NCBI GenBank assembly: GCA_902550225.1
Contig: CACCYL010000003.1
Coordinates: 6,213-70,212 of the forward strand
Length of the DNA stretch: 64,000 nt
Direction: 5' to 3'
Source: an uncultured Alphaproteobacteria bacterium
GTDB taxonomy: Bacteria > Pseudomonadota > Alphaproteobacteria > Methylaequorales > Methylaequoraceae
The first letter of the stretch is position 1. Every line of letters begins with the position of its first letter. The notes under the pieces are model-generated. The model was not told the DNA's origin and did not search any database. It was given only the letters and a program-made list of their open reading frames with translations. Positions 1-64,000 of the stretch are shown piece by piece. A program made the position numbers and the translations under genes.

Positions 1-688
1 AATCTGAAATTATATCACCTGAAACTGGCATTTTAATTCTTGATTTAATTTTTGATATAATTTTCCTTTTGGTTTCTGCAGATTTAACTAAGTCATTCAA
101 ATTTTTTGCTTTTTTTCTTAGATTTTTTGCTTTTTCTTCAAGTTTTTTATTAGTTTTCATTTTCTTTTGAACTTTAGCTACTTCTTCAATTTTCTTTTCA
201 AGCATTAACAATTTTTTTTTTAAATTTTTTTTTTTATTTTTATAATTTTCTAATTCTAAAGCCAACTCATTGTCTATTGACTTTAAATTTTCTAAGTTTA
301 AAAAGTAATCATTAATTCCAGTTTTTACTTTTTTTAAAAAAAATTCTCTTATTATCTGCTTTGTAATTAATTCCTGCGATGAATTATCAAGATCCCTAAC
401 AATTCTTGTAAATTGATTGGTGTAAAACTTGTCTTGCAGTAAAAAAATTATTCTCCTACCCAACAAATCCTTATTTTTTATATATCTGTTAATAATTATT
501 TTTTTTTGAGTATTTCTATCTAAATCAATTTTTATTTTTTTTAATTCTTTATTGTTTATCAAAATTTCGTTGTGAATTTTTACAGTTTGTTTTTTTAAAT
601 TGTTTAATTTAACTTTCAAATCTCTGTTATTAGCCAATGAGTTCGATAAATTCAAAGATACTAAAATTATTATAAAAATCTGCATCAT
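1..688 (-). CDS. EnvC-like murein hydrolase activator / M23 (LytM) family protein, N-terminal part; 3' end lies beyond the window edge
   Basis: Not in the ORF track because it runs off the edge. Manual minus-strand translation from the ATG at 686-688 gives MMQIFIIILVSLNLSNSLANNRDLKVKLNNLKKQ..., a signal peptide followed by a long K/E/L-rich coiled coil, and ends ...IKMPVSGDIISD at position 1. This is the pattern seen just before LytM domains. The ATG overlaps the gpmI stop (ATGA). Confidence 0.55.
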   Translation of the reverse strand, partial: MMQIFIIILVSLNLSNSLANNRDLKVKLNNLKKQTVKIHNEILINNKELKKIKIDLDRNTQKKIIINRYIKNKDLLGRRIIFLLQDKFYTNQFTRIVRDLDNSSQELITKQIIREFFLKKVKTGINDYFLNLENLKSIDNELALELENYKNKKKNLKKKLLMLEKKIEEVAKVQKKMKTNKKLEEKAKNLRKKAKNLNDLVKSAETKRKIISKIKSRIKMPVSGDIISD

Positions 689-2190
689 TTAATAAGTGAT
701 TTTCCTTTCATTACAATTGGAATTTCAAGGCCAAGAAGTGTTAATACTGTTGGAGCAATATCTGCAAGCTTACCAGTTTTAATTGAATAATTAATTTTCT
801 CACAAATAGTAAAGGGAACCATGTTTAGTGAATGAGTTGTACATGCTATATTTTTTTTCTCATCGAACATACTTTCAGCATTACCATGATCTGAAGTCAG
901 AATAAGTGAATATCCGTTTTTTTTACATTGTTCAAAAATCTTTCCAATGCATTCATCCACGGCTTCGATTGCTTTCACAGTTGCTTCAATATTGCCTGTG
1001 TGTCCAACCATATCTGGATTTGCAAAATTTGTGATGATCAAATCGTATTTTTCCTTTTTTAAATTTTTTATAATATGATCTCTTACCTCAAAAGCAGACA
1101 TTTCTGGTTTGATATCGTAAGTCTTTACTCTCGGAGAGGGAATCAAAATTCTGTCCTCGCCAGTAAATTTTTCCTCAATTCCGCCATTTAGAAAATATGT
1201 AACGTGCGCATATTTTTCTGTTTCAGCTACTCTTAACTGTTTTAGTCCAAAACAAGACACAACTTCGCCTAACGTTTTTTTGATTTGAATTGATTCAAAA
1301 ATTGGTTTAATTTTTTTTTTCAATCGTTTTGAATATTCGACCATACTTATTGGATTAAAAAATTTTGGTCTTTTGTTTCTCTTAAAATAACTAAAATCGT
1401 CATCAAATATTGATGATAAAATTTCTCTTACTCTATCGGCTCTATAATTTGTAATGAAAAATCCATCTCCATCTTTGGCTCCGTTATAACCATTGAAATT
1501 AGTTGGTTCAAAAAACTCGTCAGTGATGTGCTTTTCGTAACTTTCACTTATTGCGGATAAATACCTCCTTTTTTTTAGGCCTGAACCTTCTATAATAGCT
1601 TTGTAAGCTTTCTCAATTCTTTCCCATCTGTTATCCCTGTCCATAGCAAAAAATCGACCAGAAATACTTGCAATTTTTATATTTTTTCTTTTACCTATTT
1701 TTTTAATTAATACCCGTAAATTTTCTTTGCCCCCAACTGGGGAGCTATCTCTTCCATCTAAAATACAATGAATGAAAATATTTGGTTTATTTTTATTAAG
1801 AATTTCTATTAGTTCAAAAAGATGATCTTGATGCCCATGAACCCCTCCTTTTGAAATCAGACCAACAATGTGAATCCTTTTGCACTTTTCTAAAATATTT
1901 GTTACTAAAGATTTATTTTTTATTTCACCATTGCTGAATGATTTTGAAATCCTCATTACATCTTGGAGAATGATTCTTCCAGCTCCAATATTTGTGTGCC
2001 CAACTTCAGAATTTCCAAATTGACCAGCAGGTAGCCCCACATCATTTTCCGAAGCATTTAATTTTAAGTATCCGTATTTTTTAGTTAAATAATCAAAATT
2101 TTTTTTTTTTGCAAGAAAAATAGCGTTATGGGAATTATTCTTTCCTAACCCCCAACCATCTAAGATACAAAGTAGTACTTTTTTTCTCAT
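685..2190 (-). CDS. gpmI: 2,3-bisphosphoglycerate-independent phosphoglycerate mutase
   Basis: 501 aa. N-terminal LCILDGWG, GNSEVGHTNIGAGR, and C-terminal NFANPDMVGHTG ... TSDHGN metal-site motifs typical of iPGM. Confidence 0.95.
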   Translation of the reverse strand: MRKKVLLCILDGWGLGKNNSHNAIFLAKKKNFDYLTKKYGYLKLNASENDVGLPAGQFGNSEVGHTNIGAGRIILQDVMRISKSFSNGEIKNKSLVTNILEKCKRIHIVGLISKGGVHGHQDHLFELIEILNKNKPNIFIHCILDGRDSSPVGGKENLRVLIKKIGKRKNIKIASISGRFFAMDRDNRWERIEKAYKAIIEGSGLKKRRYLSAISESYEKHITDEFFEPTNFNGYNGAKDGDGFFITNYRADRVREILSSIFDDDFSYFKRNKRPKFFNPISMVEYSKRLKKKIKPIFESIQIKKTLGEVVSCFGLKQLRVAETEKYAHVTYFLNGGIEEKFTGEDRILIPSPRVKTYDIKPEMSAFEVRDHIIKNLKKEKYDLIITNFANPDMVGHTGNIEATVKAIEAVDECIGKIFEQCKKNGYSLILTSDHGNAESMFDEKKNIACTTHSLNMVPFTICEKINYSIKTGKLADIAPTVLTLLGLEIPIVMKGKSLIK

Positions 2191-2197
2191 TTTATAA

Positions 2198-2650
2198 CTA
2201 TTTGTGATATCGAGAATTTTTTATAATTTCTAAACCTCTATATATTTGTTCGATTAACATGACTCTAATAAGAAGATGGGGCCATGTTTGATTACCAAAT
2301 GAGATTGTCAAAAATGAATCTTTAAAAAAACTGTCAAGCCCTTCGTCGCTTCCAATTATAAAGTTTAACTTCTTACAACCTGAATTTATTTTATTGTTTA
2401 AAAGATCTGCAAACTCTAAACTCGAGAAATTTTCTCCACTTTTATCTAAAACAAAAACATTTTTGTGATCTTGATTTTTTAAGAACTTAAGAATTTCTAG
2501 TTTCTCTAACTCTTTTTTTTTGTTATTTTCATAGGTTTTTAATTCTATTAAAACTGTCTTGAACTTAATTCTTTTTTGGTAATATTCAAAGATACTCTTG
2601 AATTTCTGATTCACTTTAAATTTTCCTAAAGATAGAATTTTAATTATCAT
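2198..2650 (-). CDS. rlmH: 23S rRNA (pseudouridine1915-N3)-methyltransferase RlmH (SPOUT)
   Basis: 150 aa. Conserved position downstream of rsfS. C-terminal SFGNQTWPHLLIRVMLIEQIYR matches the RlmH SPOUT knot region. Confidence 0.9.
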   Translation of the reverse strand: MIIKILSLGKFKVNQKFKSIFEYYQKRIKFKTVLIELKTYENNKKKELEKLEILKFLKNQDHKNVFVLDKSGENFSSLEFADLLNNKINSGCKKLNFIIGSDEGLDSFFKDSFLTISFGNQTWPHLLIRVMLIEQIYRGLEIIKNSRYHK

Positions 2651-2652
2651 AT

Positions 2653-3009
2653 TTATCCAAATCCAAATTTTTCATCTTCTAAATCATTGTTTTTCCAAAT
2701 TTTTTCAAGTGAATAATGTTCCCTTATTTCTGGTTTAAAAACATTCAAAATAATATCGCCAAAATCCACTATTAACCAATCTGTAGAATTAATACCTTCG
2801 GTTGAAAGAATGTGAGTTTTATTTAATTTTACAATGTTAGAAACAATAGAATTTATATGCCTTGAAGATGTTCCACTCACAATAATCATATAATCTCCTA
2901 AGGCACTTCTATTTTTTATATTTATAATTTGAATATCTTTTGCCTTAGCATCTTCAAGATCTTTGACGATTTTATTGAGGAGGATGTCAACTTTTGCATT
3001 TGATTTCAT
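2653..3009 (-). CDS. rsfS: Ribosome silencing factor RsfS (iojap)
   Basis: Iojap-like core GDYMIIVSGTSSRHINSI ... DWLIVDFGDIILNVF. I place the start at the internal MKSNAKV ATG (3007-3009), which forms an ATGA overlap with the nadD stop. The longer ORF-track version would overlap nadD by 64 nt. Confidence 0.9.
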   Translation of the reverse strand: MKSNAKVDILLNKIVKDLEDAKAKDIQIINIKNRSALGDYMIIVSGTSSRHINSIVSNIVKLNKTHILSTEGINSTDWLIVDFGDIILNVFKPEIREHYSLEKIWKNNDLEDEKFGFG

Positions 3010-3575
3010 TTTGACTTTCTGATAAACGAGGATGATAAATGATTTTTTAAACCACTTATAAAAGTCCAACTTGGAGGTAAGATTGATCTTGACTTTGCCA
3101 AAAGAATATTTTTAATTCTTGCCTTCCTAAAAAAAAATAATGCTTTACATTTTGTTATATTAAAAGAGTAAAATGGTCTATCAAAAATTGCAATGGGAAT
3201 ATTATAAAATATTTTTTTCCATTCCTTCCATTCGTGAAGATTTTGTAGATTGTCAGTTCCCATAAGCCAAATAAACTTTTTATTCTTAAATTTATTTTTT
3301 ATATATAAAATTGTATCGATTGCATATATATTTTTATCTTCTCTAATCTTTAATATTTTAATTCTTCTAAATTTTATAAATTTTTTTACCTGCTGAAATC
3401 TGTAGTTGTAACTATTACTTTTTTTTTTTAGGGGATTTTTGTATGTAACTATCCACCAGACTTCTTGCAAGTTTAATCTCATCATTGCGTATTGGCTTAT
3501 AAACCTGTGTCCATTATGAGGAGGATCGAAGGATCCACCCAGAATTCCAATCATTTTCCTAGAAGATTTGTTCAA
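3006..3575 (-). CDS. nadD: Nicotinate-nucleotide adenylyltransferase
   Basis: GILGGSFDPPHNGH (H/TxGH nucleotidyltransferase motif). Conserved proA-nadD-rsfS order. Confidence 0.9.
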   Translation of the reverse strand: MNKSSRKMIGILGGSFDPPHNGHRFISQYAMMRLNLQEVWWIVTYKNPLKKKSNSYNYRFQQVKKFIKFRRIKILKIREDKNIYAIDTILYIKNKFKNKKFIWLMGTDNLQNLHEWKEWKKIFYNIPIAIFDRPFYSFNITKCKALFFFRKARIKNILLAKSRSILPPSWTFISGLKNHLSSSFIRKSK

Positions 3576-3576
3576 A

Positions 3577-4845
3577 TTATGGTCTTACTTGTCCTTTCCC
3601 TCTCACTTTATATTTAAAACTCGTAAGTTGAGCAACTCCTACCGGTCCCCTTGCATGTACTTTGGAAGTTGAAATTCCAATTTCCGCTCCCATTCCAAAT
3701 TCGCCACCATCTGCAAATTGTGTCGAAGTATTGTGCATTACAATTCCGCTGTCCACATTATTTAAAAAAAATTCCGTAACTTCCTCATCATTAGAAATAA
3801 TAGCGTCTGTGTGCCCAGATCCATAATGATTTATATGATCAACTGCTTCTTCTACTCCCTTTTTAACGGTTTTTATAGACACAATTTTATCCAAATATTC
3901 TGTTTTCCAATCTTTTTTTTCTGCTTTAATTACTATTGAGTTGCCTTCTTTTACAAATTTATCTCCCCTTACTTCACAACCCGAGTTCGACAAAGATTTA
4001 ATCAATTCTGGTAAATGAGTTTTCACCACCTCTTCATCACAAAGAATAGTTTCAGTTGCTCCACAAATTCCGGGTCTTCTCATTTTTGCATTTAATGTAA
4101 CGTTTTTACTTATTTCCTTGTCAGCAGATTTGTGAATATAGGTATGACAAATTCCGTCCAGATGTTTAAATACGTGAACTCTACTTTCATCCGATACTCT
4201 TTCAATTAGGGATCTTCCTCCTCTTGGGATAATAACGTCAACATATTTATCCATTTTAATTAAAGCTCCCACCGCCAATCTATCTTTTGTGGGTATATTC
4301 TGCAAAGTTCCTTCGGGAAGTTGAAATTTTCTAAGCGATTGATTGATTATCTCTACTATCTTTGATGAAGAATGATAACTTTCACTTCCCCCTCTCAAAA
4401 TTAGTGGGTTTCCAGACTTTAAACACAAGCCTGCTGCATCTGCAGCAACGTTGGGTCTTGATTCATAAATTACGCCTATTACACCCAATGGAATTGATAC
4501 TTTTTGTATTTTTAGGCCGTTTGGTCTTTTCCATTCTCCTAAAATTTTTCCGATTGGATCATCCAATTCTGAAATTTCAACCAAGCCTTTGCAAATACCA
4601 TCAATTCTATTTGAATCTAACATCAATCTATCGAGAAGTGACGAATTTAATTTTTTTTTATTTTCTTCGATATCTTTCAGGTTGTGCTCAATGATTAGTT
4701 TTTTATTTTTTTTTATATTGTCAGCTGCATCTAACAAAACATCATTCTTTTTTTTAGAGGAAAGTAAAGAAATCTTTAAGGAAGCTTCTTTGGCCTTAAT
4801 TCCAATTTTTAAAACTTCTTCTTCAATTTGTTTTTGTTTATTCAT
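3577..4845 (-). CDS. proA: Gamma-glutamyl phosphate reductase
   Basis: 422 aa aldehyde dehydrogenase-type protein with VIGVIYESRPNV and GATETIL motifs. Directly follows proB. Confidence 0.95.
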   Translation of the reverse strand: MNKQKQIEEEVLKIGIKAKEASLKISLLSSKKKNDVLLDAADNIKKNKKLIIEHNLKDIEENKKKLNSSLLDRLMLDSNRIDGICKGLVEISELDDPIGKILGEWKRPNGLKIQKVSIPLGVIGVIYESRPNVAADAAGLCLKSGNPLILRGGSESYHSSSKIVEIINQSLRKFQLPEGTLQNIPTKDRLAVGALIKMDKYVDVIIPRGGRSLIERVSDESRVHVFKHLDGICHTYIHKSADKEISKNVTLNAKMRRPGICGATETILCDEEVVKTHLPELIKSLSNSGCEVRGDKFVKEGNSIVIKAEKKDWKTEYLDKIVSIKTVKKGVEEAVDHINHYGSGHTDAIISNDEEVTEFFLNNVDSGIVMHNTSTQFADGGEFGMGAEIGISTSKVHARGPVGVAQLTSFKYKVRGKGQVRP

Positions 4846-5952
4846 TTAAAGTTAAATAATCTCTGTGAACTATTTCATTTCTTCCATCATAACCCAATGA
4901 TTTTTTTATTTCAGATGTTTTTTTGCCTAATAATTTGGAAAGCTCTGAAGAATCATAATAAGAAACGCCTTTTCCAATTTTTTTTCCATTTTGATTTTTA
5001 ATATTTATTATATCACCTTTAAAAAATTTTCCAGATATTTTTTGAATACCACTTGGCAAAATACTTGCACCTTTTAAAATTGCGTTAACAGCTCCATTAT
5101 CAAGAAAAATATCTCCTTTCACCTTAATAGTTCCAGCTAGCCATTTTTTAAAACCTTTATCATTATTTACTTTTCTTTTAAAAATTGTTCCAGTCTCTTT
5201 TTTTAAATATTCGCTGATTGGGTTTTTTTTTGTTCCTTTACAAATTATTGTATCGCAGCCAGATTCAGTAGCTATTTCCGCAGCCTCTATCTTCGTAAAC
5301 ATTCCACCAGTACCATGGTAATTTGTTTCCGCGCTTGCCATTTTAAATATTTCCTCATTAATTTTCTCAACTTCTTTTATAAGACTTGCACGCTTATTTT
5401 TTTTTGGATTTACAGTGAATAATCCGTCAACGTCGCTAAGAAGTATGAGAACATTTGCATCTATTATCTGTGAAACTCTGGCAGCAAGTCTATCATTGTC
5501 ACCAAACTTTAATTCATCTACTGCTACAGAATCATTTTCATTAACAATAGGAATTACGTTGCATCTTAACAATTCAAAAATAGTTTCTCTTGAGTTCAAA
5601 CTTTTTTTTCTGTCCTCAGTGTCAGAATAAGTGAGAAGAATCTGTGCAACAGTCAACTTTTTCTTTTCAAATGTTTTTTTAAAATTATTCATAAGAATTG
5701 CTTGTCCACAAGCTGCGCACGCTTGCTTTTCGTGAATTCGAAGCTTTTTTTTTTCTATATTCAAATAAATCTTACCCAATGAAACTGAACCGGACGCAAC
5801 GATCAAAATATCAATATTTTTTTTTCTGAGTAATATTACATCTTCTGTAAACGTATCCAACCATTTTGAATTAAATTTATTGTTTGAAAATAGTAAGGAC
5901 GATCCGATTTTTATCACAATTCTTTTTGCATTTAAGATTGATAAATTATTCA

Positions 5953-5953
<1 letters not shown>
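4838..5953 (-). CDS. proB: Glutamate 5-kinase (with C-terminal PUA domain)
   Basis: KRIVIKIGSS ... FGDNDRLAA ... GTGGM amino-acid-kinase motifs. The likely start is MNNLSIL (ATG 5951-5953), which overlaps the obg stop (TAATG). The ORF track extends it 18 nt further. Confidence 0.93.
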
Positions 5954-6951
<998 letters not shown>

Positions 6952-6957
6952 TTAAGT

Positions 6958-7215
6958 TTATTTTTTTTGATCTACGCTTACGAAAGATTTGTTTCCAGAT
7001 TTTTTCTTGAAAGAAACCACTCCTTCTTTGATAGCAAATATAGTGTGGTCTTTTCCAATAGAAACATTTTCTCCAGGATGGTATTTTGTTCCTCGTTGCC
7101 TGATTATAATATTACCGGGCACAACAACTTCCCCTCCAAACTTTTTAACACCCAACCTTCGTCCAGCGCTATCTCTTCCGTTTCTTGTGCTACCACCTGC
7201 TTTTTTATGAGCCAT
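6958..7215 (-). CDS. rpmA: 50S ribosomal protein L27
   Basis: [32 protein letters not shown] is near-universal L27 sequence. Confidence 0.97.
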
Positions 7216-7606
7216 TTGATTCTCCTTTAGTAGGTTTAACTTTATCTTGAGATGAGCTTAAATTTTTCTCGGATGAAGTAGGTTTATTTGCTATTTTTAT
7301 ATCTTTGATTTTTAATAATGTGAGATCTTGCCGATGACCAATCTTCCTTCTATAATTGTGTCTTCTTTTTTTTTTAAAGACAATAATTTTTTTTTCTCTT
7401 ATCTGCTCGATTACTTGGCAGATAATTTGAATTCCATTGATTAGTGGTGATCCAATTACGGTTTGACCACTATCATCTTTCATAAAAATCACTTTATCAA
7501 AAGTAACGGAGTCATTTTTTTTAAGTTCGCTGATCTTAGGAAGTTTTAAAAAATCTCCAATTTTAGCTTTGTATTGCTTACCCCTATTTTCAAATATAGC
7601 TATCAT
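7205..7606 (-). CDS. rplU: 50S ribosomal protein L21 (with a low-complexity C-terminal extension)
   Basis: [13 protein letters not shown]...[18 protein letters not shown]21 core, immediately upstream of rpmA. About 30 extra S/K-rich residues at the C-terminus. Confidence 0.93.
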
Positions 7607-7740
7607 AACTTTATCTAATTCTCCAATTTTTACACTATACTTTATATTTGTTAAGAATTTTTTGTCAATTCATTACTTTAAGTAATTTTTGTTGTTAAAT
7701 TTATTTATTATGTTATTAAATTTACATATTGGTGATTCAT

Positions 7741-8916
7741 ATGAATGAAATAGTTATAACTACAGCTAAAAGGCTTCCCATTGGAAAATTCATGGGAAGT
7801 TTATCAAACTTTTCAGCCCCTCAGTTAGGAAGCTCGGTCATCGATTCAGTAATCTCGGAGTCAGGAATTTCAAAAGATCTCATAGATGAAATAATAATGG
7901 GACAAGTGTTAACTGGTGGGTCTGGACAGAACCCTGCAAGACAAGCATCCATGTTGTCTGACTTACCCGAAAAAGTAAGTGCTCTTACAGTAAACCAAGT
8001 CTGTGGATCTGGTCTGAGATCAGTTATGATAGCTTGCCAATCTATATTATCCGGTCAAAGTGAGATTGTGATTGCTGGAGGCCAAGAAAGCATGTCAAAT
8101 GCTCATCATACAATAAATATAAGAAATGGACTAAAAATGGGTGATGGTAAAATTAAAGATAGCATGATTGTTGACGGACTTTGGTGTGCTATGAATAATT
8201 ATCACATGGGAACTACTGCAGAAAATATTGCAGAGAAATTTAATATATCCAAAGAGGAACAGGATAAATTTGCAACAAACTCCCAAAACAAGGCTGAAAG
8301 TGCACAAAAAAATAATTTTTTTAAAAATGAAATAACTTCGATAACAATTTTAAAAAAAAAAGAAGAAATTTTATTTGAAACAGATGAATTTCCACGACAT
8401 GGAACTACTTTTGATAAATTAAGTTCTTTGAAACCTGTCTTTGACAAAAATGGCACTGTTACAGCAGGAAATGCATCTGGATTAAATGATGGAGCAGCAG
8501 CAGTGTTAGTTATGAAAAAAGAGAAAGCCAAAGAGTTAGGACTTAAACCGCTTGTAAGTATAGTATCATCTTCAACAATTGGAGTTGATCCTTCGATAAT
8601 GGGTATTGGCCCTGTTCCTGCTGTAAAAAAAGCTCTAGAAGAAGCTAAATGGACTGTTGAAGAACTTGACTTGATTGAGGCAAATGAAGCTTTTGCAGCC
8701 CAATCTTTAGCAGTTTCTAAAGAACTTGATTGGGATATGAATAAAGTTAATGTGAGTGGAGGAGCAATTGCACTAGGTCACCCAATAGGAGCATCAGGAA
8801 CTAGAATATTAGTCACTTTAATTCATGAACTAGGAAGACAAAATAAGAAAAAGGGAATTGCAACCTTGTGCATTGGCGGAGGTCAAGGAGTTGCAATGTG
8901 CGTTGAAAGAAAATAA
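7741..8916 (+). CDS. phaA: Acetyl-CoA C-acetyltransferase (thiolase II)
   Basis: VNQVCGSGLRS (active-site Cys), NEAFAAQ, GGAIALGHPIGASG and CIGGGQG thiolase signatures. Start taken at MNEIVIT (7741). Confidence 0.9.
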   Translation: MNEIVITTAKRLPIGKFMGSLSNFSAPQLGSSVIDSVISESGISKDLIDEIIMGQVLTGGSGQNPARQASMLSDLPEKVSALTVNQVCGSGLRSVMIACQSILSGQSEIVIAGGQESMSNAHHTINIRNGLKMGDGKIKDSMIVDGLWCAMNNYHMGTTAENIAEKFNISKEEQDKFATNSQNKAESAQKNNFFKNEITSITILKKKEEILFETDEFPRHGTTFDKLSSLKPVFDKNGTVTAGNASGLNDGAAAVLVMKKEKAKELGLKPLVSIVSSSTIGVDPSIMGIGPVPAVKKALEEAKWTVEELDLIEANEAFAAQSLAVSKELDWDMNKVNVSGGAIALGHPIGASGTRILVTLIHELGRQNKKKGIATLCIGGGQGVAMCVERK

Positions 8917-9638
8917 TGACAAAAATAGCAATTGTTACAGGAGGAACCAGAGGGATAGGTGCCTCAATTTCCAAAAAATTAAAGTCATCAAACTTTAAAG
9001 TCATTGCTAATTATACAAGTAATGACGATGCTGCGAAATCTTTTTCAAAAGAAAATAATATCGAAGTAATTAAGTGGGATGTTAGTAGTTATGAGGAATG
9101 CCAAAAATCCGTTAATAAAATCTATGAGGATAATAAGAATGTTGATATTCTTATAAATAATGCAGGAATTACCAGAGACGCGCCCCTTCATAAAATGAGT
9201 AGAGATAACTGGCAAAAAGTTATTGATGTTAACTTAAATTCAATCTTTAATATGACATCATTAGTAATTAATAAAATGAGAGAAAATAGCTTTGGAAGAA
9301 TAATTCATATTTCTTCTGTAAATGGACAAAAGGGGCAGTTTGGTCAAACCAATTATGCAGCAACAAAATCAGCCCTTATCGGTTTCTCAAAATCTTTAGC
9401 ACTTGAAAGTGCTAGTAAAGGTATCACTTCTAACGTAATCTGTCCTGGTTATATCAATACGGAAATGGTCGCGGCCATAAGAGAAGACATCTTAAAATCC
9501 ATTATCGAAACAATACCAAATAAGAGATTAGGTGAGGCCGATGAAGTAGCACAAATGGTAGGTTATCTTGTTTCAGATAAAGCCAGCTATGTAAATGGCT
9601 CTACCTTTTCAATAAATGGTGGCTTATGGATGGATTAA
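8916..9638 (+). CDS. phaB: Acetoacetyl-CoA reductase (SDR)
   Basis: TGGTRGIG, NNAGIT, YAATK SDR motifs. 240 aa. ATGA-coupled to the thiolase. Confidence 0.85.
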   Translation: MTKIAIVTGGTRGIGASISKKLKSSNFKVIANYTSNDDAAKSFSKENNIEVIKWDVSSYEECQKSVNKIYEDNKNVDILINNAGITRDAPLHKMSRDNWQKVIDVNLNSIFNMTSLVINKMRENSFGRIIHISSVNGQKGQFGQTNYAATKSALIGFSKSLALESASKGITSNVICPGYINTEMVAAIREDILKSIIETIPNKRLGEADEVAQMVGYLVSDKASYVNGSTFSINGGLWMD

Positions 9639-10399
9639 AAATTATCTTTCATTATCCTAATCTTTTTGAAATTTTCTGCATTTGAAATATTTTCAATTTT
9701 TATAGAATCTAAATACTCCTGGTTGTCAAATTTCATAAATGGATTTAGCTTTTTTTCTTCTCCCAGCGTCGCGGGAATTGTCGGTTTTGATTCCAACCTA
9801 TCTTTCTTAATATTTAATATTTTCTTTTTTAATAAGTTATCTCCTGGGTCGAGAAACTCTGCAAATCTTGCATTGGATTCCGTATACTCGTGTCCACAAA
9901 ATATTTTTGTACTATCAGGTAAAGAACGAATTTTCAAAATCGATTCTGTCATTTGTTTGTATGAACCTTCAAACAGTCTTCCACAACCTAGAGAAAAAAT
10001 TGTGTCTCCACAAAATAAAAAATTTTGATCCTTAAAATAAAAGCAAATATGCCCAATCGTATGGCCAGGCGTATCGATTACTTTAAATACGCTTTCACCC
10101 ATATTAAATTCCTCACTATTTTTAAGTTTTATGTCTATTCCTGGAATTCTATTTTGATCATCGTAACAACCAATAATTTTACAGTTATATATTTCTTTGA
10201 GTTCTTGATTTCCTCCAACATGATCTTGATGATGATGAGTATTTAAAATGAAGTTAAGATCCATTCCTCTATCTTGCAATACATTATCTATATCCTTTGC
10301 GACTGAAGGGTCGATACAGGCTGTAATATTAGTGTTCGTATCTACAATTATGTATGAGTAGTTATCTGACAATAACGGAATTTGAATTATTTCTATCAT
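9635..10399 (-). CDS. gloB: Hydroxyacylglutathione hydrolase (glyoxalase II)
   Basis: Metallo-beta-lactamase THHHQDHVGG, TPGHT and GHEYT motifs. 254 aa, with a C-terminal NPFMK region typical of GloB. Confidence 0.85.
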   Translation of the reverse strand: MIEIIQIPLLSDNYSYIIVDTNTNITACIDPSVAKDIDNVLQDRGMDLNFILNTHHHQDHVGGNQELKEIYNCKIIGCYDDQNRIPGIDIKLKNSEEFNMGESVFKVIDTPGHTIGHICFYFKDQNFLFCGDTIFSLGCGRLFEGSYKQMTESILKIRSLPDSTKIFCGHEYTESNARFAEFLDPGDNLLKKKILNIKKDRLESKPTIPATLGEEKKLNPFMKFDNQEYLDSIKIENISNAENFKKIRIMKDNF

Positions 10400-10411
10400 A
10401 TTTGATATCTA

Positions 10412-11023
10412 TCAATTTTTATTCTTTTTTGATACACAAAAAATTACTTGATACGCTAATAAATTTGAAAAGTAATTTTTCTTCATTTCAATTCCTTTTT
10501 CGCTAAGACACATAAATTTTTCTATTATTATATTATTGTTCTTACAAAATATTTGGAAATCCTTACATGAGCATAAATGTATATTAGGCGTATCAAACCA
10601 TTCATATGGAAGTATATCATTTTTTGGCATTTTTCCTTTAAACATTAAATCCTTCCGAACTTTCCAGTAACCAAAATTTGGGAATGAAATTATTGCTCGC
10701 CTTCCGATCCTTATTAAATTTTTTATAACTGTATCAGGAAAAATCATAGCTTGTATTGTTTGACTTAAAATTACCGTACTAAATGCATCATCAGGATAGT
10801 CATCTAAATCATAGTTAGCATCTCCTTGAATAACTGAAAGTCCTTTCTTTACACAATCATTCACTCCGGATTGACTTATCTCAATTCCTCTGCAGATAGC
10901 TTTTTTTGTTTTTAAAAGAAAATCTAAAAGATTCCCACTTCCACAACCCACGTCTAATATTTTTTCTTTATCATTTATCAACTTAGAAATTACGAATAGA
11001 TCTTTTCTTAAATTTTTTCTCAT
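10412..11023 (-). CDS. metW: Methionine biosynthesis protein MetW
   Basis: SAM-MTase fold (LDVGCGSG). About 200 aa and overlaps the metX stop, the classical metXW pair. Confidence 0.85.
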   Translation of the reverse strand: MRKNLRKDLFVISKLINDKEKILDVGCGSGNLLDFLLKTKKAICRGIEISQSGVNDCVKKGLSVIQGDANYDLDDYPDDAFSTVILSQTIQAMIFPDTVIKNLIRIGRRAIISFPNFGYWKVRKDLMFKGKMPKNDILPYEWFDTPNIHLCSCKDFQIFCKNNNIIIEKFMCLSEKGIEMKKNYFSNLLAYQVIFCVSKKNKN

Positions 11024-12141
11024 ATTTCGTGCTTTCCTATCTGTCCCTGTATAAAACCTTTGAGTGTTGCGTGAAACTCTGGTTCTTCTAAAAGAAATGC
11101 ATCGTGACCCTTGTCTGTTTTAATTTCAACAAAACTCACCATTGCATTTGAACTATTAAGAGATTTAATTATTGTTTTTGTTTCTGAAGTTGGAAATAAC
11201 CAATCAGATGTAAATGAAAAAAAGCAAAAATTTACATTTGCATTTTTAAAAACCTTTGAAAGTCCGCCTTTCTTAACTGATAGGTCAAAGTAGTCCATTG
11301 CTTTTGTAATATAAAGATAACTGTTAGCGTCAAATCTTTCTACAAATGAATTTCCCTGATGTTTTAAATAACTTTCAATTTGAAAATCTGTATCAAAATT
11401 AAAAGAAAAGAAATCACTATTTTGAAGATTTCTTCCAAATTTTCTTTGAAGCGCACGCTCTGATAAATAAGTTATATGAGCTATCATTCTTGCAACTGAC
11501 AGGCCACCTGTAGGCCCCTTTCTGGTCTTATAATAGTTTCCTTTGTTCCACAATGGATCAGCCATAATTGCTTGCCTTCCAATTTCGTGAAATGCAATGT
11601 TTTGTGCAGAGTGTCGATAAGAAGTCGCTATAGGAATTGCAACATTAACTTTGTTGCTGAACTTAGTTGCCCATTCTAAAGTTTGCATACCACCCATAGA
11701 ACCTCCGATTACAGCAAATAACTTTTTTATGCCGAGGGCTGAGACTAGTTTTTCTTGTACTTTAACCATATCTGAAATTGTAATTACAGGAAATTTTAAT
11801 CCGTAATTTGTTTTAGTTTGAGGATTAATTGATGAAGGACCTGTGCTTCCCATACACCCACCTAAAACATTACTGCATATTACAAAAAAAATGTTCGTAT
11901 CAATAACTTTACCTGGACCAATTAAAATATTCCACCAGCCTCTTTTTTTTGTAAGTGGATTAATATCTGAACAGAACTGATCACCAGATAAAGCATGGCA
12001 TACCAAAATTGCATTAGTCTTTTTTTTATTCAAAGTTCCGTAAGTTTTAAAAGCAACTTCACATGAATCTATATATTCTCCTGAATCAAGTTTAATTGGA
12101 TTTTTAATTTGTAATTTATCTATTGGAATTAAAGATTTCAT
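11020..12141 (-). CDS. metX: Homoserine O-acetyltransferase
   Basis: NAILVCHALSGD, GGSMGGMQ (nucleophile elbow) and GHDAFL motifs of MetX. Confidence 0.92.
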   Translation of the reverse strand: MKSLIPIDKLQIKNPIKLDSGEYIDSCEVAFKTYGTLNKKKTNAILVCHALSGDQFCSDINPLTKKRGWWNILIGPGKVIDTNIFFVICSNVLGGCMGSTGPSSINPQTKTNYGLKFPVITISDMVKVQEKLVSALGIKKLFAVIGGSMGGMQTLEWATKFSNKVNVAIPIATSYRHSAQNIAFHEIGRQAIMADPLWNKGNYYKTRKGPTGGLSVARMIAHITYLSERALQRKFGRNLQNSDFFSFNFDTDFQIESYLKHQGNSFVERFDANSYLYITKAMDYFDLSVKKGGLSKVFKNANVNFCFFSFTSDWLFPTSETKTIIKSLNSSNAMVSFVEIKTDKGHDAFLLEEPEFHATLKGFIQGQIGKHEI

Positions 12142-12231
12142 TTACTTTTATATTAATTTATTTGACTTAAAACGCATCATAACTATGTTGATTAAGTAGT
12201 CAAAATAATTTTATTTTGAAAGTAAAAGTTT

Positions 12232-13344
12232 ATGGTTAGTTTCAATCTTAAAGACATAGTAAAACCTTCTATAAATGAAATAGAAAAGTACATTCCCGGT
12301 GAATCATTATGTACAAACAGTAAAGAAAAAATATCCAAGCTTTCTTCAAATGAGTCGCCTTTTAAAATTCCAAGAAAAGTAATAAATAAAGTAAATAGTT
12401 TAGTTCTTTCTTCAAACCTTTATCCTGATGGTGATTGTAATCAATTAAAGAATCAATTAGTAAAAACTTTCAATTTAAATTTTAAAAATATAATTTGTGG
12501 AAACGGATCAGACGATGTCTTGTCTGTAATAGCGCAAACTTTCTCAAAAGAGGGCGGCGAGGTAATATGTAGTGAGTTTGGTTTTACCTACTATCCAATA
12601 ATTGCAAGAGCTTCTGGGTGCAAAGTTGTTATAGCTAAATCAGATAAACTTAAGATTTCATGTGATAATATTTTGAAAAGTATAACTAAGCTGACAAGAA
12701 TAATTTTTATAGCAAACCCAAACAACCCAACAGGAACAATAATTTTTAAAGAAGAACTGCTAAACTTTTTACAAAATGTACCTAAAAATATCATAGTGGT
12801 TTTAGATGGTGCATACTCTGAGTTTATTACAGATAGAAGGTATACTGATGGGATTGAGTTAATAAATAAATTTCCAAACATTGTTGTTACAAGAACCTTT
12901 TCAAAAATTTTTGCATTGGCTGGGCTTAGGTTGGGTTGGGCATATTCCAATGAAAAGATAATTGAGCTTTTGGAGAAGGTAAGAGGACCATTTAATGTAA
13001 ATACACTATCACAAAACGTAGGAACTCTTATATTGAAGGAAAAAGATTTTTTGAGAAAGTCAATAATTCACAATGATAAATGGAGAAAGATTCTTCCGAT
13101 TGAAATAAAAAAGATTGGTCTTGAGTCATATGAAAGTTTTGCAAATTTTGTTCTTATAAAAGTTAATGAAAAGAAATACTCAAAAGCAAAAATTTTAAGT
13201 TTTTTAAAAACAAAAAAAATCTTGGTTAGAGATTTAAGTAATTATGGAATGAAACATTTTTTTAGAGTTTCAATAGGTTCCACAAGTGATCTGAAAAAAT
13301 TCTTAAAAGAGCTAAGAAATTCAATCAATACAAAAAATGCATAA
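12232..13344 (+). CDS. hisC: Histidinol-phosphate / aromatic aminotransferase (class II)
   Basis: LSSNESP, NPNNPTG and TFSKIFALAGLRLGW (PLP lysine) motifs. Confidence 0.85.
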   Translation: MVSFNLKDIVKPSINEIEKYIPGESLCTNSKEKISKLSSNESPFKIPRKVINKVNSLVLSSNLYPDGDCNQLKNQLVKTFNLNFKNIICGNGSDDVLSVIAQTFSKEGGEVICSEFGFTYYPIIARASGCKVVIAKSDKLKISCDNILKSITKLTRIIFIANPNNPTGTIIFKEELLNFLQNVPKNIIVVLDGAYSEFITDRRYTDGIELINKFPNIVVTRTFSKIFALAGLRLGWAYSNEKIIELLEKVRGPFNVNTLSQNVGTLILKEKDFLRKSIIHNDKWRKILPIEIKKIGLESYESFANFVLIKVNEKKYSKAKILSFLKTKKILVRDLSNYGMKHFFRVSIGSTSDLKKFLKELRNSINTKNA

Positions 13345-14203
13345 AGAAATCACAATTATAGGCCCTGGACTAATTGGAGCTTCACTTGGACTCGCTTTAA
13401 AAAAAAAAAAAATATGTAAAACAATTATTGGGATTGATACATCTAAACAAAATCTTCGTAATGCATACACAATCAAAGCTATTGATGAAAAAAGAGAGAA
13501 AATAGATGAAAGAATTAAAGAAAGTTCTGTTATTTTTATTTGCACTCCAGTCAGTTTGATAAACAAAATTATATATGAATTGTCAGACTATACAGAAAAG
13601 AATCAAATTATCTCAGATGTCGGATCTGTGAAAAATATTTTTGAAAAAAAAACTCTGGAACTTAATGATAAACAATTTTCTTTGGTTCCTGGTCATCCAA
13701 TAGCTGGAACAGAATATTCTGGTGCCAAAAATGCTTTTGACAATCTCTTTCAGGACAAGTGGTGTATTTTAACCCCAATAAGTAATAATAAAAAATCATT
13801 GCGAATTATTAGTGAAATTTGGAAAAAAATAGGAATGAAAGTTGCGACAATGAAAGTGAATGAACATGATAAAATTATGTCCATTACTTCTCATTTGCCT
13901 CATTTAATAGCATTTACAATTGTGGGAACAGCTTTTAATCTTAATATAAAGAAAAAGAACGAATTAATAAATTTTGCTGCAGGAGGGTTTAAAGATTTCA
14001 CAAGAATAGGTTCGTCAGATCCGAAAATGTGGACTGATATTTTTCTGAAGAATAAAGAATTTTTAAAAGATACTCTTTCACTTTTTTTAAAAGATATAGA
14101 AAAAATAAAAAAACTAATAGAAGATGAAAAATATTCTCAAATATTTAGATTACTTAAAAGAACTAAAGAAATAAGAAAGATTATTATTAAAAAAAGAATA
14201 TGA
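13337..14203 (+). CDS. tyrC: Prephenate/arogenate dehydrogenase
   Basis: N-terminal Rossmann ITIIGPGLIGAS, GHPIAG, and SHLPHLIAF motifs of the TyrA family. 8-nt overlap with hisC. Confidence 0.8.
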   Translation: MHKEITIIGPGLIGASLGLALKKKKICKTIIGIDTSKQNLRNAYTIKAIDEKREKIDERIKESSVIFICTPVSLINKIIYELSDYTEKNQIISDVGSVKNIFEKKTLELNDKQFSLVPGHPIAGTEYSGAKNAFDNLFQDKWCILTPISNNKKSLRIISEIWKKIGMKVATMKVNEHDKIMSITSHLPHLIAFTIVGTAFNLNIKKKNELINFAAGGFKDFTRIGSSDPKMWTDIFLKNKEFLKDTLSLFLKDIEKIKKLIEDEKYSQIFRLLKRTKEIRKIIIKKRI

Positions 14204-14209
14204 AATTAT

Positions 14210-14899
14210 TTAGTGATAATAATAATTTTCAAGTTTTGTCATTACTTTATTTTTATTATCTTCTTTATTTATAAGAGGGAAGATCTTTACAATAATTTTA
14301 CCTTCTCTTTTATTAAACTTTTTATTAATCCAGTACTTACCAGAGTCAAGTTTGATTGGAAGAATTGGTAAATTGGCAAATTTATGAATGGCAAAAACAC
14401 CTGAATTTAATTTTATTCTCTCTCCAGGCTTTATTCTTGTTCCCTCTGGAAAAATGACAAAAATACAATTATTTTTTGAGATTAATTTTTTAACAGATTT
14501 TAGAAGAATCTTTAGTGAATCAAATGCTTTATCTCTTTTCACAAATATAAACCCAAGCTTTTTGAAATACTGAGAAAATATTGGAATTTTCTTTAATTCA
14601 TATTTAAGTATGAAAATTGAACCTGGAAAAAGAGAACCAAGAAAGAAAGTTTCCCATGCTGATTGATGGTTACTTGCTACAACAAAAGAACCAGATTTAG
14701 GAATATTTTCGCAACCTTTTATTTCATATTTTATTCCTAGAATTAATTTTGAGAGTTTTATTACAGATTTTGTCCAAAAAGTTGAGAGTATTACAACAAA
14801 TTTTCTTGTAAAGAAGCTGACAGGCGAGAAAATTAAGAAATAAAAAATTGTTCCAGTATAAAAAAAAATATAAAAGGTAAAGCTTCTTAAAAATCTCAT
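14210..14899 (-). CDS. plsC: 1-acyl-sn-glycerol-3-phosphate acyltransferase
   Basis: ASNHQSAWE (HX4-acidic box) and FPEGTR motifs. N-terminal TM anchor. Confidence 0.85.
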   Translation of the reverse strand: MRFLRSFTFYIFFYTGTIFYFLIFSPVSFFTRKFVVILSTFWTKSVIKLSKLILGIKYEIKGCENIPKSGSFVVASNHQSAWETFFLGSLFPGSIFILKYELKKIPIFSQYFKKLGFIFVKRDKAFDSLKILLKSVKKLISKNNCIFVIFPEGTRIKPGERIKLNSGVFAIHKFANLPILPIKLDSGKYWINKKFNKREGKIIVKIFPLINKEDNKNKVMTKLENYYYH

Positions 14900-15489
14900 A
14901 TTAAAGAAATTATAGTGTAAATGACTTTAAAATATTCAAGAAATATCAACTTAATGTGGAAAAAAAGGTTACTATCCATTTTAATTTTATCTTCTGCAGG
15001 GGAAAGAAAAATTTTTTTTTTTTCAACAATATTGTTAAATATTACATAACCTCTAGGAAGGTGGTAATACGAGCTTACCAAGATCAGATTTTCAATTTCT
15101 GTATTTTCAACTAACCAATTTTTTACTTCAAAAGCGTTCTCAAATGTGCTAGTAGCATTTTTATCATAAACCACACAACAGTTATGGTTGAATACTTGTC
15201 TTTCAATCTGTTGTTTTATTTCCAACTCGGACTCGTGAAATACACCCGAAATAAATAAAAAACTGCCATGGTTATTTTTGTACAGATCAATTCCTTTTTG
15301 AATTCTTCCTTTTCCACCTGTTAATACAATTATTGCTGAGTTATATTTACTTGATACTGAATCGGTAAAATAATATTTCTTCGGAAACGTATTAAAGATT
15401 AATATCAACCACCAAATCATAGTAATAATATTGATCGAAACTAAGAAAATTAAAATCTTTCTAAAATTTATCAAAAAATCTTTTCTCAA
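14896..15489 (-). CDS. DUF218 (YdcF/ElyC-like) envelope protein
   Basis: N-terminal TM helix, then IIVLTGGKGRIQKGIDLY ... FISGV, the DUF218 signature. Confidence 0.7.
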   Translation of the reverse strand: MRKDFLINFRKILIFLVSINIITMIWWLILIFNTFPKKYYFTDSVSSKYNSAIIVLTGGKGRIQKGIDLYKNNHGSFLFISGVFHESELEIKQQIERQVFNHNCCVVYDKNATSTFENAFEVKNWLVENTEIENLILVSSYYHLPRGYVIFNNIVEKKKIFLSPAEDKIKMDSNLFFHIKLIFLEYFKVIYTIISLI

Positions 15490-16360
15490 AAAAATAAAAC
15501 AAATAAGACATTAAAAAAAATAATAAAATAATTAAAAATGTCACAATAAATAGTATCAGTATAATGAACGTCGTTACATTTATTTCTATAAAAAATGAAG
15601 AATCAAAAAAATCAAAATTTACACCGAATAATTTCATTAACAGAGTACTTAATAGATAAACAAATATTGTACTAAGAATGGCACCTGGAACTATTTTTTT
15701 AATAATGCTCTGTGAAATATTTTTTGATAAATCAAAACTACTGGCTCCCATGATCTGCAACATCTCTAAAAACTTATAATTGCTGATTAGAGCAGCTTTG
15801 ACAATATTCATTACTAAAAAGGCAAACAGAGTAATTATTACAAGAAACATCATAAAAATTATAAGTTTAATTCTATTCACAAGAGATGAAATTTCAAAAA
15901 GCTGATCTTGATGAGAGTACTTTTCTATTAATCTATTTTCTGAAATACTTATCACAGACGCATATACTTCATCTAAAATAAATTTGTCATCTGTAACAAT
16001 TTGAAAAATGAATGGTAAGCTTAGTCCGGACATGTCGGAAAGATTTGTCAAGCCCAAACTCTCTTTAATAAGGTTACTTTCAATTACATAAAATTCAATC
16101 CTCTCCGACTTTGCTGAGAGGTAATTTGTAATTCTTTCTGTAACATCAAGTGGTATTTTTTTTTCATCAACCGAATTACTAATTATAAATGTAGTTTTTT
16201 TTGATTCTAACTCTAGCCAATTACTTGAAAACTTATAAAAATTAAAATAAACAGCTATATGTATTGTTATTAAACTTATAATAATGAATGATATACCGTG
16301 AAAAAATTTTTCTTCCTGTTTAAGAAGAGTCTTTTTTATAATTTCTTGAAAATATATCAT
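15461..16360 (-). CDS. ftsX: Cell division ABC transporter permease-like protein FtsX
   Basis: 299 aa. One TM, then a periplasmic domain, then three C-terminal TM helices. Directly downstream of the ftsE-like gene. Confidence 0.75.
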   Translation of the reverse strand: MIYFQEIIKKTLLKQEEKFFHGISFIIISLITIHIAVYFNFYKFSSNWLELESKKTTFIISNSVDEKKIPLDVTERITNYLSAKSERIEFYVIESNLIKESLGLTNLSDMSGLSLPFIFQIVTDDKFILDEVYASVISISENRLIEKYSHQDQLFEISSLVNRIKLIIFMMFLVIITLFAFLVMNIVKAALISNYKFLEMLQIMGASSFDLSKNISQSIIKKIVPGAILSTIFVYLLSTLLMKLFGVNFDFFDSSFFIEINVTTFIILILFIVTFLIILLFFLMSYLFYFFEKRFFDKF

Positions 16361-16366
16361 AAGCTT

Positions 16367-16999
16367 TCAATTCAATTCCAAGATTTTATGAGAACTTTTT
16401 ATATACAGGTCTTTACTTGAAGTAATTATAATAGTTGATCCTAATTTACTTAAAGACTCCAACAAGTAGAAAATCTTTCTTTTAGACACCTCATCTAAAA
16501 AAGTTTCAGGTTGGTCTGCAATTATAATGTTTGGATTATTAATCAGAGCTCTTGCAATTACTACTTTTTGTTTCTGACTATTTGATAAATTCATAATTTT
16601 TTCGTTTTTGATGTCATCCAAGTCTAACCACTCTGAAATCTCATTCATTCTCTGAGCAAAACTTGTTTTCAGGTTTTGAATTTGACTTGCAAGTTCAATG
16701 TTCTGGTAAACTGTAAAAAAGGGTATTAAATAATCGTTTTGAAGAATCACACCCATTTTTTTTCTATTTTCAATAATCTTTTTTTTTGACTCCTCTGTAA
16801 TTTTCTTTCCGTTTAAAAAAAGAGAACCTTTTGAAGGAAGTAACTTTAAATAAAATAATTTTAGTAGTAAAGATTTGCCCGTTGAATTCGACCCTTTTAT
16901 TACAAAAAAGTCTCCACGACAGATCTTGAGGTTAATATTTTCTATTTTCTTTTTTTTAGAAAAAATTGAGATATTATCTAATAAAAAAATTTCGTTCAT
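16367..16999 (-). CDS. ftsE: FtsE-like ABC ATPase subunit with degenerate catalytic motifs
   Basis: Walker A GSNSTGKS and a Q-loop are present. The signature reads LSNSQ, Walker B reads IIIADQPETFLD and the H-loop region reads IIITSSKD. See finding. Confidence 0.8.
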   Translation of the reverse strand: MNEIFLLDNISIFSKKKKIENINLKICRGDFFVIKGSNSTGKSLLLKLFYLKLLPSKGSLFLNGKKITEESKKKIIENRKKMGVILQNDYLIPFFTVYQNIELASQIQNLKTSFAQRMNEISEWLDLDDIKNEKIMNLSNSQKQKVVIARALINNPNIIIADQPETFLDEVSKRKIFYLLESLSKLGSTIIITSSKDLYIKSSHKILELN

Positions 17000-17001
17000 T
17001 A

Positions 17002-18231
17002 TTAATTGTCTGAAAGGATAATTTTCTTTTTTTTAATGAATATTTCTTTAGCTGGCTCTCTCAAATTATATTGTGATGCCATACAAGAACTATATGCTCC
17101 AGTCGAGCATATTACAACTAAATCGTCTGAGTTTAATCTATGAATTTTCATGTTTTTAATAAAAACATCGCTTGTTTCGCATATGGGTCCCACAATCTCG
17201 TAACTTTTCAAATTTGTTTGCTTCTTTTTTTTTACTGGAATAATTTTATGCTCTGCTCCATACAAAGCTGGTCTGATAAGGTTATCCATACCTGCATCTA
17301 TGATAACAAAATCTTTATTGTCGCCTGATTTTGTTCGAATTACTTTTGACAAGATTATTCCAGAAGAGCCCACCAAATATCTTCCTGGCTCAATTATTAT
17401 TTCTAAATCTAAATCTGAAAATAATTCATCTATTACTTGAGCATAAGATTTAATATCTAAAATTTTATTTTTATCGTTGTATTTTATACCGACACCCCCT
17501 CCTAGATCTAACGAAGACACTTCAAAACCTTCTCTTCTAAGTTTTAATATTTGCAATTTAATTTTTTTAAATGCTTTACTAAAAGGCTCTAGTAATACAA
17601 TTTGAGAACCAATGTGCATTGACAAACCTTTAATTTTAATAAATTTATTGCTTTTGAACTTTTTAAAAATCTCGAAGACTTTTTTATCTGATATACCAAA
17701 TTTATCTTCAGAGCGACCAGTTGATATTTTTTCATGGGTCTTTGCGTCCACATCAGGATTTATTCTTAAGCAAATATTTATTGTTCTATTTATTCTTTTG
17801 CATATGATTGCAATTTCTTCTAATTCTTCAATACTCTCAACATTGATCTGTTTAATATTTTTTTTTATGGCTATTTCAATTTCTTTACTGGTCTTTCCTA
17901 CACCGGAAAAAACAATTTTTTGATTACTAACCCCATTTTTTAAAGACTTTTGCAATTCGCCATTAGAAACAACATCTATCCCACATCCAAGATTTGATAA
18001 AATTTTAATAATGTTACTATTGAAATTTGCCTTTAAAGCATAACAAATTAGAGGTTTAACTTTTTTAAAAGCTTTTTGTAATTTTATAAAATTGTGTTCA
18101 ATTTGTGAAACTGAATAACAAAATAATGGTGTATCAAATTTTTCTCCCAAATTTTCTAATGAAATATCTTCCAAAAAAAGTTTATTTTTATTATAGGAAA
18201 GAAATTTGTTATATTCTGAAACTTTAATCAT
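17002..18231 (-). CDS. lysA: Diaminopimelate decarboxylase
   Basis: YALKAN (PLP lysine), DLGGGVGI, EPGR and CETSD motifs. Start set at MIKVSEY (18229-18231), which overlaps the small lipoprotein ORF stop (ATGATTAA). Confidence 0.93.
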   Translation of the reverse strand: MIKVSEYNKFLSYNKNKLFLEDISLENLGEKFDTPLFCYSVSQIEHNFIKLQKAFKKVKPLICYALKANFNSNIIKILSNLGCGIDVVSNGELQKSLKNGVSNQKIVFSGVGKTSKEIEIAIKKNIKQINVESIEELEEIAIICKRINRTINICLRINPDVDAKTHEKISTGRSEDKFGISDKKVFEIFKKFKSNKFIKIKGLSMHIGSQIVLLEPFSKAFKKIKLQILKLRREGFEVSSLDLGGGVGIKYNDKNKILDIKSYAQVIDELFSDLDLEIIIEPGRYLVGSSGIILSKVIRTKSGDNKDFVIIDAGMDNLIRPALYGAEHKIIPVKKKKQTNLKSYEIVGPICETSDVFIKNMKIHRLNSDDLVVICSTGAYSSCMASQYNLREPAKEIFIKKKKIILSDN

Positions 18232-18355
18232 TATTAGGATAGTCTCTTGGGTAATCACTTCCAGGGTATTTATCTAAACTGGATTTTTTACCACAAGACA
18301 TAAAGGATATTAAACAGAAAAAAATAATTAATTTAATAAAAGTTTTGTTCTGCAT
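18224..18355 (-). CDS. lptM: Small lipoprotein, LptM (YifL)-like, 43 aa
   Basis: Absent from the supplied ORF track (its shortest listed ORF is 60 aa). Manual translation: MQNKTFIKLIIFFCLISFMSCGKKSSLDKYPGSDYPRDYPNND. It has a lipobox (FMSC) followed by a GKK..L..P pattern. It sits between argH and lysA, where alphaproteobacteria commonly carry this micro-lipoprotein. TAATG overlap with the argH stop. Confidence 0.6.
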   Translation of the reverse strand: MQNKTFIKLIIFFCLISFMSCGKKSSLDKYPGSDYPRDYPNND

Positions 18356-19743
18356 TAGATTTTTTTTTTGGCTCTTTTAATTGCTTTTAAAACTTGGTTA
18401 ATATTCGTTCCACCATAAGAATTTTTACTAGATACAGAGTTTTCTAAAGATACATAGTTAAATATATCTTTGCTTATTTTGGGCTCCACAAGTTTAAATT
18501 CTTGCAACGTTAATTCACTCAATTCTTTTTTTTTCTTTTCCGCTATCAACACAATCTTACCTGTTATGTTGTGAGCTTCTCTAAAAGTGTAGTTTGTTTT
18601 TTTCACAATCCAATCAGCAAGATCTGTGGCAGTCATGTGACCTTTTTTTGAGAGATCATACATTTTAATCTTATTTATTGTTACTGAATCTATCATTTCA
18701 TTAACAATGTCTAGTAGTAAGTCAATAGTTCTGAAGGCGTCAAATAATGGTTCCTTATCTTCTTGAAGATCCTTACTGTAACCACTTGGAAGCCCTTTTT
18801 GTATAATAAGTAAATTTAATAGTGATGAATATATTCTGCCGCACTTTGATCTAACAAGTTCGGCTGCGTCTGGATTTTTTTTTTGTGGCATAATTGATGA
18901 CCCTGTACACAAGTTATCTGGAAATTTTAAAAATTCATAGGCACTTCCTGACCATATTATGAAGTCTTCTGATATCCTTGAAAAATGCATGCTTAAGATT
19001 GATAACAAACTTAAGAACTCTATCACAAAATCTCTATCGGAAACACTATCTAAAGAATTTTCAGTCGGTTTTTTAAAGCCTAAGTTTTTAGCAAGAGCTT
19101 TCCTATCAATTTCATAAAAGTTTGTCCCAGCTAATGCTCCAGATCCAAGAGGACACTCATTGATGTTTTCCAATAGCTGTTTTGCTCTTTTTTTGTCCCT
19201 CTCAAACATTTCAAAAAAAGATAATAGATAATGTGAATATAAAATGGGTTGGGCGTTTTGAGAATGTGTAAAACCTGGCATTATTACATTAAGGTTGGAT
19301 TCTGATTTTTTAATAATTGTTTTTTGAATTTTTTTTATCTTATCTATTACATTTTTTATTTTTTCTTTTGTCCATAACTTTACATCTGTGGCAACTTGAT
19401 CGTTTCTTGATTTTCCAGTATGAAGCTTTCCGGCCAACCTTCCTACTCTTTTTCTTAGTGCCATTTCAATATTCATATGGATATCTTCAAAATCATCGGA
19501 AAACTTAAATTTTTTTTTTTTTACTTCTTGCTGTATATCATCCAATGCAGCATTTATTTTTTTTAACTCATTCATACTTAGTATCTTTGCCTTAAATAAA
19601 GATTTAGCGTATTGTTTGTTAAGTTTTATATCCTGATGAGCCAAGTTATAATCAAAACTAATTGAATTATTTATTCTTTTTAAAATATCCGAAGAATCGT
19701 ACTCGAATCTTCCACCCCAAACCAAATTTGTCGTTTTTTTCAT
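18355..19743 (-). CDS. argH: Argininosuccinate lyase
   Basis: LWGGRF N-terminus, TGKSRNDQVATD, HSQNAQP, and GSSIMPQKKNPD fumarate-lyase signature. Confidence 0.95.
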   Translation of the reverse strand: MKKTTNLVWGGRFEYDSSDILKRINNSISFDYNLAHQDIKLNKQYAKSLFKAKILSMNELKKINAALDDIQQEVKKKKFKFSDDFEDIHMNIEMALRKRVGRLAGKLHTGKSRNDQVATDVKLWTKEKIKNVIDKIKKIQKTIIKKSESNLNVIMPGFTHSQNAQPILYSHYLLSFFEMFERDKKRAKQLLENINECPLGSGALAGTNFYEIDRKALAKNLGFKKPTENSLDSVSDRDFVIEFLSLLSILSMHFSRISEDFIIWSGSAYEFLKFPDNLCTGSSIMPQKKNPDAAELVRSKCGRIYSSLLNLLIIQKGLPSGYSKDLQEDKEPLFDAFRTIDLLLDIVNEMIDSVTINKIKMYDLSKKGHMTATDLADWIVKKTNYTFREAHNITGKIVLIAEKKKKELSELTLQEFKLVEPKISKDIFNYVSLENSVSSKNSYGGTNINQVLKAIKRAKKKI

Positions 19744-19761
19744 CTATGTTATAATGTTTAC

Positions 19762-20271
19762 ATGAAGTATTTTATTTTTATTATATCTTTAGTTATTTCA
19801 AATTTATCTTATTCATATGAGAACAATCAACTATTATTACACAATCCAGCTAAAAAAATTAATTTTTTTGATCTAGAAACCTTGGATGGTAAAAAGGTTG
19901 AAGTTGCTGATAAATTGGTTAAAAAAAAACTAATTTTAGTTAACTTTTGGGCTACTTGGTGTCCACCATGTATAAAAGAAATCCCGGATCTATTAAATTT
20001 AGAAAAAAAATTTGAAAGGGACATTGAAATTATTTTTGTATCAGTTGATGCTAATCCCACAAAAGTTATACCTAAATTCTTAAAAAAGAACGAGTTAGAA
20101 AATTTTCAAACTTACATTGATAAAAAGCTTAATTTAACTAAGGAACTAAAAGTTAAAGTAATGCCAACAACTTTAGTTATCACGGAGGGGCCATATGAAC
20201 TGTCAAGAGTAGAAGGTTACATTGATTGGTTAAACAAAGAACTTCTCACCGAACTCGAAAAAATATTATAA
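19762..20271 (+). CDS. TlpA/ResA-like periplasmic thiol:disulfide oxidoreductase
   Basis: Signal peptide plus LVNFWATWCPPCIKE thioredoxin-fold active site. Confidence 0.8.
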   Translation: MKYFIFIISLVISNLSYSYENNQLLLHNPAKKINFFDLETLDGKKVEVADKLVKKKLILVNFWATWCPPCIKEIPDLLNLEKKFERDIEIIFVSVDANPTKVIPKFLKKNELENFQTYIDKKLNLTKELKVKVMPTTLVITEGPYELSRVEGYIDWLNKELLTELEKIL

Positions 20272-21201
20272 TTTCTCCTCTAACTTTGGTAGAAGTTCAA
20301 AAAGATCACCAACTAGACCATAATCAGAAAAGTTAAAAATTGGAGCTTCCTCATCCTTGTTAATACAAGCTATAAACTTTGAATCTTTTATCCCAGCAAT
20401 ATGTTGGATTGCTCCAGAAATTCCAACAGCGATGTACAAATCTGGCGCAACTATTTTTCCTGTTTGACCAACTTGCCAATCATTCGGAACAAAACCAGCA
20501 TCAACAGCCGCTCTACTTGCGCCCATTGCAGCACCTAGTTTGTCTGCTATACCCTCTAATAGTCTAAAGTTTTCTCCATTTTGCATACCTCTTCCGCCTG
20601 AAATCACTATTTTAGCACTTGTTAATTCTGGGCGATCTGATTTAGATTTATCGTAACTTACAAAACTAACTGAATTATTTTTATCAAGATTTACTGTTAA
20701 ACTTTCGACATCAACACTAGAGTTTAAAGCACATGGTTCAAAACAAGTGGATCGAACAGTAATGATTTTTATCTGATCACTGGACTTTACTTTTGCAATA
20801 GCATTTCCTGCATAAATTGGCCTTTCAAAAGTATCGTCGCTAATAATTTTAGTAACATCAGAGATCTGTTGAACATCCATAAGAGCTGACAGCTTTGGAG
20901 ACATATTTTTTCCAAATGTGCTTGATGGTGAAAGTATGTGTGTGTAATCAGAACCTTCAGCAAACTTTTGAATAGCATTAGATAAATTTTCAGCTAATGG
21001 ATTTTTAAATAACTCATTATCTATCTTGTAAATTTTTTTAAGATGATCAGATTTTTTTAATTCATTGATTACTGAATCCAGACCTTGACCAAGAACTATT
21101 GCCTCAACTGAATCACTTATCTCTTTAGCAGCAGTTATGGTTGAAAAACTCGATTGTTTTACACTTTGATTATCATGTTCAATTATTACCAAAACTTTCA
21201 T
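20266..21201 (-). CDS. etfA: Electron transfer flavoprotein alpha subunit
   Basis: C-terminal FAD domain VISGGRG ... [24 protein letters not shown]. Confidence 0.93.
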
Positions 21202-21953
21202 AATACTTTTGCCTCATTTTTAAGTTTATTTACAAGTGCTTCCACGTCGTCAACCTTGATACCTGGTTTTCTCTCTGGGGGTTCATTTACTTCCAAAACT
21301 TGAAGTCTATCTTTAATATCGATACCAAAACTTCCAATTTCAAGCACATCAATTTTTTTTTGTTTAGCTTTCATAATATTAGGTAAAGATGCATATCTAG
21401 GTTCATTTAAACGTAAATCTGTAGTTACAACACAAGGAATATTTACTTTTACAGTTTCTAGTCCGCCATCAACCTCCCTTGTAACTTCGAGAGTGTTGTC
21501 ATCATTCTTTTTTAATTCTGAAGCAAAAGTTGCTTGGGGAAATTCTAACAATGTGGCTACGATCTGACCTGTTTGATTGCAATCATCGTCTATAGCTTGT
21601 TTACCTAATATTATGATATCTGGCTTCTCTCTGTCAGAAACGGCTTTAATTATTTTTCCTACAGTAAGAGGTTCTAGTTGTTCTTTTTCTGTTTTTACTA
21701 AAATACCTCTGTCACCACCCATTGCAAGTCCGGATCTAATCGTTTCTTGAGATTTGTCAGTTCCTATTGATAGTATAACTATTTCTTTAATTTCACTTTT
21801 CTCCTTCATTCTAACTGCTTCCTCTACTGCGATCTCATCAAAAGGATTCATTGACATCTTGACATTATCTGTTTCTACTCCTGATTTATCAGATTTTACT
21901 CTTATTCTGACATTGTAATCAATAACTCTTTTTACACAAACTAATGCTTTCAT
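21198..21953 (-). CDS. etfB: Electron transfer flavoprotein beta subunit
   Basis: MKALVCVKRVIDYNV..NPFDEIAVEEA..LGKQAIDDD, typical EtfB. ATGA overlap with etfA. Confidence 0.93.
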   Translation of the reverse strand: MKALVCVKRVIDYNVRIRVKSDKSGVETDNVKMSMNPFDEIAVEEAVRMKEKSEIKEIVILSIGTDKSQETIRSGLAMGGDRGILVKTEKEQLEPLTVGKIIKAVSDREKPDIIILGKQAIDDDCNQTGQIVATLLEFPQATFASELKKNDDNTLEVTREVDGGLETVKVNIPCVVTTDLRLNEPRYASLPNIMKAKQKKIDVLEIGSFGIDIKDRLQVLEVNEPPERKPGIKVDDVEALVNKLKNEAKVL

Positions 21954-21967
21954 AACCTTTTCCTTAA

Positions 21968-22516
21968 TTAATTTTTATTTGGAATCCAAAGTATATCACC
22001 ATCTTTTTTATTCTCAAACCTAGCAGCTACAAAAAGAAAATCGGAAAGCCTATTTATATATTTAATTATATCGGTACTTACTTTTTCTTTGTCATTTAGT
22101 TCTATAATTGATCTTTCTGCTCTTCTGACATTAGATCTTGATAAATGAAGAAATGACGAAAGTTGACTTCCTCCAGGGAGAATAAATGACTGTAATTTAT
22201 CTAATTCTTTATTCATTTGGTCGATTTTATTTTCAAGAAAATTAATTTTATCACTTGATATTGTGACATGTCTTTTTGAATTTTCAGGAAAACACAAATC
22301 TGCCCCAATATCAAAAAGATGATTTTGAATCTCAAGTAGTATTTTTTTTAAATTTTTACTGGATAAGAATACGCATATTCCTAGTGATGAGTTTGCCTCA
22401 TCAATGTCGCCGTATGCTTTTATTCTTATGTTACTCTTTTGAACCCTTGAACCATCGCCCAGACTTGTTAAACCTTTATCCCCTCCTCGAGTATAAATTT
22501 TATCAAGCTTAACCAA
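21968..22516 (-). CDS. pduO: ATP:cob(I)alamin adenosyltransferase, PduO type
   Basis: IYTRGGDKGLTSL N-terminus, LPGG and R..RRAER motifs of PduO/MMAB-type adenosyltransferases. Confidence 0.9.
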   Translation of the reverse strand: MVKLDKIYTRGGDKGLTSLGDGSRVQKSNIRIKAYGDIDEANSSLGICVFLSSKNLKKILLEIQNHLFDIGADLCFPENSKRHVTISSDKINFLENKIDQMNKELDKLQSFILPGGSQLSSFLHLSRSNVRRAERSIIELNDKEKVSTDIIKYINRLSDFLFVAARFENKKDGDILWIPNKN

Positions 22517-22524
22517 TTTGTCTC

Positions 22525-22716
22525 CTAAGATTTTAAGAAAAGGGCAACCGTTAGAATTGTAAGTGTCACAAATTGTATCGCTACTCTGTACCTCATGAAT
22601 AAATTGATCTTATTATTTTCTTCGTTAGATCTAGCTGTATGAAAGAGTCCAATCAAAAGTACAAGGAATGTGGTGATTAGACATATTACAATTATAAAGT
22701 TTAGGAAGGATTCCAT
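22525..22716 (-). CDS. Twin-transmembrane-helix small protein (HIG1 domain)
   Basis: 63 aa with two hydrophobic helices separated by a short polar loop. TAATG overlap with the upstream ACAD stop. Confidence 0.65.
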   Translation of the reverse strand: MESFLNFIIVICLITTFLVLLIGLFHTARSNEENNKINLFMRYRVAIQFVTLTILTVALFLKS

Positions 22717-24401
22717 TATCTGGCTAAAAGACCTTTTACAACAATTTGAGCCTGGATTTCTGCAGCCCCTTCAAAAATGTTGAGAATTCTTGAATCACAT
22801 AAAACTCTGCTAATAGGATACTCAAGAGCGTAACCGTTTCCACCATGAATTTGAAGAGCACTGTCAGCGTTGCTCCAAGCGACTCTCGCAGCAAGGAGTT
22901 TTGCCATACCTGCCTCAATATCACATCTGACATCATTATCTTTTTCTCTGGCGGAAAATAAAGTTATTTGTCGAGCAACGGTTGTCTCCATAGCCATCCA
23001 AGCTAACTTATTGAATATTCTGGGAAATTTAAGTATTTGTTTGCCGAATTGACTTCTATCTTTCGCATATTGCAAACCCAATTCAAGAGCGTTTTGTGCA
23101 ACGCCTACAGCTCTTGCGGCTGTTTGAATTCTAGCAGATTCAAAAGTTTCCATGAGTTGTTTAAATCCATTACCTTCTTGTTCACCTAAAAGATTTTTCT
23201 TGCTTACTTTTATGTCTTCAAGAGCTATCTCATATTCCTTCATTCCTCTATATCCTAAGACTTCAATTTCACTTCCTGACATTCCTTCCATAGGGAAAGG
23301 TTTTTCACAATTGCCTCTCGGTTTTTCCACCAAGAACATGCTTAGACCTTTATAGCCTTTCTGATTCATATCTGTTCTTGCAAGGACTGTCATCAAATCT
23401 GACCTTGCACCATGAGTTATCCAAGTTTTGTTTCCATTTATAATGTAATCGTCTCCTTGGGGCTGAGCTCTGGTTGAAAGACTGCCTAAATCTGATCCTG
23501 TGTTTGGTTCAGTAAAAACTGCGGTTGTCAAAATGTTGCCTGAAGCGATCTCGGGCAGATATTTTTTTTTCTGTTCTTCTGTACCGCCAAGTCTAATTAA
23601 TTCACCTGCAATTTCTGCTCGAGTACCTAAGGATCCAGCAGCCAAAAAACCTCTAGAGAGTTCTTCAGTTACAACACACATTGCGACTTTTCCCATTCCT
23701 AAACCACCATAATTTTCAGGAATTGCAATGCTAAACACTCCTAACTCGGCCATTTTTTTGAGAACATCATCTGGAATCAAAGCATCCTTTAAGTGCCATT
23801 CATTGGCATGAGGTAAGATTTCTTCCTCTGTAAATTTTTTGAACTGATCTTGAATCATATCAAGAGTCTCATCGTTGAGCCCCAGACTAGGGTGGATATC
23901 TTTATCAAGTGAATCAACAATTACCGTTTTAATTTTATCGGAAAGACCTATGTCTATTAAATCTTTGGCAGATTCGTCGTTCATGAATTCAAAATCGTTC
24001 TCATCTAGATGAAGGTCAGACGGCCTAACTATTTCTGATTGACTCATCATAATACCATTTCTCATTTGAGTTAGATATTCAGCAAAGGCGAACAGTGTTA
24101 TAGCAGCGTCAATCTCAGAGGATTTATTTTCGTCATTAAGACGAATAAACCAATTAAGTGTTTCTCTTAGTCCTATTCTATATGTGTCAAACCATGCAAA
24201 ACCATGTGTTTTAGATTGATTTAATTCTAATAACTGGTTATCGATTCTATTGTCTTTGGTTAAAGCTGACTTGAATGCTTCCCTTGATTTACTGGAAATT
24301 GTTTCAAGTTTATTCAGAATATTCTTTAATATATCAGTGTTAGACAGAAGATATTTTTTAAAACTAATTATTTCTGAATTTATGTTAACGGAACTATCCA
24401 T
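22716..24401 (-). CDS. mcd: Acyl-CoA dehydrogenase with about 170-aa N-terminal extension; probable (2S)-methylsuccinyl-CoA dehydrogenase
   Basis: 561 aa. The C-terminal roughly 380 aa are a canonical ACAD (FTEPNTGSDLGS, WITHG, QIHGGNGY). Size, extension, and position between ccr and etfBA fit Mcd of the ethylmalonyl-CoA pathway. Confidence 0.72.
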   Translation of the reverse strand: MDSSVNINSEIISFKKYLLSNTDILKNILNKLETISSKSREAFKSALTKDNRIDNQLLELNQSKTHGFAWFDTYRIGLRETLNWFIRLNDENKSSEIDAAITLFAFAEYLTQMRNGIMMSQSEIVRPSDLHLDENDFEFMNDESAKDLIDIGLSDKIKTVIVDSLDKDIHPSLGLNDETLDMIQDQFKKFTEEEILPHANEWHLKDALIPDDVLKKMAELGVFSIAIPENYGGLGMGKVAMCVVTEELSRGFLAAGSLGTRAEIAGELIRLGGTEEQKKKYLPEIASGNILTTAVFTEPNTGSDLGSLSTRAQPQGDDYIINGNKTWITHGARSDLMTVLARTDMNQKGYKGLSMFLVEKPRGNCEKPFPMEGMSGSEIEVLGYRGMKEYEIALEDIKVSKKNLLGEQEGNGFKQLMETFESARIQTAARAVGVAQNALELGLQYAKDRSQFGKQILKFPRIFNKLAWMAMETTVARQITLFSAREKDNDVRCDIEAGMAKLLAARVAWSNADSALQIHGGNGYALEYPISRVLCDSRILNIFEGAAEIQAQIVVKGLLAR

Positions 24402-24443
24402 AATCTATATATTTAATAATTATTTTTTCTTATTCAAGTTTAA

Positions 24444-25673
24444 TTATAATTCATTAAAGCTTTTCATTCCAGTCTTTTTTGCTTGAACTAAAGCTGCCAT
24501 ATTACCAGGAAGATGTTTATTGTTCATCATCTTCGTATGAGCCAACGGTATTTCGCTCCATTTAAAACACTCAGACATTAAGGGTTTTATTAACTTGTTA
24601 ATCATCATGTCATTTGCTTGTTTAGCTTGAAACAAGTTTGCAAAATGACTTCCTTGAATTCTTTTTTGTCTCATCCACACATAACGTGCATCCATTGTTA
24701 AGTTATACCCTGATGTTCCAGCACAAATCACAACCATTCCTCCAGTCTTTACCAAATAACAAGAAACCGGAAAAGTTGATTCTCCTGGATGTTCAAAAAC
24801 TATATCTACATCTTTTTTTCCAGTGATTTCCCAAATGTCTTTTCCTAAAACTCTACAATTTTTTATAAATTTAGAATATTCAGATTGATCTTTGACATCT
24901 GGAAGTTGTCCAAAACAATTATAATTTTTTCTGTTCAGCACTCCAGCTGCACCAAGGTCTTTAACAAATGGAATTTTTTCATCATCTGAAATGATACCTA
25001 TTGCATTTGCACCAACTGCCTTACATATCTGTACTGCCATGCTTCCAATCCCCCCAGAGGCTCCCCAAACTAAAACATTCATCCCGGGCTTTAACGCGTG
25101 AGGTGGGTGTCCAAAAAGCATTCTGAAAGAGGTTGCTAATGTTAAGGTGTAACAACCGCTTTCTTCCCATGACAGATGCTCAGGTTTGTTTAGTAGTTGT
25201 CTTGACTGAACTGTCGTAAATTGTGCAAAAGAACCGTCATTAGTTTCGTACCCCCATATCCTCTGAGACTTTGAATACATTGGTTCTCCTCCATTACATT
25301 CTTCGTCGTCCCCATCATCTCTATTACAATGAATAATGACCTCATCACCAACTTTCCATCTTTTCACATTATCACCAATTGCCCAAACAATGCCAGATGC
25401 ATCTGATCCTCCAATATGATATCCAGTATCTTTTCCGATTACTGATATTGGGATACCTTGAGATGCCCAAACATTGTTATAATTTATTCCAACTGCCATA
25501 ACCATTACGAGAACTTCGTCTTTGCCAGGTTTTTGAACTGGCATCTTCTCAATTTGCATGGCGACCTCTGGAAAACCTAATCGATCCTCTCTTATGACCC
25601 ATGCATACATTTCTTCAGGCACTTCTCCCAAACTTGGTATTTCACCAATCTCATAAATTTTCTTTGCAGTCAT
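24444..25673 (-). CDS. ccr: Crotonyl-CoA carboxylase/reductase
   Basis: N-terminus YEIGEIPSLGEVPEEMYAWVIREDRLG.P..AMQIE and VMAVGINYNNVWA, as I remember Ccr sequences. MDR fold with WGASGGIGS NADPH site. Confidence 0.85.
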   Translation of the reverse strand: MTAKKIYEIGEIPSLGEVPEEMYAWVIREDRLGFPEVAMQIEKMPVQKPGKDEVLVMVMAVGINYNNVWASQGIPISVIGKDTGYHIGGSDASGIVWAIGDNVKRWKVGDEVIIHCNRDDGDDEECNGGEPMYSKSQRIWGYETNDGSFAQFTTVQSRQLLNKPEHLSWEESGCYTLTLATSFRMLFGHPPHALKPGMNVLVWGASGGIGSMAVQICKAVGANAIGIISDDEKIPFVKDLGAAGVLNRKNYNCFGQLPDVKDQSEYSKFIKNCRVLGKDIWEITGKKDVDIVFEHPGESTFPVSCYLVKTGGMVVICAGTSGYNLTMDARYVWMRQKRIQGSHFANLFQAKQANDMMINKLIKPLMSECFKWSEIPLAHTKMMNNKHLPGNMAALVQAKKTGMKSFNEL

Positions 25674-25773
25674 AACGGTTCCTATGATATTCTTAGATGA
25701 TTTATACCACTAAAAATTAAAAAATAAATGAAATTTCTTGTTAGCTATTAAAAATAATATTATTTAAGGAAAA

Positions 25774-27753
25774 ATGAATAAAGTTAAAGATAAGCCCTGG
25801 ATGATAAGAACTTATGCTGGTCACTCATCAGCTGAAGCCTCTAACAGACTTTACAGAACAAATCTAAAAAAAGGGCAAACAGGTTTATCCGTTGCTTTCG
25901 ACCTACCCACACAAACTGGATATGATTCAGATCATATTCTTTCAAAAGGTGAGGTTGGTAAAGTAGGAGTACCAATCAGCCATATTGGAAATATGCAAAC
26001 TCTCTTTAACAAAATTCCCTTGGAAAAAATGAACACGTCAATGACTATTAATGCTCCAGCTCCTTGGTTGCTAGCTTTATATATTGCAACAGCTGAGAAA
26101 CAAGGAGTTGATAAAAGTCTTCTTGCTGGTACCACACAAAATGATATTACAAAAGAATATCTATCAAGAGGTACTTACATTTTTCCTCCTGAACCTAGTT
26201 TAAAATTAACCACTGATGTTATTAAATACACTACTTGTGAAATACCCAAATGGAACCCCATAAATATTTGTTCGTATCACCTTCAGGAAGCAGGAGCAAC
26301 ACCTGAGCAGGAACTATCTTTTGCTTTGGCTACTGCAATCGGAGTTCTAGAATATTTACATAATTCTGAAAAAATTAAGAAATCTCTTTTTGAAAAGATT
26401 GTTGGAAGAATAAGTTTTTTTGTTAACTCAGGAATGCGATTCGTTACTGAAACCGCTAAAATGGCGTCGTTCACTGAACTTTGGGATGAAATATGTTCCA
26501 AAAGGTTTAAGATTTCAGATCCAAAATACAGAAGGTTTAGGTATGGTATGCAAGTTAACTCGCTTGGCTTAACTGAATTACAACCAGAAAATAATGTTTA
26601 TAGAATTTTAATTCAAATGCTTCCGGTTGTTATTGCTAAAAATTCTAGAGCAAGAGCAGTTCAATTGCCAGCATGGAATGAAGCTCTTGGTCTTCCTAGA
26701 CCATGGGACCAACAATGGAGTCTTCGACTGCAGCAAATAATGGCGTATGAAACAGACATATTAGAATTTTCAGATATATTTGAGGGTTCAAAAGTATTGA
26801 AAGAAAAAATTAATCTTTTGAAAAAATCTGCTTACGATCAGTTGTCAAAAATAGATAAAATTGGAGGATTGATTCCAGCAATTGAAAATGGTTATCTGAA
26901 AAGTCAACTTGTTGAATCGCAAACGAATAGACAGAGGAATATAGAGCAGGGCGAACAAAAAGTTGTCGGTGTGAACTGTTTTTCAGAGGGAGAAAATTCA
27001 CCTTTAGTTGATGAAAAAGATGGCGGATTTATGAAAGTTAATGATGAAGCTGAGAAGACTCAAATTAATAATGTTAAAAATTGGAAAGAAAAAAGAAATA
27101 ATAAAAAAATAGTCTTGTGTCTTAAAAAATTGAAGGAAATTGCAACTCAGGGTGGAAATATTATGGAAGTTTCCATCGATTGTGCTCATCAAGGTGTAAC
27201 AACTGGAGAATGGTCAAATGTTATGAGAGAAGTCTTTGGAGAATACAGAGCTCCAACAGGAATAGTTTCGTCTCACATCTCAAAAACCAAATCGGACAAC
27301 TCAGATATACATAAAATCCAAAAAGAAATTAACAGAATAACTTCCAAACTTAAAAGACGCCCTAAAATGCTGGTCGGCAAACCTGGTTTAGATGGGCACT
27401 CTAATGGTGCTGAACAAATAGCCGTAAGAGCAAGAGATATCGGCTTGGAAGTAGTTTATGATGGAATAAGATCAACACCCGAACAACTCGTAGTTGCTGC
27501 AATAGAAGAAGGTGTCCACATAATTGGTTTATCAATACTCTCAGGATCACACGTTCATCTAGTAAGAATTATAATGAATCTTTTAAAAAAGAATAACTTT
27601 TCAAGAATACCTGTAATTGTTGGAGGAATCATTCCTCCCGCAGATGAGAGAAAATTAAAGTCTTTTGGAGTTAAAGAAGTTTTTACGCCAAAGGATTTTA
27701 AAATTGAAGAAATAATGCAACAAATAACTCAAATCATTAAAGAAGCGTATTGA
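25774..27753 (+). CDS. ecm: Ethylmalonyl-CoA mutase (adenosylcobalamin-dependent, fused barrel plus B12 domain)
   Basis: PWMIRTYAGHSSAEASN..GQTGLSVAFDLPTQTGYDSDH..GEVGKVGV (the RTYAGHS variant typical of Ecm/MeaA rather than the RQYAGFS of Mcm). C-terminal GLDGHSNGAEQI B12-binding DxHxxG motif. Confidence 0.85.
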   Translation: MNKVKDKPWMIRTYAGHSSAEASNRLYRTNLKKGQTGLSVAFDLPTQTGYDSDHILSKGEVGKVGVPISHIGNMQTLFNKIPLEKMNTSMTINAPAPWLLALYIATAEKQGVDKSLLAGTTQNDITKEYLSRGTYIFPPEPSLKLTTDVIKYTTCEIPKWNPINICSYHLQEAGATPEQELSFALATAIGVLEYLHNSEKIKKSLFEKIVGRISFFVNSGMRFVTETAKMASFTELWDEICSKRFKISDPKYRRFRYGMQVNSLGLTELQPENNVYRILIQMLPVVIAKNSRARAVQLPAWNEALGLPRPWDQQWSLRLQQIMAYETDILEFSDIFEGSKVLKEKINLLKKSAYDQLSKIDKIGGLIPAIENGYLKSQLVESQTNRQRNIEQGEQKVVGVNCFSEGENSPLVDEKDGGFMKVNDEAEKTQINNVKNWKEKRNNKKIVLCLKKLKEIATQGGNIMEVSIDCAHQGVTTGEWSNVMREVFGEYRAPTGIVSSHISKTKSDNSDIHKIQKEINRITSKLKRRPKMLVGKPGLDGHSNGAEQIAVRARDIGLEVVYDGIRSTPEQLVVAAIEEGVHIIGLSILSGSHVHLVRIIMNLLKKNNFSRIPVIVGGIIPPADERKLKSFGVKEVFTPKDFKIEEIMQQITQIIKEAY

Positions 27754-27916
27754 TGAGTAAAAAAAAACTTTAGATTTAGCAATTCATATACTTAGACAGA
27801 TCAACGATTATGATCTTTCAGAGCATCTTCCAATAAAGTTTAATGACAAAAATATTGGATGGGCGCACATCTCAACTATCAGTAGTATTCCAAATATTAA
27901 AATTCCATGTAAATAC

Positions 27917-28606
27917 GTGGACATTAGTAAAATTATTGAATTTACAAATAAGTACACTTCAAATAGAAGGGAATTTGAATATTGCCCCATTTTTGATTTT
28001 GAATCGTTGAAACCGAAGCTAAAGTTCGATCACAAACAAAAATTTTGCAATGGAAGAAAATTCATCATAGAAAGAAAATTTCTCTCAAAATTTGGATTCC
28101 CTGCATATGGAGTACACTGCAATGTTTGGAGCAAATTCAAAAACTCAACAATTATTCATCTCGCCAAAAGATCATGCAAGCTAAGAAAGTTCCCTGGTCT
28201 TTTTGATAATTTAATTGCTGGTGGTCAACCAATAGATTTATCTATAAAAGACAATTTATATAAAGAAGCGTTTGAAGAAGCTGGGTTAAGTGAAGAACAA
28301 TCTTCCCATGCAAAAAGAAGTAATACTGTCCATTATCAACACAATGAAAACACAAATTTCAATTCAGCAATTATATTTAACTATCATTTAGAAAAATCCG
28401 ATGACATGAAATTTTCCAATCAAGACGGCGAGGTAGAAAGTTTTTTATCGATTGAAATCGAAAAACTTCACAAGATTTTAGAAAAAAATTTTTTAAAACC
28501 AAATTGTGTAATTCCTTTAATAGATTTTTTTATATTAAAAGAAGGTGATTTTGTTCCAAAAAGCGTTATCGTTGAAATTAAAAGATTATTTAATACAAAT
28601 GAATGA
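27917..28606 (+). CDS. Nudix hydrolase (NUDT20/24 / YJR142W-like); 5' end unresolved
   Basis: Nudix box GGQPIDLSIKDNLYKEAFEEAGL. The reading frame is open from 27761, and the upstream residues look like the N-terminal domain of this family. There is no canonical start upstream of the GTG at 27917 unless an A9 tract is read with a -1 shift from the ATG at 27753. See finding. Confidence 0.7.
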   Translation: MDISKIIEFTNKYTSNRREFEYCPIFDFESLKPKLKFDHKQKFCNGRKFIIERKFLSKFGFPAYGVHCNVWSKFKNSTIIHLAKRSCKLRKFPGLFDNLIAGGQPIDLSIKDNLYKEAFEEAGLSEEQSSHAKRSNTVHYQHNENTNFNSAIIFNYHLEKSDDMKFSNQDGEVESFLSIEIEKLHKILEKNFLKPNCVIPLIDFFILKEGDFVPKSVIVEIKRLFNTNE

Positions 28607-29252
28607 AAACTTTAATGGACAAATTTTGCTACCAGAAGAAAATAAAGTCAAAAATGCAATTGTATTTCTGCACGGTTATGGCGCAAATTCAGAAGATCTG
28701 ATTAATATTGGTTTAGAATGGAAACAAGATCTACCGTCCACAGTTTTTATTTCTCCAAATGCTCCATTTAAATGTGAATGGGGAGAAAACGCATACCAAT
28801 GGTTTGACCTCACCTCTATTTCCCCTGAAAAAATTGGTGAAGGTTTAAAAAAAGCAGGTCCGCATCTAATAAATTTGATAGAGGATGTTAAAAAAGAATT
28901 TTCTTTGGTTGAATCTCAAATTGCTTTTTTCGGATTTTCTCAAGGAGCAATGATGGGCTTATATCATCTGTGTAAAAGGAAGCAAAGTTGTGCGGGATTG
29001 TTGGCTTACTCAGGGCTTCTATTCGAAGATAAAGATTTTGAAAACGAAGTTTCATCTAAATTCCCAATAAGAATTTTTCACGGTAAAGATGATGAAGTAA
29101 TACATTATGAAAATTCATTAAACTCTTATAACAAGCTAAAGAAAATGGGTTTTTCTGTTGATCATCATATTCAAGATAACCTTGGCCATGGCATTGACAA
29201 ATTTGGCTTAAAATTCGGAAATGATTTCTTGAAAAAAATTTTTAAAGTTTAA
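28599..29252 (+). CDS. Phospholipase/carboxylesterase family alpha/beta hydrolase
   Basis: VFLHGYGAN, GFSQGAMM nucleophile elbow, HG.DD..I and GHGI motifs. Start set at MNENFNG (28599), overlapping the Nudix stop. Confidence 0.8.
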   Translation: MNENFNGQILLPEENKVKNAIVFLHGYGANSEDLINIGLEWKQDLPSTVFISPNAPFKCEWGENAYQWFDLTSISPEKIGEGLKKAGPHLINLIEDVKKEFSLVESQIAFFGFSQGAMMGLYHLCKRKQSCAGLLAYSGLLFEDKDFENEVSSKFPIRIFHGKDDEVIHYENSLNSYNKLKKMGFSVDHHIQDNLGHGIDKFGLKFGNDFLKKIFKV

Positions 29253-29292
29253 AATTCGTTGTTTTATCCCAATATAACATTAAAGTAAAGTT

Positions 29293-29853
29293 ATGAATCT
29301 AGTACCTAATAAATGTCCTGCGCTTGTGCTTAATGCTGATTATCAGCCCTTGAGTTATTTTCCTCTATCTACTTGGTCGTGGAAAAACGCCCTCAAGGCA
29401 GTCTTCTTAGACAGGGTGAATGTGGTTTCAGAATACAATCAAGTCGTTAGGTCGCCCTCTACAACATTGAAACTTCCGAGTGTTGTTTCTCTTAAAGACT
29501 ATATTCCATTACCAGAAAAAGCAGCATTTACGAGATTCAACGTTTTTTTGAGAGATAAATTTTTATGTCAATATTGCTCGAAAAGTTTTAAAGTTGAAGA
29601 ACTTACCTTTGATCATGTTATACCAAAATCTAAAGGAGGAAAAACTACTTGGGACAATGTTGTTACATCTTGTAGGGTTTGTAATACTCTTAAGGGAAAC
29701 AAATCTTTAAAAAAAATTGGAGTTAAACTTAGATCTAATCCATACACTCCAAATAACTTTGAATTAAAAGAAATCGGAAGATTGTTCCCTCCTAATTTTC
29801 TTCATCAAAGTTGGAATGATTTTCTATATTGGGATTCCGAGCTTGAGCCTTAA
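29293..29853 (+). CDS. HNH endonuclease family protein
   Basis: CQYC...FDHVIPKSKGGKTTWDNVVTSCRVCNTLKGN HNH/zinc motif. Confidence 0.8.
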   Translation: MNLVPNKCPALVLNADYQPLSYFPLSTWSWKNALKAVFLDRVNVVSEYNQVVRSPSTTLKLPSVVSLKDYIPLPEKAAFTRFNVFLRDKFLCQYCSKSFKVEELTFDHVIPKSKGGKTTWDNVVTSCRVCNTLKGNKSLKKIGVKLRSNPYTPNNFELKEIGRLFPPNFLHQSWNDFLYWDSELEP

Positions 29854-30374
29854 ATTTTTTTTGAAAGCCTAATCGCTAACCTAGTCAAATTTTTTGTTAA
29901 ACTTTTAAAGAGATTTACACTCTGATCGTTTAGGTTAGATTGTTCAGCAAATGATCTGTGTTCATCTTCGTCAGCACAAAATTTTTTTATTTTTTTTAGC
30001 ATCTCCTTCTCCACACCAAGACTTTCCAAATATTTTATTTGTGTATTGTAATGATCAACGATCACTTCTTCTACTGCTTCTGTACAAGCGTGAACATATT
30101 TTTCTCCCAGAACTGATGTTACTGCCCCTAAAAAATATCCTCCGTGATGCCAAATTGGACTAAGAGCCGTTGGTCTAGTTCTTTTCTTTAACATTGTCTT
30201 ATCAAAATAATCAAAGTGCTCAAATTCTTCAGCAATCATTATTTCGAGCTTTTTCTTCAACTCTTTTTTTTTGCAAAATTTTATTTGCCCAGAATAAATT
30301 CGTTGAGCTCCATACTCTCCTGCATGGTTAACTCTAATAATCTCATCAATTTTTTTTTGAAGTTTAGTTTTCAT
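29850..30374 (-). CDS. coq7: Demethoxyubiquinone hydroxylase (Coq7 family di-iron)
   Basis: RVNHAGEYGAQRIY ... EEFEH ... EDEH di-iron carboxylate motifs. Confidence 0.9.
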   Translation of the reverse strand: MKTKLQKKIDEIIRVNHAGEYGAQRIYSGQIKFCKKKELKKKLEIMIAEEFEHFDYFDKTMLKKRTRPTALSPIWHHGGYFLGAVTSVLGEKYVHACTEAVEEVIVDHYNTQIKYLESLGVEKEMLKKIKKFCADEDEHRSFAEQSNLNDQSVNLFKSLTKNLTRLAIRLSKKI

Positions 30375-30400
30375 TTTTAAAATTTGTCAGTTCAGATTCT

Positions 30401-30886
30401 TTATATTCTAGATCCATATACTCTCCTTACAAAATATATATTGAATAATACCAGTGATAAAGAAATTATTGTATTAATATTCGCTAAGGAAAATCCCATT
30501 ACACTAAAAAGTATTTCATCACACTTTGTTAATGGAACAGAATCTAGATGCAATCTTAAATCTTCAATGCTTTCAAAATTTTCCACTGATGATGTACAAC
30601 CAGAACTATATTCTATTATTCCTCTCTCTACCAAACTATGAAAAAAAGCAATTAAGAAACTTATAAAAAAAAGAAAAAAAATTGAGTAAAAATGAATATT
30701 TTTATATTCCATAAAAAAAGAAATGATGCAGATAAAAAGTATAAAAAAATAAGGAATTCTCTGGTAAATACACAATTCACAAGGAGGGAAATTATAAAAA
30801 AATTCTAGTATGTATGCTCCAGAGATTATCATCAAAGATAGGGTAAAAACTAAAACGAAATAATATTTTTTTATAATTTCAACCAT
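30401..30886 (-). CDS. dsbB: Disulfide bond formation protein B family
   Basis: Four TM helices. PCELCIYQRIPYF first-loop Cys pair and a second periplasmic Cys pair (GC...C). Confidence 0.8.
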   Translation of the reverse strand: MVEIIKKYYFVLVFTLSLMIISGAYILEFFYNFPPCELCIYQRIPYFFILFICIISFFMEYKNIHFYSIFFLFFISFLIAFFHSLVERGIIEYSSGCTSSVENFESIEDLRLHLDSVPLTKCDEILFSVMGFSLANINTIISLSLVLFNIYFVRRVYGSRI

Positions 30887-30955
30887 ATAAATTTTAAAGA
30901 TAAGTATTTAAAACAAAGTGAATATTTTTTTCACATAATATGTTATTTAAAATTA

Positions 30956-31672
30956 ATGATTAAACATTTCAAAGAAAAATTCATTAAAAAAACCATAATT
31001 TATAAATTTTACAGATATTTTAAATATAAAATTAATTTTTTTCCTTCTTATGGTGCAACTGGAGAAGATGTTTTATTAAATAAAATATTTAAAAATAAAA
31101 TTGGTTTTTATGTAGACGTCGGTGCACTTCACCCAATTAACGGATCAAATACCTATCATCTTCATAAAAGAGGGTGGAAAGGTATTAACATTGATCTGAT
31201 GGAGGATAATATAAAACTATTCAAAATTTTTCGTCCAAACGACATTTCTTTAAGTGTTGCTATTTCATCAAAGTCTGGTTTGATAAATTCTTACATATTT
31301 GATAGTGGGTCCGGTCTTAATACATTAGATAGAAGTTGGGCTGAAAAATGGTCTAAAGTGATTAATAAAACATTTAAGACTGTCAAAATAAAAAAAGAAA
31401 AACTTACAAATCTTTTAAATAAATATAATTGCCCTAAAAATTTTGATCTTTTAAATATAGACGTTGAGAATCATGAAGTAGAGGTTTTAAGAGGATTAGA
31501 CTTTAAGATTTACAAACCAAAGATTATAACGATCGAAATACATACAAAAAAAACTAAAAATATATTTAAGTCAGATATTTATAAGTATTTGGAAAAAAAA
31601 AATTATGAGTTGATCTCACAATATTATCAAACATCTTTTTTTAAATTAAATAACTTTAATGTTATGGATTAA
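30956..31672 (+). CDS. FkbM-family methyltransferase
   Basis: YVDVGALHPINGSNT (SAM motif I-like), with the central and C-terminal pattern of the FkbM family. Confidence 0.7.
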   Translation: MIKHFKEKFIKKTIIYKFYRYFKYKINFFPSYGATGEDVLLNKIFKNKIGFYVDVGALHPINGSNTYHLHKRGWKGINIDLMEDNIKLFKIFRPNDISLSVAISSKSGLINSYIFDSGSGLNTLDRSWAEKWSKVINKTFKTVKIKKEKLTNLLNKYNCPKNFDLLNIDVENHEVEVLRGLDFKIYKPKIITIEIHTKKTKNIFKSDIYKYLEKKNYELISQYYQTSFFKLNNFNVMD

Positions 31673-32247
31673 TTTAACATATATAAAATAAAAATAATTA
31701 TTAAAATTATACTTATAAAATTAATATATTTTCCAATAATGTCTTTAGTAACATTACCATATTTAAATACAAAGTATGAAACCAAAAAAAATCTCAAGAA
31801 TCTTGATAATAAAGAGAAAATTATAAACTGAAATATATTTATTCCTATTATTCCAGATCCTAGACAAGTAATTTTGTATGGAAATGGTGAAAAACCTCCT
31901 ATAATAATTAAAATTATTCCTACTTCGTAAAATTGCTCATTAAATTGATTTAATTTAAAAATAAAAATTGGATAAATTTCTGTTAAAAGCGGAGAGATTT
32001 TATTCCAAATAAAAAATCCGATGTAATAAGCAAAAAGTCCTCCAAGAACTGAAAAAGCGGTCACATAAATGGAAATTTTTAGGTATTCATTTCTTTTAGC
32101 CAAGACATATGGTATCAAAAAAATATCAGTTGGAACTGGAAAAAAAATAGATTCTATAAACGATATTAAGTAAACATAAATTCTTGAATTTTTTTGTGAA
32201 AAAAAATTTATGCTTCTATCAAATATTTTCTCATATAAATTTCTCAT
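31669..32247 (-). CDS. YqaA-like (DedA-related) membrane protein
   Basis: ISFIESIFFPVPTDIFLIPY motif and 4-5 TM helices. Confidence 0.65.
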   Translation of the reverse strand: MRNLYEKIFDRSINFFSQKNSRIYVYLISFIESIFFPVPTDIFLIPYVLAKRNEYLKISIYVTAFSVLGGLFAYYIGFFIWNKISPLLTEIYPIFIFKLNQFNEQFYEVGIILIIIGGFSPFPYKITCLGSGIIGINIFQFIIFSLLSRFLRFFLVSYFVFKYGNVTKDIIGKYINFISIILIIIFILYMLN

Positions 32248-32637
32248 TTTTTTGTTTACTTAACTTGTTTCCTTCTAATAAATAGAAGAATTTTTGAATG
32301 AGTCAAAATGATATTTAAATTATGAGTTTATTTATAATAGTCTAGGTTGAATTCCTTTTTCTAATTTCTCAATAATTTTTTAGTTTTAACTTTAAAGCAA
32401 TCTCTGCATTAAAATCTATTAGTATCATCAAAAAAAGAAATTTTTAAATGTTTTTTTTTAAATTTTTTTATTAGAGTGTAAAATAAAAATTAGTTACAAA
32501 TGCAAAATTAAAGAAGCTATAAATATTAGGATGTTACAGAGAAATTTGATACGGTCGTTGAAAAAAAAATTGGATTCAAGAAGTCTGTATTCAAAATTTT
32601 ACTTAGAAAAATTCCATATTTTAAGTAAATAAAAATT

Positions 32638-33246
32638 ATGACATTGGAAATAATTGACAAAATACTTAACTTGTATCTGTCATTAGAGCATTTAGTGAAT
32701 TTACATTTTTATAAATTCTCTTTTGCTTTCGTTTTAGTTTCTATTTTTTGGGTATCTTTTATAGGTATTGTAACTCCAGTGATTTTAATTTCAACTCTAA
32801 CTTTTGGATATTTCGGTGCATTTATTTCTTTATTTACACTTATGATAAGTTCTTTAATAAATTTTTTCTTAGCCACTAAAGCAAAAAGTTTGATTTCAAA
32901 ACTTAAATATAAAAAACCATTAATTTCAGATAATCCTCTTATTCTTTATATTATATTTCGTTTTCTTCCAGGAGCACCCTATCTAATTAAGAATTTTTCA
33001 GTGGTTTTATTTAAGCTGAACTTAAAAAAGTTTTTTCTGGCAGTTATATTATCTGATACACCCCAAGTAATTATTTTTACTTTTTTTTTTAAAAGGTTAA
33101 TTGACTCGTCTAGTAATATTTTTATTAATAGAAATTACAATCAAGTGGTTGAACAAATGTATTTACCAATGTTATTAATTTTTGGTTTCTTTATATTTTT
33201 ATATTTTCTAAATAAGAAAATTGGGGCTAAATTTTTTGAAAAATGA
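32638..33246 (+). CDS. TVP38/TMEM64 (DedA superfamily) membrane protein
   Basis: Polytopic, with the RFLPGAPYLIKNF re-entrant loop motif. Confidence 0.6.
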   Translation: MTLEIIDKILNLYLSLEHLVNLHFYKFSFAFVLVSIFWVSFIGIVTPVILISTLTFGYFGAFISLFTLMISSLINFFLATKAKSLISKLKYKKPLISDNPLILYIIFRFLPGAPYLIKNFSVVLFKLNLKKFFLAVILSDTPQVIIFTFFFKRLIDSSSNIFINRNYNQVVEQMYLPMLLIFGFFIFLYFLNKKIGAKFFEK

Positions 33247-33306
33247 TAAATAATTTTTCAGTTAATTTATTTTTCATATGATATAAAGTTTTAAATAATT
33301 TTTTTA

Positions 33307-33393
33307 GCCCCTATGGCGGAATTGGTAGACGCGACGGATTCAAAATCCGTTGAACTTCGGTTCATGTCCGTTCGAGTCGGACTAGGGGTACCA
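33307..33393 (+). tRNA. tRNA-Leu (anticodon CAA), CCA encoded
   Basis: Hand-folded cloverleaf: acceptor GCCCCTA/TAGGGGT, D arm GCG-GAATTGGTAGA-CGC, anticodon stem ACGGA/TCCGT with loop TTCAAAA, long variable arm GAAC-TTCG-GTTC, T arm GTCCG-TTCGAGT-CGGAC, discriminator A, CCA. Confidence 0.93.
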
Positions 33394-33416
33394 TTTTTTT
33401 AAAAATAGAGATAATT

Positions 33417-34346
33417 TTAATTTATGAATGATTGTAGATTTTTTTTGGCATATAACATTTTAGGATAATAATGTTGTTCAAGATCCTCTAACAGCCAATC
33501 AACATTAATTGAATCCATTTTTGTAAATAATAAGTTAGGAATTCCATGTAACTTTAAGTCAGATTTATGAGGAATGTATTTGGGTAAACCGCCACTTGGA
33601 TCTAAAACAAACATTTCCAAGCCATATTTTCTCATATGAACTCTCATAGTATTTAAAGAATCGTTTAATCTAGCCAAACAATGAGGAGCATATTCAACAA
33701 TCCAATATCGCACAATATCGTTTTTAAGAAGAGATTGGGATCCACGAAGAATTTGCCCCTCAAAACCTTCAACATCAATTTTCACAACTTTTATTTTTTT
33801 ATCATTAATTTCTTTATCTAATGTGGACGTTTTTAAACTCTTCCAATCTAAATTTTCATTATCAGGTTTTTTAACACCATATGATGTTCCTGAATCATGT
33901 GAAGAAAAGTGAAAAAAAACTTCCTCACCACTGCTCTCTCCAAGAATAGTTTTTTTTAGTTTTATATTTCTAAAATTGTTAAGTTTTATATTTGCTCTCA
34001 ATTCCTCAGAGCTCTCTTTTCCAGGTTCAAAGGCAATGACTTTACCCTCAGACCCTACTAGTGAACTCATTAATAATGAATGCATTCCTATATTAGCACC
34101 AATGTCAACACATGTGTCTTTTGGACTTATTATACGTGTTAAGAAAAGACCAATATCGTTTTCATAAAAATGTCCGTTCTTTATCCACGAATAAATAGTT
34201 TTATGATTATTTTTTTCTGGATAAAAATTATATTTAAACTCTTTTTGATGCAATTTTTTCATCAAAATATTTCTTTCGTTTAAATAATAGCTATTGTAAC
34301 TAAATCTGAGAAGTTTTTGTTCTTTAAACATAACCAAAATTAGCAA
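33417..34346 (-). CDS. FkbM-family methyltransferase (island segment 1)
   Basis: CVDIGANIGMHS SAM motif, VIAFEP and KIDVEGFE FkbM motifs. Confidence 0.75.
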   Translation of the reverse strand: MLILVMFKEQKLLRFSYNSYYLNERNILMKKLHQKEFKYNFYPEKNNHKTIYSWIKNGHFYENDIGLFLTRIISPKDTCVDIGANIGMHSLLMSSLVGSEGKVIAFEPGKESSEELRANIKLNNFRNIKLKKTILGESSGEEVFFHFSSHDSGTSYGVKKPDNENLDWKSLKTSTLDKEINDKKIKVVKIDVEGFEGQILRGSQSLLKNDIVRYWIVEYAPHCLARLNDSLNTMRVHMRKYGLEMFVLDPSGGLPKYIPHKSDLKLHGIPNLLFTKMDSINVDWLLEDLEQHYYPKMLYAKKNLQSFIN

Positions 34347-34441
34347 TATTTATACCAATGGAATTAAAATAACTAGTTCAATTACATTGATAAATTTTTA
34401 AGGAAATGTAAGAGATAGAGCAATTAGTTTCCCAATTATAA

Positions 34442-34480
34442 AGTGATAATTCTAAAAAGTGTGATAGTAAAGTGTGATAG
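34442..34480 (+). repeat. Phased direct repeats: AGTGATAA (34442), GTGTGATAG (34459-34467) and GTGTGATAG (34472-34480), flanked by A-runs
   Basis: Read directly. The two exact 9-mers start 13 bp apart. Homologous blocks occur at 37537-37558 and 46416-46437. Confidence 0.85.
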
Positions 34481-34527
34481 AAAAAACTTTATTTATTTAA
34501 ATCAATGACTTACATCCAAACGCAACT

Positions 34528-34584
34528 GATTCAAAATCCCTTGAACTTCGGTTCATGTCCGTTCGAGTCGGACTAGGGGTACCA
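34528..34584 (+). repeat. Copy of the 3' 57 nt of tRNA-Leu(CAA), from anticodon loop to CCA; att-like remnant 1
   Basis: 56/57 identical to 33337-33393. The single difference is C at 34540 against G at 33349. Confidence 0.9.
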
Positions 34585-34588
34585 TCAT

Positions 34589-35743
34589 TTAAAAGTTTCT
34601 GAACCTTTTCGGATTTAGCATCAAAATACTTGACAAAATCATGCAAGAAATGGCCAAAAAAATTGAGCTCTTGTAGTTATTTTCTAAATCAATGAGCATA
34701 CCGGAAACATACGGGCCAATTATTTGACCAATACTAAATGCAGTGGTCATAATAGCGACAGAAATATTAACATTCCCAATGAATCTTTTTTTCCCTTCAA
34801 CTAAAATTAATGCAACGGATCCAGGAACGCCTAAACCATATAGTAAACAAGCAAGAAAAAAGTAACTAACATTGTTCAAAAGTAAAAATGCAACACCTAG
34901 AGTAACTGTCGAACAAGAAAACAATAATAGCAAATCTGTGCTAATTTTTCTAGATAACCAATTCCAAACTAAAACCGAAGGAATGGCAAATAATCCTACT
35001 ATTATCCATGACATATACTGATAAAAAGAAATTTCAAATGAATTTATAGCTATTGCACTTATAAATGTTCCGAAAATTATATAACCAATGCCAAAGAAAA
35101 AATATCCCAATGAAATTACGATAAAATTTATTTGCAGTTTACTTTTAACTGAATTTCTATCTTCGTTTTTATAATCTAATTTCTGAGGGATAAAAATAAT
35201 AATGCCCGTACATAGTAATGCTCCAATCAAACCTACAAAAATCCATTGGTGAGTCCATAGAAGATCTACGGTTGAAATTATCCATACAACTGATGTTCCA
35301 ATAACTATGCCCAAACCAATCCCAGAAAAGTGATAAAGTTGTAAGGTTTTGTTTAAAGATTCTTTAAAGAAATTAAACATCAATGATATTGTGTATACAA
35401 AACTTAGCGCACTTGAAATCCCACATAAAAATCTTAACGTACAAAAAATCCTTAAATCTGTGGTAAATCCCATTAAACAAATTGTAACCACAGAAATAAT
35501 TGAAGAAAAAATAATCATTTTTCTGAAATTATTATATTTCCAAATAATTGGGATTATTGATCCAATTAGATAACCAAAATAGTTAAATGAGGATATCATC
35601 CCCATATTTGTTGAATTAAGATATAATTCATTTTGCATATTGGGCAATATAGGTGTGTATATAAATCTTCCAAAACCGATAGCTATTAAGGTCGAAAAAA
35701 TACCTGCCATAATAACATTAAAATTTACCTTTGAAAATTTCAT
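34589..35743 (-). CDS. MFS transporter, YbfB/YjiJ (DUF1228) type
   Basis: 12 TM helices. N-terminal GFGRFIYTPILPNM motif typical of YbfB-like MFS proteins. Confidence 0.72.
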   Translation of the reverse strand: MKFSKVNFNVIMAGIFSTLIAIGFGRFIYTPILPNMQNELYLNSTNMGMISSFNYFGYLIGSIIPIIWKYNNFRKMIIFSSIISVVTICLMGFTTDLRIFCTLRFLCGISSALSFVYTISLMFNFFKESLNKTLQLYHFSGIGLGIVIGTSVVWIISTVDLLWTHQWIFVGLIGALLCTGIIIFIPQKLDYKNEDRNSVKSKLQINFIVISLGYFFFGIGYIIFGTFISAIAINSFEISFYQYMSWIIVGLFAIPSVLVWNWLSRKISTDLLLLFSCSTVTLGVAFLLLNNVSYFFLACLLYGLGVPGSVALILVEGKKRFIGNVNISVAIMTTAFSIGQIIGPYVSGMLIDLENNYKSSIFLAISCMILSSILMLNPKRFRNF

Positions 35744-35766
35744 CTGAGTATTAAATTAATATATAT

Positions 35767-36555
35767 ATGACTATAAATAAATATTGTTGGTTTTTTAGTT
35801 TTTCTATAAAATTATTTTCAGTATTTACTATAATATATCTTACCTTTTCATTTCCTATTAATGCTCATCACAAAATAGATAATCCAACAATAAAATTTTC
35901 CGAATCCCCAGAAATAAGAAATTTTTTTTTTGAATGGAGGGGGCATATAAATCTTGATAGAAAAAAAGAAAATCATGAAACGTATCATCAAGTATTAGAA
36001 TTCGTTAAAGGATGGAACAAACGCTATGAAACAGATTTTGAATTACATATTGCTGATTTAAAAAATAGTTCATTAGCAATTCCAAAAGTAAAATTTCAAA
36101 ATAAATACAATTTTATTAATAATAAAAATTTTCTATTCTCAACTTTTTTTTCATTTAATTTAGCCACTGAGAAAAATAGTTCGGATCAAATAGAATATAA
36201 ATTTCTATTTCAAAACAAATTTAAGTATTTTGTTTTTAATAATGGTTTTGGGTTTTATAAAAATATAAATGGAAAAAATTCAAAAAACACGGTTCTAAAA
36301 TATTTTCCATTAATTTACTTTAAAAAACCTATTATATCCGATATTCATTTGGCAATCGCAGGAAGTAGTGATTTCGGGAAAATTTCAAAGTTTAGTACAT
36401 ACACTAATCAAAAACATCAATACGGAGTTGGGATTAAAAAAACTTTTCAAAAAAATACTCCACGCGAAATTGATTTAACAATTGCATATTTAAAGGGTCT
36501 GAATTCAAAGTCATTTGATCAATCACTTATTTGGTATGTAAATAAATCATTCTAA
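35767..36555 (+). CDS. Hypothetical secreted protein, possible outer-membrane beta-barrel
   Basis: N-terminal signal/anchor, alternating aromatic/polar strands, C-terminal ...LIWYVNKSF ending in Phe (OMP-type terminus). Confidence 0.45.
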   Translation: MTINKYCWFFSFSIKLFSVFTIIYLTFSFPINAHHKIDNPTIKFSESPEIRNFFFEWRGHINLDRKKENHETYHQVLEFVKGWNKRYETDFELHIADLKNSSLAIPKVKFQNKYNFINNKNFLFSTFFSFNLATEKNSSDQIEYKFLFQNKFKYFVFNNGFGFYKNINGKNSKNTVLKYFPLIYFKKPIISDIHLAIAGSSDFGKISKFSTYTNQKHQYGVGIKKTFQKNTPREIDLTIAYLKGLNSKSFDQSLIWYVNKSF

Positions 36556-36747
36556 TTATTATTAAATTATTTATAACAGAGTTTGTGTCCATCGAGGTAA
36601 GATATATAGACTGCATCTCAATCAATTTTGCACTAGCGGTGTTGGAAATTAATTAAAATAGCATAAACAATTTAAAATTTTAAATTTTTTATCTCATAAT
36701 ATCTTCAAACTTCTTGTAAAATATTTTTTTATAGTAATACTAATATT

Positions 36748-37254
36748 ATGAATTTGATCTTTGTAATTATTATTCTGTTGTTTTCTTTTAATTTAAATGC
36801 ATCATGCAAGTTTAAAAATTCAACTTCAAATGATGAAGTTAAATACACTATTCAGAAATCTATAAATGTTGATGACATTGAAGGTCATGTGATTAGAATT
36901 TTCAAAACAGAAACCAATCATAAAAAATCAAAAAAAAATTGTGAAGGTCTTAGGATAGTCAAAACAGATTTTTATGGTATTAGTGATTACATTAACAAAA
37001 ACGGAAGGGTAACTGGCTATTCAATTGGAATTTACGACGATGGTAGCAAAATTTTCTCTCGAGTTGATGGTGTTGCTCAAACCCCAGAAGACGTTAGTAA
37101 AAATGGTCTTGTTAATACTTCAATTACAATAACGGGAGGAACTGGGATCTACAAAGGAGTAATTGGTTATGGTAAAGGACAAGTAGAATTTAATCCCGAA
37201 ACAGGCTACTCCGCCGGGAATACCGAAACATTTTACACAATCTCAGTAAAATAA
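36748..37254 (+). CDS. Hypothetical secreted protein with dirigent/AOC-barrel-like GGTGxYxG motif
   Basis: Signal peptide MNLIFVIIILLFSFNLNA. C-terminal ITITGGTGIYKGVIGYGKG motif. Confidence 0.5.
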   Translation: MNLIFVIIILLFSFNLNASCKFKNSTSNDEVKYTIQKSINVDDIEGHVIRIFKTETNHKKSKKNCEGLRIVKTDFYGISDYINKNGRVTGYSIGIYDDGSKIFSRVDGVAQTPEDVSKNGLVNTSITITGGTGIYKGVIGYGKGQVEFNPETGYSAGNTETFYTISVK

Positions 37255-37258
37255 AACC

Positions 37259-37332
37259 GATGGCTGAGGGGATTTGAACTCCTTACATCTAGTACTGCAA
37301 ACTAGCGCTCTAACAAACTGAGCTTCAGTTAG
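37259..37332 (-). tRNA. tRNA-Cys(GCA)-like sequence with mismatched acceptor stem (pseudo-tRNA or 5'-truncated att remnant)
   Basis: The reverse complement folds as D arm GCTC-AGTTTGTTA-GAGC, anticodon stem CTAGT/ACTAG with loop TTGCAGT, and T arm AGGAG-TTCAAAT-CCCCT (1 mismatch). The acceptor CTAACTG vs CAGCCAT pairs at only 4 of 7 positions. No CCA. Confidence 0.5.
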
Positions 37333-37536
37333 TATTTTGAATAAATGCTCTACATTCATAGGGATATTCTTGGAAAAAATATGAAGAAATAGATTTCCTA
37401 GTCCTTAATGACTACATCACGATAAAGGAAGGTAACAAAAGAACTGACAACTTAATTAAAGAGGAATATAGATGTGGTTTTTATTATATCTTTGGTGGTC
37501 ATTGCTATACCGAACAATCTAAATAATTTGAAAAAA

Positions 37537-37558
37537 GTGTGATAGTAAAATGTGATAG
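37537..37558 (+). repeat. Phased direct repeats GTGTGATAG (37537-37545) and aTGTGATAG (37550-37558)
   Basis: Same 13-bp phasing and A-run flanks as at 34459-34480. No clear tRNA-Leu fragment follows. Confidence 0.8.
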
Positions 37559-37617
37559 AAAAAATTAAAAATTTTATTTTGGGTAATTCTTATGTTATTC
37601 AAATTAATTTTTTGAAT

Positions 37618-38631
37618 TTATTGATTTAATCCTTTTCTATATTTTTCATCTTTTGAATTTAATAACTTTTGTATTTCTTTTTTTGAAATGGTGCATATTT
37701 TTTCAACATTTTTTTGCCTTATGATTATTTCATAAAAACATTGTAACTGTTCAAGTTTGTTTGTATCAAATGATTTTTTTATATAAATTCCCTCATTTTT
37801 TATAAACACTAATTCTTGCGAATCTTTCTGTTTCTTGTAATTTTCGAAAAATTGAGACAAAGAATCATACGTATTTGGTCGAGATCCCAAGAATACTGTT
37901 TGATCAGGAAAGAGATTCCACTTGTTATTTAAACACCAAAATAATTTATTATCAAAAACTAATTGCATTAATTTTAAGTCATTAATTAGATTATGATCTT
38001 TGGTTATTTTTTTTTTAAAATCTTTCTCTATTTTTATTGATTTTTTGGGAGTTGTTTTTAAAACTTGTAACAATTTAAAAAGATCTAAACTTATTTCATT
38101 TAAACTATCTCCTGAAATAATAATCCCATGGTTTTTGAGTAAAAAAATATTAATTTTTTTTTTTTCTTTTATCGTTTTATCAAAAATTTCTGTTGCTAAT
38201 TCTTTGCCTGGCATTTTGTAATCAATGCACAAGTAATTTTTAGTATAATTAATTCTTTCAGATAAATCTATTTCTGCGCTATTCCTTACTAAATATGAAA
38301 TTGCTTCAACGGCATGTAGATGAATTACAAATTTATGTTTTATTATACCATGCATTAAGGTCTCCATTGATGGTTTTAAATTTTTAAATTCATTATTCTT
38401 ATTTTCCAAGTTTCCTCCTTGATAAAAATTAGCATTTAATTTTTCTAGACTAACTTTTACAAAAATATTTTTGTGCAAAGCATCTTTTAAAGAAAGTCCC
38501 GAGGCTTTAATTAATAATTCATCGTTATGTTTATAAGATACATTACCGCCTATACCCTGAACTAAAAGTATATTTTTGCCTACTTTGTCACAAAATTGTG
38601 ACAATTTTTTTATTTGTTTACTTTGGTTCAT
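37618..38631 (-). CDS. Class II aldolase/adducin-domain protein
   Basis: QGIGGNVSYK and KPSMETLMH..VIHLHA motifs, resembling the N-terminal aldolase half of bifunctional aldolase/SDR proteins and the AraD/MtnB fold. Confidence 0.6.
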   Translation of the reverse strand: MNQSKQIKKLSQFCDKVGKNILLVQGIGGNVSYKHNDELLIKASGLSLKDALHKNIFVKVSLEKLNANFYQGGNLENKNNEFKNLKPSMETLMHGIIKHKFVIHLHAVEAISYLVRNSAEIDLSERINYTKNYLCIDYKMPGKELATEIFDKTIKEKKKINIFLLKNHGIIISGDSLNEISLDLFKLLQVLKTTPKKSIKIEKDFKKKITKDHNLINDLKLMQLVFDNKLFWCLNNKWNLFPDQTVFLGSRPNTYDSLSQFFENYKKQKDSQELVFIKNEGIYIKKSFDTNKLEQLQCFYEIIIRQKNVEKICTISKKEIQKLLNSKDEKYRKGLNQ

Positions 38632-39373
38632 TTTTCTTTAGTTTTGCTATGAGCAACCTCAAATCATTGAAATTTGAAAAGGAAAAGTCAGGAGAATTTT
38701 CGCCTTTACCTTTAACTGCCCCTTTGTGTATTTTTTGAAATGTTACAGCATTGATCGAATCTTTTGATCCTTTTATATCTGCTATTGGATCATCTCCAAT
38801 CATCCAAATTTTATCTCCTTTTGGTTGTAATTTTTCAAGTGCTAATTTAAATGATGAAAAATGAGGTTTATCAAAACCTGATTCTTCAGACGTGACAACA
38901 TAATCAAAAAACTTATCTAAATCAAAGTATACCATTTTTCTGAACTGTATTTGCGCTGTGAGGTCAGTAACAATAGCAAGGGGGATCTCGAGCAATCTTA
39001 AGTCTTCGAGTAATTCTTTAACACCTTTAAATAACAAAGCATTATTTAGAAATGTTCTCCAATAAGTTTGCTCAAACTCCAGAGTCATGAGAATCTGACT
39101 TCCAAGACCTAAAATTTCGAAAACTTTATTAATATACAAAAGTCTACTGTGCGACGATGCTGTCCCCTCCAAGTAAGATTTTACAATCTTCCTAGCCTCT
39201 ATAAATTTTTTATCAAATAATTTTGAACTAATGTTAAATTTTTCCATAAACTTTTTTTTAATAGCACTCATCGCTTTTTCATGGGCAGGTGAATAAGGAT
39301 ATAACGTGTTATCTGTGTCAAATAAAATTGCATCAGGAAGTTTTAAAATATTTATATTAGAATGTTTTTTCAT
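38618..39373 (-). CDS. HAD-superfamily hydrolase (phosphatase)
   Basis: DAILFDTDNTLY (DxDxT motif I), VTD (motif II) and IGDDPIADI (motif IV). Start set at MKKHSN (39371-39373), a TAATG overlap with the upstream gene. Confidence 0.75.
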   Translation of the reverse strand: MKKHSNINILKLPDAILFDTDNTLYPYSPAHEKAMSAIKKKFMEKFNISSKLFDKKFIEARKIVKSYLEGTASSHSRLLYINKVFEILGLGSQILMTLEFEQTYWRTFLNNALLFKGVKELLEDLRLLEIPLAIVTDLTAQIQFRKMVYFDLDKFFDYVVTSEESGFDKPHFSSFKLALEKLQPKGDKIWMIGDDPIADIKGSKDSINAVTFQKIHKGAVKGKGENSPDFSFSNFNDLRLLIAKLKKNEPK

Positions 39374-41391
39374 TATACCATTTTTTTTGTCAGTACCTGA
39401 TCTATATGAACCAAAGTAATAAGCTGAATTAAACCTTGCACCCCCCCTTCCCATTTAGGTTTAAAGTCAAGAAACTGAATTGTTTTTGGGCAGACAAATT
39501 TAGCAGACAATTCTATATCTTTTTCAGATGGCTCTCCTTCTATTGTTAATATGAATTGATCAGAATCATTTAGTTCTTTCATTTCTACATTGAGTCCACA
39601 CAAACCAATTAAAGCTCTTGACAAAGATACCTCACTTAACCAATTTCGTGAAGTTATAACCAATTTGTATTTCAATTTTGAAAAATCTATCTTATCATTA
39701 AAGTTTGCGTTAACTGGATGAAGAGAAATTATCAAATCTGCTTTTTTTGCTTGAGGCTTTATATAAATCTCTGAGTCTTTTTCTCTTCTTTTTAGACTTA
39801 CCTTCACCTCATTCACAGTGTGTCCTCGTTTACTTGAATCACGCCTTATCTTCAAAAATTTTCTCATTTTTTCGTCCATTTCAATAAAGATTGAGAGATC
39901 ATAACATTTCCTTAATATTGGGAGGTAGAGTGCGTGAAGTCCACTTACTAAAATTATATCATTGCTCTTAATTTTTTCAGGTAAACTCATTCTACCTGTT
40001 TCATGATCGTATTTTTTTTTAAAAATATTTTTACCATTTATCAAATTTATTATGTCAAGAGTTAATTGCTGTAAATTATTTGCCAGTGGATTAAGATGAG
40101 TTAAAATTTTCCACATTGGTTTTTTCCTATCCCACAAATGATAATCATCTCCAGAAATTGAAGTTACAGAATTTTTACCAAATAACTTAATTATTAAACT
40201 AACTAAATTATCTTTTCCTGAACCAGAATCACCAGAAATTCCAAGTACGAAAGGTTTTCTACTTAATTTAAAAAAATCATTTTGGTAAAAAGAATATTTG
40301 CCTATTCTCATTAATATTACAATTCCGATTGTAATTAGTGCCGTATTCAACCAAGAATAAAGTAGATTGAAATAAATAAAATCTTGATTTCCAATTTTTA
40401 GTAAATTAATTACTAAAAAAAGAACAGAAAACATCACTGAAAGTGGAATTGAAAACTTATCGTCAGTAGACTGACTTTGATAAGAAACTAAAGATAAAAT
40501 AGTCCACACATACCATCCTGGAGGAGAAGGTGTTAAAATGGTTATAAGCAGAAAGGTTCCTCCCACAATATTCATGAATAAGATAAAATTAATACGATTT
40601 ACCTGCACAACTATGTAAAATACTAAAAAATATGCTAGAGGAAATATAAAAATTTGAGCTTGTTCTTTAAAATCTAAAGCAAGGCTATAAATATTGGAAA
40701 CCTCAGGATTTTTGTAAATCATAGAGATTCCTGAAGGTGTAAATATTACGAAGGGAAGTAATAATACAATAGACCCCAAAAAAATACCCTTTAAAAAATC
40801 ATGTAATCTATGTTTGTAAACAGAATTGTTTATTATAAAAATAAAAAAGAATGGTATGACCAGAATCATGCTTATTTTGATTGAAATACTTAAGATACAA
40901 AATATTCCAGAAGCAAAAAAATTTTTTAAATTTAAAGATTGTATTGCCAATAATATAAATAGCATTGGTATGATATCGTTGTATCCAAGAAGATATACAG
41001 ACGTAAATATAATTGGTGAAAACCAGTAAATAAATAAAATGAAATTTTTATTTTGTCCTGTTAATTTTTTAATTACTAATAAAAATAAGATATCTGCAGA
41101 TAATATTGCTGCATGATAGCCAATAATCATTGGTAGATCTAAAAGCTTTATTATGAATATGAAGGGTAAAAAAAATATCCACATCCCGTATCCATATGGA
41201 AAAGCTGCTATACTTCCATTATTTTCTAACCATGTTTGCCAAGGATCTAATGAAATTTGATTTATACTTAATTCTAAAAATGGAAGGTAAAAATCTTCAA
41301 TGAGTGATTGTTCAAAGTAAATTATTAAAAAAATTTTTAAAATAAGACCAATGAAAAAAAAAGGACTTTTGATTATATTATAATCAAGCAT
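39373..41391 (-). CDS. Fusion protein: GT-C-like polytopic membrane domain plus phosphoribulokinase/uridine-kinase-family P-loop kinase domain plus about 110-aa C-terminal domain
   Basis: The first ~380 aa are polytopic (about 10 hydrophobic segments) with an early loop DPWQTWLENNGSIAAFPYGYG. Then GISGDSGSGKDN (P-loop), GDDYHLWDR, LVSGLHALY, FLKIRRDSSKRGHT and YIKPQAKKADLII, a string of motifs colinear with PRK. Start set at MLDYN. Confidence 0.6.
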   Translation of the reverse strand: MLDYNIIKSPFFFIGLILKIFLIIYFEQSLIEDFYLPFLELSINQISLDPWQTWLENNGSIAAFPYGYGMWIFFLPFIFIIKLLDLPMIIGYHAAILSADILFLLVIKKLTGQNKNFILFIYWFSPIIFTSVYLLGYNDIIPMLFILLAIQSLNLKNFFASGIFCILSISIKISMILVIPFFFIFIINNSVYKHRLHDFLKGIFLGSIVLLLPFVIFTPSGISMIYKNPEVSNIYSLALDFKEQAQIFIFPLAYFLVFYIVVQVNRINFILFMNIVGGTFLLITILTPSPPGWYVWTILSLVSYQSQSTDDKFSIPLSVMFSVLFLVINLLKIGNQDFIYFNLLYSWLNTALITIGIVILMRIGKYSFYQNDFFKLSRKPFVLGISGDSGSGKDNLVSLIIKLFGKNSVTSISGDDYHLWDRKKPMWKILTHLNPLANNLQQLTLDIINLINGKNIFKKKYDHETGRMSLPEKIKSNDIILVSGLHALYLPILRKCYDLSIFIEMDEKMRKFLKIRRDSSKRGHTVNEVKVSLKRREKDSEIYIKPQAKKADLIISLHPVNANFNDKIDFSKLKYKLVITSRNWLSEVSLSRALIGLCGLNVEMKELNDSDQFILTIEGEPSEKDIELSAKFVCPKTIQFLDFKPKWEGGVQGLIQLITLVHIDQVLTKKMV

Positions 41392-41393
41392 TT

Positions 41394-41984
41394 TTAACAC
41401 TCCCACTTTTCTGGAAATTTCGTGCATACTGCATCAAGCTTGATATTCATTGCTTCTAATTTTTTTTTTATCGCTAATATTTTTGATTTGTCATTATGAG
41501 GGTGTAGTTCAGGAGAGGCTAAACAAATTTTAAAGTTTAATTTTTTTAGATTCAAGAATTCCTCCTCTGTTAAAACTAAATTGTTAAATACATCTAACCA
41601 AATCCAAGAAACCAAGTTGCTCACCTTTTCAGCAGTAATTATAGATTCATAATCAGAAACACGAACAGCAATTTTTTTTTCTCCCTCCTTTGACTTTTTA
41701 ATTATGAAAGGAAATGATTGATCCAAAAAAAAATAATCTTTTATATCATGTTTTAATAAGAGGAATTTTATTTTATCTTCAAGTCCTTCTTCTTTAACAT
41801 TTAAAATTAACAAATTATGGTTGTAAAATCTTATCCATTTGTCAAAATTTTCGCCATTTTCATAAGGTTCGTGATTTAAAATTAAGTTTCCATTATAGGT
41901 CCTTATATCAAGTTCTACACCATATTTAGTGTCTACCTTTTTTAATTCAGCGATACTATTACATCTATGAATTACTATTTTCAT
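41394..41984 (-). CDS. PLC-like/GDPD-like phosphodiesterase family protein (tentative)
   Basis: VIHRCNS...VELDIR...LILNHEP follows the HR...ExD...H(D/E) pattern of GDPD TIM barrels. Start set at MKIVIHR. Confidence 0.45.
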   Translation of the reverse strand: MKIVIHRCNSIAELKKVDTKYGVELDIRTYNGNLILNHEPYENGENFDKWIRFYNHNLLILNVKEEGLEDKIKFLLLKHDIKDYFFLDQSFPFIIKKSKEGEKKIAVRVSDYESIITAEKVSNLVSWIWLDVFNNLVLTEEEFLNLKKLNFKICLASPELHPHNDKSKILAIKKKLEAMNIKLDAVCTKFPEKWEC

Positions 41985-42675
41985 TACTATTTTTTTTAAG
42001 TTTGAAACTGTATTGTAAAGTTCTTTTAATAAATTTAGCTTTAGAAAAAAAACCAAAATTCCAGCTAGAAGATCCAAATTTTCTTTTTTTAAAATAAGTT
42101 GGAAACCTTATTATTTTTTGTTTTTTTATGTGAGCAAAGTAAAAAACATATAAATCTAATGAAAAATCCAAAGGAGGATTTGTAAACTTGTTATAAAAAT
42201 CTCTCGAAAACATTGTAGGCTGAGCGTTAATATCATTTAAGAGTTTTCTGAATAAAATTGTTTCTAAAACACTCATTCCAAATGTAAAAAAATTATCTTG
42301 AAATGAACGACCGTATCTCAATCCTTTTACAAATATATTTTGACCATTTTTTTCTATAATACTAATAGCTTTTAATATATCATTAGGATCAGTTTGCAAA
42401 TCAGCGTGAGTCCAACCAATATAATCTCCCTTGGTGTGTTTTAATCCAAAAAGTATTCCATATCCATAACCTTTATTTTTATCAATTTTAAGAATTTGAT
42501 AATTTTTTTTTTCTTTTAGTGATTTTTTAAGAGTTTTATATGTATGGTCTGTAGATCCATTGTCGACAAATAAGATTTCTATATTTTTTTTTGAAAGCAA
42601 ATGAACGCATGAATCAATAAGTGAGTTTATAGACTTTTCTTCATTAAAGCACGGAATCACAATTGAATATTTCAT
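41965..42675 (-). CDS. Family 2 glycosyltransferase, polyprenyl-phosphate sugar synthase type (GtrB/ArnC-like)
   Basis: YSIVIPCFNEE...VDNGSTD...HADLQ (DxD-equivalent) motifs. Short soluble GT2 next to gtrA. Confidence 0.82.
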   Translation of the reverse strand: MKYSIVIPCFNEEKSINSLIDSCVHLLSKKNIEILFVDNGSTDHTYKTLKKSLKEKKNYQILKIDKNKGYGYGILFGLKHTKGDYIGWTHADLQTDPNDILKAISIIEKNGQNIFVKGLRYGRSFQDNFFTFGMSVLETILFRKLLNDINAQPTMFSRDFYNKFTNPPLDFSLDLYVFYFAHIKKQKIIRFPTYFKKRKFGSSSWNFGFFSKAKFIKRTLQYSFKLKKNSNENSNS

Positions 42676-42678
42676 AAT

Positions 42679-43074
42679 CTAAGAATTTTTAAAAACATAG
42701 TACTTCATACCAAAAAAATTTAAAATAGCAGAGCAACCAGTAGAAATAAAGAATGATAGTATAAATGTTCTTTGAAAATTATTAAAATAATGATTTATCG
42801 AACTGTTAATTATAACATTCATACACATTGAAAAAAAATATAGAATGTAAAACCTAACAAAACTCTTTTTTACATTCTTTTTGTAACGGAAAGTAATTGT
42901 TTTATTAGCAAAATAAGAAAAAAGTGTTCCAGTGAAAAAACCTACGGCTTTTGCAAAATGAATATTAAAATAATTGAGGATGAATAAATAACTACAGTAA
43001 TCTAAAAAAACAGTAAAAAAGCCAATTGGTAAAAATAAAAAAATTTGTTTTTTAACTTTACTTGTTCTTTTCAT
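42679..43074 (-). CDS. GtrA-family membrane protein (putative polyprenyl-P-sugar flippase)
   Basis: About 130 aa with 4 TM helices and FLDYCSYLFIL...FSYFANKTITF motifs. Start set at MKRTSKV. Confidence 0.8.
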   Translation of the reverse strand: MKRTSKVKKQIFLFLPIGFFTVFLDYCSYLFILNYFNIHFAKAVGFFTGTLFSYFANKTITFRYKKNVKKSFVRFYILYFFSMCMNVIINSSINHYFNNFQRTFILSFFISTGCSAILNFFGMKYYVFKNS

Positions 43075-43081
43075 TTTGTTT

Positions 43082-44683
43082 TCAATTATAGAAATCATAG
43101 TCATTTGATATTTTGTACTCGTGACCTTTCCATTTATTAAAACAAGATTGCCAATATTCAAAAGTTTTAAGTTCATTTGGAGTTCCCCACGAAACATAAC
43201 TCTCAACCTCAAATAATCTACATTTTAAACCCATTTGTATAGCATCATTTAAACATGAATCTACATAGTATTCTCCATTTACTTTACCTTGCCTTTTTTT
43301 TAATGAACTTGACGATTTAATAAAATATTTCATTTTTTTAAATGTAAATGTACCTAAAACTATAGGATAATTTTCAAATTTATTTTTTTTTTTTACGAAA
43401 ACTTTATCTACCTTATCACCAATCATCTTAAGCCAACCAAACATTTTAGGCTGTTTCATTGCTTCAGGGTAGTTTCTTATACCCCAAACAATAATATCTG
43501 TATCTTTATCATTTAATAAACTTATATATTTTTCATTATTATAAATCAGTTTACTATCACATGATGTAATAGTTATGGGTGAATTAATCAGTTCAGGTTT
43601 TTTTTTTAGAAGATAATTGATACCTATATCAATAGTACATAATTGACCACCTGTGTAACCTGAAATTAAAGCTGTTTCTGAATTTTTAAAAATTTTATTA
43701 ACTTTTTCTTGGATTTTTTGAGAGCCTTTCATTGTATTTCTTATCAAAAATAAAGTTTTTTCAAATTCTGGCAAAGCCTTTGAAGCTTGTATCACCATTT
43801 CTTTACCTGACACTTTGATCAGTGGTTTAGGAGTTCTATACTTTTCTTTTAAAAATCTTTTGCCAATTCCTGCCATTGGTATTATCAGCTCACCCTTTGT
43901 CTTAATTTTTTTTCTTTTTTTTACTAAACTAGAGAATATCCTGGACCAATATATATATTCATGAAGATCCTCAGGTGTTCCCCATTGCATAAAATATTTG
44001 ATGGGATAAATCATAATTTTTTTCTTTTTAGAAATTAGATTTTTATAACTCAGACTCACATAATATTCACCGTTAGTAATCTGATTGGATTTTTTTTGTT
44101 CTTTAAAAGCATGGATCATAGAATTACTGTCAGAAAAATAATAAGTACCTGTAGATGCATATTCTTCAATTCGATTTAGGGTAAAGCTTTTTTTTTCTCT
44201 AATATCTAAAATTTTTCTTTTATTCTCTTTGATATATGCATAATAATTTTTTCCAAGTGAATGGGGGTGAAAACCCTTGTATGAGGGAATAGCTCCTTCA
44301 CAATCTTCGTTTCGTACGAATTTTTTAAAATCATTCCAATTCCAATAACACGTAAAATCACAATAATTCACAATAGTTTGAACTCCTTTTTTTATTTCTG
44401 TTTCAGCTTGCAAAACTGTGTGAACCGGTCCAAGTTTGTGAGGATTAATTCCAATAATTTTTCCGCTTGGACAAAATTTTTTAATAACATTTTCTACATT
44501 GAATTTTTTGTTTTTTAAATGATCTTTATTACAAATAAATAAAAAATTCTTTTCTCCAGGAAACATATCAATAATGTAGGATATAATTGGCCTTCCATTA
44601 ACGTCAATCAGAAACTTTGGAATTTGATACCCATAATTTTTAAATCTATTACCAAACCCAGACATTGGAATTATAATTTGCAT
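43082..44683 (-). CDS. Tandem-domain sugar-phosphate nucleotidyltransferase-like protein
   Basis: Two internal repeats, each opening with the NTP-transferase G-loop: IIIPMSGFGNRF...PKFLIDVNGRPII and LIIPMAGIGKRF...PKPLIKVSGKEMV. Both halves end in WGTPE/WGTPN. Confidence 0.6.
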   Translation of the reverse strand: MQIIIPMSGFGNRFKNYGYQIPKFLIDVNGRPIISYIIDMFPGEKNFLFICNKDHLKNKKFNVENVIKKFCPSGKIIGINPHKLGPVHTVLQAETEIKKGVQTIVNYCDFTCYWNWNDFKKFVRNEDCEGAIPSYKGFHPHSLGKNYYAYIKENKRKILDIREKKSFTLNRIEEYASTGTYYFSDSNSMIHAFKEQKKSNQITNGEYYVSLSYKNLISKKKKIMIYPIKYFMQWGTPEDLHEYIYWSRIFSSLVKKRKKIKTKGELIIPMAGIGKRFLKEKYRTPKPLIKVSGKEMVIQASKALPEFEKTLFLIRNTMKGSQKIQEKVNKIFKNSETALISGYTGGQLCTIDIGINYLLKKKPELINSPITITSCDSKLIYNNEKYISLLNDKDTDIIVWGIRNYPEAMKQPKMFGWLKMIGDKVDKVFVKKKNKFENYPIVLGTFTFKKMKYFIKSSSSLKKRQGKVNGEYYVDSCLNDAIQMGLKCRLFEVESYVSWGTPNELKTFEYWQSCFNKWKGHEYKISNDYDFYN

Positions 44684-44685
44684 GG

Positions 44686-46281
44686 TTATTCTTGACTTTT
44701 TTTGATTAAAATAAAAATACCCCTTTGGATCTTAGAAACTGAAAGTATTTGGTAACCTTCATTTTTAATTTCTAAGGATAAACAATTTAAATTACATTCT
44801 GAAAAATATTGGCCAAACAAAGCAATTAATAAATGACTATTTTTTTCTTTTGGCCACAAAAAAGCTGAACCATAATTATCTTTCGAATAATTAAAACTTC
44901 TTAATCTTAAACATCCATTTTTATTAAAAGATTCAGTTAAAGTATTATCAAATTTATCATAGGCATAAGCGTTATTACCATAAAAATGAAAAGCTTCAGC
45001 ACTAAATGTTTCACCTCCTTCGTACAAATTAATATCGCCTAAATTTAATTCTAAGATTTTTTCCTTTACTTTGTTATTTACATCTAATTGACGGTTAAAG
45101 TATTGTTTTTGAGCATTTATTTCTTTCGAAGAAAAAAAAATAATACCTACTAAAAATAATGGAAATATAATTTTACTTTTAACATTGAGTTTGTTTTTAA
45201 AACTAAAATAGCTTAAAAGAAAAATAAAGATACACATTCCAGATGAAATATGTCTCAAACCAACGGCTCCAGATTCAATTGAAAGATTAATAGTTATTAC
45301 CTTTACCAAAAAAATAGCACTTAGACCAAAAATCAATAAGCTGGGAAAATCTTTTTTTTTTTTTTTTGAAATTATTTGTGAAGAAAATTTTATGGAAAGA
45401 GAAATTAAATTTATAATCAGTAATGTTAGGAATATAATAAATATTGAAAATGATATATTTGAATATTCAAAAAATTTAAAAAAAAAATCTGAAAGATTTT
45501 CAAATTCACTTTTAAGATGAGAAGATGGTGCATTAAAAAATAAATTTTTTATCAAACCTTGAGTCTCACCAAGAGCGGAAATACAAAAAATAATAAAGCT
45601 AGAAATACAATAAAATATAAATTTCAATAAATATTCTTGTCGTTTATTTTGTAATTCAAAACAAATCAAAGTTACAATTCCAAACATACTAATAATAATT
45701 ATTGGTAAAATAGATAATTTTGTTGAAATTCCAGCACCATAAAAGATTGCCAACACTAAAAAATCTTTCAAAGAAATTAAATGAGGTTTATTAATTAATG
45801 AAAAAGTCTTGGTTAATATTACTACACATAAAGGAATTACAAATGAATCAGCACCATAACATGTTAAATAATACCAAAATGGAGGCCAAAAAATCAAAGC
45901 TGTCAAAGAGAGAAAAAATTTTATTTCTTCATTAAATTCTTTAGTCTTAGTATAAAAATAAAACAGTGAAAAAGAATAAGCCAATGCAACTACGTAGTAT
46001 GATACATTAAATATGGTTTGACTTGATAATATAGGATCATTAAAAAAAATTATAATAAATGAGAGCAAAAAAGTTGGGACTATCCCAGGATGATTTACAA
46101 CCGTTTTATCAAAACTCAAAAATTCTCGAAAAGATAAAGCTTTATAAAAGTAGTCTGCTTGTAAATCTGTTTGTCTAATAAAAAAAATAGAGAAATCAGA
46201 ATTTACAACATATGTAACGTAGGTTGTGAAAATAGTTATAAATAATAGAAGAATTTTATATTTTGAAAAAATTGGAAGCAT
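44686..46281 (-). CDS. Polytopic membrane protein, GT-C-like glycosyltransferase or polymerase (tentative)
   Basis: About 11-13 TM helices followed by a roughly 150-aa soluble C-terminal domain. First gene of the island operon. Confidence 0.45.
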   Translation of the reverse strand: MLPIFSKYKILLLFITIFTTYVTYVVNSDFSIFFIRQTDLQADYFYKALSFREFLSFDKTVVNHPGIVPTFLLSFIIIFFNDPILSSQTIFNVSYYVVALAYSFSLFYFYTKTKEFNEEIKFFLSLTALIFWPPFWYYLTCYGADSFVIPLCVVILTKTFSLINKPHLISLKDFLVLAIFYGAGISTKLSILPIIIISMFGIVTLICFELQNKRQEYLLKFIFYCISSFIIFCISALGETQGLIKNLFFNAPSSHLKSEFENLSDFFFKFFEYSNISFSIFIIFLTLLIINLISLSIKFSSQIISKKKKKDFPSLLIFGLSAIFLVKVITINLSIESGAVGLRHISSGMCIFIFLLSYFSFKNKLNVKSKIIFPLFLVGIIFFSSKEINAQKQYFNRQLDVNNKVKEKILELNLGDINLYEGGETFSAEAFHFYGNNAYAYDKFDNTLTESFNKNGCLRLRSFNYSKDNYGSAFLWPKEKNSHLLIALFGQYFSECNLNCLSLEIKNEGYQILSVSKIQRGIFILIKKSQE

Positions 46282-46415
46282 TTAAAACTCTTAAACTATC
46301 ATCTGATGTTAGAAACAGAAACTTTATCTAAAAAGCTGAAACAAAATTAGTTTAGCCTTAACAATTATGGGGCGCAAGAGGAATCTTAGTTGTTTATTAA
46401 AGATTTTAAAAAAAA

Positions 46416-46437
46416 GTGTGATAACTTAGTGTTATAG
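46416..46437 (+). repeat. Phased direct repeats GTGTGATAA (46416-46424) and GTGTTATAG (46429-46437)
   Basis: Same 13-bp phasing. The distance from the second repeat to the tRNA fragment is identical to the 34.4-kb unit. Confidence 0.8.
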
Positions 46438-46484
46438 TAAAATTTATCTGAATTTAAATCAACAACTTACTCACCAACTCAACT

Positions 46485-46541
46485 GATTCAAAATCCCTTG
46501 AACTTCGGTTCATGTCCGTTCGAGCCGGACTAGCGGTACGA
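46485..46541 (+). repeat. Copy of the 3' 57 nt of tRNA-Leu(CAA); att-like remnant 2
   Basis: 53/57 identical to 33337-33393, with differences at 46497, 46525, 46534 and 46540. It shares the C at the 33349-equivalent position with the 34.5-kb copy. Confidence 0.88.
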
Positions 46542-46562
46542 TTGTTTAAAAAACAAAAATAA

Positions 46563-47660
46563 TTATATGGAGTTTTTAGTTTTAAAAATATTTAAGACAT
46601 ATTTACCTATTTGAATAGATGATGTTAAGCCGGGTGATTCAATTCCAAATAAATTAATTATAAAAGAATCGTTATCAAGTTTTTTAGTAACAAATGAAAA
46701 GTCATTATTTGTATGTTTTGGTCTAATTCCACAATAGTTATAGTTTAAATTCCTATTTTTGACTTCAGGCCAGTACTTAGATATCGAATTTAAAAATTTT
46801 TTTTTTATATTTTTAGTTACATTAAAATCAATTTCCTCTACTTCAACTGTATCAGGACCGAAAATTGTAACACCATCAAGATTTATAGTTGAGTGGATTC
46901 CTAATCCGTTTTTTTCAGGTAGCGGATAAATTAATTTTTTGAAAGGTGATTTTCCTGATAAAGACAAATAATTTCCTTTTACATATCTAATTACAGGTAT
47001 GTCATCAACATTAATACCATCAATTTTTTTGGCTATAAGATGGCTGTACAACCCTGTAGAGTTAATTATAGATTTTGTTTTTACTTCCTTGTTTTTATCT
47101 TTTTTTAAGAAAAAAGAAATATGATTAGTTTTATTAACACTATGAGAAAACTCCGAATTAAAACTTACTACCCCACCATTATTTTCAATATCGGTTACAA
47201 AATTAAGCATTAAATCGTGAATGTCAATTATACCCGTTGTTCTTGAGAGCAAACCTATTTCGCCAACTAACTCGGGTTCAAGCTCTTTAAGATGCCTTTG
47301 CGAAAGTTTTTCCAAAATTAAGCCATTTCTTTCAGCATTTAGAATTATTTGATTAAGTTTTTTTTCTTCCTTTTTGCTAGTTGCAACAATTATCTTACCA
47401 CAATTTGAAAATTCAATACCTCTTTCTTTTGCATATGAATACAAGCTAACATTTCCGGCTGCACAAAACTTATTTTTAAAACTATAATGGGGATAATAAA
47501 TTCCAGCGTGAATTACACCACTATTTCTAGAACTATTTTCTTGACCAAATGAACTATTCTTTTCAACTACTAGAACTTTTTTACCTGATAAAGTAAGTTC
47601 CCTTGCAATTGATAATCCAACGACACCACCACCAATGACTGTAACTTCAAAATCAACCAC
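46563..47660 (-). CDS. FAD-dependent oxidoreductase, L-2-hydroxyglutarate oxidase (LhgO/YgaF)-like
   Basis: VTVIGGGVVGLSIARE..VLVVEK..SSRNSGVIHAGIYY N-terminus. C-terminal ESPGLTSS. Confidence 0.72.
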   Translation of the reverse strand: MVDFEVTVIGGGVVGLSIARELTLSGKKVLVVEKNSSFGQENSSRNSGVIHAGIYYPHYSFKNKFCAAGNVSLYSYAKERGIEFSNCGKIIVATSKKEEKKLNQIILNAERNGLILEKLSQRHLKELEPELVGEIGLLSRTTGIIDIHDLMLNFVTDIENNGGVVSFNSEFSHSVNKTNHISFFLKKDKNKEVKTKSIINSTGLYSHLIAKKIDGINVDDIPVIRYVKGNYLSLSGKSPFKKLIYPLPEKNGLGIHSTINLDGVTIFGPDTVEVEEIDFNVTKNIKKKFLNSISKYWPEVKNRNLNYNYCGIRPKHTNNDFSFVTKKLDNDSFIINLFGIESPGLTSSIQIGKYVLNIFKTKNSI

Positions 47661-47763
47661 TCATCAAACTTTACATATAATTAGTAAGATTCAAAGATAA
47701 ATTATAATTATATGTGAGGATTATAAATTTCATAAACCTATATTACAGAAATGATGATGTAAC

Positions 47764-47819
47764 TAATTCAAATTCCGTTAAAATCACGTTAATGTCAGTT
47801 TGAATTGGGCAAGGATTAC
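47764..47819 (+). repeat. Degenerate copy of the tRNA-Leu(CAA) 3' half; att-like remnant 3
   Basis: An ungapped hand alignment to 33336-33391 gives 39/56 matches, including ATTCAAA, TCCGTT, ATGTC and GTT blocks in register. Confidence 0.45.
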
Positions 47820-47875
47820 TGCAAAAAATTTTTCTCTTTTGTGAATTATATTTTTTTAATAGATTTAAACTTGAA

Positions 47876-48856
47876 ATGAAAAAAAATATTGCTGTTATAG
47901 GCGCAGGTTTAGCAGGAATAACTGTTGCCTCTTTGATGAAAGAAAATTTTGATGTAAAGGTTTTTGAAAAATCTAAAAATGTAGGTGGAAGAATGTCAAC
48001 CCGAAGAGAGACTCCATTTAATTTTGATCACGGAGCCCAATTCTTTAAAATAGACACAGGTGATTTTAAAAATTTTCTTTTAGATTTATTTACTCAGAAA
48101 ATAATAGAGCCGTGGAACTTTAGACTTGCATATTTTGAAGGTAAATATTTAAACAAAATTAAGTTGATCGAAGATGGAGATAAATTTTTTGTCGGCGTAC
48201 CAAATATGGACTCTATTGTTAAACATCTGTCTAAAAACTGTAACGTAATTTTAAGTACAAAAATTGAAAGAATAGTTAGGAAAAATTATAAATGGAATCT
48301 TTATGACCAAAATAAAAAATCATGTGGCTTATATGATTGGGTAATATTGAGCATTCCAGCTCAGCAATCATTGGAGTTAATTTCAAATAAAATTTCTTTT
48401 TATTCTTCAATTGAAAAGATAAAAATGAAAGGCTGTTTTTCTTTGATGGTCGGAATGAACAAACCACTTAATTTAGACTATGATGCAGCACTAGTCGAAA
48501 ACGAAGATATAGCTTGGTTCGCTATAAATAATTCTAAACCCGGTAGAATCAATAAACATTGTTTAATAATTAACTCTTCTTATGAATATGCTTCTAAAAA
48601 TATGAATACCTCTAAAGAAAAAGTTTTAAAACATTTATTATGTAAGTCTAGTAAGTTTCTAAATTATGATTTATCGAAATCAAATATAATCAAAATTCAT
48701 CAATGGAAATATGTTGAAGCTGAATGTTCTCCTATAGAAAATTTTTTTATTGATCACAAAGCGAAAATTGCAGTTTGTGGTGATTGGTTTATTAATAGTA
48801 GAGTTGAGGGCGCATTTATTAGCGCTAATGAACTTTCTAAAGAAATTAGAAAATAA
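47876..48856 (+). CDS. NAD(P)/FAD-dependent oxidoreductase (COG3380 / renalase-like)
   Basis: IAVIGAGLAGITVA...VFEKSKNVGGRMSTRR...FDHGAQFF motifs. Confidence 0.65.
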   Translation: MKKNIAVIGAGLAGITVASLMKENFDVKVFEKSKNVGGRMSTRRETPFNFDHGAQFFKIDTGDFKNFLLDLFTQKIIEPWNFRLAYFEGKYLNKIKLIEDGDKFFVGVPNMDSIVKHLSKNCNVILSTKIERIVRKNYKWNLYDQNKKSCGLYDWVILSIPAQQSLELISNKISFYSSIEKIKMKGCFSLMVGMNKPLNLDYDAALVENEDIAWFAINNSKPGRINKHCLIINSSYEYASKNMNTSKEKVLKHLLCKSSKFLNYDLSKSNIIKIHQWKYVEAECSPIENFFIDHKAKIAVCGDWFINSRVEGAFISANELSKEIRK

Positions 48857-49207
48857 TTTTCTAATTTAAGCATTCAGAAAAGAATAAATAAATATTTAGA
48901 ACCAAAACTTTTAATTTAAAAAATGAGTCTATTTCAAGCTACAATAACTTAATTTAATTAATTTGAAGACATAATATTTCCACTTGATTTTTCAGATGAT
49001 AAGATTAGCATTTAAAAATTATTCTTGAAGATTAAAAAACTAATTAAAATAATTGCCTATTGATTTAACCTTAGTTTAAAATTTATGGATGAATTTGATT
49101 TAATAAAAAAAATATTTTGGTCTCTACTAATTTTAATTTGTTTACTTTTTATTTTGGTAAATATCTTTTTTGTTTTTTAAAGAACTTAGTTATAATGAGT
49201 TCCCTTT

Positions 49208-51697
49208 CTATTCATTTCTTAATAATGAATAAATATTTAAATTAAAATACCTTCTGTTTGATACTAATAAGGTCAATACTAATACTTTCAAAGATATTCC
49301 AGATATTAGAAAAGGAATTTTAAAAGAAAAATACCATTCAATATTAAAAAAAACTGTTATTAGGATATAGGTAAGTATGAAAGCAAAAAATAATGAAAAG
49401 AACATAATTGGTACAAAAATTATTAGAGACTCAAATAGTAGTAATTTGATAATACCAATTCGTTCGTAACCTAAGATTCTAAAGACTAGATTTTGATAAA
49501 CTTTTAAATTCCCCATTACACTTATTGCATTCGAAACTACAACAAGGCCGATCGCAACAACAAAACCTGACATAAAAATACTAATAATAAACATCTTATC
49601 TAAAAAATTCTTAGTTTTATTTATATAATCGGATAATTTGATATAAGTAATATTTGGTAATTTATTTAATAGTTCATTAAGATTTACTAGTTCTCGATTT
49701 TCAAACTTAATGGTAGACATGAATTCATGAGGAATGTTAGATGCATATTTAGGATTAAATAGAATTGCAAAATTAATATTCAAATCCTTATAATTTACTG
49801 TTCTAAAGTTCGTAATAACTCCAGAAACTGAATTTCCGTAAATATTAAATCTAATTGAATCTCCAATTTTTAAATTCAAGTCTTTTGCAACCTTAAAATC
49901 TAAGGAAAGTTTCAATTTTTTTGTTTCGTCAAAATTCCACCATTCACCCTCTATAACTTGATTATTAGAGGGAGGAACTTTAAACCACGATATTCTTCTT
50001 TCACCATTAACAAACCAATAGCTTTCATTTTTTTTATTAACAAATTCTTTGGGAGGTATATTATTTATCGCTTCAATCCTTGCAGCAATAATTGGAACAA
50101 TTTGTTGCTTTGCTTGATTATCAATCTCATAAATTTGTTTTGAGAATAAATTTTTCTCATCTTTTTGTATTCCTAAAAAAAAATAATCAGGAGCGTCTCT
50201 AGGTATAGAACTATGAATTTCTCTGTTAATATTAGAAGATAAAATCCCTAAAAATAATAAAGTAGTTACACCTACTCCCATAGTCATAATTATCATTGAA
50301 TTTAGACTTTGATAATGATCTAGATTTTTAATTCCTATTTTAAAAGAAATATTTTGTATATTTTTAATTTTATTCAAAATTAAAATATAAAATTTGGACA
50401 GATAGTAATAAAAACAAGTTATAATAAAAAAGAAAAAAAAGAAAAAGGCTGTTTGAAGGGGTTTTACATTTATAATACAAAATGTAGAAATAAAAATTAG
50501 TAAATATATAACCATTTCTGATATTGATTTTCTGTTATAATTAAAGCTCAAGTTTGAATTACTATTTCTAAATAAATTTCTAACTTTTATTTGGTTAATA
50601 GTGTCTAAAGCTGGTTTAGCAAAGATGAGAAAAATTACTGCACTAAAGAATTGAATAACTAAAAATTCGTATATTTTGAATTCAACTTTAAGTTCAATTT
50701 TTAGTAAATTTGAAAGAATATTATCAAAAAATGTAATTAAAAATAAGCCTAAAATATAAGTAATTAAAGAACAAAAAAAAAGAATCGTAAGCATTTGAAG
50801 ATAGTATAAAACCTTTATATTTTTAGAGCTCAACCCTAATGATTTGTAAATTGCAATCTTCATCTGATTATGACTAAGAAATGAAAGTAGTGAGTTCTTT
50901 AGGCCTATACCAGAGATCAGAATAGCTGATGCTGAAACAATGGTTAAAAAATAGATAAAATTCTCTATAGTCTTTTTTAGATTCTGACTTATATCTTTCG
51001 GGAGTTTTATAGAAATATCTTTATCTTTGGTTAAATACTGAGGTATCTCTTGTTTAGAATTTTTATTCAACATTTTGTATTTATAATTTATAAAACTTCC
51101 GAGATTATTTATTTTAAAATTTTCAAATCCAGATTTATTTATCAGAGCTTGATCTCCAAAGAGAAAATAACTTCCTATTTCTGGAAGGCTATCAATTACA
51201 CCAATAACTTCGTATTCAAAATTTTGTATTCTAATTTTATCACCCAGTTTAAGATCAAGATTATTTTTTGTTGTTTTGTCAATTAGAATACCGTCTGACC
51301 GATTCTTTAAAATTTGTAGTGAATTACGGGGCTCAACCTTGACTTCTCCAACCAGTGGATAAAAATTATCAATCACTTTAATTCTTGTGGCCTTACTTTC
51401 TTTTTTATTAGTTTTTATAATAGATGTGAATTCAATAACCTCTGTTATTAAAAATTTTTTTTTTAAATTTTCCAATAAATCTGAATTTAAAACTTTATTT
51501 TTTGTTGATATTTCAAAATCACCACCAAGAAGAATCTTTGAATTATTTTTTATTTCATTTACAATACTATTTTTGAAAATTGTAACTGTTGAAAAAATTA
51601 ATAAACTTACAAAAATTGTGAAAAAAACCCTAGTAATTTTGGATTTATTTTTAGTTAACTCTTTAATATAAATTAAAAAATATTTTTTGTAGGTCAT
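49208..51697 (-). CDS. ybbP: ABC transporter permease, FtsX-like duplicated (YbbP type)
   Basis: 829 aa with two FtsX-type 4-TM modules separated by soluble domains. Follows ybbA, and tesA lies divergent. Confidence 0.8.
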   Translation of the reverse strand: MTYKKYFLIYIKELTKNKSKITRVFFTIFVSLLIFSTVTIFKNSIVNEIKNNSKILLGGDFEISTKNKVLNSDLLENLKKKFLITEVIEFTSIIKTNKKESKATRIKVIDNFYPLVGEVKVEPRNSLQILKNRSDGILIDKTTKNNLDLKLGDKIRIQNFEYEVIGVIDSLPEIGSYFLFGDQALINKSGFENFKINNLGSFINYKYKMLNKNSKQEIPQYLTKDKDISIKLPKDISQNLKKTIENFIYFLTIVSASAILISGIGLKNSLLSFLSHNQMKIAIYKSLGLSSKNIKVLYYLQMLTILFFCSLITYILGLFLITFFDNILSNLLKIELKVEFKIYEFLVIQFFSAVIFLIFAKPALDTINQIKVRNLFRNSNSNLSFNYNRKSISEMVIYLLIFISTFCIINVKPLQTAFFFFFFFIITCFYYYLSKFYILILNKIKNIQNISFKIGIKNLDHYQSLNSMIIMTMGVGVTTLLFLGILSSNINREIHSSIPRDAPDYFFLGIQKDEKNLFSKQIYEIDNQAKQQIVPIIAARIEAINNIPPKEFVNKKNESYWFVNGERRISWFKVPPSNNQVIEGEWWNFDETKKLKLSLDFKVAKDLNLKIGDSIRFNIYGNSVSGVITNFRTVNYKDLNINFAILFNPKYASNIPHEFMSTIKFENRELVNLNELLNKLPNITYIKLSDYINKTKNFLDKMFIISIFMSGFVVAIGLVVVSNAISVMGNLKVYQNLVFRILGYERIGIIKLLLFESLIIFVPIMFFSLFFAFILTYILITVFFNIEWYFSFKIPFLISGISLKVLVLTLLVSNRRYFNLNIYSLLRNE

Positions 51698-51699
51698 AT

Positions 51700-52368
51700 T
51701 TAAAGCTTTATCTGGCCATCCATCAACTTCATTATTCTGTCACACTTTCGCGCAAGATTCATGTTATGAGTTACTAGAATTAAGCAAATTTTTTTTTTTC
51801 TCGAATATTCTAAAAGTAAATTAGAAACCAGTTCCGTATTCTTACTATCTAAATTTCCCGTAGGCTCATCAGCTAACACAATTTCTGGATCAAATGAAAT
51901 TGCTCTTGCAATAGCCACCCTCTGTTGTTCACCTCCAGATAGTTCTGAGGGAAGGTTATTTTTACGATTCACCAAACCGAAATCTTCAAGAATTGAGATA
52001 GCTTTTTCTTTTTCATTGTTAATTTTATTAATTTGCATCGGAAACATAACATTCTCGAGAGCGGTATAATTAGGTATTAAAAAAAATTGTTGAAATATCA
52101 GTCCAATTTTTTTTTTTCTTATTTCAGTCCTTCTTTTTTCATTAATTTTAGATAAATCTTCTTTATCGAAAATAATTGAACCATTAGTTGGAGTTTCTAA
52201 ACCAGACATAAGCATTAAAAGACTAGTTTTTCCAGATCCACTCTCACCAATAATAGCTACTCTTTCGTTTTTTTTAATTTCAAAATTTATATTTTTTAAA
52301 ATTTTGATATTATTTCCATTTAACAAATAATTAAGATTTATGTTTTTAAGTTTATACAGAGCGTTCAT
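51700..52368 (-). CDS. ybbA: ABC transporter ATP-binding protein (YbbA type)
   Basis: Canonical GESGSGKTS, LSGGEQQRVAIARA, VLADEPTGNLD and VTHN motifs. Confidence 0.88.
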   Translation of the reverse strand: MNALYKLKNINLNYLLNGNNIKILKNINFEIKKNERVAIIGESGSGKTSLLMLMSGLETPTNGSIIFDKEDLSKINEKRRTEIRKKKIGLIFQQFFLIPNYTALENVMFPMQINKINNEKEKAISILEDFGLVNRKNNLPSELSGGEQQRVAIARAISFDPEIVLADEPTGNLDSKNTELVSNLLLEYSRKKKICLILVTHNMNLARKCDRIMKLMDGQIKL

Positions 52369-52981
52369 ATTAAGTTTTCTATTATATCTTTTTATTGGTG
52401 TAAACTTTATATCAACGAAAGCATATTGTAACCTAAAAGTTGCATTATTTGGAGATAGCCTAATGTCTGGATACGGGTTAGATGAGGAATTTCACTTGTC
52501 TAACGTTTTAGAGAAGAACCTAAAAAAAAAAGGATTCGATGTTACAATTATAAATGCTAGTGTTTCTGGAGATACCACATCTGGTGGACTTAATAGATTG
52601 AGTTGGCTACTTGAAAATAAAAAACTTGATATTGTGATTTTGTGTTTAGGAGCTAATGATATGTTAAGAGGAATTAATACAGATTTAATAAAACAAAATT
52701 TAAATAGTATTCTAGAAATTTTGCACAAAAAAAACATTAAGATACTCCTCGCTGGTATGCTTTCACAAGAAACTTATGGAAATAAATATAAAACTAATTT
52801 TGATGAAATTTATCCTGAACTTGCAAGTAAACATAAAGTTGCTTTTCTTCCTTTTTTATTAGAAGGAGTGGCACTTAATCCAAATCTTAATTTAGACGAT
52901 GGGAAGCATCCAAATCCCAAAGGAGTCAAATTAATAAGTAAAAACCTTGAGAAACAATTAATTAATCTTCTTACAAATTAA
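52340..52981 (+). CDS. tesA: SGNH/GDSL arylesterase / acyl-CoA thioesterase I
   Basis: Signal peptide, FGDSLMSGYG (block I), GANDMLRG (block III) and DGKHPN (block V). Confidence 0.8.
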   Translation: MFLSLYRAFILSFLLYLFIGVNFISTKAYCNLKVALFGDSLMSGYGLDEEFHLSNVLEKNLKKKGFDVTIINASVSGDTTSGGLNRLSWLLENKKLDIVILCLGANDMLRGINTDLIKQNLNSILEILHKKNIKILLAGMLSQETYGNKYKTNFDEIYPELASKHKVAFLPFLLEGVALNPNLNLDDGKHPNPKGVKLISKNLEKQLINLLTN

Positions 52982-53081
52982 TTTTTTTTTATTATTGTTA
53001 TACAACATATTAAAAATTGTAAAGAAACTCTTAGTTTGTTAAAGTATAAAAACTTTTATATTATCTAGTAGGGGTGTTGCT

Positions 53082-53909
53082 TTGGAAATTAAAAAATTTA
53101 AATTAAACGACGGTACATATTTTAGATATAAAAAGATTGGTAAAGGTAAGCCAATCCTTCTTCTACATACTTTCAGGAATAGATTAGAATACTCTGATAA
53201 ACTTGCCGAATTACTTAAAAGTAAGAATACTGTATACTCAATTGATCTTCCTGGTTTTGGAGACTCACCGATAAACTCTAAAACAATTTATGATCTTAAT
53301 TTTTTTACAAATTCTATCACTGAATTTATAAAAAACTTAAAAATCAATAATCTTAGAATTGCCGGAGAGTCTATCGGTGCGGTTTTATCTGCAAGCGTTT
53401 CTACAAGACTTCCAAAACAAGTAAAAAAAATTTTTATGTTTAACCCATATGATTATGACTCATATTTTGGGGAAGGAATTCGAAGAGGTAATTTTTTTGC
53501 AAAATTTATTTTATTTAATATAAGTCTACCTCTTATTGGAAACATATTTTCAAGTCTCGAAAATAAGTTTATTCTTAAAAATGTTATGGGAGGTGGTTTC
53601 ATCAATCCAAGAAATCTCTCAGATGAATACTTAAACTTACTATGTACTTCTTTAAAAAAAAAGGATTACGTTTATCATTTCCGAAATGTTCTGCAAAAAT
53701 TTAAAGAAAATAATGAAATTAAAGAAATTTATAAAAAAACCAAAGTACCAGTCAAACTTGTATACGGAATTGATGATTGGGCAAATGAATCTGAAAGGCG
53801 TCAAACGCAAAGGCTTTTAAAGCTGGATAAATACCATATAATTGATAATTGTAAGCACTTCTCATTCTTAGAAAATTCAAAAGACGTTTTTAATATTTTG
53901 AATGCTTGA
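53082..53909 (+). CDS. Alpha/beta hydrolase fold protein
   Basis: LLLHTF, GESIGAV nucleophile elbow and a late C-terminal His (CKHF). TTG start preceded by AGGGGTG. Confidence 0.72.
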   Translation: MEIKKFKLNDGTYFRYKKIGKGKPILLLHTFRNRLEYSDKLAELLKSKNTVYSIDLPGFGDSPINSKTIYDLNFFTNSITEFIKNLKINNLRIAGESIGAVLSASVSTRLPKQVKKIFMFNPYDYDSYFGEGIRRGNFFAKFILFNISLPLIGNIFSSLENKFILKNVMGGGFINPRNLSDEYLNLLCTSLKKKDYVYHFRNVLQKFKENNEIKEIYKKTKVPVKLVYGIDDWANESERRQTQRLLKLDKYHIIDNCKHFSFLENSKDVFNILNA

Positions 53910-53966
53910 ATATTAAATTTTCGGTTTATAATAGAGTGAACAATTTAAAAACTTAAGGAGTGAATT

Positions 53967-54698
53967 ATGGAAAAAGTAGCTTTTATATCAGGTGCAAACA
54001 GAGGAATAGGATTTGAAACTGCAAAAAAGCTTGCAGAGAAAGGAATAAAAGTCATTTTAGGCTCAAGAGACCTAAATAAAGGAGAAGAAGCCTTAAAAAA
54101 ATTATCTTCTCAAGGACTAAATGCTGACTTAGTTCAATATGACGCATTTGATTCTGAATCTCCACAAAGGGTTTTTGATCATATCCAGAAAAATTACCAA
54201 AAACTTGATATATTAATAAATAATGCAGGTGTCCTCTTAACAGGAAACTTATTTGTTACTAATAGTTCTACTGTAAGTGAGAAAGATCTAAAAGATACAT
54301 TTCAAACAAATTTTTTTGGAGTTGTGACACTTACGCAAAAATTACTTCCATTAATTAAAAAATCAGATGCAGGGAGAATCGTAAATGTTTCGACAATTTT
54401 AAGTTCTTTAACCTTACATTCTGCAAAAGATTCTCCAATTTCTCCGGCCAAGGAACTTGCATACAATTCTTCAAAAACAGCCTTAAATGCTTTTACTATT
54501 CATCTAGCACTCGAACTGAAAGATACAAATATTAAAGTTAATTCTGGGCATCCTGGATGGGTAAAAACTGAACTAGGTGGGCCAAATGCTCCAATTGAAG
54601 TAGAAGATAGTTACAAAACATCTGTACATCTTGCTATTTTAAATGATGATGGACCTAGTGGAGGGCTATTTGATGAAGAAGACTCTTTACCATGGTGA
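53967..54698 (+). CDS. Short-chain dehydrogenase/reductase (carbonyl-reductase-like)
   Basis: SGANRGIGFE, NNAG and YNSSK motifs. AAGGAG RBS upstream. Confidence 0.85.
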   Translation: MEKVAFISGANRGIGFETAKKLAEKGIKVILGSRDLNKGEEALKKLSSQGLNADLVQYDAFDSESPQRVFDHIQKNYQKLDILINNAGVLLTGNLFVTNSSTVSEKDLKDTFQTNFFGVVTLTQKLLPLIKKSDAGRIVNVSTILSSLTLHSAKDSPISPAKELAYNSSKTALNAFTIHLALELKDTNIKVNSGHPGWVKTELGGPNAPIEVEDSYKTSVHLAILNDDGPSGGLFDEEDSLPW

Positions 54699-54735
54699 AA
54701 TTTTTAATTTTATAAATTTTATAACAAAAAATTTA

Positions 54736-55134
54736 ATGATAAATACTAAATTTATACTCTTAACTATTTTTTTTTTTTCGACATATCTACTTGATGTAAA
54801 AGCCAAAAATTATGATTCTATGCAATTCACCTGTGCAGACGAAATCGGACCCCTACTAGAATTTAAAATACCTGAACTACAAGTTGGAAAATTAAAAAAT
54901 TTAAAAATAAAAACTTTTGATAAAATTAAAAGAGGATCCTCAACTGTGTTTGAAGGTGTTATAAAAAAGGTTTCAAGTCCGATAGATAATTCTTATTTTT
55001 TTTATAAAGCCAATACAATCTTGAAAGAAAAAGACATCTTTGAAATTAGTTTTGAATTTTATCCACCGTCACATCTCTTAATTAAATATCTAAATTCTCA
55101 ATACTCTGATTTAGTGTGCTGGAATAATCAATAA
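54736..55134 (+). CDS. Hypothetical secreted protein
   Basis: Start set at MINTKFILLTIFFFSTYLLDVKA (signal peptide). Two Cys residues. No recognisable domain. Confidence 0.45.
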   Translation: MINTKFILLTIFFFSTYLLDVKAKNYDSMQFTCADEIGPLLEFKIPELQVGKLKNLKIKTFDKIKRGSSTVFEGVIKKVSSPIDNSYFFYKANTILKEKDIFEISFEFYPPSHLLIKYLNSQYSDLVCWNNQ

Positions 55135-55219
55135 ATCTAGATAGAATATAAGTTTTATTTCTTCAAAACTTTTTTTTGATTTTTTGATATGGTTAATATT
55201 AATCATTTAAAATGTAAAC

Positions 55220-56116
55220 TCAGCTTGGTGTTTGACCATTAAATTTTTTGAGTGCTTTAATTAAGTCGTCAATTCTTTTTTCTTTTATATATATACGAAA
55301 TTCTGATTTTTTGGTTGCAATCTCACTAACAGAACCATCTAGTAAAACATCAAATATTTTCCATGTATTATCTTTTAAATGCAATAAATAATCTATGCTT
55401 ATTTTTTCTTGTTTAATAATAAGATTACTTCTAACTAAAAAAAAATCTGACGAAATTTTTTCTTTTTTTTCATTGCTAAAACTTACATCTTGAATTTTTG
55501 AGAATCGATTTACATAATTTTTTGAAATATATTTTTTAAAAACCACGATTAATTCCTTCTTTTTCTCATTATCTTGATTTTTCCAAGCTGCTCCGATTAT
55601 CATTTTAAGCATTTTTTCAGCATCGTAAGTTCGATTGATTACTTTTAATACTTTTTTTAAATCAGAATTATTGTTTGAACTAATTTGTTTAAGTCCTTTA
55701 TGTAAAAGATTCACCGTCATCATTGGATCCTCAGAATCTTTGAATGAATCTTTTTTTTTTGTATTTAAGTTTAGTGATAGTTTTTCTTTATCTTTTTTAA
55801 TTTCTCTTTTTGCAATATTATCATTTTTGGTTTTCTTATTAAAAGCGTCTTTCACATTTGAATTTTGTACTTCTAGATCCTTATTCGAAAAAACTAAATC
55901 TTCTTTTTTTTTAAATTCAATAGGTTCTTTTTCTTCGAGCAAATTATTTTTAGTTTGTAGTTGAGATTTAGAGCTCGATTTTTCATAGTCGTTTTCGGAA
56001 TCACTAACAAAATTTAAGCTCGATTCTAGTAATATTACTACAATAATAGGTAACAACATTAATCCTAAAATATTGAAAACTTTATTCTTAGAATTTTTTT
56101 TTTTTTTGAAGTTCAT
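55220..56116 (-). CDS. MlaC/Ttg2D-like lipid-binding periplasmic protein with long K/E/S-rich N-terminal linker
   Basis: The C-terminal ~150 aa (MIIGAAWKN..FKKYISKNYVNRF..WKIFDVLLDGSVSEIATKKSEF) resemble the MlaC family. Residues ~35-135 are low complexity. Confidence 0.6.
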   Translation of the reverse strand: MNFKKKKNSKNKVFNILGLMLLPIIVVILLESSLNFVSDSENDYEKSSSKSQLQTKNNLLEEKEPIEFKKKEDLVFSNKDLEVQNSNVKDAFNKKTKNDNIAKREIKKDKEKLSLNLNTKKKDSFKDSEDPMMTVNLLHKGLKQISSNNNSDLKKVLKVINRTYDAEKMLKMIIGAAWKNQDNEKKKELIVVFKKYISKNYVNRFSKIQDVSFSNEKKEKISSDFFLVRSNLIIKQEKISIDYLLHLKDNTWKIFDVLLDGSVSEIATKKSEFRIYIKEKRIDDLIKALKKFNGQTPS

Positions 56117-56173
56117 ATCTTTATAATTTATAAGATAAAAATTGATAATTTATATCGCAATACTTTTTTTTAA

Positions 56174-56806
56174 ATGATTAAAAAGCACTTTGAAGAAGCT
56201 AAATTATGGCAAATTAAATATAGTCAAAAAGACTATAACCCAAAATTAATCTTTAATGATTCAAAATCTAAAAAAGATATTCTTTTTTCTCTTAGTTTCT
56301 TTTTGGTAATGATGACTATAGAGATTTTATTTAATCAACCTTTCAAAAAAAAAATAAAGCTATTACATAACAACATTTATAAAAAGATTTTTTCCAAAAG
56401 ATTTGAAAAGTTAGAACGAATTGAAGTTAATTCTTTTGCTTTTAGTTTTTTTTTAATTCTACAAAAATTATTTGAAGAAGAAGAAAGATTTAAATCTTAC
56501 TCTAATGATCTCATTAAACATTCTATTAATCACTGGTCATGTATTGAAAAAGTTGAGAAAGATTTCTTAACTCGGTATCACTTAGTAAATAACCTATGGA
56601 ATGAAAATAGTAAATTAGTTTTGTCTCGAACCTATGATTCTAGAATTGACTTAATTTTTCTCTTATATAAAAGTTTCGAATTAGGGATAAGTAATAAAAC
56701 TATAATAAAAAAAAATCTTTCGGTATTAATTTTTTCAGTTAGCAAAGCCCAAAAAGATTTTAGATATGATGTTTTGCAGGAAATAAAAAAAAAAAAAATT
56801 TTATGA
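56174..56806 (+). CDS. Hypothetical protein
   Basis: 210-aa ORF with one or two hydrophobic segments. No recognisable motif. Confidence 0.4.
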   Translation: MIKKHFEEAKLWQIKYSQKDYNPKLIFNDSKSKKDILFSLSFFLVMMTIEILFNQPFKKKIKLLHNNIYKKIFSKRFEKLERIEVNSFAFSFFLILQKLFEEEERFKSYSNDLIKHSINHWSCIEKVEKDFLTRYHLVNNLWNENSKLVLSRTYDSRIDLIFLLYKSFELGISNKTIIKKNLSVLIFSVSKAQKDFRYDVLQEIKKKKIL

Positions 56807-56976
56807 AATTTATTTTCACCCATCTATTCTTTCCAAAATGAAAAAATATTTTTTATAAATATTCTTATTTTAAATTCTATTTTTTGTGCATGAGAAAAAA
56901 TTTAATGAGAATTTTTATATAAATTAATCCTTCTTTTTTTGATAAATAGGTACTATATTCTTTTTAGGAGAATTGT

Positions 56977-57111
56977 ATGAACAATAAAAACGAATGTGGA
57001 TGTGGAAGATCACCCACAGGCTTTTGTATAGGTTGGCACAACCTTTCAGAAACTGATTATAAAGCCAAACTTGCTATATATGAAGAACGCCAAAAAAATA
57101 AAAAACAATAG
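56977..57111 (+). CDS. Small Cys-rich protein, 44 aa
   Basis: Absent from the supplied ORF track (its shortest listed ORF is 60 aa). TAGGAG RBS 6 nt upstream of the ATG. Translation MNNKNECGCGRSPTGFCIGWHNLSETDYKAKLAIYEERQKNKKQ has a CxC...C..H metal-knuckle-like pattern followed by a basic helix. Confidence 0.45.
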   Translation: MNNKNECGCGRSPTGFCIGWHNLSETDYKAKLAIYEERQKNKKQ

Positions 57112-57116
57112 TAAGA

Positions 57117-57857
57117 TTAAAACCTAAATTTTTTTAAATGCTTCCACAGCCTTTTCAAACCAGTAGGAGCATTAGTTTTTCTTCGTTTAGGCCACTTTCT
57201 GGTTGGATCAAATATAGTTTGATCCAAGCCAATATCTTCAACAGCGTATTTTTCTAAAATTACAGTGTAGTAACCGAGCTTTTTGTATGATACACCGATA
57301 TCCAGTTCATTCTTATATTTTTCATACCCTCCAATTAATTTGTAGTCTTTCATTCTTTTAACTCCAGGTCTAAATGAGAAGTATCCCCATTCCCAGCCTT
57401 CTTTACAATATACTTCTCTAAATTCAACTCCTCTGTGCTTTTTTAAAGGACCGTAACTAAAAATATCAAGCCTACTTGCACTTTTTTGACTTTCAAGCCA
57501 CACTTGGATAATCTTGGAATCATAGTCTAAAACCTTTAATGAATCTTGAATAAAATTTTTTCTCTTATAAACCCAATCATCCTCACAATGGAAAATATAA
57601 GGTGTCTTAATTAACTTATAAGCGTCAACAATCGATTTTATCTGACCCTTTTTCTTTTTATTGAAAAGAATGTTAAGCTTTTTACCCCATTTTTTGTTAA
57701 TTTTCTTGTATACGTCTTGATCTGCAGAATCTTCAGTTAAATAAAGTTCTTCTAATGGGAAGTTATTAAATTTAAAAAAACTTTCTAGAGTTTGATCCAA
57801 TAGATTTAGCCTTCCACAACTTGTAAGTAAAAAAGACATTTTGTCGTTCATAGTCAA
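57117..57857 (-). CDS. Putative GT-A-fold glycosyltransferase (tentative)
   Basis: N-terminal SFLLTSCGRLNLL...LTEDSAD and HCEDDW acidic motifs resemble GT-A DxD sites. Confidence 0.4.
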   Translation of the reverse strand: MTMNDKMSFLLTSCGRLNLLDQTLESFFKFNNFPLEELYLTEDSADQDVYKKINKKWGKKLNILFNKKKKGQIKSIVDAYKLIKTPYIFHCEDDWVYKRKNFIQDSLKVLDYDSKIIQVWLESQKSASRLDIFSYGPLKKHRGVEFREVYCKEGWEWGYFSFRPGVKRMKDYKLIGGYEKYKNELDIGVSYKKLGYYTVILEKYAVEDIGLDQTIFDPTRKWPKRRKTNAPTGLKRLWKHLKKFRF

Positions 57858-57907
57858 CTGAGCTTAAGAAGTTTGGTTTTTAAGTTAAAATAAATATTTT
57901 ATTATCT

Positions 57908-59353
57908 TCAAAAGGGAAGTTTTGTAGTTCCCATCAAAAATTTGTCAACATTATGAGCTACTTGTCTTCCTTCTTTTATTGCCCAAACAACTAAAGATTG
58001 TCCCCTTCTCATGTCTCCAGAAACAAAAACCTTTTTTATATTTGTTTTATAATCAATATCATTTGCTTCAACATTGCCTCTCTTATCAAGTTTAATTCCT
58101 GAATCTTTTACAAGTTTGTCTTTAATAGGATGAACAAAACCCATAGCTAATAAAACTAAATCAGCTTTCAGCTCAACTTCAGATTCTTTCCCTTGACTGT
58201 CTTTAATGACCATTTGTCCTTCCTCATTTTTTTTCCATTCAACTTTTTTCAAGGTCAAACTCTCTACATTCTTCTGACCATTAAACAGCTTTGTTGAAAC
58301 ACTCCAATTTCTATTTGCACCTTCTTCGTGTGATGATGAAGTTCTTAACTTTAGAGGCCAGTTTGGCCAGGTTAACATCTTGTTTTCTTTAGCTGGAGGT
58401 TTTTCTAAAATTTCAAGTTGGGTTACTGATTTTGCACCTTGACGATTTGATGTTCCAATACAGTCCGACCCAGTGTCTCCTCCACCAATAACAATGACGT
58501 TTTTGTTCTTAGCGGAGAACTCTGGTTCAATCTTAATTTTGTCTCCTTCACAAATTTTATTTTGACGAGTTAGAAAGTCCATTGCAAAGTGAATTCCTTT
58601 TAAATCTCTTCCAGGAATTTTCAAGTCTCTTGGTTGTTCAGAACCACAAGCCAAAACTATAGCATCAAAATCTTTGAGTAATCTATTCATAGATATATCC
58701 TCTCCTATTTTGACATTACATTCGAATGAAACTCCTTCAAGCTTCATCTGCTCAATTCTATTATCAATGAGATGTTTTTCCATTTTAAAATTAGGAATCC
58801 CATACCTTAGTAATCCGCCTATTCTGTCATTTTTTTCAAATAATTTAACGTCATGTCCAGCCCTTGCAAGCTGCTGTGAACAAGCAAGGCCAGCTGGGCC
58901 AGAACCAACAACTGCAATTTTTTTGTTAGTTTTTTTGTTATTAATCACTGGAAGTATCCACCCGTTTTCGTAAGCTTTATCAATGATGGATCTTTCAATA
59001 CTTTTAATTGTTACAGGACTGTCGTCTATGTTGAGTGTGCATGCTGCCTCACAAGGAGCGGGACATATTCTACTTGTAAATTCTGGAAAATTGTTAGTTG
59101 AATGAAGAACATCTAGTGCTACTTTCCAATCCTTTTCATAAACAAGATTATTCCATTCTGGAATAATGTTGTTAATTGGGCACGAGTCGTGGCAGTAAGG
59201 AATTCCGCAATCCATACAACGAGATGCTTGCTCGTTTAATGTTTTTTCAGGAAATGGAAGTACAAACTCATCAAAATTTCTTAAGCGAGATTTTGGCGCT
59301 ATCGATTTACTTTCAGCTCTATCGTGTTCTAGAAATCCTGTTACTTTTGCCAT
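57908..59353 (-). CDS. gltD: Glutamate synthase (NADPH) small subunit
   Basis: [12 protein letters not shown] and CPAPCEAAC Fe-S motifs, with [10 protein letters not shown] and [10 protein letters not shown] dinucleotide folds. Confidence 0.95.
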
Positions 59354-62300
59354 AGATTTACAACCTTGGAATCTGTTTCTTTGCCAATTCGTTCTAATAA
59401 AACATTTTCAAAATCTATAGGAAGGATCTTTACGAAATTCTGGAGTTCATTTTCAAAATTATCTAGTATTGATTCTGCAATTGATGAACCAGTATAATTA
59501 AGGTGTTTTTTTAACATTTCTTTTATCCTCAATTCATCATTAAATAGAAAATTATACTTGTCAAAAAGTTTTTCAGGTAAAATGTGTTTACTTTTCTTGA
59601 CGCCTAAGATGTTTACCATAGACATGTTACATTTATTTTTAAAATCCTTCTGTTTTTGATAGACATAGGCAATGCCACCGCTCATACCAGCACCAAAATT
59701 TACACCTGTATTTCCAAGAACCATAATCACACCACCTGTCATGTATTCACAGCAATGATCACCGGTACCCTCAACAACAGCTATCGCTCCAGAATTTCGA
59801 ACTGCAAACCTTTCACCAGCCATTCCTGAAAAATAACATTCACCCGAAATTGCTCCGTACAAAACTGTATTACCAACTATGATATTCTTTTCTGACTTAT
59901 AGGTTGAGTCTTTGAATGGTCTGATTATTATTTTTCCGCCAGAAAGACCCTTGCCCACGTAATCGTTTCCTTCGCCAGACAAGGATATTGTAATGCCTGA
60001 AGATAAAAAAGTTCCTAAGCTTTGTCCTGCAGTTCCTTCAAGATTAATAACTATTGAATCTTCTCTGAGTCCTTTGTGACCGAATTTTTTAGCAATGATA
60101 CCAGAGAGCATGGCTCCAAGACTTCTGTCGGTATTCTTCACTAATTTATTTATGGTAATGGTTGAAACCTTTTTTTCAATTACTGGGCTACTTTCTTCTA
60201 TAAGTTTTATGTCAAATACTTGATCTAGATCGTGATCCTGCTCTGATGAATTAAACACATCATCTCTATTCTCGAATTCTGGTTTGTATAAGATCTTGGA
60301 AAGATCAATATTCTTAGCTTTCCAATGCTCAATAGCTTTATTTTTAGTCATAAGCTCCGACCTGCCAATAAGATCCTCGAATTTTTCAATTCCTAATTCA
60401 GACATAATTTCTCTTACCTCTTCTGCAACGAGGAAAAAATAGTTTATGACATGCTCTGGCGTACCTTGAAATTTCTTCCTTAATGATTCATTTTGAGTTG
60501 CTATACCTACAGGACATGTATTTAAATGACATTTTCTCATCATTATACATCCCACTGAGACCAGAGGAGCAGTAGAAAATCCAAATTCGTCAGCGCCTAA
60601 CAATGCACCGACAACAACATCCCTGCCCGTTTTCAAACCGCCATCAACTTGAAGAGAAATTCTGTTTCTTAATTTATTCATTACAAGAGTCTGATGCGTT
60701 TCTGCCAAACCAAGTTCCCATGGTGTACCAGCGTTTTTAATTGATGTAAGAGGAGATGCACCAGTTCCTCCGTCATATCCAGCGATTGTTATGTGGTCAG
60801 CTTTACATTTAGTAACCCCAGCAGCAACGACTCCAACTCCAAATTCAGACACTAATTTTACACTAATTCTAGCTTGTTGATTAACATTTTTAAGGTCGTA
60901 AATTAACTGTGCCAAGTCCTCTATGGAATAGATGTCGTGGTGGGGAGGTGGAGAGATCAAACCAACACCAGGTGTTGAGTGTCTAACGCTTGCTATCTTA
61001 TCATCTACTTTATGACCTGGAAGTTGTCCACCTTCACCTGGCTTCGCTCCCTGGCTAATTTTTATCTGAATATCTTTAGCATTTACTAAATATTCTGTTG
61101 TAACTCCAAACCTTCCTGAAGCTACCTGTTTAATAGCACTTTTCATTGAATCACCATTTTTTAGTGTTATAAATCGTTCTGGTTCCTCGCCGCCCTCACC
61201 AGTATTAGATTTACCGCCAATTCTATTCATTGCTAATGCAAGGGTAGTGTGGGCTTCTCGTGAAATTGATCCATAAGACATTGCCCCTGTAGAAAATCTT
61301 TTAACAATCTCGGACGCAGGTTCAACATGTTTTAATGGTATTGGGCGGCGCTTCTCAAATTCAAACAGGCTTCTGATTGTGAACATAGATTTATTATGAT
61401 CATTAATTTTTTCAGAGAACTCTTTGAATGATTCTTTAGAATTTATTCTTACTGCTTTTTGAAGATTAGTAATGGTTTTTGGTGACCAAGCATGTTTTTC
61501 TCCTCTTATTCTAAAAGCATATTCACCTCCCACATCTAGGTTAGTGGTTTCTTTGTTTATTAAAGATGATTGTGAGTATCTGTTTATTGTCTCTTCTTTT
61601 ATTTGTCGAAGAGTCAAACCTCCAATTAAGGTGGCAGTACCTGGAAAATATTTATCGATCACGTCCTCTGAGATTCCAACAGCGTCGAAGATTTGAGCTC
61701 CACAATATGATTTGAGAGTAGATATTCCCATTTTTGACATTATTTTTTGAATCGCTTTACCAGATGCTTTTATAAAATTGTTCTCAGATACGTTGTAGTT
61801 TTTGTCCCCAACTAAGTTGTGTATCGTATCAAAAACTAAGTAAGGGTTAATAGCTTCAGCTCCATATCCAAATAAAACTGCGAAGTGATGAAGTTCTCGA
61901 GCTTCACCAGTTTCGATAACCAAACTTGTCTTCATTCGCAACCCTTCCTTTATTAAGTAATGATGAATCGCAGAAACGGCTAATAAAGACGGAATTGGAG
62001 CATTGACTTTGGAAACGTTTTTGTCAGAAAGAATTAAAATATTTGACCCATCTAGAATTTGTGATTTAGCCTCAAAACAGATTCTCTCAAGTGCATCTCT
62101 CAATTCAATTTCTTTGGTTGAGTTTTTAAATAGAATTTCTATGACAGAAGCTTTAAGTTTTCCTTTAGTGTTATTTTCAATATTCTTAATTTTAGAAATT
62201 TCTTTGTTGGTTAATATAGGTTGCTTTAACTCAAGTCTTGCATTTGTATTCTGCTCTGGTGAATCAAAAATATTTGGTTTTTCTCCAAGTGTCATATCAA

Positions 62301-63906
62301 GAGACATTACTAGTTCTTCTCTAATAGGGTCGATTGGGGGGTTAGTGACTTGTGCAAAACATTGTTTAAAGTAAGAAAAGAGAAGCTTTGGTTTGTCTGA
62401 AAGAAGTGATATTGGAGTATCTGTACCCATAGAACCTATTGGTTCGATACCAAGTTTTAGGATAGGCTCTATAAAGAAATTAATATCCTCCTTTGTATAA
62501 CCAAAACAAACTTGCATCTTTTTTAAAACATCTTCTTCTAAAAAAGTGATTTCATCTGCAGTTTCCAGATCATCAAGAAAAATCTGTGATTTATCTAGCG
62601 ACTTTCTATAGTCATATTTTGCTGATAGTTTTGATTTTATCTCTTCGTTATCAATAACTCTTTTTTCAATTAAATCTATTAGAAAGATCTTTCCAGGTTC
62701 GAGTCTCCACCTCTTTACAACTGTTTTAGGGTCAATATTCAATACACCCATTTCAGATGAAAGAAGGATCATACCATCGTCAGTTTGAACATATCTTGAC
62801 GGTCTTAACCCGTTTCTATCAAGAATGGCCCCTATTTTTTTCCCATTGGTAAAACACATGGCTGCCGGTCCATCCCACGGCTCTATGTAATTGGAATAAT
62901 ATTCGTAATAATCTTTCATTGAAGAATTCTGAATATTTTTTTCCCAGGCTTCTGGTATTAACAGCATCATTGCGTGTTCGATGCTATAGCCTCCCATCAT
63001 TAAAAATTCAAGAGCATTATCAAAGGCAGCAGAATCTGACAAACCATCAAAAATTAATGGATTCAAATTTTGAAACTCTTTTAAAAAAAATTCAGAATTT
63101 GAAACTGATGCTCTTGCGTTCATCCAATTTGCATTACCTCTCAATGTATTGATTTCACCATTGTGACACAAGAATCTGAAAGGTTGAGCTAACTCCCAAC
63201 TTGGGAATGTGTTGGTTGAAAACCTTTGATGAATAATAGCAAGTGAGGAAATAAACATTTCGTCTTTTAGGTCAAGATAGAAGTCTTTGAGACTGTCAGA
63301 CATAATCATCCCTTTGTAGACAATAACTCTACTTGATAATGAAGAGATGTAGAAATCAAATGATTTCAGTTCAATCTCTATTCTTCTCCTTGCAATAAAA
63401 AGTCTCTGTTCAAACTCATTAATTTTGCTAGCTTGAAATTTTTGCTTTATAAATATCTGAATGACTGACGGCTCATTACCTTTTATTGACTCACCAAGAA
63501 CTTCGTTATTTCTCGGGACTTCTCTGATAAAAAGATTTTCAAGCTTCAGTTTTGTAAGATACTTATCGATCACGTTGATGCAGTGTTGTTTTTCTTCTTG
63601 ATCTCGTGGTAAAAAAAACATGCCAATTGCATAATCATCTGGTCTAGGAAGAATTACATTTTTCTTTGATAGCTCGCCTTGAAAAAATTGATGAGGTATC
63701 TGAACCAAAATCCCTACACCATCTCCGGCTTTTGGGTCAGCGCTAACTGCACCTCGATGAGTAAGATTGCCTAAAACCTTTAAAGCATTTTCTACAATTT
63801 TTCTAGAGGGGATGTCATAAATATTAGCGACAAAACCAATCCCACAGGAATCTTTTTCATTTTTTGGGTCATAAAGACCTTTTTTTGATCTTTTAAACAT
63901 TCTCAT
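59341..63906 (-). CDS. gltB: Glutamate synthase (NADPH) large subunit
   Basis: 1521 aa. N-terminal DSCGIGF amidotransferase Cys1, FMN/Fe-S central domain ([13 protein letters not shown]), and C-terminal GXGG beta-helix repeats. Confidence 0.97.
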
Positions 63907-64000
63907 TATAATTAATCACGTCTACTGGTATTATTATAATATAGTTATTCAATCATTTATTAACATATTTTTTTCGTAAAAGATTTTACCCATTGTTTCT

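What the first reader, a model, noticed from the sequence alone, without database searches (positions are those of the whole stretch)
39373..41391. Phosphoribulokinase-family kinase domain fused to a GT-C-like polytopic membrane protein
**What the sequence shows.** The C-terminal half carries a run of motifs colinear with plant/cyanobacterial-type PRK and uridine kinase: GISGDSGSGKDN, GDDYHLWDR, THLNPLANN, KKKYDHETG, LVSGLHALY, DLSIFIEMD, FLKIRRDSSKRGHT and YIKPQAKKADLII.

The N-terminal ~380 aa are polytopic, with an early loop DPWQTWLENNGSIAAFPYGYG that resembles GT-C (DUF2029/GT87-like) first-loop motifs. A further ~110 aa follow the kinase domain.

**Interpretation.** A soluble sugar-phosphate or nucleoside kinase fold tethered covalently to a membrane glycosyltransferase fold is not an arrangement I know from characterised systems. 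It implies substrate channelling at the membrane, or phosphorylation of a lipid-linked intermediate.
Basis: partly seen in the sequence, partly recalled or inferred. Interest (0 to 1): 0.7.

Follow-up and report, generated by a model that had tools for sequence, protein, structure and literature searches.

The report
Membrane glycosyltransferase fused to phosphoribulokinase
This is a real, widespread but unstudied bacterial protein that joins a membrane sugar-transferase fold to a cytoplasmic phosphoribulokinase, inside a conserved mobile gene cassette that probably decorates cell-surface polysaccharides with a sugar made from ribulose 5-phosphate.

Summary
Window 39373-41391 (-) is one intact 672-aa ORF with a Shine-Dalgarno site, and its stop overlaps the next gene's ATG.

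- **C-terminal half (residues ~377-672).** It is a complete type-II phosphoribulokinase fold. The "extra 110 aa" are its C-terminal subdomain. The Ru5P-binding and catalytic residues are conserved; the redox cysteines are not.
- **N-terminal half (residues 1-372).** It has a GT-C glycosyltransferase fold, closest to Gpi14/PIG-M, PimE and ALG6. Family-invariant D139 and K172 align with donor-sugar ligands of Gpi14.
- **Distribution.** The fusion is not an artefact. At least 559 species genomes carry it, and this membrane domain almost always occurs fused.
- **Context.** It sits in a conserved seven-gene cassette: double nucleotidyltransferase, GtrA, GtrB-like GT2, PI-PLC/GDPD-like protein, the fusion, a HAD hydrolase closest to RuBP 5-phosphatase, and a class-II aldolase-family protein. 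A variable polytopic membrane protein lies next to it. The cassette is often beside O-antigen genes, and once lies between IS26 copies on an E. coli plasmid.

Best reading: a Gtr-like periplasmic glycosylation system whose sugar comes from Ru5P via RuBP and ribulose 1-phosphate. The two active sites face opposite sides of the membrane. That argues against direct channelling or phosphorylation of a lipid intermediate. The sugar's identity (possibly a ketopentose such as xylulose) is inferred only. I found no published characterisation.

The parts
39373..41391 (-). Fusion gene (672 aa plus stop): N-terminal GT-C-fold membrane domain and C-terminal type-II phosphoribulokinase.
   Evidence: ORF. 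Start and stop context. Full-length homologues. Model with pLDDT 85.5.
40276..41391 (-). GT-C-fold domain, residues 1-372, about 12 TM helices with juxtamembrane helices in the first external loop. Near-invariant residues: W51, D100, D139, K172, E230, W293, W296. D49 (DPW motif) is conserved in 82% of members.
   Evidence: Model pLDDT 83.6, pTM 0.86. Foldseek: Gpi14 E 3e-4, TM-score 0.67 (normalised to the query); PimE; ALG6. Profile versus PDB: GPI-MT-I E 4.5e-5. ALG3 Pfam in 12 of 15 homologues. Conservation counts.
39376..40263 (-). Phosphoribulokinase domain, residues ~377-672. P-loop G387-K393. Ru5P and catalytic residues R422, Y461, H463, K514, R517, D518, R522. Includes the PRK C-terminal subdomain.
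   Evidence: Residue roles from bioRxiv 10.1101/422709 and PMC5241800. Conserved in 314-322 of 343 members.
38618..39373 (-). HAD-family phosphatase (251 aa), translationally coupled to the fusion gene. Best match is ribulose-1,5-bisphosphate 5-phosphatase.
   Evidence: NCBIfam NF053830 E 3e-46, 158 bits, below the curated cutoff of 330. Pfam HAD. It is the most conserved cassette protein, up to 65-67% identity. HAD motifs conserved.
37618..38631 (-). Class-II aldolase/adducin-family protein (337 aa) with conserved metal and phosphate-binding motifs and a ~150-aa C-terminal extension.
   Evidence: Pfam PF00596 E 2e-17. NCBIfam hits to rhamnulose-1-P aldolase-type bifunctional enzymes and to MtnB. 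Motif conservation.
41394..41984 (-). 196-aa PI-PLC/glycerophosphodiester-phosphodiesterase-like protein with the conserved pattern HR...E.D.R...H.
   Evidence: 48% identical to the Yersinia cassette gene. PGAP name on the E. coli, Azospirillum and Hirschia copies. Conservation. No Pfam or NCBIfam hit.
41965..42675 (-). GT2 glycosyltransferase (236 aa) of the polyprenyl-phosphate glycosyltransferase (GtrB/DPMS/ArnC) type, without a TM tail.
   Evidence: Pfam PF00535 E 2e-28. NCBIfam PgfS, ArnC, AglJ and PpgS hits. PHROG GtrB-like E 1e-23.
42679..43104 (-). GtrA/DPMS-TM family small membrane protein. The start codon is uncertain; it overlaps the end of the upstream gene.
   Evidence: Pfam PF04138 E 2.5e-12. 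Conserved position in the cassette.
43082..44683 (-). Two-domain sugar-phosphate nucleotidyltransferase (533 aa). Both halves keep a GxGxRF NTP-binding motif.
   Evidence: NCBIfam RmlA and GlmU N-terminal type hits. PDB 4evw E 8e-10. Both motifs conserved in 70 homologues.
44686..46281 (-). 531-aa polytopic membrane protein (~9 TM helices). It occupies the variable slot of the cassette and is a candidate acceptor-specific partner or transferase.
   Evidence: No Pfam, NCBIfam or PDB similarity. Other cassettes carry unrelated polytopic proteins in the adjacent slot, in at least 8 BLAST-unlinked families. A 51%-identical copy lies near the cassette in a relative.

Best explanation
**What it is.** The gene encodes a bifunctional inner-membrane protein. 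Its N-terminal ~372 residues form a GT-C-fold domain whose binding site for a polyprenyl-phosphate-sugar faces the periplasm. A ~10-residue linker connects it to a cytoplasmic, non-redox-regulated type-II phosphoribulokinase.

**The system.** It is the signature component of a conserved, horizontally mobile seven-gene cassette plus one variable membrane protein. The cassette works like a Gtr-type periplasmic glycosylation system with its own sugar-precursor branch.

**Proposed flow**
1. PRK domain: Ru5P + ATP gives RuBP.
2. HAD phosphatase: RuBP gives ribulose 1-phosphate.
3. The class-II-aldolase-family enzyme remodels the ketose 1-phosphate, most plausibly by epimerisation through retro-aldol/aldol chemistry.
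4. The two-domain nucleotidyltransferase, possibly with the PI-PLC/GDPD-like phosphodiesterase, makes a nucleotide-activated sugar.
5. The GT2 and GtrA pair loads the sugar onto undecaprenyl phosphate and presents it at the periplasmic face.
6. The GT-C domain, alone or with the variable polytopic protein, transfers it to a surface glycan such as the O-antigen.

**Why fused.** Fusing the first enzyme to a late enzyme would tether RuBP production to the membrane machinery, fix their stoichiometry, and might couple kinase activity to transferase state.

**Shown versus inferred.** Shown here: folds, residue conservation, cassette conservation and genomic context. Inferred: every catalytic step, the identity of the sugar, the acceptor and any coupling.
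For: **Kinase domain**
- PRK fold and family.
- Residues equivalent to CrPRK Arg64, Tyr103, His105, Arg159, Asp160 and Arg164 are R422, Y461, H463, R517, D518 and R522. This follows from the alignment and the roles described. They are conserved in 314-322 of 343 members.
- The regulatory cysteines are replaced by Ser (alignment).

**Membrane domain**
- GT-C fold.
- D139 and K172 align to Gpi14 Glu140 and Lys173, which are donor-mannose ligands.
- Gpi14 and PimE have 12 TM helices with both termini in the cytoplasm.

**Fusion and cassette**
- The fusion is obligate.
- Cassette conservation across 84 loci: 73 to 79 loci for five of the six partner genes and 54 for GtrA; several loci are cut off by contig ends.
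- Catalytic motifs of all partners are conserved.
- The best family hit for the HAD is RuBP 5-phosphatase. RuBP to Ru1P to a class-II aldolase is an experimentally shown sequence in haloarchaea.
- GT2 is of the GtrB/ArnC type and sits next to a GtrA gene.
- Genes overlap, indicating translational coupling.

**Context**
- Neighbours include wzm/wzt/gmd, WbpL/WbpM-like genes and GT4 genes.
- An IS26-bracketed copy lies on an E. coli plasmid.
- The adjacent polytopic protein varies, as Gtr* does in Gtr systems.

By general knowledge rather than any test here, hosts such as Yersinia, E. coli and Burkholderia are not CO2-fixing organisms, so RuBP there is presumably not for carbon fixation.
Against: - No enzyme of the cassette has been assayed.
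- The PRK domain scores below NCBIfam's curated PRK cutoff (192 versus 236 bits). The HAD scores below the RuBP-phosphatase cutoff (158 versus 330 bits).
- The window protein itself has no Pfam hit in its membrane half.
- The Asp at the position expected for the GT-C catalytic base (D49) is Asn in 14% of members, and the D58N change inactivates PimE.
- A ketose 1-phosphate is not an anomeric phosphate. An ordinary nucleotidyltransferase followed by a GT2 would therefore not by itself give a glycosyl donor, and extra chemistry has to be postulated.
- The roles of the PI-PLC-like protein and of the variable membrane protein are unassigned.
- Topology is inferred from homologous structures and from charge distribution. 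My simple hydropathy count gave 13 helices and was ambiguous.
Confidence: 0.55

Rival explanations
1. The membrane domain is not a transferase. It is a non-catalytic anchor, scaffold or lipid-binding sensor, as PIG-U is within the GT-C fold. The adjacent variable polytopic protein is the real, acceptor-specific glycosyltransferase. The kinase is simply tethered to the membrane complex.
For: D49 is Asn in 47 of 343 members, and PimE D58N is inactive. PIG-U appears among the Foldseek hits. A polytopic protein that differs between cassettes sits next to the conserved genes, as Gtr* does in Gtr systems.
Against: W51, D100, D139, K172, W293 and W296 are each kept in at least 333 of 343 members, and E230 in 316. 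D139 and K172 align with donor-sugar ligands of Gpi14. None of the variable proteins shows detectable similarity to any GT-C or to each other.
Confidence: 0.22
2. The kinase domain is a uridine/cytidine kinase, as current genome annotation calls it. It would supply nucleotides for sugar activation at the membrane.
For: PGAP and JGI name the family 'uridine kinase'. PF00485 covers both kinase types. Udk structures are also matched by Foldseek at E ~1e-11.
Against: The PRK model scores 192 bits against 81 and 72 bits for the Udk equivalogs, whose cutoffs are 180 and 220. PDB PRKs score E 1e-37 against 1e-10 for UCKs. The PRK-specific C-terminal subdomain is present. The Tyr-x-His and Arg residues that hold the Ru5P phosphate are conserved. 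The coupled neighbour resembles an RuBP phosphatase.
Confidence: 0.06
3. The kinase phosphorylates a lipid-linked intermediate or the polyprenol carrier at the cytoplasmic face.
For: The linker between the last TM helix and the kinase is very short and conserved, so the active site is held near the membrane.
Against: The Ru5P-binding constellation of soluble PRKs is fully conserved. No PRK-family member is known to me to act on lipids. A RuBP-phosphatase-like HAD and a ketose-1-phosphate-type aldolase-family enzyme follow in the operon.
Confidence: 0.07
4. PRK, HAD and aldolase form a catabolic shunt (Ru5P to RuBP to Ru1P to DHAP plus glycolaldehyde) that is merely adjacent to unrelated glycosylation genes.
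For: Exactly this RuBP to Ru1P to aldolase sequence is catabolic in haloarchaea.
Against: The three genes are locked in one order with the nucleotidyltransferase, GtrA, GT2 and the PI-PLC-like gene across phyla. The kinase is covalently fused to a GT-C domain in essentially all members. The cassette sits in polysaccharide loci and moves as a unit. ATP spent to make RuBP from Ru5P gives no catabolic advantage over the pentose phosphate pathway (reasoning).
Confidence: 0.05
5. The fusion is an assembly or frameshift artefact.
For: None found.
Against: The ORF is uninterrupted. The closest relatives (83-100% identical) occur on many independent contigs. The same architecture occurs in isolates' complete genomes and plasmids.
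Confidence: 0.01

Closest known systems
GtrA/GtrB/Gtr* O-antigen glucosylation systems of Shigella and Salmonella (phage-borne three-component systems)
   Same: A GtrA-family small membrane protein. A GT2 of the polyprenyl-phosphate glycosyltransferase type. GT-C-fold membrane protein(s) with a periplasmic site. A variable membrane component next to conserved ones. A mobile cassette often beside O-antigen genes (description of Gtr in PMC11127046).
   Different: Gtr uses housekeeping UDP-glucose. This cassette carries five extra conserved genes for making its own precursor: PRK, HAD, the aldolase-family protein, the double nucleotidyltransferase and the PI-PLC-like protein. The GT2 lacks the C-terminal TM helices. 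One GT-C domain is invariant and fused to a kinase. No phage copy of the fusion was found.
Three-component pentofuranose systems (polyprenyl-phosphoribose synthase, MATE flippase and GT136 GT-C; Citrobacter youngae O1/O2) and mycobacterial decaprenyl-phospho-arabinose pathway
   Same: Extracytoplasmic, post-polymerisation addition of a pentose-derived sugar from a polyprenyl-phosphate donor by a GT-C enzyme, with auxiliary epimerases that diversify the sugar (PMC11127046).
   Different: Those systems start from PRPP and a UbiA-type synthase, and have no nucleotide-sugar step. Here there is no UbiA-type or MATE gene. The entry point is Ru5P through PRK, followed by nucleotidyltransferase, GT2 and GtrA.
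Type-II (cyanobacterial, plant, archaeal) phosphoribulokinase: PDB 6hzk, 6kev, 5b3f, 9qkp
   Same: Whole-chain fold match with TM-score ~0.8 normalised to the target. About 45% identity over the core with Synechococcus PRK by my count from the alignment. P-loop, Ru5P-phosphate ligands and catalytic Asp are conserved.
   Different: It is fused behind 12 TM helices. It lacks both regulatory cysteines. It occurs in organisms without a Calvin cycle. It scores below the curated PRK cutoff.
GPI mannosyltransferase I (Gpi14/PIG-M, GT50), PimE (GT87) and ALG6/ALG3-type GT-C enzymes
   Same: Same membrane fold and size. Donor-sugar ligands Glu140 and Lys173 of Gpi14 align with invariant D139 and K172. 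An acidic residue usually follows the first juxtamembrane helix.
   Different: Sequence similarity is marginal, and the window protein has no Pfam hit of its own. The putative base is Asn in 14% of members. There is a cytoplasmic kinase domain. The donor and acceptor are unknown.
Haloarchaeal non-carboxylating pentose bisphosphate pathway (RuBP phosphatase plus Ru1P aldolase)
   Same: A HAD phosphatase most similar to the RuBP 5-phosphatase family, encoded next to a class-II aldolase-family gene and downstream of an RuBP-forming enzyme.
   Different: In haloarchaea RuBP comes from ribose 1,5-bisphosphate and the pathway is catabolic. Here RuBP would come from PRK, and the genes are embedded in a glycosylation cassette. 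The aldolase-family protein is a different, longer subfamily.

Membership tests
Phosphoribulokinase (EC 2.7.1.19), type II | P-loop kinase core matching PF00485 and PRK profiles better than uridine kinase profiles | tested here: met
   PF00485 E 4e-32. NF005655 PRK scores 192 bits against 81 and 72 bits for Udk. PDB PRKs E 3e-37 against UCK 4e-10.
Phosphoribulokinase (EC 2.7.1.19), type II | Ru5P-phosphate ligands (CrPRK Arg64, Tyr103, His105) and the catalytic loop (Arg159, Asp160, Arg164) | tested here: met
   R422, Y461, H463, R517, D518 and R522 align to these residues (alignment; roles). They are conserved in 314-322 of 343 members.
Phosphoribulokinase (EC 2.7.1.19), type II | C-terminal beta-sheet subdomain of the type-II fold | tested here: met
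   Foldseek aligns 303-331 columns to whole PRK chains, with TM-score up to 0.81 normalised to the target. The 9qko match spans residues 389-648.
Phosphoribulokinase (EC 2.7.1.19), type II | Score above NCBIfam's curated family cutoff | tested here: not met
   192.3 bits against a cutoff of 236 for NF005655. It is a distinct subfamily.
Phosphoribulokinase (EC 2.7.1.19), type II | ATP-dependent conversion of Ru5P to RuBP | not testable with these tools
   Needs an enzyme assay.
GT-C glycosyltransferases (polyprenyl-phosphate-sugar dependent) | GT-C membrane fold with a long first external loop carrying juxtamembrane helices | tested here: met
   Model pTM 0.86. Foldseek Gpi14, PimE and ALG6 with probability 1.00 and TM-score 0.60-0.67 normalised to the query. 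Helices at residues 28-44 and 50-56 lie between TM1 and TM2.
GT-C glycosyltransferases (polyprenyl-phosphate-sugar dependent) | Conserved acidic catalytic base in the first external loop | tested here: inconclusive
   D49 is present in the window protein and in 281 of 343 members, but is Asn in 47.
GT-C glycosyltransferases (polyprenyl-phosphate-sugar dependent) | Donor-binding residues near TM6 and external loop 3 | tested here: met
   The profile alignment (E 4.5e-5) puts D139 on Gpi14 Glu140 and K172 on Lys173. It assumes a +7 numbering offset, which reproduces five residue identities.
GT-C glycosyltransferases (polyprenyl-phosphate-sugar dependent) | Significant match to a curated GT-C sequence family | tested here: inconclusive
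   The window protein has no Pfam hit at E<=1. Twelve of 15 homologues hit ALG3 (best 1.4e-6) and one hits GT87.
Gtr-type multi-component periplasmic glycosylation system | GtrA-family protein plus a polyprenyl-phosphate GT2 | tested here: met
   PF04138 E 2.5e-12 and PF00535 E 2e-28. ArnC, PgfS and AglJ-type hits. GtrB-like PHROG E 1e-23.
Gtr-type multi-component periplasmic glycosylation system | Acceptor-specific GT-C transferase that varies between systems | tested here: inconclusive
   A variable polytopic protein is adjacent in most loci, in at least 8 unrelated families. Its fold was not determined. The invariant GT-C domain is the one fused to PRK.
Gtr-type multi-component periplasmic glycosylation system | Modification of a surface glycan in vivo | not testable with these tools
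   Only genomic association with O-antigen and polysaccharide genes is available.
RuBP 5-phosphatase (NF053830), for the neighbouring HAD gene | Full-length match above the equivalog cutoff | tested here: not met
   It is the best hit and covers positions 3-231 of the 234-position model at E 3e-46, but scores 158 bits against a cutoff of 330.

The most novel reading that the evidence does not exclude
In many non-autotrophic bacteria, phosphoribulokinase and RuBP would have a second role unrelated to CO2 fixation: the entry to a previously undescribed route for activating a ketopentofuranose (ribulose or xylulose) for cell-surface glycans.

In this reading the phosphate is 'walked' along the sugar:
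1. From C5 (Ru5P) to C1 (RuBP, then Ru1P), which frees O5 for furanose ring closure.
2. The aldolase-fold enzyme epimerises the sugar, for example D-ribulose-1-P to L- or D-xylulose-1-P.
3. The first nucleotidyltransferase domain and the PI-PLC-like enzyme move the phosphate to the anomeric C2 through a 1,2-cyclic phosphate.
4. The second nucleotidyltransferase domain makes the true glycosyl donor for the GT2 and GtrA step and for periplasmic GT-C transfer.

The covalent PRK and GT-C fusion would couple cytoplasmic precursor supply to periplasmic demand across the membrane. This could be the missing genetic basis of acid-labile xylulofuranose side chains such as those of Yersinia enterocolitica O:10 and O:5,27.
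Probability: 0.2. Interest if true: 0.85.

Novelty: new variant of a known kind. Interest (0 to 1): 0.65.

Why it matters
**Function for a widespread unknown.** If the reading is right, a seven-to-eight-gene cassette present in hundreds of species gets a function. Those species include Yersinia, Pseudomonas, Burkholderia, Erwinia, Vibrio fluvialis, Azospirillum, nitrifiers, Acidobacteria and marine alphaproteobacteria, plus one E. coli plasmid. A whole protein family currently mislabelled 'uridine kinase' would be re-annotated.

**A new use for RuBP.** It would show that RuBP, regarded as a Calvin-cycle or archaeal nucleoside-salvage metabolite, is made on purpose by heterotrophs for envelope glycan synthesis.

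**Serotypes and phage receptors.** It may explain how ketopentose or other unusual pentose-derived side branches reach O-antigens. That bears on serotype diversity, phage receptor masking and glycoengineering.

**An unusual architecture.** A GT-C enzyme covalently joined to a cytoplasmic kinase is a rare arrangement, with active sites on opposite faces of the membrane. It could be a tractable model for coupling precursor supply to extracytoplasmic glycosylation.

**Easy to test.** The IS26-bounded copy on an E. coli plasmid can be transferred directly.

Tried and rejected
- **Frameshift or assembly artefact.** Rejected.
- **The 'extra 110 aa' as a separate domain.** Rejected. It is the PRK C-terminal subdomain.
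- **Uridine kinase annotation.** Judged unlikely.
- **Anti-phage defence system.** No PADLOC hit for any of the eight proteins.
- **Phage-borne cassette.** No phage carries the fusion. Only the nucleotidyltransferase and an aldolase-family gene have cyanophage relatives.
- **Promoter and terminator scan of 37-47 kb.** Fewer promoter-like sites than in shuffles and no more terminator-like sites than in shuffles, so uninformative.
- **Topology by hydropathy and positive-inside counting.** Ambiguous, giving 13 candidate helices. I relied on the solved homologues instead.
- **Fold or family of the variable polytopic proteins.** No Pfam or NCBIfam hit for those scanned, no convincing PDB sequence hit for families A3 and A4, and hhalign found no relationship among A3, A4, the window's 531-aa protein and the GT-C domain.
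- **E. coli as a test of the xylulose idea.** Only two plasmids in 5,426 complete genomes carry the cassette. E. coli O95, whose main chain contains xylulose, therefore probably uses something else, or the DNA search was too insensitive.
- **Literature.** Nine full-text searches (eight after one rejected term) combined phosphoribulokinase, uridine kinase, GtrA, aldolase, O-antigen, xylulose and GT-C (one search was rejected). They found no description of this fusion or cassette. The library is incomplete, so this is not proof of absence.
- **YPTB3726.** This 'phosphoribulokinase/uridine kinase' hit in a Y. pseudotuberculosis screen could not be linked to this family.

Full report

The minus strand carries an uninterrupted ORF at 39373-41427 (684 aa).

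It lies 2 nt after the TAA of the upstream gene and has GGGAG 8-9 nt upstream. It also gives the 672-aa length of the 83-100% identical homologues from marine metagenomes. The stop codon overlaps the ATG of the next gene by one base (TAATG). Residue numbers below count from this ATG.

GC content is ~25-29% across the region and its flanks. A neighbouring glutamate synthase small subunit matches 'Alphaproteobacteria' and 'Rickettsiales' marine MAGs. The source is therefore an uncultured marine alphaproteobacterium; I did not resolve it further.

**2. The C-terminal half is a complete phosphoribulokinase.**

Sequence evidence:
- Pfam PF00485 matches at E 4e-32.
- NCBIfam's PRK subfamily model gives 192 bits (E 1e-56), against 81 and 72 bits for the two uridine-kinase equivalogs. 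All are below their curated cutoffs, so this is a separate subfamily.
- Against PDB sequences the best hits are cyanobacterial PRKs (E 3e-37), then archaeal and plant PRKs. Uridine-cytidine kinases score only ~1e-10.

Structural evidence:
- The AlphaFold model of the whole protein (pLDDT 85.5) matches whole PRK chains in Foldseek. For 9qkp the E-value is 5e-19, the TM-score normalised to the target is 0.80, and ~306 columns align. 5b3f, 6kev and 6hzk also match.
- The ~110 residues after the Pfam match are therefore the C-terminal subdomain of the type-II fold, not something extra.

Active-site evidence:
- In the printed alignment to Synechococcus PRK, R422, Y461, H463, R517, D518 and R522 fall on the residues described for Chlamydomonas PRK.
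- Those are the Ru5P-phosphate ligands Arg64, Tyr103 and His105, the catalytic Asp160, and Arg159 and Arg164 (bioRxiv 10.1101/422709). The equivalent residues Arg59, Tyr98 and His100 occur in the archaeal enzyme (PMC5241800).
- They are kept in 314-322 of 343 family members.
- The two redox-regulatory cysteines of photosynthetic PRKs are serines here (alignment).

**3. The N-terminal half has a GT-C glycosyltransferase fold.**

- A model of residues 1-372 alone is confident (pLDDT 83.6, pTM 0.86).
- Its best Foldseek matches are Candida glabrata GPI mannosyltransferase I Gpi14 (E 3e-4, TM-score 0.67 normalised to the query), mycobacterial PimE (0.60) and yeast ALG6 (0.65). ALG9, ALG12, PIG-U and STT3 follow.
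- A sequence profile of the domain finds GPI mannosyltransferase I among all PDB sequences at E 4.5e-5.
- Pfam ALG3 matches 12 of 15 homologues, although not the window protein itself.
- In the profile alignment, the family's near-invariant D139 and K172 sit on Gpi14 residues that the structure paper identifies as Glu140 and Lys173. These hydrogen-bond the donor mannose (PMC12653191). The +7 numbering offset I assumed reproduces five residue identities.
- Other near-invariant residues are W51, D100, E230, W293 and W296.
- The Asp expected after the first juxtamembrane helix (D49 in 'DPW') is present here and in 82% of members, but is Asn in 14%. The corresponding D58N change kills PimE (PMC12041525). 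A catalytic role for the domain is therefore likely but not secure.

**4. Topology.**

Gpi14 and PimE each have 12 TM helices with both termini in the cytoplasm. The strongly basic segments after residues 189, 263 and 363 fit that parity.

The kinase needs ATP and follows the last helix after a conserved ~10-residue linker. Its location in the cytoplasm is therefore inferred.

My own hydropathy count was ambiguous. I could not inspect model coordinates, so the topology is inferred, not shown. If it is right, the two active sites face opposite sides of the membrane.

**5. The fusion is ancient and obligate.**

- Full-length homologues (43-47% identity over 97% of the length) occur in Yersinia, Burkholderia multivorans, Pseudomonas, Vibrio fluvialis, Erwinia and Polynucleobacter.
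They span alpha-, beta- and gammaproteobacteria, Acidobacteria, Geobacter, Myxococcales, Bacteroidetes and Dehalococcoidales.
- A profile search with the membrane domain alone against 1.8 billion representatives returned 360 clusters at E<1e-30. Nearly all of the best 150 are 640-730 aa long, which means they are fused. The shorter ones look like fragments.
- No split version appeared in 80 fetched loci.

**6. Genomic context is the main clue to function.**

In Yersinia, Burkholderia and Pseudomonas the gene sits in the same block:
1. a two-domain sugar-phosphate nucleotidyltransferase (~555 aa);
2. GtrA;
3. GT2;
4. a 201-aa protein;
5. the fusion;
6. a HAD hydrolase;
7. a class-II aldolase-family protein;
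8. a large polytopic membrane protein.

The window has the same seven conserved genes in the same order on the minus strand (37618-44683). A 531-aa polytopic protein lies upstream.

Across 84 loci, tblastn finds the partners as follows:

| Partner | Loci with a hit (of 84) |
|---|---|
| Double nucleotidyltransferase | 73 |
| GtrA | 54 |
| GT2 | 75 |
| 201-aa protein | 79 |
| HAD | 79 |
| Aldolase-family protein | 74 |

Most gaps occur at loci cut off by contig ends or, for GtrA, probably reflect a short and weakly conserved protein.

All partners keep their catalytic signatures:
- both GxGxRF motifs of the nucleotidyltransferase;
- the DxD...T...K...GDxxxD motifs of the HAD;
- the metal and phosphate-binding motifs of the aldolase fold;
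- an HR...E.D...H pattern in the 201-aa protein, which PGAP calls PI-PLC/glycerophosphodiester phosphodiesterase family.

The adjacent polytopic protein differs between cassettes. At least eight families have no detectable relationship by BLAST, and hhalign found none among the three I compared.

Where flanks are informative, the neighbours are polysaccharide genes:
- wzm/wzt, gmd and GT1 genes on an Azospirillum plasmid;
- WbpL/WbpM-like genes and GT4 genes in Pseudomonas and Burkholderia.

On E. coli plasmid p5-S1-CAM-01-A the eight genes lie between an intact IS26 copy and a frameshifted one. The cassette therefore moves as a unit.

**7. How it most likely works.**

- The GT2 is of the polyprenyl-phosphate glycosyltransferase type, with PgfS, ArnC, AglJ, PpgS and GtrB-like hits. 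It sits beside a GtrA-family gene.
- Together with GT-C-fold membrane protein(s), this is the logic of Gtr-type periplasmic glycosylation as summarised in PMC11127046.
- The extra genes look like a dedicated precursor branch.
- The best family match for the HAD protein is the haloarchaeal ribulose-1,5-bisphosphate 5-phosphatase (E 3e-46 over the full model, below the equivalog cutoff).
- In haloarchaea that enzyme makes ribulose 1-phosphate, which a class-II aldolase then uses (PMC9700705).

I therefore propose this route: Ru5P to RuBP (PRK domain), then Ru1P (HAD), then a remodelled ketose 1-phosphate (aldolase-fold enzyme). Nucleotide activation, transfer to undecaprenyl phosphate, flipping and periplasmic transfer follow.

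Class-II aldolase-fold enzymes epimerise through retro-aldol/aldol chemistry, as in L-ribulose-5-P 4-epimerase. This is established knowledge and was not tested here.

By general knowledge rather than any test here, Yersinia, E. coli and Burkholderia are not CO2-fixing organisms, so PRK there presumably does not serve CO2 fixation.

The fusion probably localises and doses RuBP production at the membrane complex. Allosteric coupling across the membrane is a speculation.

**8. What sugar?**

This is unknown. Moving the phosphate from C5 to C1 frees O5, so that a ketopentose can close a furanose ring; Ru1P is cyclised in solution.

Three features would fit a scheme in which the phosphate is finally moved to the anomeric C2 to give a ketofuranosyl donor: two nucleotidyltransferase domains, a PI-PLC-like phosphodiesterase, and a ketose 1-phosphate that is not itself an anomeric phosphate.

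Xylulofuranose side chains are known in O-antigens. L-Xulf on the D-rhamnan of Y. enterocolitica O:10 is one example. The paper on that O-antigen gene cluster lists no gene annotated for xylulose synthesis and only presumes that one of its glycosyltransferases adds it (PMC11380512). The cassette occurs in Y. enterocolitica, Y. bercovieri, Y. frederiksenii, Y. intermedia and Y. massiliensis.

This is a lead, not a test. I have no serotype-to-genotype correlation. E. coli, which includes a xylulose-containing serogroup O95, almost never carries the cassette.

**9. Comparison with known systems and novelty.**

The closest known systems are:
- Gtr systems;
- the GT136 pentofuranose three-component systems and the mycobacterial arabinan pathway, for overall logic;
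- type-II PRK and GT50/GT87/ALG-type GT-C enzymes, for the two domains;
- the haloarchaeal pentose bisphosphate pathway, for the HAD and aldolase pair.

None of these contains a PRK and GT-C fusion or starts from Ru5P.

Nine full-text literature searches found no description of the protein or the cassette. Databases call it 'uridine kinase', 'phosphoribulokinase' or 'hypothetical protein'.

I rate it a new variant of a known kind of system. There is a modest chance that it hides a categorically new sugar-activation route.

**10. Verdict.**

Its mechanistic inference (channelling, or phosphorylation of a lipid intermediate) is not supported.

Confidence in the general model is about 0.55. Confidence in the specific ketopentose scheme is about 0.2. 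Interest is 0.65.

Noticed in passing
window 37264-37328 (-): Rfam reports a tRNA-like match (39 bits, model positions 5-66 of 71) about 290 bp downstream of the last cassette gene. ARAGORN does not call a tRNA there. It could be a tRNA fragment left by integration of the cassette or island.
   Followed up: partly
window 31669-32247 (-) and 32638-33246 (+); tRNA-Leu(CAA) at 33307-33393; 33417-34346 (-): Two DedA/VTT-domain membrane proteins flank a tRNA-Leu, next to an FkbM/RfbT-type methyltransferase. From my own knowledge, DedA-family proteins are implicated in recycling of undecaprenyl phosphate. That would be relevant to a nearby polyprenyl-phosphate-dependent glycosylation cassette.
   Followed up: no
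window 44686-48856, compared with L086 2044-7011: In a relative whose fusion protein is 83% identical, the cassette directly abuts the MacB-type ABC exporter genes (window 49208-52368). The window instead has the 531-aa polytopic protein, a DAO-family oxidoreductase and an amine-oxidase-like gene inserted between them. In the relative a 51%-identical copy of the 531-aa protein lies about 4 kb downstream of the cassette, after an MBOAT gene.
   Followed up: partly
L090 (Synechococcus phage S-SM2) 9001-12309; also phage Bellamy: Cyanomyophages carry a full-length homologue of the two-domain nucleotidyltransferase (37% identity over 99% of its length). A class-II aldolase-family gene follows it within a large glycan-biosynthesis island. 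There is no PRK fusion, HAD or PI-PLC-like gene there. The cyanobacterial host makes RuBP itself.
   Followed up: partly
L085 (E. coli plasmid p5-S1-CAM-01-A) 4986-17325: The eight-gene cassette lies between two IS26 elements (one frameshifted) on a 33-kb plasmid from a human stool isolate. A second E. coli plasmid from a bullfrog isolate carries the same block. These are the only 2 of 5,426 complete E. coli genomes with it.
   Followed up: yes
window 41092-41094 (codon of D100 in the fusion gene): An acidic residue in the middle of predicted TM helix 3 is conserved throughout the family (D in 333 and E in 10 of 343 members). It has no counterpart in the Gpi14 alignment. Its role is unexplained.
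   Followed up: no
Protein cluster of P0024 (Yersinia): Several Y. enterocolitica records annotate the protein as 551 aa rather than 683-691 aa. This is either a mis-called start or an N-terminally truncated, possibly inactive, copy.
   Followed up: no
L089 (Hirschia baltica plasmid pHbal01) 4949-19959: This is a rearranged version of the cassette. GT2, the PI-PLC-like gene, the fusion and the HAD gene are contiguous. The aldolase-family gene is about 6 kb away on the other strand. No two-domain nucleotidyltransferase is annotated nearby. Extra GtrA genes and a UDP-glucuronate decarboxylase are present.
   Followed up: no
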